In this document: positions 1-64,000 of the stretch, in pieces
How the letters are laid out: each line of letters begins with the position of its first letter
Position numbering within the stretch: position 1 is the first letter of the stretch
Assembly: GCA_034003985.1 (NCBI GenBank)
Contig: JAVEXP010000002.1
Location: 208,789-272,788, forward strand
Length of the DNA: 64,000 nucleotides
Source of the DNA: Patescibacteria group bacterium
Lineage (GTDB): Bacteria > Patescibacteriota > Patescibacteriia > Buchananbacterales > UBA6539
Direction: 5' to 3'
Made by a program: the position numbers and the translations under genes
The notes under the pieces: generated by a model
What the model saw: the letters and a program-made list of their open reading frames with translations, nothing else
What the model was told of the DNA's origin: nothing
Database searches by the model: none

Positions 1-2
1 CA

Positions 3-86
3 TTGGTGGTTATGAAAGGCAGCGATTTGGCTAATTTACGCAATTTTTTGGCTGATAGAAAATTCAAGGGAACAATTATTGAATAG
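3..86 (+). CDS. 3' end of an upstream gene (partial, unknown; usual rplA position before rplJ but the sequence is not recognisably L1)
   Basis: Open frame running in from the window edge to TAG at 84-86. Too short to identify. Confidence 0.3.
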   Translation: MVVMKGSDLANLRNFLADRKFKGTIIE

Positions 87-92
87 TCCATC

Positions 93-253
93 TTGACAAA
101 ATTTGATAATTTGTTAAGATAATCAAGTCAATTTAATAAGACCACAGACCGTTTGGGTCCCGATGAATTGGGATTAAATTAGCTTTCGGCTAGCCCGGCG
201 CAGGTAGCTTCCAGATTTATTTTAGGCTGTGGTTTTTCCCGCAGTTTTATTTT
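93..253 (+). promoter_or_regulatory. Putative promoter (TTGACA 93-98, 17-nt spacer, weak -10) and structured 5' leader upstream of rplJ (L10-leader-like autoregulatory region)
   Basis: TTGACA at 93-98. A GC-richer, hairpin-rich 130-nt untranslated stretch directly precedes rplJ, the classic place for the L10(L12)4-binding leader. Confidence 0.35.
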
Positions 254-805
254 TTGCTTAATATACTATTAAACCAATATATGCCTAAGACAAAACAACA
301 AAAGGAAGGGATCGTTAACGATTTCATTGATAAATCAAAGCGCGCCAAATCTTTGGTATTTGTTAATTTTGCAGGCTTGAAGGTTAAAGAGATTGAAGAT
401 TTGCGCAAACGCTGTCGGAGTGAGCAGCTTGATTATTTGGTAGCCAAAAAAACCTTGATGAATGTTGCTTTTAAAGAAGCCGGCGTTCAGGATGTTGACG
501 CCAAAAGTCTGGACAATAGTGTGGCGACGGTATTTTCTTACGAAGATGAAGTTGCGCCTGCCAGGATCATTCAGCAGTTTTCCAAAGATCACGAAGCTTT
601 GCGCTCGATTGGTGGGCTGTTGGAAGGCAAGTTTGTCGGTCCGGAAAAGATTGTCGAACTTTCCAAATTACCTTCACGGGAAGAATTATTGGCCAAAATG
701 GTTGGTTCAATCAAAGCCCCAGTTTCTGGTTTTGTTAATGTCTTGTCCGGTAATTTGCGCAATCTGGTTTATGTTTTAAGTGCCATTAAAGGTTCTAAAA
801 ATTAA
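254..805 (+). CDS. rplJ: 50S ribosomal protein L10 (true start may be the internal Met near 281)
   Basis: Translation has L10 hallmarks (KxxKxxxVxxxxxxxxKSKSxVFVnfxGLxVxExxxLRxxxRxxxxxxxVxKNTL). Immediately followed by rplL. Confidence 0.9.
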   Translation: MLNILLNQYMPKTKQQKEGIVNDFIDKSKRAKSLVFVNFAGLKVKEIEDLRKRCRSEQLDYLVAKKTLMNVAFKEAGVQDVDAKSLDNSVATVFSYEDEVAPARIIQQFSKDHEALRSIGGLLEGKFVGPEKIVELSKLPSREELLAKMVGSIKAPVSGFVNVLSGNLRNLVYVLSAIKGSKN

Positions 806-840
806 TATTTAAATAATAAAATTAAGGAGATAACTAAATT

Positions 841-1263
841 ATGTCAGAAGAACAAAAGCAAAATGCTGAAACCAAAGTTGAAGTTCCTGCGAAATTCAAA
901 TCTTTGGTTGAAGAAATCGAAAAAATGTCAGTCTTGGATTTAGCAGAATTGGTCAAGGTCTTGGAAGAAAAATTTGGTGTTTCTGCCGCTGCTCCCGTTG
1001 CCATGATGGCCGGTGGTGCGGCCGGTGGTGCCGCTGAGGCCGCTGAAGAAAAAACTGAATTCACCGTTGAATTGACTGCCGCTGGTGACAACAAGATTGG
1101 CGTCATCAAAGCCGTTCGAGCCGTCACTGAACTTGGTCTTAAAGAAGCCAAAGATCTAGTTGATGGTGCTCCAAAGCCAGTTAAGGAAAATGTTAAGAAA
1201 GAAGAAGCTGAGGCTATTAAGAAGACTTTGACTGATGCCGGTGCGACGGTCACCTTGAAATAA
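841..1263 (+). CDS. rplL: 50S ribosomal protein L7/L12
   Basis: Strong RBS AAGGAG 8 nt upstream. N-terminal dimerisation region, Ala/Gly-rich hinge, C-terminal [43 protein letters not shown]. Confidence 0.95.
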
Positions 1264-1301
1264 ATTTTTCATTTTTTCAGATTAAACTTTGAATTAAAAA
1301 A

Positions 1302-1326
1302 TCCCGCTTTAAAGCGGGATTTTTTA
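1302..1326. terminator. Bidirectional rho-independent terminator between convergent rplL and the 772-aa gene
   Basis: Perfect 9-bp stem TCCCGCTTT/AAAGCGGGA, flanked by an A-run on the 5' side and a T-run on the 3' side. Confidence 0.8.
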
Positions 1327-1376
1327 ATTATTCTAATGTTTGTTTGGATTATTAATTTCTGGCTTAAACCAAACAA

Positions 1377-3695
1377 TCATTCTAGATGATTGGCGATTAC
1401 ACCAAATATTTTTCCGCCATTGAGTAAATATATCTCTTTGTTATTTTCTCTGACCGTAAAATCTTTGAGATCATCAAAACCCACGGAAATATATTGATTA
1501 ATCAGTTTGCCTTCCTTGTTTAAAACAATCAGGCGTTTGGTTGGCGGATCAATAAAATAGAGAAATTTTGAATTGTCAAAAGTTTTTAGTTTGGTTGCCG
1601 CTTGGATTGGCGGATCAATTAAGGAAGTTGCGAAATCAACCTGGTTGCCATTTTCAAATTTAATTATCTCACCATTTGATTTCAGAACATAAATATTCCC
1701 GTCGATGGTTAAAGAAGTCGCAGTAGACAAATCAATGCTATTTTTTATCCAGGCAGTCGGGTTGGTATATCCACCAGCGGTTTTGGTATAGCGGTAGATT
1801 TGACTGTTGTTGGTATCAAGTAAATAAAGACGATCGTTGTAATTAGCGCTGTCAATAATATTTTGATTGTCATTAATGTTAATGGTAAGTGGCTTGACGG
1901 TTTCATCGTTGGGGCTGAGGACAAAAGCCGCCATAGTGGCGCTGAAAAACAATATTTCATTGTTGTTAATGGCAGTAGCCAATTTCAGTTTGCTTAATTT
2001 GGTGTCCGGGGAAAAAATAGAAGACAAAACTCTGGTGTCGAGATTGGCCTTATAGATTGCTTCATTATTTTGGTTTTGAGTATAGGCGTTATTGCCGTTC
2101 AGAACCAAAATATTGGCAATATTAGCCTGATTATCCAAATTATTAAAATTAACTACTTGAAGCGGCTCGTTTATTTCCACCAAATATCGCAGATTGTTAA
2201 GTTCTTCTTCAATCCCGGCCAGAACATCGGACAGTTGGTTTTCTTCGTCTTTATTAGCGGGCTCCAGACCGGCCAACATATCTTTGGCCTTTACTAATAA
2301 TTCTCTGGCTTGGCCTTCGTCGCGATAAATCAAACTGGCCGCAGCATCATTTTTTAGATTTTCGACTTCGTTTACAATTTGGCTAAAATGTTGAATTCTT
2401 GCTTCCCGTTTGTTCTTTAGTTGAATCCAGATGACGCTTTGGCTTAAGACGATAGCCAATACCACAATGATCACTAGTAAAGTTTTACTGGCTGGGGGTA
2501 ATTTTTTGAATTTAATCAATAATTTTTGGTAGCCGTCGCCAATAATTATTGATATTTTATTGAAAAATTTTTGTTTTCCAATCGCTTTTAGTATAAGTTT
2601 CGCATTTAAGTATATTGGTTGGGCGATATTATTAAAAATCCGCCTTAGCCGGTTAAGATTGTCAAGTGGCTTTGTAAAACTTATTTTTAATTTCTTTTCT
2701 GTTGGAGGGACTCCGACATCTGATCTATTCATTTTAGGACTTGGTATTAAGCGAGTTCTGGTTTTTTGCTGTTGGTAAAAACTATTGGTTGAACTTTTGG
2801 CCTTCTGGAGATAATTTTTTAAAGCGGTATTCAGAGATTGAGCATATTTTTTTAATTCCGGCATAACGGAGGGGGTTAACAGTTTTTGGGTTTCTTGCTC
2901 CGTTTTTATTAGCTCATTAATGGAATCTTCCGAAGCGGCTTTGGTATAATCAAAGTTCATAGTCTGCGGTCTTGGTTTGGTTGCCACTCTTTTTTCCAGT
3001 TCCAATGTTATTAAGCCAAAATTTTGCCTTTCAATTTGTTCCAGTAGGTTTTTAAGTTCTGCCCCACCACTAAGTGTTCCGTTTTGAGTGATGACATTTT
3101 TTATTTTTTCCAAAGAAAAATAATCAAGAATATTTGATGTGCCGATAAAAATAATGTCGTTTAAACGAATTCGGCCGCTGATTATTTGGGAAAAAAATTT
3201 AAGGGGATCGGGGGTACTGCTTGGCGATTTACTGGTTTCTAAAACATCAATAATCCGGTAGTTTCTAGGAGGAATGCTATATAGCAATATTACGGCAACA
3301 TCACCCACCAAAGCAAAATGAATTTCCTGACCGTGGACAACAGCCAAGACAATGTTGACCTTGGCCGGATCAAAATCGATATTGTTATTTTCAATAAAAG
3401 AAGCAATTGCCAGATTAGTTTTCTTGAGCGCTAATTCAAACTTTTCGCCGATATTAAGATTTTGATTGGCAACAATTGACGGGTGGTAGTAATTATCTTT
3501 GGTTTCTTCAATTATCAAGTCTATCAGCTCGTTGATTTTTGGACTTTTGGCGCTGATTTCGATTAATCCGAATATTTTGCCCTGTTTATTTTCCAAATCT
3601 AAATCCGGTTTGGCGGAAAATGATCGGACAAAAATTTTTGGCGAGGATGGTTTTTCGACCACAAATTGGAGAATTTTTGATTGAGGGTAATCCAT
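1377..3695 (-). CDS. Large hypothetical protein (772 aa) with one central TM helix and a C-terminal region of degenerate beta-propeller-like repeats
   Basis: Long ORF with native AT-rich codon usage. Hydrophobic segment LLVIIVVLAIVLSQSVIWIQL. No catalytic motif recognised. Confidence 0.6.
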   Translation of the reverse strand: MDYPQSKILQFVVEKPSSPKIFVRSFSAKPDLDLENKQGKIFGLIEISAKSPKINELIDLIIEETKDNYYHPSIVANQNLNIGEKFELALKKTNLAIASFIENNNIDFDPAKVNIVLAVVHGQEIHFALVGDVAVILLYSIPPRNYRIIDVLETSKSPSSTPDPLKFFSQIISGRIRLNDIIFIGTSNILDYFSLEKIKNVITQNGTLSGGAELKNLLEQIERQNFGLITLELEKRVATKPRPQTMNFDYTKAASEDSINELIKTEQETQKLLTPSVMPELKKYAQSLNTALKNYLQKAKSSTNSFYQQQKTRTRLIPSPKMNRSDVGVPPTEKKLKISFTKPLDNLNRLRRIFNNIAQPIYLNAKLILKAIGKQKFFNKISIIIGDGYQKLLIKFKKLPPASKTLLVIIVVLAIVLSQSVIWIQLKNKREARIQHFSQIVNEVENLKNDAAASLIYRDEGQARELLVKAKDMLAGLEPANKDEENQLSDVLAGIEEELNNLRYLVEINEPLQVVNFNNLDNQANIANILVLNGNNAYTQNQNNEAIYKANLDTRVLSSIFSPDTKLSKLKLATAINNNEILFFSATMAAFVLSPNDETVKPLTININDNQNIIDSANYNDRLYLLDTNNSQIYRYTKTAGGYTNPTAWIKNSIDLSTATSLTIDGNIYVLKSNGEIIKFENGNQVDFATSLIDPPIQAATKLKTFDNSKFLYFIDPPTKRLIVLNKEGKLINQYISVGFDDLKDFTVRENNKEIYLLNGGKIFGVIANHLE

Positions 3696-3771
3696 TATGC
3701 TTTAAATTTGTCAGCAATTAACGTTTATATTATACTAGAAACAGGAGATTAGGTAAATCCCATAGTTAATT

Positions 3772-4389
3772 ATGCTTGAACAACTATTTGGTTCAAAAAC
3801 CAGGGTTAAATTATTAAGGCTTTTCTTGAATAACCCCGACCAACCTTATTATTTAAGGGAATTAGCCAGGAATCTTAAAACCCAGCTTAATTCCGTCAGA
3901 CGCGAGGTTGCCAATTTGGAAAGATTGGGAATTGTTAAATCGGTTCATTTGGCCGAACCGGAACTGGCCAAATCCAAGAGCCATTCCCGAAATGTCAAAC
4001 TCAAGGGAAGCAAGAAGTATTTTTTAGTGGATACGGAGTTTATTTTATATCCTGAACTTAAAGCAGTATTGCTAAAAGCCCAGTTATTGCTGGAGAAAGA
4101 TTTTGTCGCCAAGATTGAAAGCCTGGCTAATTTAAAATTATTTATTCTGACGGGAATTTTTGTCGGGCTGGAGGGCTTTGTTACCGATATGGTCATTGTC
4201 GGAACGATTAATCGCCAGCGGCTGGCTAATATTGTCAAAGCATTTGAAAAAGAACTTGGCCGTGGAATTAATTACACCATAATGACTTTGCCGGAATTTA
4301 AGTACCGCCAAGATATTACCGACCGTTTTTTGTATGACATTTTGGAACGCCGAAAGATTGTCATTGTCGACAAAATAAATTTGGATTAA
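3772..4389 (+). CDS. Hypothetical protein with N-terminal winged-HTH-like region (putative transcriptional regulator)
   Basis: N-terminus LFGSKTRVKLLRLFLNNPDQPYYLRELARNLKTQLNSVRREVANLERLGIV resembles ArsR/MarR-type wHTH. The remainder is unassigned. Confidence 0.5.
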   Translation: MLEQLFGSKTRVKLLRLFLNNPDQPYYLRELARNLKTQLNSVRREVANLERLGIVKSVHLAEPELAKSKSHSRNVKLKGSKKYFLVDTEFILYPELKAVLLKAQLLLEKDFVAKIESLANLKLFILTGIFVGLEGFVTDMVIVGTINRQRLANIVKAFEKELGRGINYTIMTLPEFKYRQDITDRFLYDILERRKIVIVDKINLD

Positions 4390-5198
4390 TGACTAAAAAA
4401 GTCTATTTTAAGAATAATCTCGGCCGCCGGATTGTCGGCTTGTTGAGCCTGCCGAATGGGGGAAGTACCCCTTTTCCGGCGGTTATTATTTGTCATGGGT
4501 TTAAGGGATATAAAGAGCAGGCTCATCTGAAGACTTTGGCTTCAGCTTTGGCTAGCAGCGGTATTGCCGTTTTGCGGTTTGATTTTGGCAATGGCGTTGG
4601 TCAAAGCTATGGTAAGTTGGAAGACATCAAGTTTAGTCAGTATCTGGGTGATTTAAAATCGGCGATTGATTATGTGGCTAAGCAAAAATATATTGATCAA
4701 AATAAGCTTGGTTTAGCCGGCCATAGTTTAGGTGGCCAGTTGATTTTGACATATGCTCCACGCGACAAAAGAATAAAAGCTTTGGCGGATTTGGCCGGAG
4801 TGTCTTATCGCGGCTGGGGGAATACTAATTTGGAAAAAGGGGTTGTTAAACAATTGCCTGAAGCGAAAAAAACCGGATATTTTTATGTCTTCAGTAAGCG
4901 AACAGGAAAAAAATATAGAATAAAAATTGGGTATTATTATGACATTATGAAGTACGATACCCCGGCTCAGATTAAAAAAATCAAAGTTCCTACCTTGATA
5001 ATCCATGGTTCCAAGGATCAGTCGGTGCCTTTGTCTCATTCCAGATTGGCATTTCGGACATTGAAATCACCAAAGAAGCTGGTTATTGTCCCGGATGCTC
5101 CTCATACTTGGCGTGGCACGGCTGATCCAGGCGGTAAATTTCAAAAGCAAATCAATCCAATCGTTGTTGATTGGTTTAAAAAATATTTACCCCGTTGA
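4389..5198 (+). CDS. Alpha/beta hydrolase (dienelactone hydrolase/S9 peptidase-like)
   Basis: GxSxG nucleophile elbow LAGHSLGGQL, HGFKG oxyanion region, C-terminal IIHGSKDQSVP and a late His. The ATGA start overlaps the previous stop. Confidence 0.75.
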   Translation: MTKKVYFKNNLGRRIVGLLSLPNGGSTPFPAVIICHGFKGYKEQAHLKTLASALASSGIAVLRFDFGNGVGQSYGKLEDIKFSQYLGDLKSAIDYVAKQKYIDQNKLGLAGHSLGGQLILTYAPRDKRIKALADLAGVSYRGWGNTNLEKGVVKQLPEAKKTGYFYVFSKRTGKKYRIKIGYYYDIMKYDTPAQIKKIKVPTLIIHGSKDQSVPLSHSRLAFRTLKSPKKLVIVPDAPHTWRGTADPGGKFQKQINPIVVDWFKKYLPR

Positions 5199-5235
5199 AA
5201 TTTTGGGTAAATATAATGAAATATATTACAAGTTT

Positions 5236-5643
5236 ATGATTCTGATAATTAATACTTCAGACATTGAAGAAGTTACTATCGGCTTGATTGATCAAGGTAA
5301 AGTTTTGGCGCTCAAAAATTTCCGGGCCAAATATCGCCAAGCCGAAAAACTTTTGCCATCAATCGACAAGCTTCTGAAAAATGCCAAAGTAAATTTAAAA
5401 GATATCAATGGCATTGTAGTGGCTGATGGCCCAGGGCCCTTTAGCGCCCTTCGAATTGGTATTGCTTTGGCTAACACTTTGGGGTTTGCTTTAAGGATTC
5501 CGGTGATGGGAGTTAAAAAAGAAAGATTTTCCAACCCGGCTGAACTGGCGGCCCAAGCCGAAAAGTTGATAAAGCAGGCCAGTGTGGAAAATATTGTCTT
5601 GCCGTTTTATGGCAAAGAGCCTAATATTACCATCAAGCCTTGA
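5236..5643 (+). CDS. tsaB: tRNA threonylcarbamoyladenosine biosynthesis protein TsaB (YeaZ-like, short form)
   Basis: MILIINTSD...IGLID...GIVVADGPGPFSALRIGIALANTLGFALRIPVMGV matches the TsaB/YeaZ N-terminal ASKHA fold. The ORF-track start 5086 would overlap the hydrolase gene, so the internal Met at 5236 is the more likely start. Confidence 0.7.
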   Translation: MILIINTSDIEEVTIGLIDQGKVLALKNFRAKYRQAEKLLPSIDKLLKNAKVNLKDINGIVVADGPGPFSALRIGIALANTLGFALRIPVMGVKKERFSNPAELAAQAEKLIKQASVENIVLPFYGKEPNITIKP

Positions 5644-6113
5644 TGTCCGGTGATTTTAAAACCGTTACCACCTTATCTTATTTGATTAATAGTGATAATC
5701 AGGTGTTGCTGGTTTATAAAAAGCGGGGATTTGGAGTTGGTAAATGGAATGGCCCGGGCGGCAAGGTTGAACCGTTTGAAGATCCTAAAGCGTCAGCAAT
5801 TCGTGAAATTAAAGAAGAAGTCGGGATAACGGTGTCCGATTTGGCGCCAATGGGATTAATTGAGTTTGTTTGGCCCGATGAACTGGTTGATAACAATACG
5901 GTCTGTTATCTTTTTATGACTAAAGATTTTTTCGGGAAACCGGTTGAATCGGAAGAGTGCCGTCCTCAATGGTTTAATTTTGATGATATTCCTTACGGTC
6001 AAATGTGGGATGACGACCAATATTGGTATCCGCTGATTTTGAGGGGCCAGGTGATCAAGAAGCGTTTTTTCTTTGATCAGAATAGCAAGGTGACAAAACA
6101 GGAAGATATTTAA
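5640..6113 (+). CDS. NUDIX hydrolase (MutT-like)
   Basis: Canonical Nudix box GKVEPFEDPKASAIREIKEEVGI (Gx5Ex7REUxEExGU). ATGA overlap with tsaB. Confidence 0.9.
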   Translation: MMSGDFKTVTTLSYLINSDNQVLLVYKKRGFGVGKWNGPGGKVEPFEDPKASAIREIKEEVGITVSDLAPMGLIEFVWPDELVDNNTVCYLFMTKDFFGKPVESEECRPQWFNFDDIPYGQMWDDDQYWYPLILRGQVIKKRFFFDQNSKVTKQEDI

Positions 6114-6122
6114 AATAATTTT

Positions 6123-6494
6123 ATGTCAAAAACCATTTTAGTAGTTGAAGACGATAAAGACCTGCTTAATTTGGTAACTTTGAAGCTGGAGCAGGAAGGA
6201 TTCAAAGTCGATGCTGCCGAAACCGGCCAGCAGGTTTTGGATTATTTGGAAAATAACCTGCCCGATCTGGTGTTGCTTGATATTCTTTTGCCCGACATCG
6301 ACGGTATTACGGTTTTAAATGAAATCGCTACCCATGATCGAACTAAAAATTTGCCGGTGATTATTTTGAGCAATCTTGCCGATCAGGGATCTTTTGAACA
6401 AGCCGCGGCTGTGGGAAATTATGAGTATCTGGTTAAAGCTAAAGTTGACCTTAGCGAGCTAGCCGCTAAAATTAAGAGTAAGTTGAATTGTTAG
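6123..6494 (+). CDS. Stand-alone response-regulator receiver domain (CheY-like)
   Basis: ILVVEDDKDLLNLV... VLLDILLPDIDG (phospho-acceptor Asp) ... LVKAK. 123 aa with no output domain. Confidence 0.85.
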   Translation: MSKTILVVEDDKDLLNLVTLKLEQEGFKVDAAETGQQVLDYLENNLPDLVLLDILLPDIDGITVLNEIATHDRTKNLPVIILSNLADQGSFEQAAAVGNYEYLVKAKVDLSELAAKIKSKLNC

Positions 6495-6507
6495 CCCTTC
6501 TCTATCT

Positions 6508-6537
6508 GCCCCCCCCTCCAATTGGGGGGGCAATTTT
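6508..6537 (+). terminator. Rho-independent terminator after the receiver gene
   Basis: GCCCCCCCC / GGGGGGGC stem followed by TTTTTT. Confidence 0.8.
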
Positions 6538-6574
6538 TTGATTGAAAAAACATTAAATCTATGGTAAGGTCTTG

Positions 6575-6905
6575 GGCAAGTGGTTTAGACTCAAACTTAA
6601 TGGAGGAATGGTCGTGGCACCTGAATTGGAATGGCAATTGTGGCGAGCGGTTACCAATGGTAGTGGCTCCTTACCCCGGGTTCCTGACAGCTTTAATGTT
6701 TTGAGCCTGGAAATCCAGGGTCATTTTGTGGGCGATAGGTTTTCGCCTGCTATGAAAGACGGCGGTTGCGATATTATCGCTCGTTGCCGTGAAATCACGA
6801 CGGAGCCCGGTGGCCATTGTCTGGGGGTGCTTACTCTCAAGAACCCCTCGGCTCCGACCGGAGGAATCTGGTATTTTGTACCCAATACTGGCAGTGGTCA
6901 GTAGT
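6575..6905. ncRNA. GC-rich segment (about 52% GC) of about 330 nt with a non-protein-like ORF. Candidate structured RNA of unknown class.
   Basis: Sharp compositional jump between the terminator at 6537 and the AT-rich mraZ promoter region. The only ORF (6572-6904) translates to a Trp/Gly-rich, domain-less sequence. Multiple local hairpins (GGGGGUGCUUACUCUCAAGAACCCCUC; CUCCGACCGGAG). Contains CCGGGCUCC and ACAGGAACCCGGGG on the minus strand, which are RNase-P-P4-like, but the spacing is too short for RNase P. Confidence 0.35.
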
Positions 6906-7154
6906 CAGTGGGGCTTCTTCTAGCTATTGAGGTCCCTCTTTTTTTATCCACAGAATTAGGATTAAACATTGACAAAATTGCCAAATTTTATTTAAAAATG
7001 GCTTAATAAACGATTTTTATTTGGTGTTTAGAAGTGGTTGACATTGGAGTAAAAGTGGAGTAAAATAATATCAGAGTGGTAAAAAGTGGATGAAAGTGGG
7101 GATAAACAAATCCAACTGTGGATAATCAATATATTAGAACACAAAAACAAAACA

Positions 7155-7586
7155 ATGTTTATTGGAGAATACCAACACAATATTGATCAGAAGGGAAGAA
7201 TGGCGGTTCCATCTAAGTTCCGTAAGGCTTTGACTAAAGGCGCAGTTGTTACTAAGGGCTTAGACGACTGTCTTTTTTTGTATACCAAAGATGAATGGAA
7301 GAAATTAGCCGACAAATTGGCTGCTTTACCGATTGCCCGAGCCAACACCAGGGCTTTTGCTCGTTTGATGCTGGCTGGAGCAATGGATGTTGAAATCGAC
7401 CGTCAGGGTCGGATGCTTATTCCCGACTATCTGAGGAAATATGCCAGTATGAATAAGAAAGTGGTTATTACCGGTTTGTATAACCGTTTGGAAATTTGGG
7501 ATGAAACCAAGTGGGATAAATATAAACAGGGTACCGAAAGTAAAAGTGGTGATATCGCCGAAGCCTTGGGAGAATTGGGAGTGTAA
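7155..7586 (+). CDS. mraZ: Transcriptional regulator MraZ
   Basis: Two DxxGR repeats (IDQKGRMAVP, IDRQGRMLIP). First gene of the dcw cluster. The ORF track extends to 7086, but the MFIGEY Met at 7155 fits the family. Confidence 0.9.
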   Translation: MFIGEYQHNIDQKGRMAVPSKFRKALTKGAVVTKGLDDCLFLYTKDEWKKLADKLAALPIARANTRAFARLMLAGAMDVEIDRQGRMLIPDYLRKYASMNKKVVITGLYNRLEIWDETKWDKYKQGTESKSGDIAEALGELGV

Positions 7587-7597
7587 TTTAAAATTTT

Positions 7598-8554
7598 ATG
7601 TCCGATTTCCACCAGCCCGTATTACCTCAGGAAATCTTAGATTATCTCAAACCGCAAGCGGGGGACAAATTTATTGATTGTACCTTGGGTGGCGGCGGGC
7701 ATACTCTGAATTTTTTAAAACTGGTTGGGCCAAGTGGCAAAGTTTTGGCCATTGATATGGATCCGTTGGCAATCGCCGAAGCTCGACGCGCCAGTACGAA
7801 ATTTGCAGATAGTTTGATTTTAGCCAGAGATAATTTTAGAAATTTAAAAAATATTGCCGATGTACACGAATTTAATCAAGTTAATGGTATCTTATTGGAC
7901 CTTGGCTTATCCAGTGGTCAGCTACAGGATCAAGCGCGGGGCTTCAGTTTTGGGTCCGAAGGTCAATTAGACATGAGGTTTGGTCCGGCTGTTGCCGACA
8001 GTTTTGGCGCCGTTACGGCCGGTGAAATAGTAAATAATTACCCGCAAAAAGATTTAATTGATATTTTTAAAAATTATGGCGAAGAAAGGTTGGCTGTCGC
8101 GATCTCCAAGAAAATAATCGAGGTTCGCCGCACTAAACCAATTGATTCGCCTAAACAGCTGGCGGCCATAATTGAAAGCGTTTATCACCGTTATCACCGA
8201 ACTAAGTCGAGGATTTCTCCGGCCACTAAAGTTTTTCAGGCCTTGCGAATTGCCGTTAATGATGAGTTGCAAAGCTTAAAGTTGGTTTTGCCTCAAGCCC
8301 TTGACTTATTGGTTTCCGGCGGTCGGTTGGCGGTAATCAGTTATCATTCGCTAGAAGACCGGATTGTCAAAGATTATTTTCGGCGCGAAAGTCGGGACTG
8401 TATCTGTCCACCGGAGATGCCAGTCTGCCAATGTGGCCATATTGCCCGCCTAAAAATTATTACCAAAAAACCAGTCGTGCCTACGGTCGAAGAAATAAAA
8501 AATAACCCTCGATCTCGCAGTGCTAAATTAAGAATAGTTGAAAAATACAAATAA
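7598..8554 (+). CDS. rsmH: 16S rRNA (cytosine1402-N4)-methyltransferase RsmH/MraW
   Basis: HxPVL N-terminus, DCTLGGGGHT SAM motif, conserved C-terminal region. Follows mraZ. Confidence 0.95.
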   Translation: MSDFHQPVLPQEILDYLKPQAGDKFIDCTLGGGGHTLNFLKLVGPSGKVLAIDMDPLAIAEARRASTKFADSLILARDNFRNLKNIADVHEFNQVNGILLDLGLSSGQLQDQARGFSFGSEGQLDMRFGPAVADSFGAVTAGEIVNNYPQKDLIDIFKNYGEERLAVAISKKIIEVRRTKPIDSPKQLAAIIESVYHRYHRTKSRISPATKVFQALRIAVNDELQSLKLVLPQALDLLVSGGRLAVISYHSLEDRIVKDYFRRESRDCICPPEMPVCQCGHIARLKIITKKPVVPTVEEIKNNPRSRSAKLRIVEKYK

Positions 8555-8566
8555 AAATAAAAAAAT

Positions 8567-8920
8567 ATGTCCAAAGTTTTTCGAGTGGCTAAAATTAATT
8601 ATCAGACAAAGAACGCTAAGAGTCGTTTAGGATTATTCCATTTTAATCTAAAAATCGCCAAATTGTCTTTGGCTTTATTGATTGTCGCTTTAGGATTAGG
8701 TTATTTGATTCAAATTAACGGTTTAGCCACCAAAGGTTATCAGATTCGAGAATTAGAAGACCGGATTGGCGAGTTGGAAAATGAGCAGGCCGATTTGAAG
8801 CTGGAAATGTTGGGGCTACAATCAATGGACAATGTTGAAAACAAAGTCAGTAAGTTGAATATGGTCGCTGCCGGTCAGGCCGATTATTTGGTTGTGAGTC
8901 CGGTGGCCGTGGCACGCTAA
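8567..8920 (+). CDS. ftsL: Cell division protein FtsL-like (single TM plus coiled coil)
   Basis: Small bitopic protein between rsmH and ftsI. TM LALLIVALGLGYLIQI followed by a heptad-rich segment. Confidence 0.7.
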   Translation: MSKVFRVAKINYQTKNAKSRLGLFHFNLKIAKLSLALLIVALGLGYLIQINGLATKGYQIRELEDRIGELENEQADLKLEMLGLQSMDNVENKVSKLNMVAAGQADYLVVSPVAVAR

Positions 8921-8971
8921 TTCGTCTTTTGATAAGTTAATTGATCCAACCCCGTTTGGCAGTCAGCGGGG

Positions 8972-10732
8972 TTGACCTGTAAAAAAGTGAATTTTGCTTT
9001 GTCAAAAAAACAGAATATTGCCGAATCCCAAATCCAGACCAGAATCGTCTTGGTTTTTTTGTTTGTGGGGCTGTTGGGAATTTTAATTATTGGACGGCTT
9101 TTTAGTTTACAAATTTTACAGCATCAGTTTTATTTGGCCTTGGCATCCGAAACTCAGGAAGTCTATAAAAATTTGTTTCCCCAGCGCGGTTCTATTTATG
9201 TCCGGGAGAAAGACCAGCTTTACCCCCTGGTAACCAATCGCGATTATTATTTGGTTTATGCCGAGCCAGTCAAGGTTAAAGATTCGGCAAAGATTGTCGA
9301 CAGTTTGACTCCGATTCTTGATTTGAAAGAAGACGAATGGAAATCACTATTGACCAGTTTAAACAAAACCGGCGACCCTTATGAACCGATTAAGCACAAA
9401 GTCACCAAGCCCCAGGTTGAGCAAATTGAATCTTTGAACCTTGAAGGCATTGGTTTTATACCCGAGACCTTTCGGTTTTATCCGGAAAAAAATATCGGCG
9501 GACATATTTTTGGCTTTGTCGGATTTAAGGATGAAGAAAAAGTCGGGCAATACGGTTTGGAGGGTTATTTTAATGATGAGCTGTCGGGAAAATCGGGATT
9601 AATCAAGTCGGTTAAAGATGCTTTGGGTTCTTTGATTACTATTGGTCCGCGTTCCGTCCAAAAAGCCGAAGACGGGGTTGATTTGATTTTGACGATTGAC
9701 CGCCAAGTCCAATTTACCGCTTGCCAAAAATTAAAAGAATTTTATGATTGGTACCAAGCTTCATCAGGTACCGTGATTATTGCTAATCCTAAAACCGGCG
9801 CGATTGTGGCAATGTGCAGTTTTCCCGATTTTGATCCGGAGTTTTATAATGAGGTTGAAGACATCAACTATTTCAACAACCCGGCGATTTTTGGCGCTTA
9901 CGAACCTGGTTCGGTTTTTAAGACCATTACCATGGGCGCGGCTTTAAACGAAGGAAAAATCACTCCCGAGACAACCTACGAGGATACTGGTGAGCTAAAG
10001 GTTGGACCTTATAAAATAACTAATTTTGACAATAAGGCTTATGGTCAGCAGACTATGACTCAGGCCTTGTCTCAATCTTTGAATTTGGGTGCGGCCTTTG
10101 CCGCCCAGCAAATCGGCGGCTCTACTTTGGCTGACTATGTTAAGCGTTTTGGTTTTGGTACCAATACCGGGATTGAACTGAATACGGAAGTGCCTGGTAA
10201 CATTGATAATTTGGACCGGCGCGGGGATGTTTACTATTTTACCGCTTCTTACGGCCATGGTATTACCGTCACACCTTTGCAGTTGGTGGCGGCTTATGGA
10301 GCAATTGCCAACAACGGCCGGCTGATGAAACCTTATATTGTCGGGGAAAAAATTTACAGCAACGGCCGGGTGGAAATAACTCAACCGCAATTTGTTCGGC
10401 AGGTAATTGAAAATAAAACCGCCACGATTTTGACCGGAATGCTTACCCAGGTTGTTGAAAGTAGTTATGACAAAAAAGCGCGTGTTCCCAATTACTATTT
10501 GGCGGCCAAAACCGGCACGGCGTTGATTCCAGGTTCGGGCGGGGGCTACAGTAATCAGACAATTCATACCATTGTTGGCTTTGGCCCGGTCAGCGATCCG
10601 AGTTTTGTTATTCTGATTAAAATTGATAAGATTAAACGAGGACCGGCCTATGCTTCCGACAGTGTCGGGCCACTGTTTAGCCAGCTATCCCAATTTTTAC
10701 TAAACTACTATCAAATTCCTCCTGATTATTAA
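8972..10732 (+). CDS. ftsI: Penicillin-binding protein 2/3 transpeptidase (FtsI-like)
   Basis: N-terminal TM, SxxK (GSVFKT), SxN (SQSLN), KTG(T) (KTGTA) motifs. dcw context. Confidence 0.9.
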   Translation: MTCKKVNFALSKKQNIAESQIQTRIVLVFLFVGLLGILIIGRLFSLQILQHQFYLALASETQEVYKNLFPQRGSIYVREKDQLYPLVTNRDYYLVYAEPVKVKDSAKIVDSLTPILDLKEDEWKSLLTSLNKTGDPYEPIKHKVTKPQVEQIESLNLEGIGFIPETFRFYPEKNIGGHIFGFVGFKDEEKVGQYGLEGYFNDELSGKSGLIKSVKDALGSLITIGPRSVQKAEDGVDLILTIDRQVQFTACQKLKEFYDWYQASSGTVIIANPKTGAIVAMCSFPDFDPEFYNEVEDINYFNNPAIFGAYEPGSVFKTITMGAALNEGKITPETTYEDTGELKVGPYKITNFDNKAYGQQTMTQALSQSLNLGAAFAAQQIGGSTLADYVKRFGFGTNTGIELNTEVPGNIDNLDRRGDVYYFTASYGHGITVTPLQLVAAYGAIANNGRLMKPYIVGEKIYSNGRVEITQPQFVRQVIENKTATILTGMLTQVVESSYDKKARVPNYYLAAKTGTALIPGSGGGYSNQTIHTIVGFGPVSDPSFVILIKIDKIKRGPAYASDSVGPLFSQLSQFLLNYYQIPPDY

Positions 10733-10742
10733 ATTTTAAAAA

Positions 10743-12056
10743 ATGAAAAAAATTTTTAAAAAAGTTTTGGAAATCAAATTACGCTATTTGGCCAAGGTGA
10801 TTTTGGATAAATATCAGCCGCAAATTATTGCTATTACGGGCAGCGTCGGCAAAACTTCAACCAAAGAAGCTGTTTATCAGGTTTTGTCGGCGTCCACTCG
10901 AAAAGTTCGGGCCAATGCCAAAAATTATAATAACGAAATTGGCATCCCGCTTTCAATTATTGGCAGTGAATCGGGCGGTCGTTCTTTGTTTCGCTGGTTA
11001 TCGGTTTTTTTTAAAGCTTGGCGTTTGATATTTTTTCAAGACCAATCATATCCCGAAATTCTTATTTTGGAAATGGGTGCCGATCGTCCGGGTGACCTCC
11101 AATATCTTATCAATTTTGTACCATTGAAGGTGGCGGTGGTAACCTCGGTTGCTGAAGTCCATTTGGAATTTTTTAAAACGATCAACGAAATTGCCAAGGA
11201 AAAAAGCAGCTTGGTCCGAGCCTTGGCCAAAGATGGTTTGGCAATTTTGAATTACGACGATAAATTGGTCAAAGAGATGACCAAATTAGCCAAGGGTAAA
11301 GTTGTAACTTTTGGTCTCCAACCCCAGGCCGATTTGTCAGCTAGTGAAATTTCAGTCAGTCACAATGTTGACTATAAAGATGTGTCTACTATTCAGGGAA
11401 TCAGTTTTAAGCTTAAATATAACGGTAAAACTGTTCCGGTGCTATTACCTAAGGTTTTAGGTCAGCATTTGGTTTATAGCGTCTTGGCAGCCATTGCCGT
11501 CGGAATGGCTTACGAAATGAACCTTCATGACATTATTGAGGCCATTAAAAAATTTGAACCGCCCCGGGGTCGAATGAATATCATTGAAGGCATCAAAAAT
11601 ACTTTGATAATTGATGACAGTTATAACGCTTCACCTTTATCAGTCGGCAAAGCTTTAAACCAGTTGAGTCTGATCAATCTCAATGATTTTCATCGTAAGT
11701 TTGCGGTGCTTGGCGATATGCTGGAACTGGGTTCGCGTACAGAAATGGCCCATCAGGAAATCGGCCAGGCCGCGGCTGGTTATGGTATTGATTATTTAAT
11801 TACCGTTGGTGAAATGTCGCGCGATATTGTCCGTGGCGCACTTGGTGCTGGAATGAGCGAAGACCAATGTTTTAATTTTAAAGATAGCGTTGAAGCCGGA
11901 AAATTTTTGCAGCAAAAGTTAAAGTCCGGCGATTTGGTGTTAGTTAAGGGATCGCAAGGCGTCAGAATGGAAAAAGTGGTCAAGGAAGTAATGGCTCATC
12001 CGGAGTTGGCGCCGGAATTACTGGTTCGTCAAGATAAGAGCTGGGCGGCGAAATAA
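10743..12056 (+). CDS. murF: UDP-N-acetylmuramoyl-tripeptide--D-alanyl-D-alanine ligase MurF
   Basis: Mur ligase P-loop ITGSVGKTSTKE and the MurF-type DDSYNASP motif. Confidence 0.85.
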   Translation: MKKIFKKVLEIKLRYLAKVILDKYQPQIIAITGSVGKTSTKEAVYQVLSASTRKVRANAKNYNNEIGIPLSIIGSESGGRSLFRWLSVFFKAWRLIFFQDQSYPEILILEMGADRPGDLQYLINFVPLKVAVVTSVAEVHLEFFKTINEIAKEKSSLVRALAKDGLAILNYDDKLVKEMTKLAKGKVVTFGLQPQADLSASEISVSHNVDYKDVSTIQGISFKLKYNGKTVPVLLPKVLGQHLVYSVLAAIAVGMAYEMNLHDIIEAIKKFEPPRGRMNIIEGIKNTLIIDDSYNASPLSVGKALNQLSLINLNDFHRKFAVLGDMLELGSRTEMAHQEIGQAAAGYGIDYLITVGEMSRDIVRGALGAGMSEDQCFNFKDSVEAGKFLQQKLKSGDLVLVKGSQGVRMEKVVKEVMAHPELAPELLVRQDKSWAAK

Positions 12057-12086
12057 TTGACAAAAATTGAATAGTTGCTATGCTGA
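12057..12086 (+). promoter_or_regulatory. sigma70-like promoter (TTGACA-N17-TATGCT) followed by a hairpin, upstream of the GC-rich phosphatidyltransferase gene
   Basis: TTGACA at 12057-12062. AAAGACTGCCA/TGGCAGTCTTT hairpin at about 12088-12112. RBS AGGAGGA 7 nt before the ATG at 12151. Confidence 0.5.
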
Positions 12087-12150
12087 AAGACTGCCATGTT
12101 GGCAGTCTTTTGCGGTAAACAACCCATTTCCGATATAGGAGGAGAATTTG

Positions 12151-12807
12151 ATGGTTAAGTTTCTGATCTGCCTGGGTTCGACAGCCGAAAAGCTGATTGA
12201 GCACTCTTTGGAGGGCCTGGCTTCCAAAAAAGAGGAAGTCCTGATTCCTTGGATCAGGAGGTGTTGGCCGCCGATTATTTCGCCCAACCTCTTGACGGCC
12301 GTCCGGTTTGAGATTTCCCTGGTGATTATTCTGTATTTGATCGTCGAGGGAGGTAAAGGCTATCAGGCCAATCCCTGGATCATTAGCGGAGTAATCATCG
12401 CTTGCTTGACCGACCTGATTGACGGTCCGGTGGCTCGCGCCTTGAACATGGAATCGAAGTTAGGCTCCTGGTTTGACAAGGTGGTCGATAAATTCTTGAT
12501 TCTGCCGCTTGGTACGGTGGAATTCTGGCACATCGACCGGCTGTTGGTTATTCTTTCAATTTCCGGGACAGTAGTAGCACTGATTGCTGCTACCTATAAG
12601 CTGCTTCAAGACAAGGAAGATGTTCCGGAAAACATTTTTGGCAAGTTCGGTATGAACTGCTATTGTCTGGGTATTTTTTTGGCCCTTTGGCCGGCTTGCG
12701 AGCTGGTGGCCTGGAAAATCGCCTGGATTGGCTTTGCCTTCGGCTTGGCCAGCATCATCCATAACTTTTGCCGACATTTCGGTTTGTCCGGCCCCTACCG
12801 CCACTGA
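12151..12807 (+). CDS. CDP-alcohol phosphatidyltransferase family protein (GC-rich gene)
   Basis: Signature D-x2-DG-x2-AR...G-x3-D-x3-D ([27 protein letters not shown]). Multi-TM protein. About 55% GC, against about 38% in the flanks. Confidence 0.8.
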
Positions 12808-12863
12808 GCGATGGGGCTCTTTTTTTGTTTGAAAGAGTTGGTCTTTTCGGTTATAATTCAGTT

Positions 12864-14261
12864 ATGACTAAATTGTATTTATTTAACACTTTAGGCCGAA
12901 GCAAACAGGAATTTAAGCCGATTTTTCCTAAAACTGTTGGTCTATACACTTGCGGACCAACAGTTTATAATTATGCCCATTTAGGCAATCTGCGGACCTA
13001 TATTTTTGAAGACATTCTAAAACGGGTTTTAATCTACAATGGCTACAAAGTTAAGCACATTGAAAATATCACCGATGTCGGCCATTTGGTTTCTGATGCC
13101 GATGAGGGCGAAGACAAGATGATGAAAGCTCTCAAACGCGAAGGCTTAAAGCCGGATGGAGCCAGTCTTTTGAAGTTGGCCGAGAAATACACCCAGGCTT
13201 TTAGGCGTGATATCAGCTTGCTTAATATTTCCGAACCAAACAAATGGACTAAAGCCACCGACCATGTTAAGGAAATGATTAAGCTTATCAAGCAGATTGA
13301 AAAAAATGGTTATACTTATGAAACCGAAGACGGGATTTATTTTGATACCTCAAAGTTTAAAAATTATGGCCAACTGGCCGGACTGAAAAATGTTGATTTA
13401 AAAGCCGGTGCTCGAGTAGAAATGGGAACCAAAAAAAATCTTACAGATTTTGCTTTATGGATTAAGGCGGTGGGGGAAAACCAGCATCATGTAATGCAGT
13501 GGCCGTCACCTTGGGGGACTGGTTTTCCCGGCTGGCATATTGAATGTTCGGCCATGTCCCTTAAATATTTGGGAAGTCCTTTTGATATTCACTGCGGCGG
13601 CATTGATCATATTTCCGTTCACCATACTAACGAGATTGCCCAAAATGAAGGGGCAAGCGGCAGACAGTCAGTCAATTATTGGTGTCATGGCGAATTTTTG
13701 GTTTTGGATAGCGGCCGGATGGGCAAGAGCCAGGGTAATTTTATCACTTTACAAACTTTGATTGACAAAGGATTTGAACCTTTAGCTTTTCGTTATTTGA
13801 ATCTCCAAACCCACTATCGCCAGAAATTGACTTTTTCTTGGGACGCACTGGAAGCCGCCCAAAATGCTTTATTTAAATTCTGGGATATTATCAGCCAGTG
13901 GCCATCATCCAAAGCCGCGGTTGATAAAGATTACTTGGCTAAATTTTTGGCAGCGATTAATGATGATTTGAACATGCCGCAAGCCTTAGCTTTGGCCTGG
14001 GAAATAATCAAAGCTGACAATTTGTCAGCAGTAATTAAACGCCAAACTTTATTGGAGTTTGATAAAATTTTTGGTTTGAATTTGGTTCAAGTTAAGCCGA
14101 CTGAAATTCCTACTGAAATTATTAAACTGGCCCAGGAGAGGGAAGAAGCCAGAAAGAATAAAGATTGGGGCCGGTCGGATGAATTTAGGGATTTGGCTGC
14201 CAGTCAGGGATATTTAATCGAAGATACGGCAGACGGTTTTATTATTAAGCCTAAAAAATAA
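12864..14261 (+). CDS. cysS: Cysteine--tRNA ligase
   Basis: [19 protein letters not shown]...[15 protein letters not shown] (HIGH-type), later RMGKSQGN (KMSKS-type), Cys-RS anticodon-binding C-terminus. The upstream 32 codons in the ORF track overlap the previous gene and are probably not translated. Confidence 0.9.
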
Positions 14262-14263
14262 TT

Positions 14264-14533
14264 ATGGAAAATTTAATTCGTAATTTAATTTTTATCGTTG
14301 GGCTAATTGCTATTGCAATTTATTTTTTTGTCGGCTGGCAGGGGATATTGGCTTTACTCGCTACGGCCGCTCCCTTGTTTTTTCCGTTAATTATGATTTT
14401 AATCATCGGTCTTTCTTTCAAGAATACTCTTAAAAAGAACGGTATTAAAACCGGCAGCCTTGCTGATTGGCAACGCCAAATCACCAAAATAATTGAAGAA
14501 AGTAATAATAAAATAAATCAAACCAAAAAATAG
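14264..14533 (+). CDS. Small membrane protein (2 TM), hypothetical
   Basis: 89-aa ORF tightly packed between cysS and the glycosyltransferase. Two hydrophobic helices. Confidence 0.5.
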   Translation: MENLIRNLIFIVGLIAIAIYFFVGWQGILALLATAAPLFFPLIMILIIGLSFKNTLKKNGIKTGSLADWQRQITKIIEESNNKINQTKK

Positions 14534-14535
14534 CT

Positions 14536-15660
14536 ATGGCAAAAAAAGTTCTTATCGTTTACGCTACCGGCGGAATGGGCCATGTGACGGCGGCCAAAGC
14601 CGTCCAGCAGGCCTTTGAAGAGAAATATCCCGAAGTTGAAATTAAGAATGTTGATGTGATTGATTACGCCAATGGTCTTTACAAAAAAGTGTTTGTTGAC
14701 GGCTATAACTATGTCAGCGCTAAAAAGCCGGAAATGTGGGGTTGGCTTTATCGCAAGTTTAACAAGCCATCGCGCCAAAAATTGCCGACCGCTCTTTCTA
14801 AATTGGCAATCGAAGGCAAATTTATCCCTTTTATTAAGGATTTTAAGCCAGACTTTATCGTTTCAACTCATCCTTTGCCGATGCTGCTGGTTTCCAGCTC
14901 AAAGCGCAAGGAGGTGATTGATATTTATTCTTCAATGGTGGTGACTGATTTTGGCTGCCACAGTTTTTGGGTTGATTTGGAAGTCAATTATTATTTTACG
15001 GCCACTAATGATGTCGGCAAATGTCTCCAAAATTATGGAGTTAAACCTGATCAAGTCGTGGCCACTGGCATCCCAATTCATCCAAAGTTTTCCAAATCTT
15101 TGGATCGCCAAAGTTTGCAGCAGAAATTTGGGCTTAATCCCAATTTATTTACTTTGCTGATTGTTGGCGGCCAGTTCAGTTTTGCCGCTTTGACAAAAGT
15201 GATTAACGGCGTTGAAAAGAAACATGCTGGCAAGGTTCAATATTTGGTAGTGGCCGGACGAGATCAAGAGCTGAAAGCTGCGATTGAAAATTCCGATTTG
15301 GACAAAAAATCTCATACTAAAGTTTTTGGTTTCGTTGATAATATGGAGGAATTAATGACAGTTTCGGATATCATTTTTTCCAAAGCCGGCGGTTTGACGG
15401 TTTCGGAATGCATGGCCAAAGGCTTGCCGATGATTATCAATAAAGTTATTCCTGGCCAAGAAGAAGATAATGTTGATTATCTGGTCAATAAAAACGCCGC
15501 GGTTAAAGTTAATAATTTTGGTGAAGTGTCAGAAGTTGTTAGCATCTTAGTGAATGATCCTCAAAGATTAACTGCTATGAAGGCGGCGGCCAAAGCAATT
15601 GGTAAACCAGCTTCGGCTGTTGATTTGGCGGACTTTGTTGTAAGACAGATAAAAAATTGA
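14536..15660 (+). CDS. MGDG-synthase/UgtP-like diacylglycerol glycosyltransferase (GT28 family)
   Basis: N-terminus KKVLIVYATGGMGHVTAAKAVQQAFEE and central VVTDFGCHSFWV resemble UgtP/YpfP/MGD1. C-terminal GT-B half. Confidence 0.75.
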   Translation: MAKKVLIVYATGGMGHVTAAKAVQQAFEEKYPEVEIKNVDVIDYANGLYKKVFVDGYNYVSAKKPEMWGWLYRKFNKPSRQKLPTALSKLAIEGKFIPFIKDFKPDFIVSTHPLPMLLVSSSKRKEVIDIYSSMVVTDFGCHSFWVDLEVNYYFTATNDVGKCLQNYGVKPDQVVATGIPIHPKFSKSLDRQSLQQKFGLNPNLFTLLIVGGQFSFAALTKVINGVEKKHAGKVQYLVVAGRDQELKAAIENSDLDKKSHTKVFGFVDNMEELMTVSDIIFSKAGGLTVSECMAKGLPMIINKVIPGQEEDNVDYLVNKNAAVKVNNFGEVSEVVSILVNDPQRLTAMKAAAKAIGKPASAVDLADFVVRQIKN

Positions 15661-15675
15661 ATTCATAAATAAATA

Positions 15676-15713
15676 AATAAAATAGTAAATTTCTTGAGTT
15701 ACTATTTTATTTA
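15676..15713. terminator. AT-rich perfect 14-bp inverted repeat after the glycosyltransferase gene
   Basis: AAATAAAATAGTAA-N10-TTACTATTTTATTT followed by a T-rich tract. Confidence 0.5.
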
Positions 15714-16133
15714 TTTTGTTTTAATCATTCAAAACACGATGGTGGGGGTTTGGGGGAAATACTGAGCCCAGCACAAGGGCTCAATGGATGGAATAGAATA
15801 TCAGGCGAATTATTTCTCCCAAAACTTTTGGTTACTTTTGGTTACAAAAGTAACAGAGAAATTCTAAATAAAACTAAAATTTACGCATAACTTTATTTTT
15901 TGCCATTTTTTTAGAAAAAGTGGCCAAAAAGCGTGGGGCGACAATGCGCCTTCAGCTTCAATCTAGCTTTTGTCCTCCCTAGCCTTGGGCTTAGTGTCAC
16001 CCTGTACCCCATACTTAGAATATTTGCATTAATAAAAAAGAGCCCCGCACCAGCTTTGACTCCTCGAAACCTTTAAGGGGTTTCTTGGAATACTTAACTG
16101 ATGCGGGGGCGGGGTTGTGCGGGGGGTCTTATG

Positions 16134-16313
16134 CGGTGGGGGTGTTGGCCGGATGGGTCAGCAACGCCTTGATCTCTTCAAAGGCGCCATCGGCGCAAAC
16201 TGGGCAGTAACTGTGAGACACTTGACTGTCTCCTGTCTCTTGGCTACTGGCCGCGACCCAAACGCCATCACGGTGCACCTTCTTACATACGCAACATTGT
16301 ATTATCATACACT
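16134..16313 (-). CDS. Small zinc-ribbon protein (59 aa, below the ORF-track cutoff), GC-rich
   Basis: My translation of the minus strand gives MIIQCCVCKKVHRDGVWVAASSQETGDSQVSHSYCPVCADGAFEEIKALLTHPANTPTA, with CxxC...CPxC and a GGAGGG RBS 7 nt upstream. Lies in a 60% GC patch. Confidence 0.45.
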
Positions 16314-16322
16314 TCCCTCCTG

Positions 16323-16562
16323 CTAGGCCAACTTCATGGCCTCTTCTTCGTCCTTACACGGCTCAAACTGCGAAGCCGTGATTTCTTGGGGAACTTCCCG
16401 GCCATCCCCAATATGGCCGTCAACCGGGACAACCACTAGTTTGTGGTCGTCCACTCGTTCGACCAGTTGGACTGGTCGGCGCGCGCCACCTATGGTGGCG
16501 ACCCCAAAAACCGGCACGGCAAACCTCCTTTCGTTAATGCTCTTTCGAGCATGACCATGCAA
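16323..16562 (-). pseudogene. Probable C-terminal fragment of a metallophosphoesterase-like gene (GC-rich, TTG start only)
   Basis: HGHARKS...VPVFGVATIGG... resembles the GHTH / NPGS C-terminal motifs of YfcE-type phosphoesterases. No ATG start. The upstream sequence is AT-rich non-coding. Confidence 0.3.
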
Positions 16563-16671
16563 AATTATCCCAATTGTAGGGAATGTTTCATTATATCATT
16601 AATTATATTGTTTGTCAACTAAAAAAATCCTGATATGAGGATTTTTTTAGCTAAATTTAGCTAAGTTTAAG

Positions 16672-17607
16672 TTATAACCAACCCTTTCGTTTAAAGAATA
16701 ACAGCATTGCGGAAATGATTATCAGCATTATGCTGATTATATACCAAAAACCCAGTGAGTTATCAATGAATGGCATGGAGTGCGTTGTATTCATGCCAAA
16801 AACAGTTGCTAATAAAGTTACTGGAAAAGTGATAACCGAAATGATTGTCAGGATTCTCATGATATCGTTTAACCTGAACGATATTTGGGATTCATTGGTA
16901 GCCTGCAAAGCTTCAATCCTTTCCTTAAGATTTTCCAAGGTATCCCAAATTTCCTTGGTGTAGTCGGTCAAACTTTCAAAATAAGCGTCGGTTTTTTTTA
17001 TCACAAATTCCGGGCTGTCTTTTAGGTTTAGAATAAGCTTTTTTAAAACATTTTTGTGGACTTGCATGATTTTTCGAAAATCGGTGATATTGCGCCTGAT
17101 AATCAGGATTTCGGAAACCATCTTTTTTTCTCTGCCGGTAAATATCGCTTGTTCAATGTTATCGCAGTCTTCGCTTAAGTGGTCGATCATCGGAAAAATA
17201 TAATTGAACAGCTTGTTAAGGATTTCATAAAGCAATTTTTCCGGTGATTTGTCCGGATATTTTTGGCGCATATCCGGGCTGATTCTGAATAATTCAAAAA
17301 AATCTTTAAAAACCGCCAATTCACCATGATGAATAGTAATCAAGCGGTTTTTGCTTAAAAAAATGTTTATTTCGCTTGATTCAATCATCCGGTTTTGGTC
17401 ATTGTAGACCGGAAAAAGCAATACTAAAAAAGTGTATTTGGGATAGGTGTCAATTTTACTGCGATGACTGGTAGTCAGACAGTCGGCCAGGTCAAGCGGA
17501 TGGAATTTATAGGTTTCGCCAAGTAAATTGATATCTTCTTCATTTGGGCTGTCAATATCAATCCAGTCGAATTCTTTGAATGAGATGGTTTTTGTTTTTC
17601 CAGGCAT
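16672..17607 (-). CDS. corA: Magnesium/cobalt transporter CorA
   Basis: C-terminal two TM helices with the GMN motif (TVFGMNT). Confidence 0.9.
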   Translation of the reverse strand: MPGKTKTISFKEFDWIDIDSPNEEDINLLGETYKFHPLDLADCLTTSHRSKIDTYPKYTFLVLLFPVYNDQNRMIESSEINIFLSKNRLITIHHGELAVFKDFFELFRISPDMRQKYPDKSPEKLLYEILNKLFNYIFPMIDHLSEDCDNIEQAIFTGREKKMVSEILIIRRNITDFRKIMQVHKNVLKKLILNLKDSPEFVIKKTDAYFESLTDYTKEIWDTLENLKERIEALQATNESQISFRLNDIMRILTIISVITFPVTLLATVFGMNTTHSMPFIDNSLGFWYIISIMLIIISAMLLFFKRKGWL

Positions 17608-17698
17608 AATCTTTGGTTAGTTTATTCAATTCTACCATAAATTGCCAAGCACTGAAAGAGTTTGTTTTTGGCTTGATTTTATATTATAATTAATTGGT

Positions 17699-18205
17699 AT
17701 GGCAGCAAAAATATTTAATAAGTCTGGCGGCTTTGAGCAGGACATTTTAAAAGATTTGGATCCGGAAAAGCCGTCTCGTTCGCCCGATCGGGAGTCGGGG
17801 GAAGTTTTAAGCTCAGTTGAAAGCCCGGAATTACGAACCGAAATTTTGAAGGAAATTGATAAATCAAGGCCGGAAAAGATTGGTGCCGAAAAGGATTTGC
17901 CCGGTGTTGGACCAAGTGTTTCACCGGCGGTCAAAACCAAAACCCTGGTTGACATTGAAAATATCCTTCAGCAAGATTTAGAGGATACCTATTTTAGGAT
18001 GGATCCGGATTTGCAAAAGAAATTCAAATCCGAGGGTGAAAATGTTGCTGCTAAAATTGAGCGGATGTTGAAAGAAGGCAGGGTTAAGGCCAAAAAAGTT
18101 TTCAAATTAATCTGGCAGTGGCTTAAGCTTATCCCCAAGGTTAATAAATTTTTTATTAAACAGGAAGCAAAAATCAAAACCGATAAGATATTAAAAATAA
18201 AATAA
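17699..18205 (+). CDS. Hypothetical charged protein (168 aa)
   Basis: ORF with TATAAT-like -10 upstream. Lys/Glu-rich, no recognisable motif. Confidence 0.4.
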   Translation: MAAKIFNKSGGFEQDILKDLDPEKPSRSPDRESGEVLSSVESPELRTEILKEIDKSRPEKIGAEKDLPGVGPSVSPAVKTKTLVDIENILQQDLEDTYFRMDPDLQKKFKSEGENVAAKIERMLKEGRVKAKKVFKLIWQWLKLIPKVNKFFIKQEAKIKTDKILKIK

Positions 18206-18210
18206 AAATC

Positions 18211-20787
18211 ATGTTCGCTTTTTTGGCAACCCAGTTTGGGGTTCCCGAAAATAATTATCCGTTAGTGGAGTTTGACCCGACTTTTACCATTGACCGGGCC
18301 TACTTGTTGGTTACCGTTGATATTGTGGCTTTGTTGTTTTTGACAGTTACCTTGGTTTTTTTGCTCAGGCTGTTGCTTCGTTCCAGCAGTTTTTTGCCCG
18401 CCGCTTTTCAAAAAGTGGTTTTTTTGGTGACGGTTCCCAGAGAGTCATCCGATTCGGCTGAAACTGAAGAGAATATTGAAAAAATCAGAAGCCAGATTGC
18501 TTTGGCCGAAAGCTGGTTTTCGACAATTGGCGGGCTGCGGATCCAACATGGGCTCAAGGCTTGGCTTTGGGGCCGGACCGACAGTTTTTCTTTTGAAATT
18601 GTCGCCGATCAGGGTGAAATATCTTTTTATGTCACCACGCCGCGCTATTTGCAAGATTATATGGAGCAGCAAATTTTAGCCCAGTATCCCGAGGCTAATT
18701 TAGAAGAAGTTGAAGATTATAATATTTTTAATCCTTCTGGTCAGGCCGTCAGCGGGTATTTGAAATTTGCCCGCAGTTATATTTTTCCGATCAAAACTTA
18801 TCAGGATCTTAGCTCTGATCCGCTTAATGCCATTACCAATTCATTGAGCAAGATTAACAAGGATGACGGTATCGCCATTCAAGTCGTGGCCCGATCAGCC
18901 CCGCGCAAATGGCACAAGCTTGGTTCTCGGGTGGCCACGGAAATGCAGAAGGGCAAAAGCGTTCAAGAAGCCATGAATTCCACCAAATTTTTTACTTTTA
19001 ACGATTTTTTGGATATTTTCAAGTCTCCCGGTGCCAAAGCCCAGGAAGACAAAGATCCGCCTCGAACGCTTTCACCCATGGAGCAGGAAGTTGTCAAAGG
19101 GCTAGAAGAAAAGACTTCCAAGGCAGGACTGGAATGTAATATTAGAATAATTACTTCGGCTCCGACCAAAGTTTTGGCGCAGGGGTATTTGAGTAATGTT
19201 ATTGATTCATTCAATCAATTCAGTTTTTATCAATATGGCAATAGTTTTAAGATAATTAAAGAATCGCCGAATCGGTTGGTCAATGATTTTATTTATCGGA
19301 TTTACCGTTCGCGCGAAAGAGTAATTTTAAATACCGAGGAGCTGGCCAGTATTTTTCATTTTCCCACGCCGTTTTTAGATACCCCCAGTATTCGTTGGTT
19401 GCTGGCCAAAAAAATCGCCCCGCCCGCCAACTTGCCGTCAGAAGGGCTGCTGTTGGGAGAAAATATTTATCGCGGGCGGAAAAATAATGTCTATATTGCC
19501 TCCAAGGATCGACAACGCCATATGTATATTATTGGTATGACCGGCACCGGTAAATCGGTTTTGATGTCCAATATGGCCATTCAGGATATTCGTAATGGCA
19601 AGGGGGTTTGTGTGGTTGATCCTCACGGCAGCCTGGTCGAAGAAATTTTGGCCAATGTTCCCAAGGAACGAATGGATGAAGTTATCTATTTCAACCCTTC
19701 CGATGTTGAACGGCCGGTTGGTTTAAATATGCTGGAAGCTAAAACACCGGAACAGCAGGATTTCGCCGTCCAGGAGATGATCGCCATTTTTTATAAACTG
19801 GTAACTGATCCTTCGATGGTCGGACCGATGTTTGAACACAATATGCGTAACGCCATGCTGACTCTGATGGCCGATGAAGAATACCCCGGGACAATCGCCG
19901 AAATTCCCAGAATTTTTACCGACAAAGATTTCCAAAAGTATAAATTGTCCAAGGTTACCGATCCGATGGTCAGATCTTTTTGGGAGCAGGAAATGGCCAA
20001 AACTTCCGATTTTCATAAATCGGAGATGCTTGGATATTTGATTTCCAAAGTCGGCCGGTTTATCGAAAATGCGATGGTGCGAAACATTATTGGTCAACCG
20101 AAATCCGGCTTTGATTTTCGTGACATTATGGATAATCAAAAAATTCTTTTGGTTAATCTGGCCAAGGGAACGACCGGTGAAGTCAATAGTAATTTACTCG
20201 GCCTGATTATCGTTGCCAAGTTGCAGATGGCCGCTTTATCGCGAACCAATTTGCCCGAAGATCAACGCCAGGATTTTTACCTTTATATTGATGAGTTTCA
20301 AAATTTTATTACCGATAGCGTGGCCACCATTTTGGCCGAGGCCAGAAAGTATAAGCTTAATTTGATTCTGGCCCATCAATATATCGGCCAGTTGGTCGGA
20401 GCCTCAGGTCCGGAAGGCAAGAGTTATGGCGACAAAATTAAGGATGCGATTTTTGGCAATGTTGGCACTTTAATCTCGTTTCGCATTGGAGTTGAAGATT
20501 CCGAAGTGGTGGCCAAACAGTTGGCCCCGGCGGTTAATGAGTATGATTTAATGAACATTGAAAAATTCAATGCTTATCTCCGTTTATTGGTTGAAAATCA
20601 GCCTCAGCGAACTTTCAATATCCATACTTTTCCGCCGGTTCACGGCAATCAGAAGGTGGCGCAAGATATTATTGAATTTTCAAGATTTAAATACGGCCAG
20701 GACCGTCGTTTAGTGGAAGCTGACATTTTAAAACGCAGCCAATTAGGAATGCGCCCGCCGGGTCAGGCCGTTGAAAGGTCACTTTAA
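18211..20787 (+). CDS. Membrane-anchored P-loop ATPase of the FtsK/HerA/TraD-VirD4 superfamily (T4SS coupling-protein-like / TraM-recognition-domain-like)
   Basis: N-terminal TM helix. Walker A GMTGTGKSV, Walker B YLYIDEFQNF, and a C-terminal region similar to conjugal coupling proteins. Confidence 0.65.
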   Translation: MFAFLATQFGVPENNYPLVEFDPTFTIDRAYLLVTVDIVALLFLTVTLVFLLRLLLRSSSFLPAAFQKVVFLVTVPRESSDSAETEENIEKIRSQIALAESWFSTIGGLRIQHGLKAWLWGRTDSFSFEIVADQGEISFYVTTPRYLQDYMEQQILAQYPEANLEEVEDYNIFNPSGQAVSGYLKFARSYIFPIKTYQDLSSDPLNAITNSLSKINKDDGIAIQVVARSAPRKWHKLGSRVATEMQKGKSVQEAMNSTKFFTFNDFLDIFKSPGAKAQEDKDPPRTLSPMEQEVVKGLEEKTSKAGLECNIRIITSAPTKVLAQGYLSNVIDSFNQFSFYQYGNSFKIIKESPNRLVNDFIYRIYRSRERVILNTEELASIFHFPTPFLDTPSIRWLLAKKIAPPANLPSEGLLLGENIYRGRKNNVYIASKDRQRHMYIIGMTGTGKSVLMSNMAIQDIRNGKGVCVVDPHGSLVEEILANVPKERMDEVIYFNPSDVERPVGLNMLEAKTPEQQDFAVQEMIAIFYKLVTDPSMVGPMFEHNMRNAMLTLMADEEYPGTIAEIPRIFTDKDFQKYKLSKVTDPMVRSFWEQEMAKTSDFHKSEMLGYLISKVGRFIENAMVRNIIGQPKSGFDFRDIMDNQKILLVNLAKGTTGEVNSNLLGLIIVAKLQMAALSRTNLPEDQRQDFYLYIDEFQNFITDSVATILAEARKYKLNLILAHQYIGQLVGASGPEGKSYGDKIKDAIFGNVGTLISFRIGVEDSEVVAKQLAPAVNEYDLMNIEKFNAYLRLLVENQPQRTFNIHTFPPVHGNQKVAQDIIEFSRFKYGQDRRLVEADILKRSQLGMRPPGQAVERSL

Positions 20788-21325
20788 TTTTATGTGGACG
20801 GCAATAATTTTTTGGCTTGGCTTTTTAACTTTTTTGGTATTAATCCTGGGTACTTTCGCCTGGGGAGGGATTTTGGCTGCTCCCTGGGTTCCATTATGGA
20901 AAAAGGATGTGGTCAGAATGCTGACATTGGCCGAGACAAAGCCGGGGGAATTGGTTTATGATTTGGGCGCTGGCGACGGGCGAATGCTGATTATTGCTGC
21001 CAAACAATTCCAGGCCAAAGCTGTTGGGTTTGAAATCGCCGTCTTGCCATATTTGCTTGGTTATATTAAAATAATCTTGAATGGCCTTAGGAGCAAGGTT
21101 TCGTTAAAATATCGTAATTTTTTTAAAATTGATCTTAGCCAAGCTGATGTTATTTTGACATTCTTGACTCCGCCAGCCATGGAAAAATTAAAACCAAAGC
21201 TTCAGCAGGAGATAAAACCAACTTGTCGGGTAGTGTCCTATGCTTTCAAAATTCCCGGTTGGGAACCGGTAAAAATTGATAAGCCCGACAACAGTAGCGC
21301 CGCGGTTTATCTTTATCGGCGTTAA
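20771..21325 (+). CDS. Class I SAM-dependent methyltransferase with N-terminal TM helix
   Basis: Motif I VYDLGAGDGRM. Overlaps the preceding ATPase gene by 17 nt. Confidence 0.6.
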   Translation: MKGHFNFMWTAIIFWLGFLTFLVLILGTFAWGGILAAPWVPLWKKDVVRMLTLAETKPGELVYDLGAGDGRMLIIAAKQFQAKAVGFEIAVLPYLLGYIKIILNGLRSKVSLKYRNFFKIDLSQADVILTFLTPPAMEKLKPKLQQEIKPTCRVVSYAFKIPGWEPVKIDKPDNSSAAVYLYRR

Positions 21326-21358
21326 CTATCAAAGTCAAAACCAAAATAATAAAATAAA

Positions 21359-21955
21359 ATGGGAATCAAAAAGAAAAAAAATCAAGACGAAGAATCTTTT
21401 AGTCAACAAGATATACAGCGACATCTGGAATTGCTTCGTGATATTTTGGAAAATACCCAGGCCAACATTAAAAAGACTCTCGGTCTGTTACGAGAACGCA
21501 ATATCGATGCTGATATTTTACTTAATACTTTGCAGGAAGCGCAGGAGGCTTCCGCTGGTTTTGTAGCGGATCATAATGGCAATGAACGGATAATCGAGGG
21601 GGTGTTTAATGGGGAAAAAATGATTGGTGGTGATGGATTGGAGTATAATATGCCGGCTAATTATGCTTCCAAATCAAAGCTGGTCGAAGGTGATATTTTG
21701 AAATTAACCATCGCTAAGGATGGTTCTTTTATTTATAAACAGATTGGGCCGTTGGAGCGCATTCAGCTAGTAGCAACTTTGGCGCGGGATGAAGTGACGG
21801 GTGACTGGTATGCGATTGATGGTAAAAAACGCTGGAAATTATTAACCGCTTCGGTCACTTATTTTCATGGTAATCCGGGTGATGATGTGGTCATCTTGAT
21901 TCCCAAAGACGGGGACAGTAAGTGGGCAGCGGTTGAGAATGTTATCAAAAAATAA
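21359..21955 (+). CDS. Hypothetical protein (198 aa)
   Basis: ORF with good coding periodicity and no recognised domain. Confidence 0.4.
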   Translation: MGIKKKKNQDEESFSQQDIQRHLELLRDILENTQANIKKTLGLLRERNIDADILLNTLQEAQEASAGFVADHNGNERIIEGVFNGEKMIGGDGLEYNMPANYASKSKLVEGDILKLTIAKDGSFIYKQIGPLERIQLVATLARDEVTGDWYAIDGKKRWKLLTASVTYFHGNPGDDVVILIPKDGDSKWAAVENVIKK

Positions 21956-21956
21956 T

Positions 21957-22796
21957 CTAAAAACTGATTATCACCATCCGATTTAGTTTGGCTAGATCTT
22001 TTTTTATTATAATTTCGGCCAAAGGAAAATATTTTTTCGCCATATTTTTTATGGTTTGGTTCTGGCTAGGGTCAATCTCGGCGATTAGATATTTCGGCCG
22101 GTGCTTTAGTTTGTTAATTTGATTGAACAATTGACGGTACAAACCCAGCCCAAGTTCCGGGGCATATAGGGCGATTTTAGGCTCAAAAAATAATGATTTT
22201 TTTTCTCTTGGCGTCAAATCTTGCCAGATTTTTTTATTACCATAAGGCAGGTTGGCCACAATGATTTCAAGCTTTTCATCAACCCAGGGCTTTAGGAGTG
22301 ATCCGATTTTAAAATTAATTTTAACCCGATTGATTTTGGCGTTTTTTTTGGAAACTTTCAAGGCTTGGGGTGAAATATCACTGGCCAAAATTTTAGCTTG
22401 TTTTAAATTATTCGCCAGACTGACGGCAATGCAACCCGAACCGGTTCCGATGTCGGCAATTGTTGCTGTTGAACCGGCGAGTTTAATGGTTTCTTCCACC
22501 AATAATTCAGTTTCCGGTCTGGGGATTAGAACATTTCTGTTGACATAAAAATTCAAACCAAAAAATTTTTTTTGGTTTGTTAAATAGGCGATTGGTATGG
22601 CCTTGGACCGCTGAATTATTAAGTTTTTAAATTTGTTGATTTTTTGACAGCTAATCTGTTTGTTTGGATAGGTGTAAAAGTATTCTTTTGGTTTTTTTAT
22701 AACTAATGATAACAAAATTTCAGCATCAAGTCGGGGAGTGGTGGTTTTTGCTCGCAACTTATTGTCAGCCCAGTCAAGTAACAATTTGATCGTCAT
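21957..22796 (-). CDS. prmC: Release factor glutamine methyltransferase PrmC/HemK (NLPY variant of the NPPY motif)
   Basis: DIGTGSGCIAVSLA motif I, IVANLPYG motif IV. Immediately downstream of prfA. Confidence 0.85.
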   Translation of the reverse strand: MTIKLLLDWADNKLRAKTTTPRLDAEILLSLVIKKPKEYFYTYPNKQISCQKINKFKNLIIQRSKAIPIAYLTNQKKFFGLNFYVNRNVLIPRPETELLVEETIKLAGSTATIADIGTGSGCIAVSLANNLKQAKILASDISPQALKVSKKNAKINRVKINFKIGSLLKPWVDEKLEIIVANLPYGNKKIWQDLTPREKKSLFFEPKIALYAPELGLGLYRQLFNQINKLKHRPKYLIAEIDPSQNQTIKNMAKKYFPLAEIIIKKDLAKLNRMVIISF

Positions 22797-22797
22797 T

Positions 22798-23841
22798 TTA
22801 TTTGTCGGCTTCTTTTAAATTTTTAACGATTTGATCAAGATTGCCGTTCATAATACTTTCAATCTGGCTGAAGTTTTGTTTAATGCGGTGATCGGTCACT
22901 CGGTCCTGAGGAAAGTTGTAAGTCCTGATTTTTTCCGAACGGTCGCCTGAACCGATTTGTGATTTGCGTTCATCGCCGCGTTCTTTGGCAGCTCGTTCCT
23001 GCTCGGCCGCCAAAAGTCGGGAGCGCAAAATTTGCAGAGCTTTGGCTTTATTTTTTAATTGCGATTTTTCATCCTGACAGCTGACTACGGTGTTGGTCGG
23101 AAGATGAGTGATCCGGACTGCCGAGTCGGTGGTATTGACGCTTTGGCCGCCGTGGCCGCCGGATCGGAAAACATCAATTCTCAGATCTTCGGATTTGATT
23201 TCAATATCAATTTCTTCAGCCTCCGGCAGGACAGCCACGGTCGCGGCTGAGGTGTGGACTCGGCCGCTTTTTTCAGTTTCCGGTACCCGTTGGACCCGGT
23301 GAACGCCGCTTTCGTATTTGAGGCTTTTATAAACATCTTTACCCGATATTTCAAAAATAATTTCTTTAAAACCGCCGATACCAATTTGATTGGCATCTAA
23401 AATTTTGGTTTTCCAGCCTTGATTTTCGGCAAATCGCGAATACATCCGAAATAAATCCGCAGCAAACAATGCTGCTTCGTCGCCGCCAGTGCCGGCCCGG
23501 ATTTCAATAATAATGTTTTTTTTATCCATTGGATCGGCTGGGGTTAACTCGTCGTTAATTTCTTTTTCAAGTTCGGTTTGCAGTTCGGTCAGGCTGATTA
23601 CTTCATCTTGAGCGATCAGTACCAATTCTTGATCAGTTTCATCATCCAGCGCCGCCTTGGCCGACATCAGTTGGTTTTCAATTTTTTTCAGTTCTTTGAT
23701 TTTTTTGACGGCGGCTTCAATTTTAGTCAATTCTTGGGAAGTTCGTTTTAGTTTTTCGTGATCGTTAATAATCGCCGGATCGGTCAGTTCGGCGCTTAGC
23801 TTCTCGAATTGTTCCAAAATCGTTTGGAATTTGTTATTCAT
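22798..23841 (-). CDS. prfA: Peptide chain release factor 1
   Basis: GGQ motif (RSGGHGGQSVNTTDSAVRITHLPT). RF1-type tripeptide region RVPETE (PxT). prmC follows. Confidence 0.92.
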   Translation of the reverse strand: MNNKFQTILEQFEKLSAELTDPAIINDHEKLKRTSQELTKIEAAVKKIKELKKIENQLMSAKAALDDETDQELVLIAQDEVISLTELQTELEKEINDELTPADPMDKKNIIIEIRAGTGGDEAALFAADLFRMYSRFAENQGWKTKILDANQIGIGGFKEIIFEISGKDVYKSLKYESGVHRVQRVPETEKSGRVHTSAATVAVLPEAEEIDIEIKSEDLRIDVFRSGGHGGQSVNTTDSAVRITHLPTNTVVSCQDEKSQLKNKAKALQILRSRLLAAEQERAAKERGDERKSQIGSGDRSEKIRTYNFPQDRVTDHRIKQNFSQIESIMNGNLDQIVKNLKEADK

Positions 23842-23891
23842 ATTTTTAGGTATAACAAAAACCCCTTATTTCAGGAGTTTATTGTCATTGG

Positions 23892-24185
23892 TTATTTACC
23901 CTTTTTTACTTTTTGTTCTTTCCGAGCTTCAACTTTGGCCGCCCGTTTGACTTTCTTGCCTTTACGGCCAGCGGCTACTTTTTCCTGCTTAGCCATTCTT
24001 TCCTGGAATTTTTCAACTCGGCGGGAGGTGTCAATCAGCTTTTGCTTGCCGGTATAAAAAGGATGGCACATTGAACAAATTTCAACATGGATTTCTTTTA
24101 CCGTCGAACCTACTTTAAAAATATTGCCGCAAGCGCAGGTTACTTTGGCGTCAGGATAATATTGGGGATGGATTTCTTTTTTCAT
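23892..24185 (-). CDS. rpmE: 50S ribosomal protein L31 (type A, with Lys-rich C-terminal extension)
   Basis: [10 protein letters not shown]...CxCG...[10 protein letters not shown] Zn-ribbon signature. Confidence 0.85.
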
Positions 24186-24231
24186 ACTAAAGTAAGATAA
24201 CATAAACCCCAGGATTTGACAAGGGGGAAAC

Positions 24232-24642
24232 TTATTTTTTGGTTTTTAGGGCTTTGGAATGCTGAGTTAGGGCAAAAGCCGCCACGACGCTGGTATAGAC
24301 GACGGCAAACCCTTCGGGAATCTTGAATTGGCCGTTAGACAGGGGAGCAGCTACTATAAACACTACCATAATAACCGTCCAAATTACCACAAAACTTTCG
24401 CCGATGAATTCGGAGATAAAATGGTTTTTCCAACGGGTGTATTCTTTTTCGCTGACATAAATTCCCAGGATAGCGATATAGATTATCCCAATGGCCGTTA
24501 CCGAAGTGTCGTAATAGTTGCCCGACATAAAATCCACGGTAAATAGCACCATCGTCAGAATAGTCCAAACATTAAGAATGATTTTAAGTAGCACTCTTTG
24601 ATGCCAGCCGTTTTTTAATTTTTTCTTTTTGATTCCGTTCAT
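24232..24642 (-). CDS. Hypothetical membrane protein (4 TM)
   Basis: 136-aa hydrophobic ORF with no motif. Confidence 0.45.
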
Positions 24643-24671
24643 GGTTTATATTTTACCACATATTTTTTAAT

Positions 24672-24700
24672 TTGACATCGTGGTCGCAATAATTTAAATT
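24672..24700 (+). promoter_or_regulatory. sigma70-like promoter of the dapB-like gene
   Basis: TTGACA (24672-24677), 17-nt spacer, TAAATT. RBS AAGGAGG 7 nt before ATG 24741. Confidence 0.5.
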
Positions 24701-24740
24701 TATTAGGAAACCGTGGCAAAAACTATAAGGAGGCGTTGCC

Positions 24741-25496
24741 ATGACGGGAGTTGATTTGTGTATTTCCGGGAGTGCTGGCCGAATGGGCCAGCTGATTGTC
24801 ACCTTGGCCAGCAACGGCGGCTGGGGTTTTGGCCGGGTCATTGGTTATGATCCGCAGCTTGAGAACTGTGGCGACTTGGAATTTCTGCTTCAGGGCAGCC
24901 AGGTCTTGATCATCTTTCATAACGAACCGTCCGCCGTGGTGCCTCAGGTCCAACTGGCGGCCAAGTTCAGTAAACCGGCGGTGGTCGGTACCACCGGTTT
25001 GACTGATGAGATGGTCAATGAATTGCGCGAACTGTCGCAGTCCGTGCCGGTGGTTGTGGCCAGCAATTTCAGCCTGGGGATTAATTTGCTGCCCCCGGTG
25101 CTTGAGCTGCTGTGTCGAATGATTCCCACCCATTGGAGCATTGAAATCGTGGATGAACACCATGGTCGCAAGCTTGACGCTCCCAGCGGTACGGCGATGA
25201 CGCTGGCCAAGTTCATTCAGGGCAACCGCGGTGGAAAAGTCGAGTGTGGCCGTTCGGGCCGAGCCTCCGGGGTTCGTCCGGAAAATCTAATCGGCGTCCA
25301 GGCCGTTCGGGCCGGTGACATTCCCGGCAATCACGAAATTATATTGGCCGGTGACGGGCAGGTGCTTCGAGTCCGCCATGAGGTGTATTCGCCCGAAGTC
25401 TTTGCCAAGGCCGCTTTGCAGGTGGCGCGTCAGGTCGTCGACTTGGTTCCGGGCATGTACAGCCCCGCCGATGTTCTTTGGGGATGCAGATTGTAA
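24741..25496 (+). CDS. dapB: 4-hydroxy-tetrahydrodipicolinate reductase (DapB), GC-rich gene
   Basis: N-terminal GSAGRMG NAD(P) motif and DapB signature E-x-HH-x-x-K-LDAPSGTA (EHHGRKLDAPSGTAMTLA). About 58% GC. Confidence 0.8.
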   Translation: MTGVDLCISGSAGRMGQLIVTLASNGGWGFGRVIGYDPQLENCGDLEFLLQGSQVLIIFHNEPSAVVPQVQLAAKFSKPAVVGTTGLTDEMVNELRELSQSVPVVVASNFSLGINLLPPVLELLCRMIPTHWSIEIVDEHHGRKLDAPSGTAMTLAKFIQGNRGGKVECGRSGRASGVRPENLIGVQAVRAGDIPGNHEIILAGDGQVLRVRHEVYSPEVFAKAALQVARQVVDLVPGMYSPADVLWGCRL

Positions 25497-25579
25497 CCGC
25501 TCAAACAGCGGTCAACCCGGATTTTCCTAAGAGGAGAGGTCTCGTGCCTCCCTCTCTTTTTTTAATTTTTTGTTTACTC

Positions 25580-25608
25580 TTGACAACTTGCTTGGTTGTT
25601 ATTAAACT
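25580..25608 (+). promoter_or_regulatory. hrcA operon promoter (TTGACA-N17-TAAACT)
   Basis: TTGACA at 25580-25585. Lies immediately upstream of CIRCE. Confidence 0.55.
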
Positions 25609-25612
25609 AGGA

Positions 25613-25639
25613 TTAGCACTCTGACATTAGGAGTGCTAA
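25613..25639 (+). promoter_or_regulatory. CIRCE operator (HrcA binding site)
   Basis: Perfect consensus TTAGCACTC-N9-GAGTGCTAA. Confidence 0.95.
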
Positions 25640-25653
25640 TAATCAAGTATCAT

Positions 25654-26355
25654 ATGGATCAGCGCCAAAAGGATTTGCTGTACAATATTACTTCTCATTA
25701 TATTAAAACCGCCAGCCCGGTTAGTTCTAAATTTATCACCGAGTCAAGCGATTTTAATCTCAGTTCGGCCACTATTCGTAACGAGATGGCCGAATTGGAA
25801 AAGGCTGGTTATATTTTTCAGCCTCATACTTCCGCCGGGAGAATCCCGACGGAGAAAGGCTATTGTTTTTATGTTGATAACTTTTTGGCGGACATTTTAC
25901 CGGCTAAACGGGATCGTGAAAAGTTGGAAAAAATCGCCGAGAATTTTAGTCCCGAATCAGTTCGCCGGGTCACCAAAGATTTGGCCAAAAGTATTTCCGA
26001 GTTAAGTGACGGTGCGGTGTTTGTGGCTTTTGCCGATAACGATTTTTATTATACCGGTATTTCCAATCTTTTTGGCCATCCGGAATTTCAGGAACAGCAA
26101 TTGGTTTACAGTTTAAGCCGGATTATTGATCATTTTGATACGGTAATCAATAAAATATTTGATTCAATTACCGGGGAAGTCACTGTTGCCATTGGCTCCC
26201 AAAATCCCTTTGGCAATATTTGCAGTTCGGTTGTTACTCAATTGAATTTTTCCGGTGCACCGGGTGTGTTTGGCGTTTTGGGACCGTTGCGGATGGATTA
26301 TCAGAATAATTTTAGTTTGGTTAAGTATACTCGGCAGTTAATTAATAAAATTTAA
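25654..26355 (+). CDS. hrcA: Heat-inducible transcription repressor HrcA
   Basis: MDQRQKDLLYNITSHYIKTASPVSSKFI... wHTH plus a C-terminal HrcA domain. The ORF-track start 25633 is a GTG inside CIRCE, so the ATG at 25654 is more likely. Confidence 0.9.
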   Translation: MDQRQKDLLYNITSHYIKTASPVSSKFITESSDFNLSSATIRNEMAELEKAGYIFQPHTSAGRIPTEKGYCFYVDNFLADILPAKRDREKLEKIAENFSPESVRRVTKDLAKSISELSDGAVFVAFADNDFYYTGISNLFGHPEFQEQQLVYSLSRIIDHFDTVINKIFDSITGEVTVAIGSQNPFGNICSSVVTQLNFSGAPGVFGVLGPLRMDYQNNFSLVKYTRQLINKI

Positions 26356-26360
26356 AAATC

Positions 26361-26864
26361 ATGATTGATAAAAATTCCGCCGATCAGGAAGAAATCAATG
26401 ACTTAACAAATTCCGATAAGGAATTGGTATTACTTAAGCAGAAAGCCCAGGAATACCTGGATGGCTGGAAGCGGGCCAAGGCGGATTATTCTAATTTTAA
26501 AAAGGAGCAAGATAAACGGATTGAAAATATTGTTCAGTTTGCCAACGCCGGACTGCTGGCCGAATTACTGCCGATTTTCGATCATTTCAAATTAGCCATT
26601 AAACATGTTACCCAGGATCAGGTCAAGCAAGATTGGGTTTTAGGGTTTATCCATATTAAAAAACAGTTTGACGAATTTTTAGGTCGATTGGGAATCAAAG
26701 AAATTGAAACAGTCGGCCAAAAATTCGACCCCCAGTTTCACGAAGCCGTTTCTCATGAGGAGTATGAAGGATTTGAACCCGATATAATTTTTGAAGAAGT
26801 TAAGGCTGGTTATACCTTGCACGATAAGGTCATTAATCCAGCCAAAGTGAAAGTCGCTAAATAA
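26361..26864 (+). CDS. grpE: Nucleotide exchange factor GrpE
   Basis: Coiled-coil N-terminus and C-terminal GrpE beta-domain motifs. Lies between hrcA and dnaK. Confidence 0.9.
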   Translation: MIDKNSADQEEINDLTNSDKELVLLKQKAQEYLDGWKRAKADYSNFKKEQDKRIENIVQFANAGLLAELLPIFDHFKLAIKHVTQDQVKQDWVLGFIHIKKQFDEFLGRLGIKEIETVGQKFDPQFHEAVSHEEYEGFEPDIIFEEVKAGYTLHDKVINPAKVKVAK

Positions 26865-26957
26865 TAATCAGGCCATCTCGACCAAGTCGTGGTTTTATGC
26901 CATGACGAGTGGAGAAATCCCTCAAGTACGCTCGGGATGGTAAAGGAGAATAAAACT

Positions 26958-27371
26958 ATGCCAATAATCAAATGGACTCCCTTCATCGAACCGTTCGAAG
27001 AAATGGAAAAACTGATGCAGGATTATTCTAATCAGGGTTTCAGTCCGGCAATTGATGTGTACGAAACCAAAGACGCTGTAGTGGTGGAAGCACCTCTGGC
27101 CGGAGTTAGCCCTGATGAGGTGGAAATTTCTATTGAAAATGATGTTTTGACCATTAAAGGCGAAACTAAAAAAGAATCGGAAGTCGATGACAAAAATTAT
27201 TATCGTAAAGAAGTTCGTTCCGGCAGCTTTTTCCGGTCCGTGGCTTTGCCAGCCCATGTAGTTTCCGATCAGGCCAGTGCCGAATCAGTCGAGGGTTTAT
27301 TGAAAATTACCATACCTAAAGCGCCGGAAGCCAAGCCTAAAAGCATTAAAGTAAAAGTTAAAAGCAAGTAA
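26958..27371 (+). CDS. Small heat shock protein (Hsp20/alpha-crystallin family)
   Basis: PAIDVYETKDAVVVEAPLAGVSPDEVEISIENDVLTIKGE...GSFFRSVALP. Strong RBS AAAGGAG before the ATG at 26958. Confidence 0.9.
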   Translation: MPIIKWTPFIEPFEEMEKLMQDYSNQGFSPAIDVYETKDAVVVEAPLAGVSPDEVEISIENDVLTIKGETKKESEVDDKNYYRKEVRSGSFFRSVALPAHVVSDQASAESVEGLLKITIPKAPEAKPKSIKVKVKSK

Positions 27372-27458
27372 TTTATTGATTTTGTTCTCCCGGGCTAAAA
27401 ATTTTTTGGCCTGGGTCCAAAGTTAATAGAAATTAATAATTAAAGCTAGCTAAATAGT

Positions 27459-29375
27459 ATGGGAAAAATTCTAGGAATTGATTTGGGAACCACAAACTCA
27501 GCAATGGCGATTGTTGAAGGCGGTGAACCAAAAATTATTGAAAATGCCGAAGGTAACCGGACTACTCCTTCAATCGTGGCGATTAATAAATCCGGGGAGC
27601 GCTTGGTTGGGCAATTGGCCAAACGCCAGGCTGTGACCAATCCGGAAAATACTTTATTTTCAGTCAAACGGTTAATCGGCCGGCGCTGGGGTGATGTGGA
27701 AGTTCAAAAAGATGTTAAGTTGATGCCGTATAAGATTGCCCAGGCGGGTGATGGTGTCAAGGTTAAAATGATTGATAAGGAATACACCCCTCAGGAAATT
27801 TCGGCTATGATTTTGCAAAAATTGAAGGCCGATGCCGAAGCCAAACTGGGTGAAAAAATTACCGAAGCCATTATTACCGTTCCGGCTTACTTTAACGACG
27901 CTCAACGCCGGGCCACTAAGGATGCCGGAGAAATCGCCGGCCTCAATGTCAAACAGATTATCAACGAACCGACCGCGGCGGCGTTGGCTTACGGTTTTGA
28001 AAAGAAAAAAGGCCAACAGATCGCCGTTTATGATTTGGGTGGCGGTACTTTTGATGTCTCGGTGCTGGAAGTCTCCGAAGATACAGTTGAAGTCAAATCA
28101 ACCAATGGCGATACCCATTTGGGCGGTGACGATTTTGATCAAGTTTTGATTGAGTGGATTATTAGTGAATTCAAGAAAGACAGCGGTATCGATTTGGGTA
28201 AAGATACTTTGGCCTTGCAGCGGATTAAAGAGGCCGCCGAAAAAGCCAAGATTGAACTTTCTACCGCTCAGGAAACCGAAATCAATCAGCCTTTTATTAC
28301 TACCGACAGTTCCGGGCCAAAACATTTGGTGATGAAATTAACTCGCGCCAAGCTGGAAGAATTGGTTGGCGACTTGGTCAAAAAAACCTTGGAGCCATGC
28401 AAGGCCGCTTTGAAAGATGCCAAGTTGGAAGTTAAAGACATTGAAGAAATCATTTTGGTTGGCGGTATGACCAGAATGCCGTTGGTCCAAAAGATCGTTT
28501 CTGAATTTTTTGGCAAGAAACCAAACATCTCCGTTAATCCCGACGAAGTCGTGGCTTTGGGTGCAGCGGTTCAAGCTGGTGTTTTGCAGGGAGATGTTAA
28601 AGATGTTTTATTGCTTGATGTTACACCGTTGACTTTGGGATTGGAAACTTTGGGTGGGGTAATGACGGCGTTGATTGAGCGCAACACCACTATTCCAACT
28701 TCCAAGTCACAAGTGTTCTCGACGGCGGCCAATAATCAACCCAGCGTGGAAATTCATGTTTTGCAGGGGGAACGGCCAATGGCTGGTGACAACAAGACTT
28801 TGGGGCGCTTTATTCTTGATGGTATTCCACCGGCGCCTCGAGGTATTCCGCAAATCGAAGTAACTTTTGACATTGACGCCAATGGTATTCTTAATGTTAG
28901 CGCCAAAGACAAGGGCACCGGCAAAGAACAAAAGATTACTATTACCGCTTCTTCCGGGCTTTCCAAAGAAGAAATTGAAAAGATGAAACAGGATGCCGAA
29001 GCTCATGCTGAAGAAGACAAAAAGAAGAAAGAATTGATTGAAACTCGAAATTTGGCCGACACTTTGATTTTCAGCACTGAAAAAGCCTTGGCTGATGCCG
29101 CTGACAAAATAAAAGCCGAAGAAAAAAAGGACATTGAGGCCAAATTGGATGAACTCAAAAAAGTAAAAGATGGCGATGATCTCGAAGTGATCAGAAAACG
29201 CACTGAAGAATTAAGCAGTGCGGCCCAAAAAATTGGTCAGGCGATGTACCAGCAGGATCAGGCCACCCAAGCTGCGGCGGGGGCTGACGCTGCGGCCAAT
29301 CAGCAGCCTTCAAACGATAAGGACGAAGTTGTTGAAGGCGAAGTTGAGGAAGAAAAATCCGAAGATAAGAAATAA
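27459..29375 (+). CDS. dnaK: Chaperone DnaK (Hsp70)
   Basis: [36 protein letters not shown] and the other Hsp70 signatures. Confidence 0.98.
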
Positions 29376-29404
29376 AAATTAGCTGAAATAATGAGTTTTG
29401 GGCA

Positions 29405-29432
29405 GGGCTTTTTTATAGCCCTGCCCAAGTAT
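29405..29432 (+). terminator. Stem-loop after dnaK (putative terminator)
   Basis: Perfect 10-bp stem GGGCAGGGCT/AGCCCTGCCC with a U-rich loop. A TATAAT-like -10 for the next gene follows. Confidence 0.55.
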
Positions 29433-29479
29433 ATCTGCTATAATTGGTAGTATTGCTAATTAATCACTTTTTATAATTT

Positions 29480-30448
29480 ATGATTTCAGTTTTAATTACG
29501 ATCGGCTTGTTTGTTGTTGGACTGGTGTTGTTGATTTATGGCGCTGACTCTTTAGTTCGCGGTGCATCTTCGGTCGCCAAAAAGTTTGGCCTTTCTAATC
29601 TGTTTATTGGTTTGACGGTGGTAGCTTTTGGCACTTCTTTGCCGGAATTGGTGGTTAACTTATTTGCCAGTTTTCGGGGCAGTAATGATATTGCCATTGG
29701 TAATATCGTTGGCAGCAATATTTCTAATATTTTGCTGATTTTGGGTATCGCGGCTTTAATTTATCCATTGACCGTTAAGCACGGCACTGTTAGTCGAGAA
29801 ATTCCTTTCAGCTTTTTGGCGGTTGTTGTGTTATTTATTTTGGCTAATGATTTTTTAATGGACGGTTTGCAAGCGTCAATTCTAAGCCGCGGCGACGGCT
29901 TAATTTTGATCGCATTTTTTATTATCTTCATGTATTATACTTTTGGCATTAGCAAGTCTAGTGCCGAGGAGGCCGCTGAACCGGTTAAAACTTATAAAAA
30001 TTATGTGGCCTTGTCAATGATTTTCGGCGGAATTTTGGGGACGGTCATCGGCGGTCAATTTATGGTTGAGTCTGCCGTCAAAGTAGCAACAATGCTTGGG
30101 GTTAGCGAAGCTTTAATTGGTTTGACTATTGTCGCCGTGGGAACTTCTTTGCCGGAATTGGCCGCTTCGGCGATTGCCGCCTATCACAAAAAAAGCGATA
30201 TCGCCATTGGTAACATCATCGGTTCCAACATCTTTAATGTTTTTTGGATTTTGGGTGTTAGCACTACTATTAAACCATTATATTTTTCTTTGGCCTTGAA
30301 TAGTGATTTGATTTTATTGATTATCATTACCATTATTTTGCTGTCGTTTATGTTTATCGGCAAGAAGAATATTGTTCAGCGCTGGCAAGGTGGCACTATG
30401 GTGGGGCTTTACGCCGCTTATGTTATCTATTTAATTATTAGAGGATAA
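29480..30448 (+). CDS. Ca2+/Na+ antiporter (CaCA/YrbG family)
   Basis: Two alpha-repeats GNIVGSNISNILLILG and GNIIGSNIFNVFWILG in a 10-TM protein. Confidence 0.88.
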   Translation: MISVLITIGLFVVGLVLLIYGADSLVRGASSVAKKFGLSNLFIGLTVVAFGTSLPELVVNLFASFRGSNDIAIGNIVGSNISNILLILGIAALIYPLTVKHGTVSREIPFSFLAVVVLFILANDFLMDGLQASILSRGDGLILIAFFIIFMYYTFGISKSSAEEAAEPVKTYKNYVALSMIFGGILGTVIGGQFMVESAVKVATMLGVSEALIGLTIVAVGTSLPELAASAIAAYHKKSDIAIGNIIGSNIFNVFWILGVSTTIKPLYFSLALNSDLILLIIITIILLSFMFIGKKNIVQRWQGGTMVGLYAAYVIYLIIRG

Positions 30449-30456
30449 AGAAAAAT

Positions 30457-30753
30457 ATGTCTGAAAAAGTAAATAATACTCAAGCCCAACAGCTTCAGAT
30501 TAAAGATGGCTTTGCCGGCGCTGAATATGCCAATGCGATGCAGGTTGGCCATAACAAGGAAGAATTTATGTTAACTTTTCTTAATATCGTTGCTCCGACC
30601 GGCCGGGTAGTGGGAAAAATTATCACCAGTCCCGGTCATCTCAAAAGAATCATCAGGGCGCTGGAAGAAAATCTTAAAAAATACGAATCTGCTTTTGGCC
30701 AGGTTCAAGAGGCCGAAAGTCCTAAAAATGAAATTGGTTTTAAAGCCGAATAA
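30457..30753 (+). CDS. Small hypothetical protein (98 aa)
   Basis: ORF directly upstream of dnaJ with an RBS. No assignable motif. Confidence 0.5.
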   Translation: MSEKVNNTQAQQLQIKDGFAGAEYANAMQVGHNKEEFMLTFLNIVAPTGRVVGKIITSPGHLKRIIRALEENLKKYESAFGQVQEAESPKNEIGFKAE

Positions 30754-30762
30754 CTTATCGCT

Positions 30763-31875
30763 ATGGGTAAGGATTACTACGAAATTTTGGGAGTAAACAA
30801 GAGTGCCAGTCAAGAAGAAATCAAGAAAGCTTATTATAAGCTGGCTCACAAATATCATCCTCACAAAGGCGGTGATGAGACCAAAATGAAAGAGGTGAAC
30901 GAAGCTTATAGTGTTTTGGGTAATCCTGAAAAACGCCAGCACTATAATCAATTTGGTTCAACTTTTGAACAAGCTCAGCGTCAAGGCGGCTTCGGCGGAT
31001 TTGAGGGCTTTCGTGATTTTTCCGATTTCGCTCAAACTTTTCGTGGCAGTGCTGGTGCCAATCAGGCTGGCAATGGCTTTTCTTTCAATTTTGGCGACAT
31101 GGGCGATGTTTTTGGTGATATTTTTGGCGGCAGTTCGGGCCGAAGCGGCCGGGTTCAGCAGGCCCAAGATCTGCGGTCTGAACTGACTATTGAATTTTTG
31201 GAAAGCGTATTCGGAATTGAGAAAAATATTAAGTTAAATCGCGACCAGCTTTGCGATCGATGCCATGGCGACGGCGCCGAACCTGGTTCCAAGGTATTAA
31301 CCTGTGATACTTGTAAGGGTACTGGTCAGGTCGTAAGAAATATCGGTTTTGGTTTGGGCTTTCCCAGCGTTTGTCCCGACTGTCAGGGCAGTGGCAAAAA
31401 AATCGAAAAGCAATGTACCAGGTGCCGCGGTCGAGGAGTAACCAAAGAGAGCCAAGAACTAAAAGTCAAAATTCCCGCCGGAATTGACAATGGCCAAACT
31501 ATTCGTTTAGTCGGCAAGGGGAATGAGGGGCCAAAAGGCACGGTACCCGGCGATTTGTATTTACAGATTAAAGTAAAATCCGATCCTCGTTTTAAGCGCG
31601 ATGGCTATGACATTGTTACTAAACACGAAATTACTTTTCCTCAGGCGGCTTTGGGCGACAAAATTGAAATTGAAACTGTCGACGGTAAAGTCAAGCTAAA
31701 AATTCCCGAAGGCACCCAGAGTGGCAAAATTTTTAGAATCAAGAGTCGGGGAGTGTTTTATCTTCACAGCCGTCAGCGCGGTGATCATCTGGCTAAAATT
31801 ATTGTTAATACTCCAACCAAGCTTTCTCGCCGTCAGCGTCAGCTTTTCAGTGAACTGAAAGATTTGGATTCTTAA
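30763..31875 (+). CDS. dnaJ: Chaperone DnaJ (type I; J domain carries HPH instead of the canonical HPD)
   Basis: J domain DYYEILGV...KLAHKYHPHKGG. G/F-rich linker. Four CxxCxGxG zinc-finger repeats. C-terminal CTD. Confidence 0.9.
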   Translation: MGKDYYEILGVNKSASQEEIKKAYYKLAHKYHPHKGGDETKMKEVNEAYSVLGNPEKRQHYNQFGSTFEQAQRQGGFGGFEGFRDFSDFAQTFRGSAGANQAGNGFSFNFGDMGDVFGDIFGGSSGRSGRVQQAQDLRSELTIEFLESVFGIEKNIKLNRDQLCDRCHGDGAEPGSKVLTCDTCKGTGQVVRNIGFGLGFPSVCPDCQGSGKKIEKQCTRCRGRGVTKESQELKVKIPAGIDNGQTIRLVGKGNEGPKGTVPGDLYLQIKVKSDPRFKRDGYDIVTKHEITFPQAALGDKIEIETVDGKVKLKIPEGTQSGKIFRIKSRGVFYLHSRQRGDHLAKIIVNTPTKLSRRQRQLFSELKDLDS

Positions 31876-31886
31876 AAAAAATTAGT

Positions 31887-31921
31887 AAAAATCAGCTTAG
31901 ATTAAATCGAGGCTGATTTTT
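31887..31921 (+). terminator. Hairpin terminator after dnaJ
   Basis: 10-bp stem AAAAATCAGC/GCTGATTTTT with a 15-nt loop. Confidence 0.5.
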
Positions 31922-31997
31922 ATTATTGTTTGATTTTTTAGCTAATTTGAGCTAATTATTTTTTTTAACTTAATTTATATTATTAAAATTTTTATCC

Positions 31998-32026
31998 TTG
32001 ACAAACTTGATGATTTTGGGTAATAT
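31998..32026 (+). promoter_or_regulatory. Near-consensus sigma70 promoter (TTGACA-N17-TAATAT) driving the GC-rich lipoprotein gene
   Basis: TTGACA 31998-32003, 17-nt spacer, TAATAT 32021-32026. RBS AAGGAG 8 nt before ATG 32267. Confidence 0.6.
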
Positions 32027-32266
32027 GCTAAACCGGCTTAGTGCCGTTTGTTAGCGTTCTTTACAAGCATCATCTCTGGCTTAAAAAGTGTAAGTTAGGG
32101 GTGTGAATATACATTAAGGTGAGAGAACTTCAACGGAAAAAGGAGGATTGCGTCTGACAAAATTGTGTTGGTTACCCGCAACGGTTGGAGCCGTGGCGGG
32201 TGTTGGGTGTTTGGAAGAAAAGGCAACGGGCTTTGGCCCAAATCGACGAAAAGGAGATTTCCACCA

Positions 32267-35200
32267 ATGCGTACGAGTGCATCGATTTTCGCAGTAGTTT
32301 TGTTGGCGGTTTTCATCGTGGGCTGTCCCCCGATCGAAAACCCGCCGCCGGTTCTTGACCTGCGTGCCAACCTCGACGGCCGCTTCGTGCAGGCGTTTGC
32401 CGCCAATGACGACGCCGGCGTTGTGAGCTTCGAGCTGATGCGCAAGAACGAAGACGGAGACTGGTTCCCCGTCTGGAATGCCAACGGCGTCCAGCAAGTG
32501 GCTCATACCCAAAGCTGGGGCGTTCACGAGAGCGTCACGGTCGAAGAGGTGAGTCGCGAGTATCTTGGTAGTCCGGTGTTTTTCTACAGCGGTTGGTACT
32601 ACTGGTCTTCGGGCGGGGAATATCATCCCATCCCGTTTGCCGCCGACTTGTTTCGGTTGCTCAACGCCAGTCGGACCGGAACCGTGGAAACGCGGACGAT
32701 CGACATCGTCCATTCGACCGGTGCCTACCTCGCGGCTCAGTTCGAGCTGGATCGCGAAGGATGGTATGCCGTTCGGGCTTCCGGTCTGACTACGGACAAT
32801 CAACCGTTCGCTTCGGCTCAATTCGAGGAAGTCGGGTACTTCAAAGGTATTGATGGACCCGACGACCCCGGTGACCCCAATAAGCCCATGGCAACCTTCC
32901 ACGATCTGTTCGTTTCTCCTTGGAAGACGGTGAACGGGTATCTGGATGGGTATGTCAGCATCAGTAACGGCGGGGTGCCAACCGACTACTTCTTGGCGTG
33001 CGATATCGCCGTCGAGGGAGTTTGGCATCAGAAGCCGGGCTGGGGCGAGGAAGGGCGAGTGAGTATTGCTCACGACGGCTATTTCTTTGTCGACTTTACC
33101 AAGGCCGGCAATGACCACGAGGCAACGAGTTTTTGGTTGCGCGTGGTGCCGCGTAGCGTCACCGACATCCCGAATTGCGGTTTGGATCCGTCCTTGTGTC
33201 TGGTTCGGCCCGAAATTCCCGAGGCCATTGGTAGTATTCTCGTTCTTCGTCCGCCGATCAGCAATGATGACGACGGGAGCGGGGAAGTGACGATTGGCTT
33301 CCGGGATATTCCCGCTTATCTGAGTACCGACGGTACCCTGACGGGAATGGTCACGGCCGATAACCTCGCCGATTTGGCAGTGTTGGTGTACATTCATGTC
33401 GATGGCGTGGCCTGGCAGAAGCCGGACTGCGGAGTGCTGATTCCGATTGCTGCCGATGGCTCCTGGTCGACGAATGTCTATCAGGTTGCCGGTGATGAGC
33501 TCGCGACGCATATCAGCGCGTTTGCGGTGCCATTGGGTACGGTGGCGCCGTGCGTCATCTATCCCCAAGCCAAGGCCGTCCAGGCTGCGGCAGTGTGTGT
33601 GGATGGCATCTGCATCGATGGCGCTAAGGCCGGAGTGATCGTTAACCGGGTTCCGAATTTCAACCTGGTACGCATTCCGTCTTACGGCGACCTCGACGGT
33701 ACTACCATCGGTATGGTCAGCGCGCCCGATCCCACTCAGTGGCAAATCGGCGTGTACGCTGGCGGCATTCCCGGAGAAAGCGGCTGGGTCATCAAGCCCG
33801 GTTTTGCGCCCGGTGATGCCATCGTGCCGAGCCTCAGCGGTAGTTGGGTTACCGACCTGGTTACGGGTGGCGACGACCATTTGGCCAGCCAGTACTGGTT
33901 CATGCTGTTTCCGGTTGGAACAGCAATGCCCCAGTGCGGCCAGATTGGTTGTCCCAACCTCACAGACGCGCTCGCGCTGTCGGTTGCCGACATCTGGATC
34001 AATCGGCAGCCTGGAGCTGATACGATTGCTCCGGCTGTGACCCTACTTGGCGTCAATCCCATGGTGCTTGAAGTCGGTGCGACCTTCGTCGATCCCGGCG
34101 CGACAGCGACGGATAATATCGACGGCGATCTGACCTCGAGTATCGTCGTGACCGGCACGGTCAACACCAATGCCGTCGGTAGCTACTCGTTGACCTACAG
34201 CGCCACCGACAGCAGCGGCAACACAGGTTCCGCTGTCCGGACGGTGAATGTGGTCGATACTACGGCTCCGGTGGTAACGGTTCTGGGCAGTAATCCCATG
34301 TCCGTGGCCCTCAACAGCCAGTTCGTCGATCCCGGCGCGACAGCGACGGATAATATCGACGGCGATCTGACCTCGAGTATCGTCGTGACCGGCACGGTCG
34401 ATACCGGCGTTGCGGGCAGCTACTCGTTGACCTACAGCGCCACCGACAGCAGCGGCAACACAGGTTCCGCTGTCCGGACGGTGATCGTCAGCGGCGACAT
34501 CGAACCCCCAGTCATCACGATTCTGGGGACGAATCCGTTGACCCTCGAGGTCCTCTCGGGCGGTTATTCGGATGCCGGCGCCACCGCGAGTGACAATGTT
34601 GACGGCGACATCAGCGGTTTGATTCAGACGGTATCGACCGTCAACATGACGCTGGTGGGCAATTACATCGTCACCTACACTGTCACCGACAGTAGTGGCA
34701 ACACCGCCACCGCAGTCCGCAATGTCAGTGTGGTGGACACGACGGATCCGGTAATCGGTACGCCGATTGCCGACATCGTGTTGTACCAGCACCAGTCGTA
34801 TCAGGTGGACTTGGCCAATCACGGTTATGACGCATACGACGCGTCGGCTTCGTGGGCGGCCACCGGTTATGATCCGGAGTTGATTGAGGTCGGTATTACC
34901 GCCGGCACCTTGCTGGTGGTGGACGCCAACCTCAAACTGGGCACGACCACCATGACATTGACCATCACCGACTCCTCGGGCAACCAGGCGAGTCAGGATG
35001 TTGTCGTCACGGTCTCGAGTTGTGGTGACAATCTGATCAACATCGATGTGCTCCCCGGAGACATCGATAGCTACACCATCGCGGGGACGATTTGCGGCAG
35101 CCTTGATCCCGCCGCCCACCGCATCGTGGTGTATGTGATGAAACAGATTGGCGACTACGACTTCGTCTTCGTCAAGCCCGGGTACGACGCTTTGGCCTAT

Positions 35201-35416
35201 ACGCCGATTGCGTCCAATGGCTACTGGTCGACATCCGTTAACCCGGATAGCGATTGGAAGCAGATCAAGGTGGTGTTGGTTGAAGAGGGGACGAATGTGC
35301 CCATGTGCGGTGCCAATCCGCCGACCTGCTTCGAGGAATTTCCGGACTTCGAGAGCAATCCGGCAGCTTGGCCCGGGGTACTGAGTACCCATACGGTCAT
35401 CAACCCGACTCCGTAA
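32267..35416 (+). CDS. Large secreted lipoprotein with tandem Ig-like/DUF5011 (HYR-like) domains. GC-rich (about 60%).
   Basis: Lipoprotein signal MRTSASIFAVVLLAVFIVGC. At least three repeats of ...PGATATDNIDGDLTSSIVVTGTV...YSLTYSATDSSGNTGSAVRTV. The ORF-track start 32165 lies upstream of the RBS, so the ATG at 32267 is preferred. Confidence 0.75.
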   Translation: MRTSASIFAVVLLAVFIVGCPPIENPPPVLDLRANLDGRFVQAFAANDDAGVVSFELMRKNEDGDWFPVWNANGVQQVAHTQSWGVHESVTVEEVSREYLGSPVFFYSGWYYWSSGGEYHPIPFAADLFRLLNASRTGTVETRTIDIVHSTGAYLAAQFELDREGWYAVRASGLTTDNQPFASAQFEEVGYFKGIDGPDDPGDPNKPMATFHDLFVSPWKTVNGYLDGYVSISNGGVPTDYFLACDIAVEGVWHQKPGWGEEGRVSIAHDGYFFVDFTKAGNDHEATSFWLRVVPRSVTDIPNCGLDPSLCLVRPEIPEAIGSILVLRPPISNDDDGSGEVTIGFRDIPAYLSTDGTLTGMVTADNLADLAVLVYIHVDGVAWQKPDCGVLIPIAADGSWSTNVYQVAGDELATHISAFAVPLGTVAPCVIYPQAKAVQAAAVCVDGICIDGAKAGVIVNRVPNFNLVRIPSYGDLDGTTIGMVSAPDPTQWQIGVYAGGIPGESGWVIKPGFAPGDAIVPSLSGSWVTDLVTGGDDHLASQYWFMLFPVGTAMPQCGQIGCPNLTDALALSVADIWINRQPGADTIAPAVTLLGVNPMVLEVGATFVDPGATATDNIDGDLTSSIVVTGTVNTNAVGSYSLTYSATDSSGNTGSAVRTVNVVDTTAPVVTVLGSNPMSVALNSQFVDPGATATDNIDGDLTSSIVVTGTVDTGVAGSYSLTYSATDSSGNTGSAVRTVIVSGDIEPPVITILGTNPLTLEVLSGGYSDAGATASDNVDGDISGLIQTVSTVNMTLVGNYIVTYTVTDSSGNTATAVRNVSVVDTTDPVIGTPIADIVLYQHQSYQVDLANHGYDAYDASASWAATGYDPELIEVGITAGTLLVVDANLKLGTTTMTLTITDSSGNQASQDVVVTVSSCGDNLINIDVLPGDIDSYTIAGTICGSLDPAAHRIVVYVMKQIGDYDFVFVKPGYDALAYTPIASNGYWSTSVNPDSDWKQIKVVLVEEGTNVPMCGANPPTCFEEFPDFESNPAAWPGVLSTHTVINPTP
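34086..34500 (+). repeat. Intragenic near-identical tandem duplication (about 237-bp period, 2 copies) encoding duplicated Ig-like domains
   Basis: TTCGTCGATCCCGGCGCGACAGCGACGGATAATATCGACGGCGATCTGACCTCGAGTATCGTCGTGACCGGCACGGTC occurs at about 34086 and about 34323. GCTACTCGTTGACCTACAGCGCCACCGACAGCAGCGGCAACACAGGTTCCGCTGTCCGGACGGTGA occurs at about 34183 and about 34420. Confidence 0.85.
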
Positions 35417-35465
35417 GGAGTCTCTCACCTCGAGTCCCAGGGGAACCCTTTGCCTTGTGCATTGG

Positions 35466-35487
35466 GAGCCCCTGGGCTCTTTTTTTA
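35466..35487 (+). terminator. Rho-independent terminator after the lipoprotein gene
   Basis: GAGCC-CCTG-GGCTC hairpin followed by T7. Confidence 0.6.
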
Positions 35488-35497
35488 AATTTTTCTA

Positions 35498-35526
35498 TTG
35501 ACAAATTGTAAAATTTATGATTTAAT
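35498..35526 (+). promoter_or_regulatory. sigma70-like promoter (TTGACA-N17-TTTAAT) of the CAP-domain gene
   Basis: The 13-mer CTATTGACAAATT is shared with the promoter at 37551. Confidence 0.5.
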
Positions 35527-35540
35527 TAAACCAACAAATA

Positions 35541-37487
35541 ATGAGCCAAAAAATGAAAAAACTCTGGCAAAAAATTAATGCCCTGTGGTCTGGTTCCAGA
35601 AGCATTGATTCTGATCATGATGGTTTGAGTGATTACGAAGAAACCAATATTTATGGTACCGATCCCTATGATCCTGATACCGACAAGGACGGTTTAAGCG
35701 ATGGCTTGGAAGTCAGACTGGGCTTAAATCCGCTTGGTTCAGGGGTGCTTAAGGATCTGTTTATTCCTCATCCGGGCAATGATTATCAGCCCCACATTTT
35801 ACAACCGCGGCGGCTGGTTTTTTATACTATTGCCGTAGTTATTACTAAATTGGTGATCGTCGCCTTGGTTGTTGTCTTTCCGACCAGCGCTTGGTTGACG
35901 CCTGATTTGATGATTCAGGAAAGTCAACGGGTTATTAGTCTTACTAATCAAATTAGACAGCAGCGTTCAATTCCGCCTTTGACCGAAAACAAGGCTTTGA
36001 CTCAGGCGGCTTATAAAAAATCTCAAGATATGTTGACTCGGCAATATTTTGCCCATGTCGGTCCGGATGCCCGTGATCTTTCGGATTGGATTGCCGATCA
36101 GGGGTATAGTTATTTTGTCGCCGGGGAAAATTTAGCAATGGGCTTTGCCAGCGCCGATGAAGTAGTTGACGCTTGGACCAAAAGCCGAACGCATTATGCC
36201 AATTTGATTGATGATGATTATCAGGAAATCGGCGTCGGGATGGCCTCCGGGCCTTATGATGGCATTGATACTACTATGGTTGCCCAATATTTTGCCGCTG
36301 GTTATTCTTTGCCAAACACCGAGCCGACCCCGGTTAATGTCCCTGAATCCGAACCGCAGATTCAACCAGAGCCGGCGGTTGCACCCCAACCAGCGCCACC
36401 AGCCGTTGTTCCTGAATCATCGCCAGTTTTGGGCGAGCAAGTCAGAAATCCAGAAATTCCCCCAGAAATGGCGGTTTTAGAGGAGGAAGTTTCAAATGAA
36501 ACAATTTCAAACAAGCCCGCAACTAAGCCACTTGATATCCCTAAGGCCGTTACTAAACCGCTTGAACCCGCGCCGGTTGTTGAGGTCAAACCGGTTGCTC
36601 CGGTGGTAGCTAAGCCTCAGCCTGTTCAGCCAGTCCAAGCAGAACCAGTGGTAGCAGTTGACCCATTGCCTGAACCCGAACCGGTTTTAGCCGCGCCAAA
36701 ATTAGTGACTCCCGATTTAAGTTCGATATTTAATACCCAGGAAGTAAGAATTGTCGTTTATGCTCCGCAGGCTGAAATGGTAAAAGTTTCTAATAACGGC
36801 CAGCTCTTGGCCAGTCGGCCAAGTTTACAAAGTGATTTCTTTGATTTTGATTTAATCTTGGAACCGGGAGAAAATAATTTATTTTTTACCGCCACCAAAG
36901 GGGAACAGAGCGCAGTCTCGCCAATTTATTTGGTCAAGACTGTTGATAATCCGCCCAGCGTTGATCTGGCTAAAAGCCGGGTGGTTATTTCTCAACCCCT
37001 AAGTCAGGCGGAACAAATCATCAGAGCCGAAATTTATCTTAGCACCGATGCCAAAAGTGCTTCTTTGTCTTTTGGCGACTATCACATTGAATTAAGTCCG
37101 GAATCAGCCGCCGCGGGGGGAAAATCAAATCTTTGGTCGGGCGAGATGATTGTCTTTAGCCGCAGTGATTTATTTAATACTATTGTTTTGCCGGTTTTAG
37201 TGGCCAAAGATTCCGCTGGTCAGGAAACTGTCGAAGATATCGCGTGGGAAAATGTAGTTCCGGTTAAACCGTCTTTAACCAGGCAGTACTTGTTAATGAA
37301 ATCTTACCCCTTAAAGCCGGTTGATTGGCTTTTTGATATTTCCACCTGGTATTATAAATTGGTTTTGGTAACAGCTGTAATATCTTTAATGCTGAGTATT
37401 TTTATTGAAATCCGCCGCCAACGGCCAAAAATTATTTTTTCCACCCTTGGGTTGATAACTTTATTGGTGGTTTTTATCATTGTTTAA
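35541..37487 (+). CDS. Secreted CAP/SCP (YkwD-like) domain protein with N-terminal TSP3/dockerin-like Ca-binding repeats, Pro-rich linker and C-terminal TM anchor
   Basis: [12 protein letters not shown] / [12 protein letters not shown] repeats. CAP core [11 protein letters not shown]...GENLAMGF...[25 protein letters not shown]. PEPxP-rich spacer. C-terminal hydrophobic helix. Confidence 0.75.
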
Positions 37488-37553
37488 TTTTAATGTCTTA
37501 TTTTGCCGTTAATGCCCCAGCCGTTGTCAAAGGCCGGGGTATTGCCTTATCTA

Positions 37554-37582
37554 TTGACAAATTAGAAAATTATAGTTATAAT
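37554..37582 (+). promoter_or_regulatory. Perfect consensus sigma70 promoter (TTGACA-N17-TATAAT) of the glycosyltransferase cluster
   Basis: TTGACA 37554-37559, TATAAT 37577-37582. Confidence 0.6.
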
Positions 37583-37651
37583 TTAGCGTTATTTGAAGAT
37601 TAAATAAATCAATCTTTAGATAATATTATTTAGCTAAATTTAGCCAAATAT

Positions 37652-38611
37652 ATGTTAAAACTAATCTCAATAATTATCCCGGTCTATAATGAAGAGGGCA
37701 ATATTGCCCCGATTTATGACGCTTTACGCACTCAATTTTCTGTTTTGGGTGCTGATTTTGATTACGAAATTATTTTTATTAATGACGGATCTTGTGATAA
37801 CAGCGCTTCCCAAATTGATATTTTGATTCAAAAAGATTTTCGGGTTAAAATGATTGAATTTTCGCGGAATTTTGGCAAAGAAATTGCCACCACTGCCGGG
37901 TTGCATCATGCTGTTGGCGATGCCGCCATTATGATTGACGCTGATCTTCAACATCCGCCAGAGTTGATTCCTAAGCTGGTTGCCAAGTGGCAGCAAGGTT
38001 TTGATATGGTCATTGGTGTTCGTCAGAATAACGAAACTGAAAGCCTGATTAAGCGGTTTGGATCAATTGTGTTTTATAAAGCGATGAAGCTGATTGGTGA
38101 AACCAAGATTGCTTCTCGGACTACCGACTTTAGAATTATCGACCGTAAAGTGATTGACGCTTTTAAAGGGTTTGGCGAACATAACCGCATTACTCGCGGA
38201 CTGCTTGACTGGCTGGGTTTTAAAAAAGATTATATTTATTTCACCGCTCGACCCCGCCAAAGCGGTCAGGCTTCTTATTCTAAAATGAAATTAATTAAGC
38301 TGGCACTTTCCACCTTTGTTTCCCATAGTTTGTTTCCGCTAAAATTTGCCGGCTATTTGGGAATTTTGATCATTGGTTTTTCTGGTCCGCTGGGGTTATT
38401 CATTTTTATTGATAAATACATTTTGACTGATGCTACCGGGCTTAATTTTTCCGGCCCGGCAATTTTGGCCGTTATCAATATGTTTTTTACCGGTGTTATT
38501 TTAAGCTGCTTGGGACTGATTGCTTTGTATATCGCCGACATTCAGGGTGAAGTTACCAACCGACCGATTTATATTGTCCGGTCTAAGAAAAATTTTGACC
38601 ATAACCAATAG
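37652..38611 (+). CDS. GT2 polyprenyl-phosphate sugar transferase (GtrB/ArnC/DPM1-like) with C-terminal TM helices
   Basis: IIPVYNEEGNI, DGSCDNS, DADLQHPPE motifs. Two C-terminal TM segments. Confidence 0.85.
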   Translation: MLKLISIIIPVYNEEGNIAPIYDALRTQFSVLGADFDYEIIFINDGSCDNSASQIDILIQKDFRVKMIEFSRNFGKEIATTAGLHHAVGDAAIMIDADLQHPPELIPKLVAKWQQGFDMVIGVRQNNETESLIKRFGSIVFYKAMKLIGETKIASRTTDFRIIDRKVIDAFKGFGEHNRITRGLLDWLGFKKDYIYFTARPRQSGQASYSKMKLIKLALSTFVSHSLFPLKFAGYLGILIIGFSGPLGLFIFIDKYILTDATGLNFSGPAILAVINMFFTGVILSCLGLIALYIADIQGEVTNRPIYIVRSKKNFDHNQ

Positions 38612-38612
38612 C

Positions 38613-39425
38613 ATGCCCGCTGTTTCTGTTTTAATGCCGGCGTATAACGCCGCTCCATATCTTAAGCAATCAATTGACAGCATTATCAGTCAGACTTTTA
38701 CTGATTGGGAACTATTGATTGTCGACGACGCTTCAACCGATGACACCGGTCTGATCGTCCAAGCTTATGCCGCCGCTGACAGTCGGATCAAAGTTTTTAA
38801 AAACGAAATTAATTTAGGTATTGCCGCCAGCCGTAATCGTTTGTTGAGTTTGGCGCGGGGCGAATATATTGCCTGGCAAGATGCCGATGATATTTCCGAA
38901 CCGAGCCGTTTGGCCAAGCAATACCAATTTATGACCGCCAATCCTCAAGTTGGCATTTGTGGCGGGTATTTGGTATTTTTTGACGACCATAAAAGTTTTG
39001 GTATTCGGCAATATGAAATTAGCGATCACCAAATCAGGAAAAATATTTTTCGGTTTTCGCCGGTCGCTCAACCGGCGGCCATGATCAGAGCCGATGTTTT
39101 TGCCAAGGTCGGCACATATCAACCAGGAATTAATGTGGCCGAAGATCTGTTAATGTCTTTTAAAATTGGTCGGTATTATCAATTCGCCAACTTGCCTGAA
39201 GTGTTGGTTAAATACCGGCAGCAGCCTAATTCCATTACTTTCAAAAAACTTAAAGTTTTGGAATTAAACACTCTTAAAATCCGTTGGCAATTTCACAATG
39301 ATCCAAATTACCAATTTAGTTTGGTTGACTATGTTTATAATATTTTGCAGTTTTTAACCCTTTATTTGTCTCCCGCCCGTTTTCGAATTTGGGCGTTTAA
39401 TCTGGTTAGAAATTCCAAAATATGA
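38613..39425 (+). CDS. GT2 family glycosyltransferase
   Basis: VLMPAYNAAPYLKQSIDSIISQTFTDWELLIVDDASTDDT. The ATG at 38613 sits 1 nt after the previous stop, so the ORF-track start 38520 is too far upstream. Confidence 0.85.
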   Translation: MPAVSVLMPAYNAAPYLKQSIDSIISQTFTDWELLIVDDASTDDTGLIVQAYAAADSRIKVFKNEINLGIAASRNRLLSLARGEYIAWQDADDISEPSRLAKQYQFMTANPQVGICGGYLVFFDDHKSFGIRQYEISDHQIRKNIFRFSPVAQPAAMIRADVFAKVGTYQPGINVAEDLLMSFKIGRYYQFANLPEVLVKYRQQPNSITFKKLKVLELNTLKIRWQFHNDPNYQFSLVDYVYNILQFLTLYLSPARFRIWAFNLVRNSKI

Positions 39426-40255
39426 GCGGGCAGCTTCCTAAAATTTCAGTACTGATGCCGTTTTACAATGCGGTTGATTACTTGGATACCGCGCTTGCCA
39501 GTATTGTTAATCAGACTTTTACCGATTGGGAATTGATTTTAATCAATGATGCTTCAACTGATGGTTCCGATGTAGTTGTTCAAAAATATTTGGCCGATTC
39601 CCGGATTATTTATTTTAAAAATCAAACCAACCGCGGCATTGTCGAAAATCTTAATTTTGGTTTAAGCCAGGCCAAAAGCGAGATTGTTGCCCGAATGGAC
39701 GGTGATGATAGCTGTGATCCAGCCAGATTCGCCAAGCAGTATGATTTTTTATTGAATCATCCATCGGTAGCGGCGGTGGGGACTTTCATAAAAATTATTG
39801 ATCAGACTGGCAGCGTTGTGGATTGGCGCACCAAACCATTGGATTTTACGGTCATAAAAAATAATTTGCTGGTATATTCACCGTTAGTTCATGCGACTTT
39901 AATGTTTCGCAAGTCTGTAATTATGGAAGTTGGTGCCTACCGCAATCAATATTTGTATTGTGAAGACATCGATTTATTTTTCCGCTTGGTATATTTTGGT
40001 CATCAATTAGCTAATTTGCCCGAGTTTTTGTATCAATACCGTTACCACCGAAATTCAGCGGCTCATCGGTCGCGCTTAATCGCTTCTCGCTTGTATCAAC
40101 TGCGGCGAGAAACTATCAAGAATTTCAATTTGCATCCGGCTTGGTCACAACGCCTGATGATTTTTGGCCAGTATCTGGCTGGACTGATTTTAAGCGGTCG
40201 TCAACGGCAATGGCTGGAAGGATTTTATAAGAAAATTTTTTATCATGAAAAATAA
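39422..40255 (+). CDS. GT2 family glycosyltransferase (paralogue of the preceding gene)
   Basis: VLMPFYNAVDYLDTALASIVNQTFTDWELILINDASTDGS. 4-nt overlap with the upstream gene. Confidence 0.85.
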   Translation: MSGQLPKISVLMPFYNAVDYLDTALASIVNQTFTDWELILINDASTDGSDVVVQKYLADSRIIYFKNQTNRGIVENLNFGLSQAKSEIVARMDGDDSCDPARFAKQYDFLLNHPSVAAVGTFIKIIDQTGSVVDWRTKPLDFTVIKNNLLVYSPLVHATLMFRKSVIMEVGAYRNQYLYCEDIDLFFRLVYFGHQLANLPEFLYQYRYHRNSAAHRSRLIASRLYQLRRETIKNFNLHPAWSQRLMIFGQYLAGLILSGRQRQWLEGFYKKIFYHEK

Positions 40256-42641
40256 GCTCGAACAATTTATCAACCGCTACTGGCATTGGCTGATTTTTGG
40301 TTTGATGGTTTTTTTGGCCTTGTCTTTTCTAATTTTCCATCGCGGGGTATGGGCTTTTGCCGACAGCGGTTTTTATTACCAAAGTATTCTTCAGGCTAAA
40401 GAGATTTTTTGGTCCAAGCTCGGACAGTTTGCTAATACCGACGGATTCTACCTTGGGTTTGATAATTCCGCCGAAAGTTTTTCTCACCTGGTTATTTCTC
40501 TTTATCAGGTAATTTTGACTTATATTTTTGGGGCTGATTTTGGCCAGATTGTTTATTATTTTGTTTTTTATCTTTTGAGTTTCATTTTCGGTGTCAAGTT
40601 GCTACGCAAAATTCTCCCACAATTTGGCAATCTGGAAATCAGGCTGGGGGCGTTGTTTATTGCCTTTAATCCTTTTGCTCTGTTAATATCCACTTTGTTT
40701 GCCATTAGTTATATCTACCCAGCATTTATCATCGCCACTTATGCCCTGTTTAGTTATTTAGATAAGGGTAAAATTAGACATTTAATTTTAAGCGTTTTTT
40801 TTGCGATTTATTTGGTTTCTTATCTGCGGTTGGTACCGATTATTTTATTGACTGGGGTAATTTTGGTTTGGATATTTTTTGGTCGCAAGTTTTGGCGCCT
40901 TAAACGATTGATTGTTTTTTTAATGTTCTTTTTAATTTGTGCCAGTCCGTTTCTTGTTAGTAATATTTTGTCTTTGACCGACAGCAGCAACATTGTCACC
41001 AATTATACCGATTTTTTTAGTAAGTACGGGGAAGCCAATTATAAATTCAAAGAATCATTTTTGAATTCCTTCAGTTATCCCGGTGGTTTTACCCCTTCTA
41101 GTCTGAGTTTTTATTATAATAACCGTGGTTTGCCCGGTTTTGCCGACAATTATGCCGTTAAAGACAGTTTTGAATTTTTTAAAACTATTCAGGTGATTTT
41201 TAACATCAGTTTGCTGATTTTTGCCCTGTCGTCTTTTAAGAGTATTCGCAATCTCAAAATCATCGGAGTATTATCTGGGGTATTTTTTCTTAATACCCTT
41301 GGTTTTTTTGTCAATTATGGAATTTTCTTAAAACTTAATCAGACCGTTTTGATATTTTTATACAATGATTACGGTTTTATTCAATTTGTTCAGGTCATCC
41401 TTTACGCGGCGCTGATTGTCATTTTGGCTCACCATCTGCGTCGATCCTGGGGAATGGTCAAGGCCAGTATTTTTGGTTTGATGGTTTTGCTTTATTTGTT
41501 GATTAATTTAATGCCCTTGTTATTTAATCACTACGGTCTTCAAAAAATTAATCAGCCGCCGAGCGGGTATCAAGAAACTTTTTTTCAGCAGCGACCTTAT
41601 CAGTTTTCCGAAGCGTCTTTGTTTGTGCCATACCACTGGTTAAAATTTGATTGGTCTCCTTATTTTATTGATTTGAATGTTTTCCCTTACTCGCCATACC
41701 AAAGCTTGATCGTACCCAATCTAAGGGTTGTCCGTCAGGATTTTGTTGATTTTTATAACAGTATTTATGATCATACTACTGATCAGCAGTTTGCCAATAT
41801 CAGAATTTTCAATCTTAAAAATATTTTTGTTTTTCATAAAATCGAAGACGCCAATGATCGGATTGATACCTATCGCGTAGTCAACATTGAGAATAATGGC
41901 GAAAGAATTTATCAGGGATTGACCAAGCGTCATGATCTTAGCGTTATTCAATCGAATGAAGATTTTACTCATTTTCGAATTAAAGATTCTGATGATTTTG
42001 AATTTTTTATTTATTCACCCAAAAAATTAATCAATGTTGATTTTGATAATTTTTACGATTATCCATTTGATTTGTCGGATAAACCAGTTTTGTTTAACTC
42101 TCAAGAATTACATCAAGCTAATGCCATCAGGGAAATAAATTATCAGCTTAACTCGCCGTTGGTTTCCTATAAAATTTCGCCACTCAATGCCAACAAATAT
42201 TATGTTAAGATTAATGTTAATAAAAATTACCCTTTCTTAATCCAGCTCAATCAGGCGTTTTCCTCATTCTGGCGAGTTTACTTTATCACTAAACAAGACT
42301 GGGATCGTGTTGAGTGTCAAGGTGATTGGCAATATTTTAAGATTACCAATAATCAACGATGTTATATTAATCAACAACCTTTTGATTTGACGGACTTTAA
42401 ATTATTGACCGCTGCCAAACTGAAGTCCGAAAATCATTTTCGGGGCAATATCATTGGTAATTTGTGGCTGATTACGCCGACCGATATGGCTGAGGATAGC
42501 AATAGCGACAATCAAGAATTATATTTAATGATCTATTTTGACAAGCAGCTTTACTATTTGGTTACTTTGTTGATTTCGGGAGGTGGGTTTGTTGTTCTGT
42601 TGGCCCTTTGGTTTAAGGATTTTAAAAAGCATAACTTTTAA
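40245..42641 (+). CDS. Large polytopic membrane protein (GT-C/YfhO-like glycosyltransferase candidate), 798 aa
   Basis: About 13 TM helices in the N-terminal 450 aa, a large extracytoplasmic C-terminal domain, and a final TM. Genomic pairing with a GtrB-like GT2. Confidence 0.6.
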   Translation: MKNKLEQFINRYWHWLIFGLMVFLALSFLIFHRGVWAFADSGFYYQSILQAKEIFWSKLGQFANTDGFYLGFDNSAESFSHLVISLYQVILTYIFGADFGQIVYYFVFYLLSFIFGVKLLRKILPQFGNLEIRLGALFIAFNPFALLISTLFAISYIYPAFIIATYALFSYLDKGKIRHLILSVFFAIYLVSYLRLVPIILLTGVILVWIFFGRKFWRLKRLIVFLMFFLICASPFLVSNILSLTDSSNIVTNYTDFFSKYGEANYKFKESFLNSFSYPGGFTPSSLSFYYNNRGLPGFADNYAVKDSFEFFKTIQVIFNISLLIFALSSFKSIRNLKIIGVLSGVFFLNTLGFFVNYGIFLKLNQTVLIFLYNDYGFIQFVQVILYAALIVILAHHLRRSWGMVKASIFGLMVLLYLLINLMPLLFNHYGLQKINQPPSGYQETFFQQRPYQFSEASLFVPYHWLKFDWSPYFIDLNVFPYSPYQSLIVPNLRVVRQDFVDFYNSIYDHTTDQQFANIRIFNLKNIFVFHKIEDANDRIDTYRVVNIENNGERIYQGLTKRHDLSVIQSNEDFTHFRIKDSDDFEFFIYSPKKLINVDFDNFYDYPFDLSDKPVLFNSQELHQANAIREINYQLNSPLVSYKISPLNANKYYVKINVNKNYPFLIQLNQAFSSFWRVYFITKQDWDRVECQGDWQYFKITNNQRCYINQQPFDLTDFKLLTAAKLKSENHFRGNIIGNLWLITPTDMAEDSNSDNQELYLMIYFDKQLYYLVTLLISGGGFVVLLALWFKDFKKHNF

Positions 42642-42645
42642 ATTT

Positions 42646-44826
42646 ATGACTGCCGGCGCAAAAAGATATCAACGCTTTAAACTGGTCTTCATTCTGATGC
42701 TGGTAATTTTTAGCATTATCTACTTGGGCGGAAAATTTATAATGTCTCGCAACAATGTTAGGCATGTTCCGTTTTTGGCCGACAAAGTTTTGGTGGTTTT
42801 GAATAATCACGGATCAGAAGCCGATAATTTGGGTAATGTGGAATTTTTATTGAGAGATATTCAGGAGTTTACCGCTCAAGGTAGTAAAGTAGCTTTGATC
42901 GGCAGTAATCAGCCACAGGCAAATACCGACTTGGCTGAAATCATTAAATACAGTGCCGGGGTCTATGTTGACATGTTTAACAACAACCGTCAGGACCAGT
43001 CTTTGATTTCGGAATTCGATAATCAATTCAATCTTGGCGGGGAATTTTTGTTAAAATCGTATCTTTCCGAGAATAATAATCTTAGAATCGCTTATGATGC
43101 CGCCCAGCGTCGAATTGATTTTGTGTTGGCGAGTCAGCCTTTGAATATCAATGGTCAGCCTTTGAATATTGCGGATGTCGTTGTTTATGCCATTGAAGAT
43201 GTTAGTTCGGATTATTTGTTGAGGATTGGAGAGTTGGTTATTGATTTGTCGGGTTATCAAAATAATTTTAGCGTATCGGTCCAAGATTTACTTAACCAGT
43301 CTATTAGTTTATATCGTTTGGAAAATGACAACCTACTGGCGGGGGATAATTATTCGTTTGAGCAGGGTTATTGGTCCCAACCGGTCGGCGATTGCAGCGC
43401 TTATCTGCCGGGCAACCCGGACTTGCAGATGGAATTGACCAGCGATGCTACCCAGGGCCAACAATCGCTTAAACTTTCGGCGTCAAATCATTTTGCTTGC
43501 ACGCTTAAAGATTTCAATCTTCAATTGGATGATAGTCATTTTTATAAATTATCTTTTGATTATAAGAATATTAGTGGCCATAAAATTCAATATTATTACA
43601 GTTTAAGAAACAGTCTTGGTGGATCCGAAGAGTATTTCGGTTCATTGGAATCTTTCGATAATCGCTGGCATCAGTTTGAAAAAGTGATTGATTATCAAAT
43701 CGAGTCAGTCGACCAGCTTAGTGTTTATTTTTATGCACCGTCCGACGGCACAGTTGAAGTGGTTAATCTTTATGATAATTTGGCTTTGGCTGATTTTATC
43801 TTGGATCGGCCAATCAAAATTGATGCCGAAAAACTCAAGCGGGGTTACGACTTGGGGCAGGGCGTTATTTTGAAGCCCGCCACCAACACTTTTAAGGCTT
43901 TCCGCAATGACGAAAATCTTTTGGTGGGGGATAATTATTCGTTTGAGCAGGGTTTGTGGCAGGCCAGTGCTGGTGACTGTAGTGATTATCTGGACGGTCA
44001 GGGTGATTTTGAATTGGCTTGGGATAATCGTTCAACCGATGGCCGGCGTTCACTGTTTATTTCTTCGCGCAATCATTTTGCCTGTACCGGTAAAATTTTT
44101 CCGGTTGCTTTGTCCAATGACAAGCTGTACAAATTAATTTTTGATTATAAAACGATTGTCGGCAACAAGGGTCAGTATTATTATAATTTGAAAAATCAAT
44201 CCGGCCAAACCCAGGAGAAATATGATTCATTTGAAGACTATGAACCGGGCTGGCATGGCTTAGAAACGATTATTGATCCCAAAATTGTTAATATTAAAAG
44301 TCTGGAATTGATTTTTTACGCACCGTCGGACGGTAGCGGTGAAATTACCACTTTATATGATAATGTCAGGCTTCAGGAGTACGCCCCAAAAGTCATTTAT
44401 TCATATTACCTTAAGCAGGAGCATGATGTTTTGGCCGACCGCCAGGCGCTGATTAGTGATTATCGGGTTGATAATTTTTGGCAAACCAGAATAAAACTGA
44501 AAAACATAGACGGTCCGATGTTGCTGGTTTATCCCAAACAATATGATCCCAAGCTTAGTTTGGTAATCGGTTCAGATTTAACCGTTTCTAGCCAGTGGCA
44601 TTACATGGTTAACGACCGCCAAAACGGTTGGTGGCTTCCCGTTAATGATTTATGTACAGCCGGTAATAGCTGTCATTTGAACAGCGACGGTTCGTATGAT
44701 TTAGATTTGACGATTATCAATCATGATTATTTTGTTTTTCGCCGACTGACGATATTTTTAGCTGCTTTCCTAGTTATTTTATTAATTTTAATGTATGTTG
44801 CCAAAGGCCAAACCGAAATTGACTAA
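42646..44826 (+). CDS. Membrane-anchored surface protein with two tandem about 190-aa carbohydrate-binding-module-like repeats
   Basis: N-terminal TM. Duplicated module LL[AV]GDNYSFEQG[YL]W...GDCS[AD]YL...NHFACT...YKL[SI]FDYK...YYY.L[RK]N...FYAPSDG...LYDN. C-terminal TM. Confidence 0.6.
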   Translation: MTAGAKRYQRFKLVFILMLVIFSIIYLGGKFIMSRNNVRHVPFLADKVLVVLNNHGSEADNLGNVEFLLRDIQEFTAQGSKVALIGSNQPQANTDLAEIIKYSAGVYVDMFNNNRQDQSLISEFDNQFNLGGEFLLKSYLSENNNLRIAYDAAQRRIDFVLASQPLNINGQPLNIADVVVYAIEDVSSDYLLRIGELVIDLSGYQNNFSVSVQDLLNQSISLYRLENDNLLAGDNYSFEQGYWSQPVGDCSAYLPGNPDLQMELTSDATQGQQSLKLSASNHFACTLKDFNLQLDDSHFYKLSFDYKNISGHKIQYYYSLRNSLGGSEEYFGSLESFDNRWHQFEKVIDYQIESVDQLSVYFYAPSDGTVEVVNLYDNLALADFILDRPIKIDAEKLKRGYDLGQGVILKPATNTFKAFRNDENLLVGDNYSFEQGLWQASAGDCSDYLDGQGDFELAWDNRSTDGRRSLFISSRNHFACTGKIFPVALSNDKLYKLIFDYKTIVGNKGQYYYNLKNQSGQTQEKYDSFEDYEPGWHGLETIIDPKIVNIKSLELIFYAPSDGSGEITTLYDNVRLQEYAPKVIYSYYLKQEHDVLADRQALISDYRVDNFWQTRIKLKNIDGPMLLVYPKQYDPKLSLVIGSDLTVSSQWHYMVNDRQNGWWLPVNDLCTAGNSCHLNSDGSYDLDLTIINHDYFVFRRLTIFLAAFLVILLILMYVAKGQTEID

Positions 44827-45517
44827 CTTTCATTATTATCGCCGACTGCTAACTTTCGTCAGCTTGACTCTTCTGCTGCTCTTCTTGTTTTTGATTATCT
44901 ATCGTCAAGATCAGCTGGCTAATGTGGTTTTGGCGTTTATTTATTTATTTATGGTTTTGTTGTTAATGTTTCAGATTTTGGAGTATTTGCGCGATCCTAA
45001 ACACTTCGATTTGCCTTTTGAAGAAAATTTGATTAAAAATTTTATCAACACCCGGGTTAATCTTTTAGGTGATCATGGTTATCGCGGCCGCTATCTTAAG
45101 CGTTTTAACCATTGGCAAAGACTAATTAACATTTTGGCCCTGATTGTTTTCTTTCTGATTTTTGGCATTTCCCAATCCGCCCAGGAGAACTATTCAAGCT
45201 TTTTTAGTTTGGCTTTGGCCATTGTTTTTTTTAATTTGTTGATGTTTTTTTATGATTTTGGCCGTCCCAAGGGCAGTTTTCGCCAGACCATTGGTAAGTT
45301 TAGTCGGCCCAACCGGCAGTATTCAATCAAAAAGATATTTTCTAACCGCAATACCGTTATGATTGTTTTGATTAATCTGTGTTTATTTTTGATTTTCTTG
45401 TTGCTCTATGGTTTTGATTTTCAGACTTTAGCCAAAGCTTTAAGTTTATTGTTTATTTTGCTAATCATTAACGGCGTGCTATTAGCCGACGCTCGTAATG
45501 AAAAATACAATGGTTAA
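44795..45517 (+). CDS. Hypothetical polytopic membrane protein (240 aa)
   Basis: Six predicted hydrophobic helices. Overlaps neighbours in an operon. Confidence 0.5.
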   Translation: MLPKAKPKLTNFHYYRRLLTFVSLTLLLLFLFLIIYRQDQLANVVLAFIYLFMVLLLMFQILEYLRDPKHFDLPFEENLIKNFINTRVNLLGDHGYRGRYLKRFNHWQRLINILALIVFFLIFGISQSAQENYSSFFSLALAIVFFNLLMFFYDFGRPKGSFRQTIGKFSRPNRQYSIKKIFSNRNTVMIVLINLCLFLIFLLLYGFDFQTLAKALSLLFILLIINGVLLADARNEKYNG

Positions 45518-47189
45518 ATTTTTAAAACAACCGCAAAATTTAACGCCCGTCCTATTTTTTGGCTTGGCGGCAATTGTAATATTGTGGCAGATTTTATTAC
45601 CCGGATATATTCTGACTTTAGATTTAATTGCCACGCCGCATTTTAAGGTGTTTTTGGAACCCGGCGTTATTCATAATAATTTATTGTTTCAATATTTTTG
45701 GCAGTTGCTTAATTTGGCGCTACCGGGTTGGCTAATCCAAAAAATTTATCTGTTTTTAACCATCTTTTTGGCCGGTTTTTTGGCTTGGCGGTTTTTACCC
45801 TTGCCTGGTAAATCCATTGCTAGGCTTTGGGCTGGATTATTTTATATGGCCAATCCTTTTGTTTATGAAAGATTCTTGGCTGGACAAATCGGTATATTGG
45901 TTGCTTACGCCTTGTTGCCCTGGGTTGTTTTTTCGGCCAGCAATTTATTTAAAGATCAGCGATGGCGATTTTTAGTCGGTTTATTTTTTGGACTATGGTT
46001 GCTTAGTATTTTTTCGTTACACTTTTTGGCCATGGCGATAATTTTTATTTTATTGCTAGCATTTGTTCACTTAATCAGTCTGATCTGGTCTAAAAAATTT
46101 AAACTGTTTGCTCAATTGATTTTACAATTGGTTATTTTGGGTTTGGCATTGGCATTGGTTTCCAGTTATTGGCTGGTTCCTGCGGTTAAGAATTATTCCA
46201 ATTCGAATTTGAATAATTTTAATCAAGTTGATTTTCAGGCTTTTGTTACCAGCAGCCATGATCCTTTGGGCGCGGAGTTTAATGTTTTGTCCCTCCACGG
46301 TTTTTGGGGTGAAGTTAAGCCTTGGGCCGGCTATTTTATCTGGCCTAAAGATCATTATATTTTTTGGCTGGCGATGTTTGGCCTTTTGTGCCTGCTGTCT
46401 GCCAGGGGAGTGATTGAATCTTATTTCAAAAATCGTAGTTTATTTTTTCTGTTTGGTTTGACCGCGCTTGGCGGTTTGGTATTTTCGCTTGGATTGGCAC
46501 CCGGTATTTTTCAGTCATTAAACCAGTGGCTATTTGATCATATTTGGTTTTGGTCCGGTTTTCGCGATACTCAAAAATGGAGCGCTTGGTTGGTTTTGGC
46601 CTTTGCTTATTTTGGCGGCTTGGGTGTTTATGCCGTTGGTGAATTTGTTCAAGCTAAAAAGCCAAAACAATTACAAATCGTTTCGGTTGGTCTGATGCTA
46701 GTGGTTGTCTTTTTTACTTATCCGATCTGGGGCGGCTTCTCCCGGCAACTTAAATCAATTTGGTATCCGGCCAGTTGGCAGCAAGTCGCCGAAATAATTG
46801 ATCACCAAAATTCCGATTCCCGAATATTATTTTTACCCTGGCACCAGTATCTGTCTTTGGATTTCAACCAAAGCCTAGTTAGTCAGAATCCGGCCAAGGC
46901 GTTTTTCGGTTCCCGGATTGTTCAAAGTCATAATGCCGAACTGGATGGTGTTGATTCCGCCAACGCCGAACCATTGGTATCTGAAATCGAACAAATTTTG
47001 GCGGGCGACCAAACCCTTTCCGACATTAATACCTTGCGTTTGATTAAGGCCCGGGGGGTAGATCAGATTTTGATTATTAACAGTTTGTCATTAGAATTTT
47101 TGGCTAATTTTAGCGATTTTAAGGCCAGTGGCGCAATCAAGGAGGTATTTGGTTCCAATGACTTGACATTATACGAGATATTGTTGTAA
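45498..47189 (+). CDS. Hypothetical polytopic membrane protein (563 aa), GT-C/oligosaccharyl-transferase-like topology
   Basis: At least 12 TM helices followed by a soluble C-terminal domain. Same operon as the glycosyltransferases. Confidence 0.5.
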   Translation: MKNTMVKFLKQPQNLTPVLFFGLAAIVILWQILLPGYILTLDLIATPHFKVFLEPGVIHNNLLFQYFWQLLNLALPGWLIQKIYLFLTIFLAGFLAWRFLPLPGKSIARLWAGLFYMANPFVYERFLAGQIGILVAYALLPWVVFSASNLFKDQRWRFLVGLFFGLWLLSIFSLHFLAMAIIFILLLAFVHLISLIWSKKFKLFAQLILQLVILGLALALVSSYWLVPAVKNYSNSNLNNFNQVDFQAFVTSSHDPLGAEFNVLSLHGFWGEVKPWAGYFIWPKDHYIFWLAMFGLLCLLSARGVIESYFKNRSLFFLFGLTALGGLVFSLGLAPGIFQSLNQWLFDHIWFWSGFRDTQKWSAWLVLAFAYFGGLGVYAVGEFVQAKKPKQLQIVSVGLMLVVVFFTYPIWGGFSRQLKSIWYPASWQQVAEIIDHQNSDSRILFLPWHQYLSLDFNQSLVSQNPAKAFFGSRIVQSHNAELDGVDSANAEPLVSEIEQILAGDQTLSDINTLRLIKARGVDQILIINSLSLEFLANFSDFKASGAIKEVFGSNDLTLYEILL

Positions 47190-47229
47190 GATAGGATACT
47201 TGATTATAGTCAATTTTTTAATTTAATTT

Positions 47230-49107
47230 ATGAAACAAATAATCAACATAGCGAAGAATAATGTATTCGTTACGCTAGCGGCGGCTGTCGCCATTATTTT
47301 TATCACCGGTCAATTGGGATTCGGCAGTTTTTTAAGTAACCGCTTGGCTTTTGGTTATGGCGCGGGGCTGGGTTATTTGATCCGGCCGTTAATCGGCGTT
47401 AATCAGCCTTTGTTGATTCCGGATTATGGTCGGGAAGGTAGATTGTTTAGGAATTTTGGCAATACCAATGTTGAACTGGAAGTTCCTCCTCATTCAGTCC
47501 AAAGCCAAACTTTGTTTGATGTCAAACAATACAATGTCAGCTCGGCCGATAATGTTTGTGTTGGCAGTGGGGAAATCATCGGCGACAAAGCGTTTACTAT
47601 CGTTGCGACCAACCAGAATGACAATAATGTTAACAGCTTCGGCAATGATTTAACCATGTCGATTACCATGGCCGGTCTGCCACTTGATTCCAGTAATCTG
47701 GGGATCTATTATTTTAACGGCAACCACCAATGGGTGTTTGGCGGTCAGGCAGTTTTTAATATTGAAAACAGTAAAGTCACTTTTCAAACCAAGGACGCCG
47801 GCACTTTTGCCATTATTGAAGCCGCTGGCCTGCCCCGCCTAATTGAAAGTCAGGCGCGTTGTCAGGGCCAGGTTTTGGGTATTAAAGAATATGAAGAGGG
47901 TGCCATTCTGCGGACTTGCGACGCCCAAATGTATGAGATTAAAAATAGCCAGGCTGTCAGTATCGGCCGGTTGGAATTGACCAATCAGAGTTACCAAGGC
48001 AAGCCGGTCAATGATGTTGATTATGAAGTAATTGTTCGTTACACCAAGCCGGGAAGCGGTCCAGAACGCTATAAAGATTTTAACGACGGTGATTTATTGC
48101 GGACTTGCGACTGGAAAATTTATCGGGTGGAAGGCAATGTTTTTCGCCATATTGGCAGTCATACCGAGCTTCAATCAAAATACGAAGGCCAAGTTATTCA
48201 TAATGTTGATTACTGGCAGATTGCCAAATACCGCAATATCGATTACAGCCCTGAGCAGCTCAGCAGTAGTCAGGAGCAACAGGTTCTAGGGGCTAAAACT
48301 TACGCCGAGGGCACGATTCTGCGAACCTCTGATCTTAAAGTTTATGCTATGAAAGACGGTCAGCTGGTTTATCTGCGGGATTTGCCTATGTCTCAGACCA
48401 AATATTTGAATAATCCGATTTTTAATATTACTGATCAGGAATTCCAAGAAATCACGGGAGACACCAATCAGCAGTCAATTTTTGGATCCGATGCTCGGGT
48501 GTTAGGTGTCAAAAAATATGGGGTTGGCGCTTTATTGCGTACCCGTGACTGGAGAGTTTATCAAGTCGAAGTCAACGACCGGATTAGGTATATTACCAAT
48601 TTAGTTACGCCAAACGAGAACACTTATCAGGGTCGGGAAGTAATCGATGTTGATTATGGGGTATTAGCCCATTATGTTTTAGTCAGTGATGATGAGCCGT
48701 TTACCGCCACTACCGGTAAAGTCTTGGGTGCCAAGACTTATGCTGACGGCACTTTAGTTCGTATTGCCGAAGACGGCCGAATTTTCGTAGTCAATAATGG
48801 CAAGTTTAAACACATCGCCACTTTGGACGAATTAACCGAAAATTATCCCGGCGTTAAAGTCATCAATATCACTTTGGCTGATTTCAACTTGGCCCAAGGC
48901 CGTGAGTATACTACCGGCGGTCGGGTATTGGGTGTTAAAAAATATGGCAATAATGTTTTGTTAAAAACACCAGACTGGAAAGTCTACCAAATCACCGACG
49001 GCAAGATTCATCATATCGCCACTATTCCGGGAGCTCAGGATTACTACCAAGGCAAAGAAATCATTAATGTCGGTTATGAAGAATTAGCCCAATACGAAAG
49101 AATTTAA
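47230..49107 (+). CDS. Secreted/anchored protein with six or seven tandem about 55-aa beta-rich repeats
   Basis: N-terminal TM/signal. Repeats of consensus [QRK]VLG[VA]K.Y..G.[LI]LRT.DWK[VI]Y.[VI]..G..[RH]HI......Y.G..VI.V.Y. Confidence 0.6.
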   Translation: MKQIINIAKNNVFVTLAAAVAIIFITGQLGFGSFLSNRLAFGYGAGLGYLIRPLIGVNQPLLIPDYGREGRLFRNFGNTNVELEVPPHSVQSQTLFDVKQYNVSSADNVCVGSGEIIGDKAFTIVATNQNDNNVNSFGNDLTMSITMAGLPLDSSNLGIYYFNGNHQWVFGGQAVFNIENSKVTFQTKDAGTFAIIEAAGLPRLIESQARCQGQVLGIKEYEEGAILRTCDAQMYEIKNSQAVSIGRLELTNQSYQGKPVNDVDYEVIVRYTKPGSGPERYKDFNDGDLLRTCDWKIYRVEGNVFRHIGSHTELQSKYEGQVIHNVDYWQIAKYRNIDYSPEQLSSSQEQQVLGAKTYAEGTILRTSDLKVYAMKDGQLVYLRDLPMSQTKYLNNPIFNITDQEFQEITGDTNQQSIFGSDARVLGVKKYGVGALLRTRDWRVYQVEVNDRIRYITNLVTPNENTYQGREVIDVDYGVLAHYVLVSDDEPFTATTGKVLGAKTYADGTLVRIAEDGRIFVVNNGKFKHIATLDELTENYPGVKVINITLADFNLAQGREYTTGGRVLGVKKYGNNVLLKTPDWKVYQITDGKIHHIATIPGAQDYYQGKEIINVGYEELAQYERI

Positions 49108-49127
49108 ACAATTTTGAAGATAAAAAA

Positions 49128-49150
49128 AGAGGGGTTTAGCCCCTCTTTTT
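49128..49150 (+). terminator. Rho-independent terminator
   Basis: AGAGGGG-TTTAG-CCCCTCT followed by TTTTT. Confidence 0.75.
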
Positions 49151-49152
49151 AG

Positions 49153-49181
49153 TTGACCAGCAAAATTGTTTAATCTATAAT
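49153..49181 (+). promoter_or_regulatory. tRNA-Glu promoter (TTGACC-N17-TATAAT)
   Basis: TTGACC 49153-49158. TATAAT 49176-49181, 12 nt before the mature tRNA 5' end. Confidence 0.6.
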
Positions 49182-49193
49182 AATTATCTGTAT

Positions 49194-49268
49194 GGCCCGT
49201 TCGTCTAGTGGTTAGGACGCCAGGTTCTCATCCTGGTAACGGGGGTTCGATTCCCCCACGGGCTGCCA
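49194..49268 (+). tRNA. tRNA-Glu (anticodon CUC), CCA encoded
   Basis: Manual fold: acceptor GGCCCGT/ACGGGCT (G1-U72), D-arm GTCT/GGAC with AGTGGTTA loop, anticodon stem CCAGG/CCTGG, loop TTCTCAT, T-arm GGGGG-TTCGATT-CCCCC, discriminator G, CCA. Confidence 0.85.
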
Positions 49269-50855
49269 CCGTGCATAAATCGAGGTTAACGCCTCGGTTT
49301 TTGCGTAGGTTGATTGTTTTTCTTTTGGTTCTAACCTTTGATATTCTTTTTCTAACTCTGGATACTTATTTTCAATAATTTGAAACCATTCATAAAGGTT
49401 CACATCTAATTGGCAGTTAAGCAGTTTGTGGTCTTTGCCCAAGGTAACTAATATCTTTCGCTTAGTTGCACAATCTCCCGTGCTAAACCTTGTTCGGGCA
49501 TATGTTGCAAAATCAAAAGTTTCTCGAGTCAGTTCTAACCAATCTTGGCTTTTTTTCTCAAGACTGTTTATTTCACTTTTAAGCTGTAAGATTTCTTCAA
49601 CAAGTTCGCTTTTACTTTTTTTGTATTCATCTTCATCTAGGACTTGGCGAATAAGGAGTTTTTTTAGATTTTCAAGCTGTAATTCCTTGTCCTTTAGCTT
49701 CCGTACCAACTTCTGTTCTTTTTTGAATTGATTATTAACTTCAAGCTCTTGCTCCTCATCTAGTACGTCAAGCGCCCAATTTAAAAATTTTGGCATTATG
49801 GTAATTTTTCCCAACACTGAGTTTACTTGCTCATCAAGCTTTTCTTGCCTAACTGTTTTTCTTTGGGAACAATCAACACCCCTTTTTCTACGAGTGCAAT
49901 TGTAGTAATCATAGTTTTGAAGTTGGTTGGTCTCTTTAATCAACTTAGTCTTTCGTTGAGCTACAATACTGCAACCGCACTCCGCACACTCCATTAAGCC
50001 AGAATAGGGGAAGTTAAACTTTCGTCGTATCTTTTTTGTTGGTCTGTTAAGTAATGCCTGAACTCTATAATACTCATCTAAGCTGATCATTGGTTCATGG
50101 CTTCCCGGATATTCCTCGCCGTTGTAAGTTAATGCTCCCGCATAGAATTTGTTTTTGAAAATCAGGTATAGGCCGCTTTGAGTTAAGGGACGACCGCCTG
50201 TATTTCTTCTTTTAAGAGTGGTAAAACTCCATTCGTTATTAAGCTTGTCTAGAATCTCAGCAACAGAGTAGTTTCCAGTTAACATCAACTTCCAGCACTG
50301 CTGTATTAGCTTGAAGCGTTTTTCATCTTTAACGATAGTATGATTTATGAGATCATTTTTGTAGCCAGAAGGCGGTACTCCTGGCCGCCAACCTTTTTCA
50401 ACTTTACTCCTCATGCCTCGTTTTACATGTTTACTAAGATCTCTGACATATTGATTGGCCATTCCACCTTCAACGCTTAGAAGTAGAGCATTATCATCAG
50501 GTGTATGCTTTTTATCAATGGTCTGTATCTCCTGGATTATGCCGTTTTGCAACAGCCACATGATTTGTCCACTATCAACTGTATTTCTTGATAGGCGGTT
50601 GAAATGCCAACAGAGAATAGCGTCTGCTTTGCCCTCATCAAGCATTTTAAGCATTTCGGTGAAAACAGGGCGTTGATAAGGTGCTTTGGCTGATTTAGAT
50701 TCTTTTAGAATCTTGGTAATTTTCAACCCTTGAATATCAGCCAATCGTTTAAGCTCCTTAATTTGGTCATCAATGGACTGAACTTGTCTTTCTCGTCCTT
50801 CGCTTGATTTTCGAGCGTAAAGGACATACCTCAATTGTTTTTTATTAGTTTCCAT
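49212..50855 (-). mobile_element. Large serine recombinase (integrase). Its 3' end overlaps the tRNA-Glu 3' end.
   Basis: Resolvase catalytic domain YVLYARKSSEGRERQVQSIDDQ (nucleophile Ser). Recombinase domain. Zn-ribbon CAECGCS...YYNCTRRKRGVDC. Long C-terminal coiled coil. Confidence 0.85.
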
Positions 50856-51039
50856 ATTTTAGTGTGTTACATAATTAGTGGTTTCTTTACTTTTACCGTG
50901 TTAAGAAACCTAGACCTTGCACCTCGCCACGATAGGAGAGAGTGGGCTATCACAGAATTAATATAATCTGTTTTTGTGACAAGGTACATTTCTTCACGGT
51001 GGTGGTTAAAAGTAGCTACTATATATAACTACTGATTCT

Positions 51040-52017
51040 TTAACCACCAGAGGGATCAGCTATACTGTAGAGCTTTGCATTCTTTAGGCCGGCTTCACAT
51101 TTGATTGCTCCCTCAGATTCTAGTGATTTCAGAATCTTTTTCAATGTTGAATCGCCAATTTTAATGTCCATTAAATGAAGAAGTTCAAGTATCTCTTTTC
51201 TTTTAATTTGATCATTTTCACTTAGTACTTCAAGAATTAATTTTCGATAGTCGTCCCATGTCAATTTGGTTATTTCTCCCATGTAACGCAACTCTACCTT
51301 ATCGTCTGACTTTACTAACTCTATGCTGAAAGCCTTAATCTCTTCTTCAAACCTATTTTTGCTTTGAGTAATTGTTACTATTTTTTCTTCTCGATTAACC
51401 ATCAAGTGTGAATCTATCGCACCTAGTAAATCGGAGCTGCCACGCATATCTTGGTTACTTGCGCTTTGGTCTGAACCTTTCTTTCGATTGTGATGACAGA
51501 TTATTACTGTAAAGCCGTTAGCAGAAAGCATCCTGTAGCTTTTTAAGACTTGACTCATTTCAACAGCATCATTTTCATTAGCTTGATGAGTCCTTATTAA
51601 CGAATCTATAATAATGACTTTAACACCCCACTTTCGACATTCCGCCATTAAGTTGCTTATCCCGTCTTTTTGAATGTTAAAGCCCTTCAAAGATTTAAAA
51701 TGTATTGGCAGGTTGAAGTCATTAGCCATTAGTCCCATTCTTCTTTGTATTACACGCTCTGGATTTTCTTCGTCAATGACCATGACAGGCATTAGACTTG
51801 TTTCGAACTTACCCAAGAAATTTTGCCCTGAAGCAATGGCAATTGCCATATTATGAAGTATCCAAGTCTTACAGCTTCCTGCATAGCCCGAAACTATGGT
51901 CACAGCATCTAGGGGAACAAGCCCCTCTACAGCCCATTCCAGATCTGGGAATTTCTTGTTCATTAGCTCGGCAAGAGTAATCGTATCGTAGTTAGGTGTG
52001 AAATCAACGTAGTTCAT
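51040..52017 (-). CDS. RecA-fold AAA_25/RepA-like ATPase (island replication/primase-helicase-associated) with C-terminal wHTH
   Basis: Walker A VSGYAGSCKTW. Walker B VIIIDSL. RepA/DnaB-like KaiC-fold core. C-terminal DQIKRKEILELL helix-turn-helix. Confidence 0.7.
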   Translation of the reverse strand: MNYVDFTPNYDTITLAELMNKKFPDLEWAVEGLVPLDAVTIVSGYAGSCKTWILHNMAIAIASGQNFLGKFETSLMPVMVIDEENPERVIQRRMGLMANDFNLPIHFKSLKGFNIQKDGISNLMAECRKWGVKVIIIDSLIRTHQANENDAVEMSQVLKSYRMLSANGFTVIICHHNRKKGSDQSASNQDMRGSSDLLGAIDSHLMVNREEKIVTITQSKNRFEEEIKAFSIELVKSDDKVELRYMGEITKLTWDDYRKLILEVLSENDQIKRKEILELLHLMDIKIGDSTLKKILKSLESEGAIKCEAGLKNAKLYSIADPSGG

Positions 52018-52250
52018 ATTTTTGATTTACTATTAAGCTTTTCAACATCTGCAGATGTAATTGGTTTATAAATTTCCTCAACCATAGTCAGTAGAGTATT
52101 TGCTAACTCTAAAGCAGCTTGATTTGATAATTGCTTGCCGAAAGTATCCGCATAGCACCTCTTGAATTTGTTTAGCTGTTTTTGATTTAACATAAAAATA
52201 CTCACCTGAGTGTGAGTATCATAGCATCCTAGGTTTGCGAAAAGTCGCAC
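52014..52250 (-). CDS. Small hypothetical protein (78 aa), translationally coupled to the AAA_25 gene
   Basis: ATGA overlap with the downstream gene. No motif. Confidence 0.4.
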   Translation of the reverse strand: MRLFANLGCYDTHTQVSIFMLNQKQLNKFKRCYADTFGKQLSNQAALELANTLLTMVEEIYKPITSADVEKLNSKSKI

Positions 52251-52267
52251 TTAGATTAATCTAAGTG

Positions 52268-52969
52268 TCACGTCAACTTTTGATTATACCTACTAAAAAC
52301 TTTTCTAAGATTTTGTTCTATTTTTTTTATCTCTTTATCTGATACATCGTTATCTCCCGCTAATTCTTGAGCAATAATTTCAGCCATTTTTTTGTACGAA
52401 GAAATTTTTTCAATTTTACCTTCCACGATATCTTTAATTCCGTTACGTTTTAAGTCAGTTCCTTCAATGTAAAGATAAAGATTATCTAGTGTTTCTCTGG
52501 TAGTGCGAGGTGTATTAATGTTTGGCCACAATTTCTCTTGTGCATTTTTAATACTTGGCAGAAGAGCATTTTTAACTTCTTCGCTGGTTGTGTGTGCATT
52601 GAATTCGATAATAGCTTTATTTTTTTGAACGCTAATGTTAACAGATTGACTTGGTACAAAAAGTTTTCCAGTAACAAGCCATGTAAAAATATAGGGATTC
52701 CAAAAGCTTCCCAATCCGTATTTTTTGGTTAAGTTGTCTATGTCTGTATCAAATTTATCTAAGTCTTTATTGCCATTGAGTTCAATAAATTTGTTCATGC
52801 TAATAGCTTTTTCACCGTCTCGTAACTGCCATTTTTTATCTATTGCATCAACATCATTACGAAAAGAGCTATTCTCGATGAATAGCCTTGTAAAGATAAA
52901 TAAATTCTTTTCGTATCCGCTTATATCTTTAGGCATACACTCTAAAGTCACCAGAATGACCCTGGTCAC
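52268..52969 (-). CDS. Hypothetical protein (233 aa), island cargo
   Basis: ORF with island-like low GC and no recognisable motif. Confidence 0.45.
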   Translation of the reverse strand: MTRVILVTLECMPKDISGYEKNLFIFTRLFIENSSFRNDVDAIDKKWQLRDGEKAISMNKFIELNGNKDLDKFDTDIDNLTKKYGLGSFWNPYIFTWLVTGKLFVPSQSVNISVQKNKAIIEFNAHTTSEEVKNALLPSIKNAQEKLWPNINTPRTTRETLDNLYLYIEGTDLKRNGIKDIVEGKIEKISSYKKMAEIIAQELAGDNDVSDKEIKKIEQNLRKVFSRYNQKLT

Positions 52970-53052
52970 ATTTTTTTTCTTATTTGTGTATGTTTTATCA
53001 AGGTATGACGGTTTTGTCCAGAGAGGGTGAATAAAGGACTTGAATTACTGGT

Positions 53053-53979
53053 TTAATCAAAAATTTCCATTTTTAAGCTTATAGTGCAATAAGGAGAAGA
53101 AAACACCTGCCGTTTCATATATTGGTCATAAATCTCGACACCATGTTCTTTAGTCCATTCATTTTCTATTAAATCTTTATTTTCTTTTACACCAGTGCCA
53201 TAATCTTCAATATTCCATTCATCTTCATATTTGATTTTATCTTCCTTAAATTCTTTTACTAAAGAACCCGGAAATTTTTTAACTCTACGCATAGGATCAA
53301 GTCGAGAGCTACTATTATGCATAATAATAAAAAATTCTAATACTGTGTTAAATGGAAATATAGAAAACTTATCTTCATCCATAACATCTCCATCGGGCAA
53401 AATTGTATGAAATCCTAGATACTCAGGCCTAATGACTAATGTATTTGAAATGTTATTGTCTTTATATTTTTTATGGTTAATCCATGAAAAAAAGTTTTTC
53501 GTTTCGAAAATATTACCTCTAATTTCTATATCATCAATAAATGTTTTGTAATGATCTGACCAAATTTGTTCCAAATTTGATAGGTGGTTGTAAAAATAAA
53601 CGAACCTAAAAGATTTACCATAAAGACTTTTATCTTCATCAGTATTTAAACTTTTATCTTTTTTTATTTCATTAACGAATTTTTCTGCGGTAGTCTTATT
53701 ATCTTTAGCTAGTTTTTTGATTATCTCGTGCCATTCGGGAGTTATTACAATGTCTAGTTTATAAGAGGGAGTTTTATATTTTTCCGCACCGACTATATCT
53801 ACTACACCAACTTCGTTTTCTACTTTTTTGAGCCGCCTATCTATTGAAAATAACATCCAGTATAAGGCCGCACCGACACCAATTGCCATTTTTGTACCTG
53901 GCGTAAAATCGGCGCTGAGAAAAAATATCACAACAACTATACCGATTGCCCATTTGATTAAATTATTTGATTTTTTCAT
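53053..53979 (-). CDS. Hypothetical membrane protein (2 N-terminal TM helices plus about 230-aa cytoplasmic domain), island cargo
   Basis: TM1 LIKWAIGIVVVIFFLSA and TM2 MAIGVGAALYWMLFSI. The rest is unassigned. Confidence 0.5.
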   Translation of the reverse strand: MKKSNNLIKWAIGIVVVIFFLSADFTPGTKMAIGVGAALYWMLFSIDRRLKKVENEVGVVDIVGAEKYKTPSYKLDIVITPEWHEIIKKLAKDNKTTAEKFVNEIKKDKSLNTDEDKSLYGKSFRFVYFYNHLSNLEQIWSDHYKTFIDDIEIRGNIFETKNFFSWINHKKYKDNNISNTLVIRPEYLGFHTILPDGDVMDEDKFSIFPFNTVLEFFIIMHNSSSRLDPMRRVKKFPGSLVKEFKEDKIKYEDEWNIEDYGTGVKENKDLIENEWTKEHGVEIYDQYMKRQVFSSPYCTISLKMEIFD

Positions 53980-54057
53980 AAGCTATAAACTTTTATTTAG
54001 TTAACACAAAGCCCCACGCTAGCTAGGCCGAAGCCACATGCCCGTTTCCAGACATGA

Positions 54058-54105
54058 CCCAAGATGAGTCGCTGAACGTGGGGTTCAGTATCATCTTGGG
54101 TTTTT
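54058..54105 (+). other. Nested perfect hairpin (10-bp outer stem plus inner 6-bp stem) followed by a T-run, in the divergent promoter region
   Basis: CCCAAGATGA-gtcg-CTGAAC-gtgggg-GTTCAG-ta-TCATCTTGGG-TTTTT. Confidence 0.6.
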
Positions 54106-54247
54106 AGACCATGCCCTGCGGAGCAGAGTTTAGGTCATCTAGATTGTAGGTTAATAATAAAATATTTGCTTAACTTTGTAAATATTTACTTGATTTTTTG
54201 TCCAGAATGTGTAAAAATTATGTTACTAATTTTTAACCCATAATTCT

Positions 54248-54865
54248 ATGTCAAAAGAAAATCAAAAAGATGATCTTGAGGCTGTTAGACTTATTGCTGA
54301 GACCCTTGAGAATTTTTCAGATCAAGAACGTGAAAGGATAATTCGTTGGTCACTAGAAAAACTGGGGACAGAAGCAGGAAGCTTCCCCTCTGTGAAAACT
54401 AGCCCATCTGTGCAAACTGGTGTAGCCGAAATCGTTAATCAAAGTGCCTCGGCAAGTACAAACACAGATATCTTAAAACCAAAAGATATAAAAAGTTTTG
54501 TTGACAGTAAAGATCCAAAAAGTGATAAGGAGTTAGCAGCAGTGGTAGCTTTTTATTACGCGTTTGAAATGCCTGATGAGGAAAAGAAAGAGTCGATTGG
54601 ATCTAAAGATCTAACTGAAGCATGTCGTCTAGCTCAACGTAGACGGCCAAAAGACCCTGCCCAGACTTTAAGAAATTCTGCATATGCTGGTTATCTTGAT
54701 AATATTGAAAGAGGTCAGTATAAGATTAATTCCGTCGGTGAAAACTTGGTGGCCATGATTTTACCAGGCAAGGTTGAATCAACTCAGTTAAAAAACAAAA
54801 AGCCTCGAACAAACACGAAGAAAACACAATCGAAAAGAACTAAAAAATCTTCCAAGCGAAAATAA
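54248..54865 (+). CDS. Hypothetical protein, gene 1 of a three-gene operon (205 aa; Lys/Arg-rich C-terminal tail)
   Basis: ORF with a C-terminal KNKKPRTNTKKTQSKRTKKSSKRK tail (nucleic-acid-binding-like). 7-nt gap to the next gene. Confidence 0.5.
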   Translation: MSKENQKDDLEAVRLIAETLENFSDQERERIIRWSLEKLGTEAGSFPSVKTSPSVQTGVAEIVNQSASASTNTDILKPKDIKSFVDSKDPKSDKELAAVVAFYYAFEMPDEEKKESIGSKDLTEACRLAQRRRPKDPAQTLRNSAYAGYLDNIERGQYKINSVGENLVAMILPGKVESTQLKNKKPRTNTKKTQSKRTKKSSKRK

Positions 54866-54871
54866 AGCTTT

Positions 54872-55687
54872 ATGGATTCACGCATAGATTCTATCAATAG
54901 CGCCATAGAGGAGATAACAAGACTAGCAAAATACCTAAAAGGGAGAAAAACCGTCCAAGTAAAAACTTTGGAAGAGAAACAGGTAATTGCTTCTACGGTC
55001 TACGCATGGATAAATAAACATAGAAAACTTTTTACTCAATCTTCTGGCAGTGCTGATTTAGATAACATAGATCAACTTTATCTATCGGTTTTGAGTCTCT
55101 CTGAACAAAGTGCTACTAGAAAAAAATATAGTGATATATTAAAGCTTCTAAAAAAAGCCTTAATAAGTTTTAGAGAACACATAATATCAAATGTCATAGT
55201 CAATCCTGTATATACCATGCCGGAGTTTTCAAGCTTGGTTGAAGATCAAAAAATGCAATCCATTCTTAAAAAAAGGTGGGACGAAATAAATAGATGTCTA
55301 CAAAATGAAGCATCACTTTCTGCAACCATAATGATGGGGGGAACACTAGAAGCCCTTCTATTGGCAAGGATTAACAAGCTGTCAAACAAAGACCCTATCT
55401 TTAAGTTAAAATCTACTCCGAAAGATGGTAAGACCAAAAAAGCTAAAAATTTATCGGATTGGACTCTCAATGATTATATTAATGTTTGTGCAGAGATGGG
55501 ATGGATAACAGAGCCAGCAAGACAAGTTAGCCAGATATTAAGAGACTATAGAAATATTATACATCCAGAAAAAGAGTACAGAAGTGGTATTAATATAGAC
55601 ACAAGTGATGCGCAGCTCTTTTATCAAATATTCTCACAGTTAACAGAGCAAATAGTTAAGACAAAAAATGATGGAATTACAAATTGA
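54872..55687 (+). CDS. Hypothetical protein with C-terminal HEPN-like domain (Rx4-6H motif), gene 2 of the operon
   Basis: C-terminal all-alpha region ...ATIMMGGTLEALLLARINKLS...LSDWTLNDYINVCAEMGWITEPARQVSQILRDYRNIIHPEKE. The RDYRNIIH / R-N-x-x-H motif is typical of HEPN/DUF4145-type RNases. Confidence 0.5.
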   Translation: MDSRIDSINSAIEEITRLAKYLKGRKTVQVKTLEEKQVIASTVYAWINKHRKLFTQSSGSADLDNIDQLYLSVLSLSEQSATRKKYSDILKLLKKALISFREHIISNVIVNPVYTMPEFSSLVEDQKMQSILKKRWDEINRCLQNEASLSATIMMGGTLEALLLARINKLSNKDPIFKLKSTPKDGKTKKAKNLSDWTLNDYINVCAEMGWITEPARQVSQILRDYRNIIHPEKEYRSGINIDTSDAQLFYQIFSQLTEQIVKTKNDGITN

Positions 55688-56411
55688 AGAAGTTCGGGAA
55701 TACTTAAATAAGTTATCAGGAGGTATTAACAACCACAAAGATGAGCTGTTCTCTTTGCACAAGGAAAACTCTTTTAATAAAAGATTTTCCATTGTTCTTA
55801 GTTCTTTCGAGGATCTTAGTGCTGTAGTAGATCAATTGAGCTTGAATATAAAGGAGTCGGTAGAAGTTGAAAAAGAAATACAGAGAAGGTGGTATAGAGA
55901 AGATAAAGACAAAATAACAAGTGAAGGCCAAAAACTCAGAAAAAAAGCACACAAATTAACGCTGCACTGTCAAAAGGACTTTAAATCTCTCTACATATTT
56001 TCAAAAATTTTTCTTGATAAATACACTAAACTATTTTCTTTCATTACTAAGTGGCGTGGCGTCGGGAATAGTTCAATAACATCATTTTTCAATGATTTGC
56101 TCAAATATGAAGGAGAAAAAAAAGAAATTATTCAATTCAAAGCAGAGTGCTTAAACGGTCTTAAGTCAGTAAACATTTTTTTGACTCAATATCGTGATAA
56201 ATTTGTTGTTCATCATGAAATTAATCAAGTTAACGGTCCATGGTTTATAAACTCAATGAATGGAGATATTAGATTTGTAAACGAAGGCGGTAGACCATCT
56301 GTTACTCCTGTGGAGTTATTGTTCGTAGTAAAAAATTATGTTTCAATTAGCACGAGTTACGTGACGAATTATTGGATTAATGAGTTAAAGGATATAAGTC
56401 CAGGGGTATAA
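55668..56411 (+). CDS. Hypothetical protein, gene 3 of the operon (247 aa); overlaps gene 2 by 20 nt
   Basis: Coupled ORF with no recognisable motif. Confidence 0.45.
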   Translation: MMELQIEEVREYLNKLSGGINNHKDELFSLHKENSFNKRFSIVLSSFEDLSAVVDQLSLNIKESVEVEKEIQRRWYREDKDKITSEGQKLRKKAHKLTLHCQKDFKSLYIFSKIFLDKYTKLFSFITKWRGVGNSSITSFFNDLLKYEGEKKEIIQFKAECLNGLKSVNIFLTQYRDKFVVHHEINQVNGPWFINSMNGDIRFVNEGGRPSVTPVELLFVVKNYVSISTSYVTNYWINELKDISPGV

Positions 56412-56599
56412 ATTTATATAATTGTGGTGTCTAAAAATCTAAACTCCACTTTTTGAGATTACACTTCTAACCAACGAAACCGTGCTCTGCCAGATGAAAA
56501 ATAGTACCAAGCGACCCGAGTGGGCTATTTTAGCGAAATTTTTTTGAGTCATTTTTTAGATTTATCCACAACCCAATAAGGAATAGAACTAAATTATTT

Positions 56600-57454
56600 A
56601 TGTCTTTTGTAAATACACTGCCATACATAAGTAATCCAATTGAAGAATTTAAGGATTATCGTTTTGTAGATTGGGAATCCGGAATATATCCGACATTTAA
56701 AGCCGGCACAGATCCTGAAGAAATACATTTCTTCACTGATTTAATCCAGTCTCAAGGATTACGGAAAATACTTGACCTCGGCGTTGGCGGAGGAGTTGAA
56801 TTGGCAGATATCTGTAAGAATTTAAAGAAATATAATTATCCCGTTGAGTCGATAGAAGCAAATGAGGTTGATGCTACATTCATTCAATTAGCTCATAAGC
56901 ACTTCCAATCTCAAGAATTAAAAATTTTAATCCATAAGGCTAATTGGCTTGACCTTCCAAAAGCTGAGCCACCATACACTCATAACTTTGACTTTGCATT
57001 TTTAACAGGCAATTCATTGACCTATATAGGTGGTGGAACTCGTGAATATACTAAAAGAGCGCAACAATCGGTAGTAAGTAAATTCTCGGGGATGATTGAT
57101 AAGGGTGGCTACTTGTTTATTGATTCTCGTAATTACGATTATATTTATTCTTTGATGAACTTGTCGCGAGAAGAAATCTTTGAAAATTTCACGTTCCCTT
57201 ACAGTATTTATTACCATGGTTTTCAAGAAAAGATTTTGGTTTTTCCTGCCTATATAAGTGACACAGTTGTTGTTTTGCATTATTATGATAAAGAGAAAAG
57301 AGTCTGGAGCAAGCTTGATCTGTACCCGATATACCAGAAAGACATGTTGGATATTTTAAGTAAAGATTTTGAGGTTGAAAAAGTTATCTACGACTTTGGT
57401 AAGGGTTCAAAAGACAAGAGTTTATTCGTTCAGTACTTAGTAAGGAGAAAGTAA
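56600..57454 (+). CDS. Class I SAM-dependent methyltransferase (orphan, island cargo)
   Basis: Motif I ILDLGVGGGVELADI. Acidic motif II EANEVD. FDFAFLTGNSLTYI post-II/motif IV region. Confidence 0.65.
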   Translation: MSFVNTLPYISNPIEEFKDYRFVDWESGIYPTFKAGTDPEEIHFFTDLIQSQGLRKILDLGVGGGVELADICKNLKKYNYPVESIEANEVDATFIQLAHKHFQSQELKILIHKANWLDLPKAEPPYTHNFDFAFLTGNSLTYIGGGTREYTKRAQQSVVSKFSGMIDKGGYLFIDSRNYDYIYSLMNLSREEIFENFTFPYSIYYHGFQEKILVFPAYISDTVVVLHYYDKEKRVWSKLDLYPIYQKDMLDILSKDFEVEKVIYDFGKGSKDKSLFVQYLVRRK

Positions 57455-57499
57455 TCAAGGAAGGGGACCCAAGAATATTTTTTATCGAGTGACCTGAGT

Positions 57500-57524
57500 G
57501 GTTCGATTCCTAAAAAGGCTGCCA
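57500..57524 (+). repeat. Degenerate direct repeat of the tRNA-Glu 3' end (T-loop plus acceptor; 19/25 identical, same spacing). Putative att remnant separating two tandem islands.
   Basis: GGTTCGATTCC-taaaaa-GGCTGCCA versus the tRNA's GGTTCGATTCC-cccacg-GGCTGCCA (49244-49268). Confidence 0.6.
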
Positions 57525-57614
57525 GAACACAATAGTATCGAAGGCTGACCTAAAAGGCTTTTGATTATGAAATAATTACAAAACACGGCGAGTAGCCGTG
57601 TTTTGTAATTTAGG

Positions 57615-58937
57615 TTAATTCCCCAATAATCTGATTTTTTTGTTGGTGTAAATAAGCTTACTTTTCAGTAGCGACAACAGTTCGCGTTTTTCCGAGATAT
57701 TGCCGTTTTGTATTAAATATTTGGCGTACGCTCGTATGTCAATTTTCTTTGTTTCAATTTTATTATGACTTCCGCCAAGTACGGAAGTCTGCAGATTGTT
57801 TAATCTTCTTACCTCGTCTTCAAACTTTCCTTGAACTCCAAGTTGATCTATCTCAACCTTATCAATTGTTTTTGCCAATTCGTTTATGAGCGATTCCTCC
57901 CGAATATAAGTGTTTTTACATTCGGGATTTTTGGCTCTGGTGCAACCGTAGTAAATATATTTGGCGGTTGTCCCGTCAGTCAATTTTTTGAATTTTTCTT
58001 GTCCTGTGATACTGGATCCGCACAGGCCACAAACCATGAGTTTGGTAAAGGCAAATTCTTTGTTTTTGGCGCCGCAGGTTGCTTCAATGGTTTTGATGTT
58101 GACTTGCGCCTGATCGAAAAGTTTTTGAGTGATAATCGGTTTATGTTTGCCCTGATACCACTTGCCGCTGTTTTTTGGGTATTCAAACATGCCGTAGTAG
58201 AACGGGTTTCTCAATAGATTATATATTCCACTCAGTGCCAGTGTTTTTTGACCTCTGGTTTTGAAATTAAGGTCAAACTTCAACCAGTTGTATATTTTTC
58301 TACCACTCCAGCGCTCATTGGCAACTTTTTCAAATATCTGCTTGATTATCGGTGCGCGCAGGGGATCAACGATGATCTGGCACTTCTTATCCATTTGATT
58401 TTGGTTCAGATAGCCCAGGGGTGCCATGCCCGGCCACAAACCCATTTCTACCCTCGTTCTCATGCCTCTTTTGACGTTTTCTCCGCGATGATCGTTTTCC
58501 AGTTTGGCGGTACTTCCCAAAATCATCAGCATGAATTTTTCATTTGGGTTATTGGTGAATGTTTGTCCGTGGGTTCTTATTTCCGCCAACAATCCTTGAT
58601 CCATAAGATCGACTATGGCGCCCAAGTCCCCGGCGTTACGACTTAAACGATCCGGAGCCCAAGTGATGATGCCGTTGAATCTGCCGGTTCTAATGTCACC
58701 CAAAAGCTCATTAAAGATTTCCCGCTGTCCCGTGTCCTTGGCCGAGTGACTTTCCCGTTTGATTTCAACAATGTCCAAATTTTCCCGAACGGCAATATCC
58801 AACATTTCCTTAACTTGGGAATCGATTGACAGCACCTGGCGCTCCTCGGATTCCGTTGATTTTCTCGCGTAAAGGCAGTATTTGATTTTTTGTTCCGGCG
58901 TGATTGCGTTTTCCATACAACAACATTGATGACGCAA
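57615..58937 (-). mobile_element. Second large serine recombinase (integrase)
   Basis: YCLYARKSTESEERQVLSIDSQ catalytic motif. Recombinase domain. Zn-ribbon CGLCGSS...YYGCTRAKNPEC. The likely start is the Met 7 codons into the ORF. Confidence 0.85.
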
Positions 58938-59085
58938 CCCTTTCAGTGAGTCCAGAGTGGGTGAGTAGGTAAACTGTAGATAACTAATTCTGCAATTTTG
59001 GGGTAGAATTTTATTTTTTACGATTGACTTTTATGCCTAAGCGTGGCAAAATAAATAGTATAATGGTCAAAATCAACATAGCGCC

Positions 59086-59910
59086 ATGACTAATAAAAAA
59101 ACAAATCTACCAAAGAATAGTATGCCAACATATTTTTTAGATGGTAATTTTGCTTTGTATCATGGCGATGCTCTTGAAGTATTGTCTAAGTTTAAACCTA
59201 ATCAATTTGATATGGTTTTTGCAGATCCGCCATATAATTTATCTAATGGTGGTTTTTCTGTTCATGCAGGAAAAAGAGTTAGCGTGAACAAGGGTGACTG
59301 GGATAGAAGTAAAGGTTTTAAAGATGATTACGAGTTTCATTTTAAATGGTTAGAAGCATGTAAAAGAATATTAAAACCCGGCGGAACCCTTTGGGTTAGT
59401 GGAACCTACCACTCAATTTACCAATGCGGGCATGCAATACAAGCACTCGACTATCATATTTTAAATGATGTTGCTTGGTTTAAACCTAATGCATCACCTA
59501 ATTTAAGCTGTCGTTTTTTTACAGCCAGTCATGAAACTTTGATATGGGCAAGAAAAGAGAAAAAAGCAAAGCATAAGTTTAATTATGACTTAATGAAAAA
59601 TGGTGAGTGGACAGAAGATTTTATAAAAAAACCCAACAAGCAGATGAGAAGTGTTTGGTCTATCAATACCCCCAGACCAGGAGAAAAGAAATTTGGAAAG
59701 CATCCAACACAGAAACCCGTTGATTTACTGGTTAGAATAATTCTAGCAAGTACTGATAGAGGCGACTTAGTTTTGGATCCATTTACAGGATCTTCCACTA
59801 CTGGTTTAGCGGCGTTTTTAAATGATAGAAAGTTTATCGGCATTGACTCAGAGAAAAAATATCTTGATTTATCTGTTAAGAGACTTAAAGATTTAAAGAA
59901 AAATAAATGA
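59086..59910 (+). CDS. Beta-class DNA methyltransferase (DPPY; N6-adenine or N4-cytosine) of a type II R-M system
   Basis: Motif IV FADPPYNL precedes motif I VLDPFTGSSTTGLAA (beta-class order). 274 aa. Confidence 0.85.
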   Translation: MTNKKTNLPKNSMPTYFLDGNFALYHGDALEVLSKFKPNQFDMVFADPPYNLSNGGFSVHAGKRVSVNKGDWDRSKGFKDDYEFHFKWLEACKRILKPGGTLWVSGTYHSIYQCGHAIQALDYHILNDVAWFKPNASPNLSCRFFTASHETLIWARKEKKAKHKFNYDLMKNGEWTEDFIKKPNKQMRSVWSINTPRPGEKKFGKHPTQKPVDLLVRIILASTDRGDLVLDPFTGSSTTGLAAFLNDRKFIGIDSEKKYLDLSVKRLKDLKKNK

Positions 59911-60824
59911 AGTTTTTGGATTTTTACAAAAAGAAGTTGAATTGTCAGAATGAAGGTGATGTCTTTGATTATTTAATTTCTAATTTGAAACCAAGTAACA
60001 CGCTTTGGTCATATTTTGTTAACTGGGACAAAGTTTTTGAAAATACAAAAAAGATTGAGCTGGCCTTAAACACTTTAAATTATTTGGTTGGAAAAGATGA
60101 TTTTGATAAGGAGTTCAAATTCTTACTTAAACAAAATCCTGAAGTCGCTGAAGTTTTACCGGCGCTAGTTGTTAGAGATGGTAATAATAAAAAGAAATTT
60201 AAGGTTTTAGTTGATTTTCAGGGTAAAAAATTAGTATATGAAGATTTTGATTTCACAAAGAAAAAATTTACTGACAATGATATTAATAAATATTTAATAT
60301 TTGTAAAAAATACTAGAATTAAAGACTTAATTATTTCCAAGAAGATTAAAAATCTAGTTGATTATATGATTGGCGTGGAAGCTGGTTTAGATAGTAATGG
60401 GAGAAAGAATCGTGGTGGTCATGCAATGGAGGACATTGTCGAAGTTTTTATTAAAGATTTATGTAAAAGAAAAAAGTTTAGATATTTAAAAGAAGCTAAT
60501 TCGGATAAAATAAAAAAAGAATTTGGTTATGATGTTCCGGTAGATAAATCTTCAAGACGATATGATTTTGTAATTGACAATGGAAAAGAGCCAATAATTT
60601 TTGAAACTAATTTCTACGGTGGTGGCGGATCTAAGTTGAAGTCTACTGCTGGCGAATACAGAAATCTATTTGATGTTTTAGGCGGTAAATTTAAATTTAT
60701 TTGGATTACGGATGGTTCTGGTTGGAGAACGACTTCCAGGCCATTGAATGAAACATTCAGCCATAATGATTATTTGTTTACACTTTCACTACTAGAAAAA
60801 GATATTTTAGATACTCTTATTTAA
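59907..60824 (+). CDS. Putative type II restriction endonuclease (cognate of the DPPY MTase)
   Basis: ATGA translational coupling to the MTase. 305-aa Lys-rich protein. Family not assignable by eye (DpnII/MboI-like is a guess). Confidence 0.5.
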   Translation: MKFLDFYKKKLNCQNEGDVFDYLISNLKPSNTLWSYFVNWDKVFENTKKIELALNTLNYLVGKDDFDKEFKFLLKQNPEVAEVLPALVVRDGNNKKKFKVLVDFQGKKLVYEDFDFTKKKFTDNDINKYLIFVKNTRIKDLIISKKIKNLVDYMIGVEAGLDSNGRKNRGGHAMEDIVEVFIKDLCKRKKFRYLKEANSDKIKKEFGYDVPVDKSSRRYDFVIDNGKEPIIFETNFYGGGGSKLKSTAGEYRNLFDVLGGKFKFIWITDGSGWRTTSRPLNETFSHNDYLFTLSLLEKDILDTLI

Positions 60825-60911
60825 TCCAAAGAATAATTAAAGTCATCAAGGATTTTTTGCCATATCCTTAATTTTACCGAAATAGATTTATGATATTAAT
60901 AAATTTGGGTA

Positions 60912-63296
60912 ATGAAGATTAGTAGAATAAAAGAAATTAAAAATATTGGCACATTCGCCAAATTTGAGAATGGCGGTTCTTTTGGATTTGAAAAATTAAC
61001 TTTCATATATGGCTTAAATACATACGGAAAGACAACTCTCGCTGATATTTTTCAGTCTTTAAAGCTACACAATCCCTCTTTAATTATAAATCGAAAAACT
61101 ATTCCAGAGATAGCTATTTCTCAGAAGGCAGAAGTATCTGCAAAAGAAACTGATGATGGATCAGAAAAAATTATCAAATTTGAAAATAGCAATTGGATCG
61201 ACAATACAATAGCTAATGATCTAGAGGTTTTTGGAACAGATTTTATTCATAATAATGTATTTACAGGTTTATTGATTGAAAGGAAAAATCGAGAAAATTT
61301 TACGAATTTTATTTTAGGAGATCAGGGGGTTAAATTAGCAGAGAGTATAAAAGAAAAAAAGAAAGTTTTAGGAGATAAAAAAAGAGATCTTCGTAATTAC
61401 ACTCCTGTGTTCGTAAAGAATTTTACCAACAAAGAGATTGAGGAATTTGTTAATTATGATATTAGCAAATTGAATAAAGATGATTTAGATTCAGAATTGA
61501 TTAGGAGTAAATCCCTTTTGCAAAAAGAAAAAGATCGATTAAAGGAGCCAACAAAGATTACCAATATGGATGAGCCAAAATCTTTCGGCTCCATTGATGT
61601 CGATTACATGGACATTATCAACACTATAAATAATTTGTTAGATAAAGATTATCAGGAGATAAAAAAAGAAAGTATAGATATGTTGGACAAGCACATTTCT
61701 AATAATTTTTCTGATGTTGATGGTGCGAAAAATTGGATACAAAGAGGATTAAAATACTGTCTAGATAAAGAAAAAGGAAAGTGTCCATTTTGTAGTCAAA
61801 ATTTAAACAATGTTAAAGATCTGATTGATCTTTACGATTCATATTTTGATAAAGCTTATACAGATTTTATAGACGAAGTTGTTACTGGATTGGACATTAA
61901 TATAAATACATTAAAAAATCGTAATCTAAATAATTATTCAGTAGTTCAATCTGCTTTACTTAAGGCAAATTTATATAAAGATCTAATAATAACTAAAGAG
62001 TATCAATCATATCTACAGAAGCTTATAAGCAATTTATCTCATTTAAAAGAAGATGAATTACAAGAGGAAAAATTCAGAATAGTAGAATCATTTGAAAATA
62101 AAATTTCTAGTAAAATTAAAATTCCATATGAGAAAATTGAAAAACTTGATCCTTCCGATTTCAAGAAAAATTTAGATGAATATAAAATTAATTTAGAGGA
62201 ATGTCGAGATATAGTAGATTCAATACTTACAGCGATTAAGGAATTTAAAAAACAATACAGTAATGTAGTCAGTATCATTGATGCTATAAAAGGTTTGGAA
62301 TCTGATATTCAAGATTTAGAATTTAAAAAAGCTAGATTTGAGCAGAATGATGAGTGTGTAGCCTATAAGAAATTAATCAGCGAAATAGAAAAATTAGAAA
62401 CTGGTGAAGAGGGAATCAAAAATTTGGAAGAAAAATTACAGAAAGATCAAACTGATTTTTTGTCTGACTATTTTGGAAAGATTAATAATTTATTTGTTAA
62501 GTTTGGTAGTAAAAATTTCACTTTAATAAAAGAAGAAGATAGCTCAGGGCACTTACCAGTATATTCGTTGAAAGTGCAATTTCACAATAAACCAATATCA
62601 AATGATAAATTGTGTAATGTTTTTAGTGAGTCAGATAGAAGAGCTTTAGCTTTATCGATATTTTTCGCAAAATTAGAATTGAAAGATAAACAAGAACAAA
62701 ATAAGACAGTCATAATTTTAGATGATCCTATCACAAGTTTTGATGACAACAGGACTACTAATTCAATAAACTATTTTAAAGAGGTTCTTGGTAAAAGTAG
62801 CCAGATGATTATTTTGACACACTATACACATTTTATTAAACGATTTTGTGAAATAACAAAGAAAGATAGTATAACTACGAAGTTTTTAAAGATTGAACAA
62901 AATGAATACTCTAGTTATTTAGAAAATATTACTCGCGAAGAACTAATTATAAACGATTATGAAAAGATATTTATGAAGATTTATAATTTTATCAACAAAA
63001 AAACTTCTGAGAATATAAAAGCAGATTTAAGACCTTTCCTTGAAAATTTATATTTTCCTACAATATTTAGTAAAAAAATACACGATGACAATGTTGACTG
63101 TAGTAACTTAGAGACTATAATTGATGGTTTATTTTCTGACTATGAAGAAGTTAAAAATAAATTTCATGAGTTTAGAAACACTTTGAATCCTGATTCACAT
63201 TTATTCACCTCAAACAATATTGAAGATGTTCGCAATTTTGCAAAGGAAATGTTTGAATATATCTATTCTTTAAGTATAGTAGGCTCGAGAAAGTAA
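60912..63296 (+). CDS. RloC/PrrC-like AAA_13 ABC-ATPase with CxxC zinc hook and C-terminal HEPN-like (anticodon-nuclease-like) domain
   Basis: N-terminus KISRIKEIKNIGTFAKF...LTFIYGLNTYGKTTLADIF (AAA_13 Walker A). Long coiled coil with CPFC. Walker B/D-loop VIILDDPITSFDD, H-loop LTHYTHF. C-terminal FRNTLNPDSH. Confidence 0.65.
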   Translation: MKISRIKEIKNIGTFAKFENGGSFGFEKLTFIYGLNTYGKTTLADIFQSLKLHNPSLIINRKTIPEIAISQKAEVSAKETDDGSEKIIKFENSNWIDNTIANDLEVFGTDFIHNNVFTGLLIERKNRENFTNFILGDQGVKLAESIKEKKKVLGDKKRDLRNYTPVFVKNFTNKEIEEFVNYDISKLNKDDLDSELIRSKSLLQKEKDRLKEPTKITNMDEPKSFGSIDVDYMDIINTINNLLDKDYQEIKKESIDMLDKHISNNFSDVDGAKNWIQRGLKYCLDKEKGKCPFCSQNLNNVKDLIDLYDSYFDKAYTDFIDEVVTGLDININTLKNRNLNNYSVVQSALLKANLYKDLIITKEYQSYLQKLISNLSHLKEDELQEEKFRIVESFENKISSKIKIPYEKIEKLDPSDFKKNLDEYKINLEECRDIVDSILTAIKEFKKQYSNVVSIIDAIKGLESDIQDLEFKKARFEQNDECVAYKKLISEIEKLETGEEGIKNLEEKLQKDQTDFLSDYFGKINNLFVKFGSKNFTLIKEEDSSGHLPVYSLKVQFHNKPISNDKLCNVFSESDRRALALSIFFAKLELKDKQEQNKTVIILDDPITSFDDNRTTNSINYFKEVLGKSSQMIILTHYTHFIKRFCEITKKDSITTKFLKIEQNEYSSYLENITREELIINDYEKIFMKIYNFINKKTSENIKADLRPFLENLYFPTIFSKKIHDDNVDCSNLETIIDGLFSDYEEVKNKFHEFRNTLNPDSHLFTSNNIEDVRNFAKEMFEYIYSLSIVGSRK

Positions 63297-63297
63297 T

Positions 63298-63726
63298 ATG
63301 AAACAAGATAATTTGATTGGAATTGGTAAATATAAAAAAGAAATAACCATTTCTGAATCAAAAGTAATTGAGGCGGTTAGAGATTGGGCATATAAAAATT
63401 GTTGGGGATTAAGGCCTATTATTAAACATGGCCATAACCCCGGTGTTGATTTAGAATTAACAAATGAAAAAACAAGACATAAGTATTTTATTGAATGCAA
63501 GGGTGGATCACATCATGAGGTAAATTTTGTTTATTCCTTAGGTCAAATAATTACCCGCATGAACCGCGTCCCTAAAGGGGTAAATTATGGAATTGCATTG
63601 CCGACGAAATCAGCAGAAATTGCCAGACGAAGGATCCCTAAAGGTTTTGCCACAAGAAATAAGCTGACCATTTTTTCAGTTTCTAACGATGGTAGAGTTC
63701 GGAGATATACACCAAAGGATTTTTGA
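63298..63726 (+). CDS. Small protein with PD-(D/E)xK nuclease-like motif, coupled to the RloC-like gene
   Basis: Start 1 nt after the RloC-like stop. GVDLEL...YFIECKG is compatible with hD...ExK. Confidence 0.45.
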   Translation: MKQDNLIGIGKYKKEITISESKVIEAVRDWAYKNCWGLRPIIKHGHNPGVDLELTNEKTRHKYFIECKGGSHHEVNFVYSLGQIITRMNRVPKGVNYGIALPTKSAEIARRRIPKGFATRNKLTIFSVSNDGRVRRYTPKDF

Positions 63727-63817
63727 TATAAGTAAAACTTATTTTATTTGAAATATACCAGTAGGTAACCTGTAGGTAACTCAGACTTCGCAAAAACCCT
63801 AACCTAAGCTAATATAC

Positions 63818-63842
63818 GATGGACATTTGTCCATTTTTTGGT
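63818..63842 (+). terminator. Rho-independent terminator
   Basis: ATGGACA-TT-TGTCCAT followed by TTTTTT. Confidence 0.6.
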
Positions 63843-64000
63843 TAAAATGTAATTGACAATTAAGTGACCTAAACCCGTCGTTTTCGGCGGGCATGGTCAA
63901 AAATCGTAAGAGACATACAACCCGTCATTCAGGGCGTGAGTTACGTTATGCAGGGAAACTTGCATAGGGGCTTTAAAACCCTCCTGGTGGCGGGCTTTAT

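Follow-up and report, generated by a model that had tools for sequence, protein, structure and literature searches.

Genes and features beside tRNA-Glu

We analysed a window of 64,000 nucleotides from a Patescibacteria group bacterium (GCA_034003985.1 JAVEXP010000002.1:208789-272788), in which positions are counted from the first letter. An intact tRNA-Glu(CTC) gene, which encodes its own CCA and has a promoter-like TTGACC-17-TATAAT upstream (49153-49181), is followed by two blocks of genes, here called unit 1 and unit 2. G+C content is 0.42 in the host, 0.35 in unit 1 and 0.33 in unit 2. Each unit carries a gene for a large serine recombinase, Rec1 and Rec2, respectively. The features are as follows.

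49194-49268, plus strand: tRNA-Glu(CTC), the attachment target (ARAGORN; Rfam tRNA, 63 bits)
49212-50855, minus strand: Rec1, large serine recombinase, 547 aa as integrated
49261-49268, plus strand: left 8-nt core GGCTGCCA, tRNA nucleotides 69-76, the presumed crossover region of unit 1 (attL1)
49269-57524: unit 1, integrative element, 8,256 bp including the right core copy
49281-49302, plus strand: terminator-like hairpin CGAGG-TTAACG-CCTCG with a T5 tract, immediately 3' of tRNA-Glu
51040-52017, minus strand: AAA_25 ATPase, RepA/helicase-primase-like, with a C-terminal winged helix
52014-52250, minus strand: conserved 78-aa protein, with a Rec1-family gene as neighbour in 43 of the 80 related loci
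52268-53979, minus strand: two ORFs (233 and 308 aa) with no family match, the first downstream of the unit 1 LOOT RNA
54013-54146, minus strand: LOOT RNA (RF03000) of unit 1, above the gathering score
54248-57454, plus strand: cargo operon of four ORFs (205, 271, 247 and 284 aa)
57490-57524, plus strand: tRNA 3'-half mimic at the right end of unit 1 (ACCTGAG..GGTTCGATTCC..)
57517-57524, plus strand: second core copy GGCTGCCA, at the junction of units 1 and 2
57519-57559, plus strand: left arm of unit 2, conserved 41 nt CTGCCAGAACACAATAGTATCGAAGGCTGACCTAAAAGGCT starting with CTGCCA, seen in five other contexts
57525-64000: unit 2, the part within the window
57615-58916, minus strand: Rec2, large serine recombinase, 433 aa from the ATG at 58916 (open frame to 58937)
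59086-60824, plus strand: type II restriction-modification pair, N6_N4 DNA methylase (PF01555, 2.6e-56) and DpnII-family endonuclease (PF04556, 1.3e-86)
60912-63726, plus strand: AAA_13 ATPase of 794 aa, then a 142-aa ORF
63856-63993, plus strand: LOOT RNA (RF03000) of unit 2, above the gathering score

The presence of two minus-strand large serine recombinases, as first predicted, was borne out by profile searches, which found the same three domains (Resolvase, Recombinase and Zn_ribbon_recom) in each. The catalytic domain matched PF00239 at 1.5e-21 in Rec1 and 4.8e-21 in Rec2, with PF07508 and PF13408 located C-terminal to it in both proteins. Both also matched the PHROG 95 integrase family (3.7e-74 for Rec1 and 5.2e-66 for Rec2), and they are 34% identical to each other. 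The YxRxS serine motif was invariant in alignments of both families (Y13, R15, K16 and S17 in 25 Rec1-family sequences; Y16, R18, K19 and S20 in 26 Rec2-family sequences). No Phage_integrase domain was detected in any ORF between 49 and 64 kb, and a tyrosine-type mechanism was rejected because no tyrosine recombinase is present. By exact lookup, full-length Rec1 had no match; Rec2 had none when read from a TTG start and was matched when read from the ATG, which is the gene start in public assemblies.

Unit 1 had been expected to carry RepA-like replication genes, a HEPN operon and a methyltransferase. The first of these stands as the AAA_25 protein, which has a putative function in replication of the excised element. 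The HEPN assignment was not upheld: the 271-aa product of 54872-55687 matched no HEPN profile in Pfam, NCBIfam or PADLOC, even at E<=1, and the Rx(4-6)H-like string RDYRNIIH is the sole HEPN-like trait visible in its sequence. For the methyltransferase there was only a weak match of the 284-aa protein (56600-57454) to class-I SAM methyltransferases. No recombination directionality factor was identified for either element, and the 78-aa protein is a candidate for a regulator or such a factor. In unit 2, the restriction-modification pair and the AAA_13 ATPase were confirmed by profile matches. The ATPase matched the candidate defence protein PDC-S06 of PADLOC at 3.9e-193 and had no relatives in viral contigs. 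For annotation, the region would not count as core genome but as two islands, which bear restriction-modification and candidate defence genes.

Junctions of the two units

The last 57 nt of Rec1 run antisense to tRNA-Glu, in agreement with the prediction that the gene ends inside the tRNA 3' end. The last 25 nt of the tRNA recur at 57500-57524, just before the open frame of Rec2 (57615-58937), again as predicted. The position, spacing and imperfection of this copy were as originally described, but the number of identities was not; 20 of the 25 positions match, instead of 19. The two copies have the exact blocks GGTTCGATTCC and GGCTGCCA in common at equal spacing, and the five mismatches are grouped in 6 nt between these perfect blocks. 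A strict pattern of T-loop, 12 nt and CCA matched only the tRNA-Glu end and its copy in the window. A chance match was rejected, since nothing else in the window matched at 17/25 or better on either strand and none of 30 shuffles reached 20/25. The junction and the unit 1 arm had no matches in viral contig searches. An intact tRNA gene abuts the island and a copy of its end, imperfect at 20/25, lies at the far boundary, as in classical tRNA islands.

The original prediction took the repeat for a degenerate copy of the tRNA end. It is best read as the attP arm of unit 1, mimicking the tRNA 3' half, and not as a decayed tRNA duplicate. We infer that crossover took place within the shared GGCTGCCA. 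As exchange would then be limited to at most the last 8 nt of the tRNA, essentially all of the tRNA would be host DNA, and the final 14 codons and stop of Rec1 would be host-encoded. The codons past W533 (14 residues plus the stop) are indeed antisense tRNA, and the excised form of Rec1 is predicted to have 533 aa, ending ...ARWQPF*. The hairpin behind the tRNA belongs to the element, and on the opposite strand its sequence encodes part of Rec1 (...KTEAL...).

In a more classical geometry, crossover would fall in or upstream of the T-loop, so that 49244-49268 would be element-supplied and 57500-57524 would be the displaced and decayed tRNA end. Tyrosine-integrase islands have this look, and a 23-nt perfect repeat from T-loop to CCA in one related element (L060, below) is compatible with this arrangement. 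However, the five mismatches fall together within 6 nt while the element flanks are 100% identical between assemblies, and the ORFs of 49-64 kb include no tyrosine recombinase. With a crossover in the T-loop, the graph should also branch at 57499/57500, whereas the contig described next (L006) points to a branch at 57516/57517. Lastly, it is precisely in this stretch of 6-8 nt that unit 2 of another assembly (L007) departs from the window, indicating that the stretch is not carried by unit 2. We therefore consider the classical geometry very unlikely and retain the mimic as an attP arm of unit 1.

Unit 1 was recovered as a single Logan contig (L006, k=31) spanning 49239-57546; its proteins were found only in the source assembly and in the one from this sample. 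The contig starts at 49269 minus 30, and at k=31 its range runs from the first k-mer with 49269 to the last k-mer with 57516; both core edges are therefore graph branch points. These ends are exactly those that would be expected if tRNA-Glu were also joined directly to unit 2. At the right edge, the alternative predecessor must have GG at 57517-18, which is true of tRNA-Glu (..CGGGCTGCCA) but not of tRNA-Trp (..CCCCTGCCA). A junction free of unit 1 (tRNA-Glu plus unit 2) and a circular attP junction are inferred from the contig ends; no read or contig was seen with either. The contig ends lend indirect support to independent excision of the units, either of which may still be active at present. 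A host contig (L005) stops at 49240, 28 nt short of the tRNA end, which places an additional graph branch inside the tRNA and speaks against the tandem reading.

Unit 2 occurs elsewhere without unit 1. Its proteins were found in at least four other assemblies, and its 41-nt arm lies directly 3' of tRNA-Trp in three (L007, L090 and L092). In L007 and L090 the left end of unit 2 is 99.9-100% identical and joined straight to tRNA-Trp, with identity to the window opening exactly at CTGCCA (57519). L092 has a Rec2 that is 90% identical and the arm after a tRNA-Trp of different sequence. In two further assemblies (L091 and L093) the arm follows non-tRNA sequence ending in CTGCCA, and all unit 2 junctions read (C/G)CTGCCA. 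The usual target of unit 2 appears to be tRNA-Trp; in their last 30 nt, tRNA-Glu and tRNA-Trp match at 24 positions. The genes of unit 1 were absent from the three assemblies with unit 2 at tRNA-Trp; unit 1 alone was not observed. The occurrence of one unit without the other, as in an accretion array, is thus seen for unit 2.

The far end of unit 2 had been placed beyond the window, and contigs that extend the unit bear this out. A composite with contigs L002 and L164 suggests a total length of about 11.1 kb, in which case unit 2 would end about 4.6 kb past the window. A search there for a further tRNA-end repeat, suggested with the original prediction, found none of at least 17/25 in the 3,060 nt added by L002.

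Taken with the outside contigs, which show unit 2 in other contexts and unit 1 as one contig, these junctions make it probable that the 3' end of tRNA-Glu(CTC) holds a tandem of two integrative elements that are independent and are moved by separate large serine recombinases, as the original prediction had it. A single composite island could also be envisaged, extending from 49269 past the window and integrated once by Rec1, with Rec2 and the repeat having no att function. Only one intact tRNA is present, low G+C is continuous over both units, and the far end of unit 2 in the source genome lies beyond the window, all as such an island would have it. In contrast, unit 2 stands alone at tRNA-Trp elsewhere with identity opening exactly at the core, the unit 2-only assemblies lack unit 1 genes, and the Logan contig ends at both core edges, so that we give a composite island very little credence.

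Rec1 relatives at tRNA 3' ends

More than 1,264 Rec1 homologues were scored, and 403 relatives were present in species-representative genomes. At 60 of 80 Rec1-family loci examined, the recombinase frame extends into the 3' end of an opposite-strand tRNA gene, and these tRNAs cover ten amino-acid specificities. The overlap is a multiple of three in 58 of the 60, so that CCA is read as Trp. Where a locus has no tRNA, a bare mimic of a tRNA 3' half often adjoins the recombinase gene, resembling 57490-57524. The terminator-like hairpin is likewise kept across the family, with the consensus GAGGC.AAAGCCTC..TTTTT.

Far ends of these elements were less recognisable. When 59 related loci were searched, a copy of the tRNA end at the far end was clear only in the complete chromosome L060, where an 8.3-kb element has the 23-nt perfect repeat mentioned above. 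Exact repeats of the 8-nt core at far ends were no commoner than chance (5 seen, 6.4 expected), and the strict tRNA-mimic pattern (T-loop plus CCA) had no match in 592,660 nt of element-side sequence from related loci. Far-end direct repeats are therefore no general feature of the Rec1 family, and the recognisable right end of unit 1 is atypical. At the presumed att sites, unit 1 has an 8-nt shared core and unit 2 a 6-nt constant junction, most relatives having no long far-end repeat. A scan of 59 attL sites for dyad symmetry returned only the tRNA T-arm and the terminator hairpin, with no clear crossover centre. A second recombinase match in L024 was considered as another tandem array and set aside, as the junction sequence was uninformative.

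Order of integration and known systems

On joining of its ends, unit 1 would form an attP with a left arm that mimics the 3' strand of the tRNA T-arm and acceptor (57490-57516), the 8-bp core GGCTGCCA, and a right arm provided by the 3' end of the Rec1 gene. Recombination with the GGCTGCCA of tRNA-Glu itself would leave the tRNA unchanged and set the element-borne terminator behind it. Rec1 would grow from 533 to 547 aa, its final F being exchanged for 14 host-encoded residues. Unit 2, from 57519 or 57525, would bring its conserved arm starting with CTGCCA, normally at tRNA-Trp, to tRNA-Glu.

Most likely, unit 2 arrived first and unit 1 was then inserted between tRNA-Glu and unit 2, which would make the junction a chimera of unit 1 arm, core and unit 2 arm. 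The newest element of a tandem array normally lies next to the tRNA. The reverse order, in which unit 2 entered the right junction of a resident unit 1 and used its arm and core as a pseudo-attB, is unlikely. It would suit the retention of the T-loop block and CTGCCA in the unit 1 arm, and also the two assemblies in which the unit 2 arm follows non-tRNA sequence (L091 and L093), which indicate that Rec2-type elements tolerate varied left half-sites. Yet the contig end at 57546 (L006) implies that in that sample the unit 2 arm is also preceded by xGGCTGCCA, where x is not A. Such a sequence is consistent with a direct link of tRNA-Glu to unit 2, an arrangement to be expected from an earlier arrival of unit 2 or from precise excision of unit 1, and the position of unit 1 next to the tRNA is normally that of the newest element.

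We tentatively suggest, as a possibility less likely than its alternatives, that a Patescibacteria-wide clade of large serine recombinases occupies the niche of tyrosine integrases, with a tRNA-mimic attP, integration acting as a switch, and LOOT RNA serving as leader or regulator of the cargo operon. Members of the clade would integrate at the CCA/acceptor end of many tRNA genes, with the core in the last codons of their own recombinase. As a switch, integration would change the C-terminus of the enzyme, and it would make the recombinase gene converge on a highly transcribed tRNA gene, with the element-supplied terminator antisense within the conserved ...KTEAL....

Targeting of tRNA genes is classically a habit of tyrosine integrases. 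Their islands share with this locus the insertion at a tRNA 3' end, the recombinase gene adjoining the tRNA, and the stacking of elements of different recombinases with a chimeric site between them; an example is IME_Sag2603_tRNAlys, in tandem with a decayed ICE and with a chimeric internal att site (PMC5704250). Here, however, the recombinase is of the serine type, and the identity segment is 8 nt with no long direct repeat. According to the same review, IMEs of serine recombinases usually disrupt dispensable genes and do not target tRNA 3' ends. Literature searches returned no published description of the Rec1 family and nothing relevant on tRNA-targeting serine recombinases in Patescibacteria/CPR.

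In staphylococci, SCCmec and other SCC elements integrate at the 3' end of rlmH/orfX by the large serine recombinases CcrAB or CcrC. As here, a conserved housekeeping gene is entered at its very 3' end and still functions, the common core is short, the cargo is variable, and composite or tandem arrays are parted by imperfect copies of the integration site. The SCC target is a protein gene, whereas here it is a tRNA gene, with one recombinase per element and hosts among the Patescibacteria. Unlike in SCC, the attP core of unit 1 falls within the recombinase gene, whose frame continues into the target.

The phage serine integrases Bxb1, phiC31 and A118/LI have the same architecture of Resolvase, Recombinase and zinc-ribbon domains, compact att sites whose common core is short (Bxb1 has 8 bp), and attP and attB half-sites that are only partly alike. 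These model enzymes use protein-coding or intergenic targets, have attP outside their own coding sequence, and are not known to imitate tRNA arms. The present elements differ in the tRNA target, the attP inside the recombinase coding sequence and the tRNA-arm mimic. An attP within a coding sequence, with integration altering the encoded C-terminus, is also found in mycobacteriophage BPs and its relatives, which use a tyrosine integrase and have integration-dependent immunity. There the gene is the repressor and a regulatory role has been demonstrated, whereas here the gene is the recombinase itself, for which such a role would be a possibility.

The family data point to a very large group of serine recombinases that systematically target tRNA 3' ends, of ten specificities or more, in small Patescibacteria genomes. 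As the recombinase frame terminates within the tRNA, att sites are evident from the sequence adjoining the gene, which would give hundreds of natural recombinase/attB pairs differing mainly in the tRNA end recognised. Such a series would be useful for studying the evolution of specificity in large serine recombinases and as a source of integrases with targets in nearly every genome.

Each unit also carries one LOOT RNA, an orphan Rfam family on whose function the literature held nothing relevant. The two scored 71.6 and 71.2 bits (gathering score 46.4). In an alignment of 23 sequences, which had been fitted to the model, 93% of cells were paired and 30 of 34 pairs had changed on both sides, a level reached by none of 500 shuffles. 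The unit 1 LOOT RNA has a promoter-like site at 54182-54154, and the 308-aa ORF begins 34 nt downstream; the unit 2 LOOT RNA is followed after about 50 nt by a 353-aa ORF in contig L002. These positions assign LOOT RNA to mobile elements, in which it heads the cargo operons.

Probable insertions at tRNA-Glu and their cargo

The original prediction placed two tandem elements, unit 1 and unit 2, at tRNA-Glu, which proved to be the single tRNA of the window. This explanation is probably correct; it is supported by the occurrence of unit 2 at other sites and by the ends of an assembly contig that holds unit 1. The features on which the analysis rests were as follows.

Features of the tRNA-Glu locus
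49194-49268, plus strand: tRNA-Glu(CTC), identified by ARAGORN and Rfam
49212-50855, minus strand: Rec1, recombinase of unit 1, 547 aa, with Resolvase, Recombinase and Zn_ribbon_recom domains
49281-49302, plus strand: terminator-like hairpin and T-run
52014-52250, minus strand: 78-aa protein of unit 1
54013-54146, minus strand: LOOT RNA (RF03000) of unit 1, identified by Rfam
57615-58937, minus strand: Rec2, recombinase of unit 2, with the same three domains
60912-63296, plus strand: AAA_13 ATPase of unit 2, 794 aa
63856-63993, plus strand: LOOT RNA (RF03000) of unit 2, identified by Rfam
attL1, junction of tRNA-Glu and unit 1: ...ACGGGCTGCCACCGTGCATAAA
attR1/attL2, junction of units 1 and 2: ...CCTAAAAAGGCTGCCAGAACACAAT

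The three domains in each protein confirmed that both genes encode minus-strand large serine recombinases, which share 34% identity over 362 residues. In public assemblies, Rec2 begins at an ATG at 58916 and has 433 aa. Rec1 was also correctly predicted to end inside the tRNA, as the final 57 nt of its ORF run antisense to the tRNA-Glu 3' part. A proposed 25-nt repeat of the tRNA end at 57500-57524 was present, with 20 rather than 19 identities to the final 25 nt of tRNA-Glu; a diverged 6-mer divides it into exact copies of GGTTCGATTCC and GGCTGCCA. It was the sole match of at least 17/25 to the tRNA-Glu end on either strand of the 64-kb window, and none of 30 shuffles reached 20/25.

Besides Rec1, unit 1 contains an AAA_25 helicase/primase-like ATPase, which agrees with the RepA-like replication gene described earlier, the 78-aa protein, two unknown ORFs, the LOOT RNA and a plus-strand operon of four genes. 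No Pfam, NCBIfam or PADLOC profile gave a match to HEPN, contrary to the HEPN operon first assigned to this unit, and its supposed methyltransferase was retained only as a weak class-I methyltransferase match for a 284-aa protein. Within the window, unit 2 carries Rec2, the anticipated restriction-modification system (a DpnII-type pair), the AAA_13 ATPase, a 142-aa ORF and the LOOT RNA. The ATPase gene had been called RloC-like; its product matches the PADLOC candidate defence protein PDC-S06 over its full length (3.9e-193).

Elsewhere in the window, a stretch of 55-60% G+C (32165-35416, plus strand) stands out from a background of roughly 40% G+C. It encodes a surface protein of 1,083 aa that contains bacterial Ig-like/HYR repeats, and is neither an rRNA nor a foreign island.

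Unit 2 at other sites

An exact-sequence lookup of Rec2 led to an ENA contig (L007) that matches window positions 62018-57519 at 99.9%. Past 57519, this contig continues into 546 nt absent from the window, comprising tRNA-Thr, rpmG and a complete tRNA-Trp(CCA), and the tRNA-Trp end ...CCCCTGCCA is directly joined to GAACACAATAG.... JGI metagenomes were scanned by exact pattern with the 32 nt from CTGCCA onward, and one contig (L090) showed the same tRNA-Trp junction. The scan also reached a 180-kb JGI contig (L091), where the conserved 41-nt left arm of unit 2 (57519-57559 in the window) lies at 387-427, between the end of an unrelated ORF and a ClpP/SDH-type protease gene. In a locus with a Rec2 that is 90% identical (L092), the left end is the 41-nt arm with one mismatch, placed directly after a tRNA-Trp of different sequence, with a NUDIX gene between arm and recombinase. 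Where Rec2 is 92% identical (L093), the arm (5143-5190) follows non-coding, non-tRNA DNA. In L091 and L093 the arm marks either a secondary site, an attP form or another junction of a tandem array.

In every unit 2 context the junction consisted of (C/G)CTGCCA followed by the arm, which places the left end of unit 2 at or inside CTGCCA (57519-57524). These contexts also indicate that the usual target is the tRNA-Trp 3' end. As the final 30 nt of the host tRNA-Glu and the L007 tRNA-Trp agree at 24 positions, tRNA-Glu is a plausible alternative site. Unit 2 proteins were found in at least four further assemblies.

Two contigs (L002 and L164) continue unit 2 past the window with the genes listed below and then about 540 nt of non-coding DNA.

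Unit 2 genes beyond the window
Just beyond the window: 353-aa NERD/PDC-S11-like protein (weak PADLOC match to PDC-S11)
Beyond the window (L002/L164): zinc-ribbon protein
Beyond the window (L002/L164): 189-aa HTH protein, terminase-small-subunit-like
Beyond the window (L002/L164): two more DNA methylases

In ENA assemblies, the far side of unit 2 leads into about 540-630 nt of non-coding DNA and then tRNA-His, which in L164 is followed by a host FAD-oxidoreductase gene. The contigs covering this side (L164 at 353-428 and the end of L162; ENA ERZ27252299 / ERZ27252301) include one, L162, that terminates exactly at ...GTCACGCCA, 92 nt short of the L164 tRNA-His. We tentatively regard this sequence as a possible right end, giving an element of about 11.1 kb between tRNA-Trp and tRNA-His. 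Unit 2 would then end about 4.6 kb past 64000, at ...GAGTTGTCACGCCA as in L162/L164, and the DNA beyond would be host sequence that adjoins tRNA-Glu(CTC) in related genomes.

Unit 1 and the origin of the repeat

Apart from the source contig, the only record of unit 1 proteins comes from a Logan assembly, SRR25572339, where unit 1 forms a single contig (L006) identical to window positions 49239-57546 (100%). Logan contigs derive from a k=31 graph. The first 31-mer holding 49269 begins at 49239, and the last one holding 57516 stops at 57546; the graph thus branches right after the left GGCTGCCA and just ahead of the right one. For the other path into unit 2, GG is required at 57517-57518 together with a difference at 57516, which fits the ...ACGGGCTGCCA of tRNA-Glu but not the ...CCCCTGCCA of tRNA-Trp. 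On the simplest reading of these contig ends, SRR25572339 also contains tRNA-Glu directly joined to unit 2, and unit 1 (49269-57524, 8,256 bp) appears to be a separate insertion whose common core spans 8 bp. The junction free of unit 1 would read ...CCCACGGGCTGCCAGAACACAAT and the circular attP1 junction ...CCTAAAAAGGCTGCCACCGTGCATAAA. The host Logan contig (L005, window 37230-49240) ends at 49240, 28 nt before the tRNA end. That it stops there and not at 49268 implies an extra branch inside the tRNA, between nt 17/18 or 47/48, which the tandem model does not explain.

The repeat at 57500-57524 had been regarded as a degenerate copy of the tRNA end, and this was not borne out. Had crossover occurred in the T-loop block, 57511-57524 would be the old tRNA end, requiring five substitutions in 6 nt between flanks that are identical between assemblies, and the graph would branch at 57499/57500, which makes such a crossover improbable. 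Nor does the diverged stretch come from unit 2, since it is precisely here that L007 departs from the window. Both the T-loop-like block and TAAAAA are therefore assigned to unit 1, where they probably constitute the left attP arm, imitating a tRNA 3' half. In the predicted excised form, with 57524 joined to 49269, Rec1 has 533 aa and its sequence closes with ...ARWQPF*. On integration, the element would swap the final F for 14 tRNA-antisense residues (VGESNPRYQDENLAS) to give the 547-aa protein.

In mechanism, the locus is a case of site-specific integration in which large serine recombinases stack elements in tandem at a single target. Its nearest mechanistic analogue is the SCC elements at rlmH, which share serine recombinases, a conserved-gene 3' end and composite arrays; for target choice, it is tyrosine-integrase tRNA islands and tandem arrays (PMC5704250). 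The specialisation of Rec1-family serine recombinases on tRNA 3' ends is unusual, as are, in unit 1, an attP core within the recombinase's own final codons, an attP arm mimicking a tRNA half and a tRNA terminator supplied by the element. We found no published description of a tRNA-3'-end serine recombinase family of this kind in an incomplete coverage of the literature.

Recombinase families and LOOT RNA

Homologues of Rec1 number more than 1,264, with identities of about 45-51%, and the named ones are mostly from Patescibacteria. One genome per GTDB species was scanned for relatives; 403 were found and the best 80 loci examined. An opposite-strand tRNA was present at the recombinase 3' end in 61 of these 80 and was overlapped by the recombinase frame in 60; the overlap was 12-129 nt long except in L070, where it reached 315 nt. 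It was a multiple of three in 58 loci, so that the near-invariant Trp close to the C-terminus is read antisense from CCA and the conserved ..SN.. from the T-loop. The tRNAs were Trp (13), His (13), Asn (11), Gln (11) and Ser (5), and more rarely Met, Ile and Asp (2 each), Glu and Lys (1 each). Six of the 19 loci lacking a tRNA stop at a contig edge, and several others (L030, L044, L064, L083 and more) have a bare mimic of T-arm, acceptor and CCA beside the recombinase, with no tRNA body, as would be expected for attP or an internal junction of a tandem array.

Right after the tRNA CCA, the family consensus (59 loci) contains a hairpin and T-run, GAGGC.AAAGCCTC..TTTTT, of which the window copy lies at 49281-49302. 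This looks like a tRNA terminator set antisense in the recombinase ...KTEAL... motif, in which case one DNA stretch would be both tRNA terminator and recombinase coding sequence. Long far-end repeats were no general feature of the related loci searched; the exception was L060, on a complete 886-kb chromosome (OZ246416.1, 3290-11660), where an 8.3-kb element at tRNA-Asn has a 23-nt exact repeat. Among complete elements it is the best analogue of unit 1, and it also encodes a LOOT RNA and a protein homologous to the 78-aa one. Its far repeat copy is followed by the apparent native terminator of the tRNA. The 78-aa protein, for which no family was matched, is conserved in 43 of the 80 loci, where its gene lies upstream of that for the recombinase, and is a candidate excision/directionality factor or regulator.

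Rfam matched one LOOT RNA per unit and those in L002 and L060. A covariance model built from these sequences with one refinement round detected the RNA in 18 of 80 Rec1-family loci, always on the element side of the recombinase and in 16 only there; in L029 and L036 another copy lies past the recombinase 3' end. In an alignment fitted to the model, covariation was strong: 93% of cells were paired and 30 of 34 pairs showed compensatory changes. A same-strand ORF started within 90 nt of LOOT in 16 of the 19 matches having an ORF call. It encoded a DPPY-type DNA methylase (510-675 aa) in eight loci and membrane, secreted or unknown proteins in others; a promoter-like site lies upstream of the unit 1 copy. 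Only the discovery paper was found to list the motif, and it gives no function. From its placement, LOOT looks like a leader or regulator of cargo operons in these mobile elements.

The Rec2 family has at least 8,000 homologues and is common in IMG/VR contigs, where 15 of 69 copies had a tRNA on the opposite strand no more than 3 kb from the gene 3' end. Six IMG/VR contigs carry two Rec2-family genes each (3300000970_000154, 3300014205_009253, 3300042286_000458, 3300014208_000734, 3300032737_000190 and 3300009873_002614), which suggests that stacking of such elements may be common.

Follow-up and report, generated by a model that had tools for sequence, protein, structure and literature searches.

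Members of the RloC family (COG4694), bacterial "suicide" enzymes that cleave tRNA, are recognised by ABC-ATPase motifs, a CXXC motif and the triad of an anticodon nuclease (ACNase) (Davidov & Kaufmann, 2008, PMC2610378); the published form of this triad is Arg-X3-Glu-X36-52-His, with a Ser often preceding the His (PMC2610378). Excision of the wobble nucleotide, the response to Zn and the activation dependent on DNA ends and ATP are known only for GkaRloC, from Geobacillus kaustophilus, and AbaRloC, from Acinetobacter baylyi (PMC2610378, PMC3458546, PMC3874168). For RloC at large, linkage to restriction-modification (R-M) genes was found in 8/72 cases (PMC2610378), and anti-phage protection is given as "not tested" in PMC12322248. 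The anticodon nuclease PrrC, from the prr locus of E. coli, likewise joins an ABC ATPase N-domain to a C-terminal ACNase domain with an Arg/Glu/His triad, but is only ca. 400 aa long and lacks a coiled-coil/zinc-hook insert; its gene is part of a type Ic hsd locus, EcoprrI keeps the protein silent and dTTP has a stabilising effect on it. The nuclease domains of both PrrC and RloC have been assigned to the HEPN superfamily (Anantharaman et al., 2013).

We examined a 64,000-nt stretch of DNA (the window) from a Patescibacteria (CPR) metagenome-assembled genome, a host unlike those of GkaRloC and AbaRloC, which contains an intact ORF with an ATG start and a TAA stop (60912..63296, + strand) coding for a protein of 794 aa; GkaRloC has 804 aa. 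An identical public protein carries the JGI name "wobble nucleotide-excising tRNase", which is COG-based. The AAA_13 profile, anticipated by the preliminary description, was indeed recovered in a Pfam search (120.2 bits against a cutoff of 36, residues 13–766). Additionally, the PADLOC model PDLC04895, for the system PDC-S06, matched the protein over its full length (642 bits, residues 3–786), whereas the PrrC model PDLC02360 gave no match at E ≤ 0.01; searches of PHROGs and NCBIfam returned no useful match. The designation PDC-S06 is a bioinformatic candidate label without an assigned mechanism. The one published RloC orthologue that we aligned directly, from Rhodoferax T118 (no. 39 in Table S1 of PMC2610378, 770 aa), aligned end to end with our protein in BLASTP (E = 8e-45, query residues 3–785; ca. 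22% identity), and its best PADLOC model is also PDLC04895. Because a published RloC shares this best model, PDC-S06 appears, at the sequence level, to be the RloC family under a second name and not a separate system. The clade is large, comprising 478 clusters at E ≤ 1e-30 and extending into Patescibacteria. All three published sequence criteria for RloC (PMC2610378) were found in the 794-aa protein, and the motifs are conserved among its relatives. Judged by its sequence, the protein thus belongs to the known RloC family as an ordinary and intact representative, with a predicted nuclease activity. Its earlier labelling as PrrC/RloC-like held for RloC, given its 794 aa and hook insert, and failed for PrrC, whose model it does not match; the protein is of the RloC type and not a PrrC.

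As in GkaRloC and AbaRloC, the protein combines ABC motifs, a coiled-coil insert and a C-terminal triad, and residue conservation was counted over 66 relatives. The N-terminal ATPase head contains the string FIYGLNTYGKTT (residues 31–42, + strand), which includes the Walker A motif or P-loop from G34 to T42 (G34-LNTYGKT-T42; 61011..61037, + strand), with G39 and K40 present in 66/66 relatives. This is followed by the Q-loop glutamine Q71. The head is divided by a helical, coiled-coil insert of ca. 400 aa (residues ca. 124–530; 61281..62501, + strand), nearly all of which is helical in an AF2 model (pLDDT 84). Within the insert lies the motif CPFC (C291/C294, residues 291–294; 61782..61793, + strand), whose first Cys has the same number, C291, as the hook Cys of GkaRloC. 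Conservation of the CxxC had been posed as a check on the assignment, and both Cys are invariant, in the 66 relatives as well as in a set of 39 (39/39). At the CPFC region, a family profile gave weak matches to two crystal structures of the Rad50 zinc hook (6zff and 1l8d), and we regard this motif as a putative zinc hook with predicted Zn binding. After the insert, the head resumes with the ABC signature-like motif FSESDRRALAL (residues 571–581; 62622..62654, + strand; S572 and R577 in 66/66, D575 in 64/66), which the BLASTP alignment pairs with SEGDKRTLAF in the Rhodoferax protein, the Walker B/D-loop string VIILDDPITSFDD (residues 600–612; 62709..62747, + strand; D604, D605, P606, S609 and D611 in 66/66) and the H-loop or switch His in T636-H637-Y638 (62817..62825, + strand; H637 in 66/66). 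Overall, the ABC motif set is conserved in 59–66 of the 66 relatives.

The C-terminal residues 672–794 (62925..63293, + strand) form a putative anticodon nuclease domain that AF2, when given the domain alone, models as an entirely helical bundle (pLDDT 87.6, pTM 0.79). Neither fold comparison with Foldseek nor sequence profiles found a significant match for it in the PDB, HEPN structures included. Within it, the Arg-X3-Glu pair of the ACNase triad is R707-PFL-E711 (63030..63044, + strand; R707 in 66/66, E711 in 58/66), in the string DLRPFLE, whose aligned counterpart in the Rhodoferax protein is VRLFLE. The Ser-His part lies in FRNTLNPDSH (residues 754–763), as R755-NTL-N759-PD-S762-H763 (63174..63200, + strand), together with the HEPN-like Arg R755; H763 is conserved in 64/66 relatives, N759 in 61/66 and R755 in 49/66. 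The arrangement R707-X3-E711-X51-S762-H763 is the sole match to the triad in the protein that has a family-conserved His. In layout, R707/E711/H763 resemble R692/E696/H737 of GkaRloC (PMC2610378), where 40 residues separate Glu and His (X40); the X51 found here is close to the upper limit of the published X36-52. An alternative His, H752, would restore the X40 spacing of the Geobacillus protein, but is conserved in only 43/66. The Rhodoferax RloC has no equivalent of H763, showing instead FHH a few residues earlier, and H763 is for this reason only a candidate catalytic His. Of the triad, the FRNTLNPDSH quoted earlier provides the candidate His, H763, along with a second, less conserved Arg, R755, whereas the Arg/Glu pair, R707/E711, had been overlooked. 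In common with HEPN RNases, the domain is small and modelled as all-alpha, carries a conserved Arg...His motif in which the Arg is followed by a polar residue, and is associated with R-M operons; the R755-x7-H763 spacing is one residue beyond the canonical HEPN Rx4-6H. The HEPN-like label suggested previously for the C-terminus comes from the literature and is tentative for this domain.

These motifs, profile matches and models bear out the architecture that the preliminary description had proposed, an ABC head, a coiled coil bearing a CxxC hook and, at the C-terminus, a domain of nuclease type, and every string that it quoted is present in the protein (FIYGLNTYGKTT, CPFC, VIILDDPITSFDD and FRNTLNPDSH); the AAA_13 and PDC-S06 scores place the resemblance beyond chance. 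Likewise, the Arg/His pair on which it had made the assignment depend proved to be conserved across homologues.

The gene is preceded by an R-M system whose two components were correctly predicted as a type II DPPY methyltransferase with its endonuclease. The first (59086..59910, + strand) codes for a type II beta-class (DPPY) N6/N4 DNA methyltransferase (PF01555, 191 bits, covering profile positions 2–220 of 221; PADLOC MTase_II, 325 bits), and the second (59907..60824, + strand) for a restriction endonuclease of the DpnII (GATC) family (PF04556, 291 bits, profile positions 2–277 of 278; PADLOC REase_II). The endonuclease gene overlaps the methyltransferase stop by 4 nt and is followed, after 87 nt, by the rloC-like gene. 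The system is of the DpnII type and intact, with a GATC specificity predicted from its family. GATC shows no avoidance (O/E 0.94) of the sort that a long-resident DpnII system might leave. There is no terminator-like hairpin on the + strand from the methyltransferase gene up to position 63818, and the rloC-like gene is probably co-transcribed with the R-M system.

The integrative-element setting that had been suggested for these genes is plausible. On its left, the cargo block ends in a gene for a large serine recombinase (57615..58937, - strand; Resolvase, Recombinase and Zn_ribbon_recom domains), adjoining which a repeat search found a partial copy (80%) of the 3′ end of a tRNA-Glu gene (57500..57524, + strand), likely an att scar; the intact tRNA-Glu gene is at 49194-49268. 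The GC content over the cargo is 0.26–0.33, versus ca. 0.40 elsewhere. The tRNA-Glu 3′-end copy likely marks the left boundary of an element carrying the R-M and rloC-like genes. No third copy was found within three mismatches that could indicate the right boundary, which is probably beyond the window. That the LOOT RNAs are inverted repeats at the ends of the element was considered and discarded, since they are only ca. 69% identical. This siting is one that the locus shares with RloC genes, which are frequently on mobile elements and beside R-M genes.

Taken as a whole, we consider it probable that the locus encodes an RloC-family anticodon nuclease, silenced by its hook and activated by DNA ends, which acts as a second line of defence beside a DpnII-type R-M system. 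The corresponding model is drawn from PMC3458546 and PMC3874168, its steps coming from experiments on the Geobacillus (GkaRloC) and Acinetobacter (AbaRloC) proteins, and by analogy with these the activity of our protein can be envisaged as follows. In the resting state, the nuclease would be silenced through an intramolecular zinc-hook joint. DNA ends or double-strand breaks would bind the ATPase heads, and the ensuing ATP hydrolysis would open this internal switch. The C-terminal domain could then cleave tRNA anticodon loops, with excision of the wobble nucleotide as in the enzymes studied, and the resulting stall in translation would abort infections that have caused DNA damage or evaded restriction. 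The RloC-like protein would thus add a second, translation-targeting line to the DNA-targeting R-M system, both probably carried by an integrative element with a serine recombinase, sited at a tRNA-Glu locus.

Because PrrC and RloC are classically associated with type I and type III systems, adjacency to a type II system had been presented as a departure from the norm. This did not stand: Table S1 of PMC2610378 already contains precedents from C. jejuni 84-25 (type II) and Petrotoga (type IIS), and the arrangement is common in the protein's own clade. R-M genes are neighbours at at least 29 of 50 loci of close relatives and at 17/19 in the near clade, far more often in cis than the 8/72 for RloC overall. 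The rloC-like genes of these relatives are directly 3′ of, or within, type I, II, IIG or III operons, the linked systems including type I, DpnII, HinfI, HpaII, ApaLI, Eco57I-like IIG and type III, and co-orientation is seen in 50/55 cases, the classic setting of a "restriction-linked ORF". Upstream neighbours include Methylase_S (15) and N6_Mtase (8 to 11), and downstream HsdR (ca. 10). Type II adjacency is therefore typical of the closest relatives and not unusual.

This tight cis linkage, so far above that of RloC overall, together with the frequent insertion of the gene between hsdS and hsdR, an embedding shared with prrC, would also accord with external control in the style of PrrC, in which the nuclease is kept silent by contact with the R-M proteins encoded beside it and freed when a phage anti-restriction factor disables them, the protein's own sensing of DNA ends not being the trigger. 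Nevertheless, while some relatives are in type I loci, the gene described here adjoins a DpnII system, and the R-M partners across the clade are mechanistically unrelated, which makes a conserved silencing interface unlikely. Moreover, all 66 relatives keep the hook cysteines, which in GkaRloC form the internal switch, the PADLOC PrrC model does not match, and relatives from locus L018, Rhodoferax and Yersinia have no R-M neighbour. We consequently judge PrrC-style control to be unlikely.

A second alternative takes the protein for a DNA-directed SMC/Rad50-like ATPase for defence or repair, comparable to Lamassu LmuB or to SbcC, with a C-terminal domain that is regulatory or binds a partner and is not an RNase. 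As in Rad50/SbcC, the two parts of the ABC head are separated by a long antiparallel coiled coil that has a CxxC hook at its tip, and the top Foldseek matches of the AF2 model are SMC/Rad50 heads with coiled coils, including Mre11-Rad50 (7zr1), as well as LmuB. LmuB is itself an SMC-like ATPase from defence islands, the PADLOC LmuB models match weakly (E = 1.4e-11), and no similarity of the C-terminal domain to any solved nuclease could be detected. However, in comparison with Rad50/SbcC the coiled coil is much shorter and there is an extra, nuclease-type C-terminal domain of ca. 120 aa, and LmuB lacks the domain with the triad. The family has kept the Arg-X3-Glu...His residues, which are essential to ACNase activity in PrrC and GkaRloC; the LmuB score is 15-fold below that of PDC-S06 (42 versus 642 bits), no LmuA or LmuC genes are beside the rloC-like gene, and its operon contains no metallophosphoesterase gene that could provide an Mre11/SbcD partner. 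This reading is, in our opinion, quite improbable.

The third alternative concerns the ORF142 gene (63298..63726, + strand; 142 aa), which starts 1 nt after the rloC-like stop codon and has no match in Pfam, PADLOC, NCBIfam or PHROG. That the ATPase and this translationally coupled ORF make up a two-gene system, with ORF142 as the true effector nuclease, is hardly credible: the 1-nt gap, the joint presence of both genes on an independent contig (L001) and the string GVDLE...FIECKG, which recalls, by eye only, the D...ExK of a PD-(D/E)xK motif, are outweighed by the lack of tBLASTn homologues at any of ca. 90 other rloC-like loci, the heterogeneous downstream neighbours of the RloC relatives and the occurrence of the ORF142 family (68–91% identity across Patescibacteria) beside varied, unrelated cargo without RloC, which likewise led us to reject ORF142 as a conserved RloC partner. 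Two other roles for this ORF were discarded: a LOOT RNA does not travel with it, none being beside three ORF142 homologues, and it is not a fixed chromosomal anchor at one tRNA, since the tRNAs vary among loci (Gln, Ala and Glu).

We therefore return to the RloC-family nuclease acting as a second line of defence. As a single gene this is a routine annotation, an abortive-infection nuclease of the RloC family that was spotted from the raw sequence and is already so labelled by public pipelines. The clade as a whole is of wider interest, being R-M linked in 58–89% of loci whatever the R-M type, versus the textbook "rarely" for rloC. Given its location beside or within type I, II, IIG and III operons alike, DNA ends, the common product of all restriction enzymes, could be the signal. 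On these grounds we venture, as a speculation that we ourselves hold to be rather unlikely, that the clade could be a generic add-on to restriction, in which the Rad50-like head would read DNA ends, and restriction or its overload would lead to tRNA cleavage and translational shut-down independently of R-M type. The contrast in linkage thus offers a testable hint on how restriction and tRNA cleavage may be coupled.

The open reading frame of 794 codons at positions 60912–63296 (+) of the window runs without interruption, and its product contains all four peptide strings quoted in the preliminary description: the Walker A motif FIYGLNTYGKTT (G34–T42), CPFC (residues 291–294), the Walker B/D-loop VIILDDPITSFDD (residues 600–612) and FRNTLNPDSH (residues 754–763). 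The protein matches Pfam AAA_13 (residues 13–766, 120.2 bits; gathering cutoff 36) and the PADLOC model PDLC04895, named PDC-S06 (residues 3–786, 642 bits); an NCBIfam search returned no specific match. With its 794 aa and its insert, the protein is of the RloC and not of the PrrC type, and the PADLOC PrrC model did not match it. The motifs and both profile matches support, with the refinements described below, the proposed RloC architecture of an ABC head, a hook insert and a C-terminal nuclease-type domain. An identical protein (P0001) is already public, with the NCBI title "AAA family ATPase [Patescibacteria group bacterium]"; JGI calls it "wobble nucleotide-excising tRNase", the name that COG gives to RloC. 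The RloC family is indeed already catalogued in Pfam, COG and PADLOC and reported routinely by defence-system finders; we found 2,425 clusters (50 % identity) at E ≤ 1e-3 and 478 at E ≤ 1e-30.

A tBLASTn search of plasmids identified a gene of Rhodoferax ferrireducens T118 whose length (770 aa) and flanking helicase-related gene establish it as entry 39 in Table S1 of the discoverers of RloC (PMC2610378). BLASTP aligned our protein with this RloC over residues 3–785 (E = 8e-45), matching Walker A, CPFC with CPFC, the signature motif, Walker B, the H-loop and the R-x3-E motif. Since PDLC04895 is also the best PADLOC model for the Rhodoferax protein (267 bits), the uncharacterised PDC-S06 appears to be the RloC family by another name.

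RloC was defined, and candidates screened, by ABC-ATPase motifs, a coiled-coil insert bearing a CX2C zinc hook, and a C-terminal Arg-X3-Glu-X36-52-His triad, often with a Ser preceding the His (Davidov & Kaufmann, PMC2610378); the 804-aa RloC of G. kaustophilus has R692/E696/H737 as its triad and C291 as its hook Cys (PMC2610378). Only one triad candidate in our protein, R707-X3-E711-X51-S762-H763, ends in a His that is conserved in the family. Among 39 relatives (35–63 % identity), C291, C294, R707, K40, D604/D605 and H637 were invariant, and E711 and H763 occurred in 37 and 38 sequences, respectively. In a wider alignment of 66 sequences, reaching down to 27 % identity and including one published RloC, R707 was again invariant (66/66), followed by H763 (64/66), N759 (61/66), E711 (58/66), R755 (49/66) and H752 (43/66); loss of the CxxC, named beforehand as an observation that would speak against the assignment, was not seen in this set (C291 and C294, 66/66). 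The motifs of ATPase, hook and triad are thus intact and constrained across the family. FRNTLNPDSH, the string first quoted for the C-terminal domain, holds the probable catalytic His, and the catalytic Arg/Glu pair lies 50 residues upstream, in DLRPFLE. H752 would reproduce the X40 spacing of Geobacillus RloC but is much less conserved, so that H763 is the better candidate for the catalytic His, with some ambiguity remaining. The Rhodoferax T118 RloC (L002:5998–8310) has an Ala at the position of H763 and the string RFHH a few residues before it; either its catalytic His has migrated or its nuclease site is degenerate.

An AlphaFold2 model built from the family alignment (mean pLDDT 84) predicts a beta/alpha ATPase head, a near-continuous helical region over residues 124–530 with a break near the hook, and a C-terminal domain that is helical throughout. 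The top Foldseek matches in the PDB, where we found no RloC or PrrC structure, were SMC/Rad50 heads with coiled coils, including Mre11-Rad50 complexes and Lamassu LmuB, and the family profile at the CPFC region weakly matched Rad50 zinc-hook crystal structures (6zff, E = 0.06; 1l8d, E = 0.1). Placement of the C-terminal domain among HEPN domains comes from Anantharaman et al. (PMC3710099) and not from the present analysis of this protein, whose R755-x7-H763 falls just beyond the HEPN Rx4-6H spacing (PMC3710099).

Upstream of the gene there are, as first described, a DPPY N6/N4 methyltransferase (59086–59910) and a DpnII-family endonuclease (59907–60824), both full-length by Pfam and PADLOC. 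The endonuclease gene ends 87 nt before the RloC-like gene and no terminator-like hairpin occurs on the + strand until 63818, past the next ORF, which weakly supports a single transcription unit. To their left is a large serine recombinase (57615–58937, −), adjoined by a copy of the 3′ 25 nt of tRNA-Glu(CTC) (57500–57524, 80 % identity); a second serine recombinase (49212–50855, −) overlaps the intact tRNA-Glu(CTC) (49194–49268), suggesting two elements integrated in tandem at tRNA-Glu, of ca. 49.2–57.5 kb and from 57.5 kb past the window end. Serine rather than tyrosine recombinases are somewhat unusual at tRNA sites. GC content is 0.26–0.33 across the cargo and about 0.40 otherwise. The recombinases, the tRNA copy and this drop make the suggested location on an integrative element reasonable, although the right boundary probably falls outside the window.

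Each putative element carries a LOOT RNA motif (Rfam RF03000; gathering score 46.4), in opposite orientations (54020–54136, −, 71.6 bits; 63866–63982, +, 71.2 bits); being only about 69 % identical, they are separate structured-RNA genes and not terminal repeats. The first element also contains four co-oriented ORFs (54248–57454, +), three of which (205, 271 and 247 aa) had no match in Pfam, PADLOC or PHROG, while the fourth, of 284 aa, resembles SAM methyltransferases and weakly matches PADLOC mad2 (E = 8.6e-8); they may represent uncharacterised defence cargo. A GC-rich patch elsewhere in the window (32165–35416, +; 0.54–0.60 versus about 0.40 for the genome) is not an rRNA operon: it encodes a surface protein of 1083 aa in which bacterial Ig-like and HYR domains are repeated.

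The 142-aa ORF142 (63298–63726, +) starts 1 nt past the RloC stop codon, and both genes also occur together on one independent contig. Nevertheless, a role as RloC partner was discarded, because no homologue was found at other RloC-like loci and the family has its own, unrelated settings. Its members (about 60 clusters, unannotated and all from Patescibacteria-type sources) are unusually conserved across Patescibacteria (68–91 % identity) and lie beside unrelated cargo, serine recombinases and differing tRNAs, as with L093:5001–5402, L095:5001–5423 and L097:5001–5405; the cargo varies greatly, its defence genes including EcoRI-methylase with GmrSD, D12 methyltransferase with HNH, and HsdM with OLD, and no LOOT RNA was found near these homologues. 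ORF142, with a D...ExK string that recalls PD-(D/E)xK nucleases, could mark the boundary of CPR integrative elements or be one of their conserved parts.

The type II neighbour had been presented as a departure from the type I and III systems linked to these nucleases, which is not borne out: the 2008 table already contains type II and IIS neighbours (PMC2610378), and relatives adjoin varied R-M types. Using precomputed Pfam calls for eight loci, including the window, a co-oriented R-M module was directly upstream in 7/8, with overlapping reading frames in three; these modules are type II (DpnII, HinfI, HpaII+Vsr), type I or type I-like (HsdRMS, two HsdR/M-S fusions) and type III-like (Mod/Res). 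A survey of species-representative genomes gave 80 loci, for which crude ORF calls placed the nearest upstream ORF in the same orientation in 50/55 and no more than 150 nt away in 45/55. The main Pfam families were Methylase_S (15), N6_Mtase (8) and Eco57I (6) immediately upstream (n = 55), N6_Mtase (11), C5 methyltransferases (3) and one each of ApaLI, HpaII and EcoRI-methylase in second position (n = 53), and about 10 HsdR-type proteins immediately downstream (n = 53); this hsdM-hsdS-[gene]-hsdR layout is the one known from prrC and from the "restriction-linked ORFs" as first described. As raw lower bounds, labelling being incomplete, at least 29/50 loci have an R-M gene as one of the two genes before the RloC-like gene or as the one after it, and at least 17/19 do in the nearer clade (L013–L037). 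R-M genes make up ca. 1 % of bacterial genes. This clade stands out as far more R-M linked, regardless of R-M type, than RloC overall (8/72; PMC2610378).

DUF2130 genes also recur beside RloC-like genes, upstream in L004 (5490–6998)/L018 and one more locus and downstream in L005 (9411–10709)/L021, and could be a recurrent accessory of the clade. Some close relatives lie in dense defence islands (L009:9499–10686, L010:2990–4168 and 9786–12434, L011:10041–12099) with DarT-Macro (DarTG), a TIR-STAND NTPase, GmrSD/HNH type IV enzymes and extra R-M systems; in the case of L010, the type I-like R-M operon itself contains an inserted DarTG pair.

By analogy with GkaRloC and AbaRloC (PMC3458546, PMC3874168), the nuclease would be silenced by an intramolecular zinc-hook joint and released when the Rad50-like heads bind DNA ends and hydrolyze ATP, after which it would excise the tRNA wobble nucleotide and stall translation; a direct protective effect of RloC against phages has yet to be demonstrated (PMC12322248). 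The cis linkage to R-M genes would also agree with the main alternative, silencing by the adjacent R-M proteins as in PrrC, but the diversity of the linked systems and the invariant hook make this improbable. On a further, more speculative and less likely reading, the Rad50-like head would detect the DNA ends left by the restriction enzyme of the upstream system, whatever its type. If true, such sensing of DNA ends would explain why the linkage is independent of the type of R-M system.
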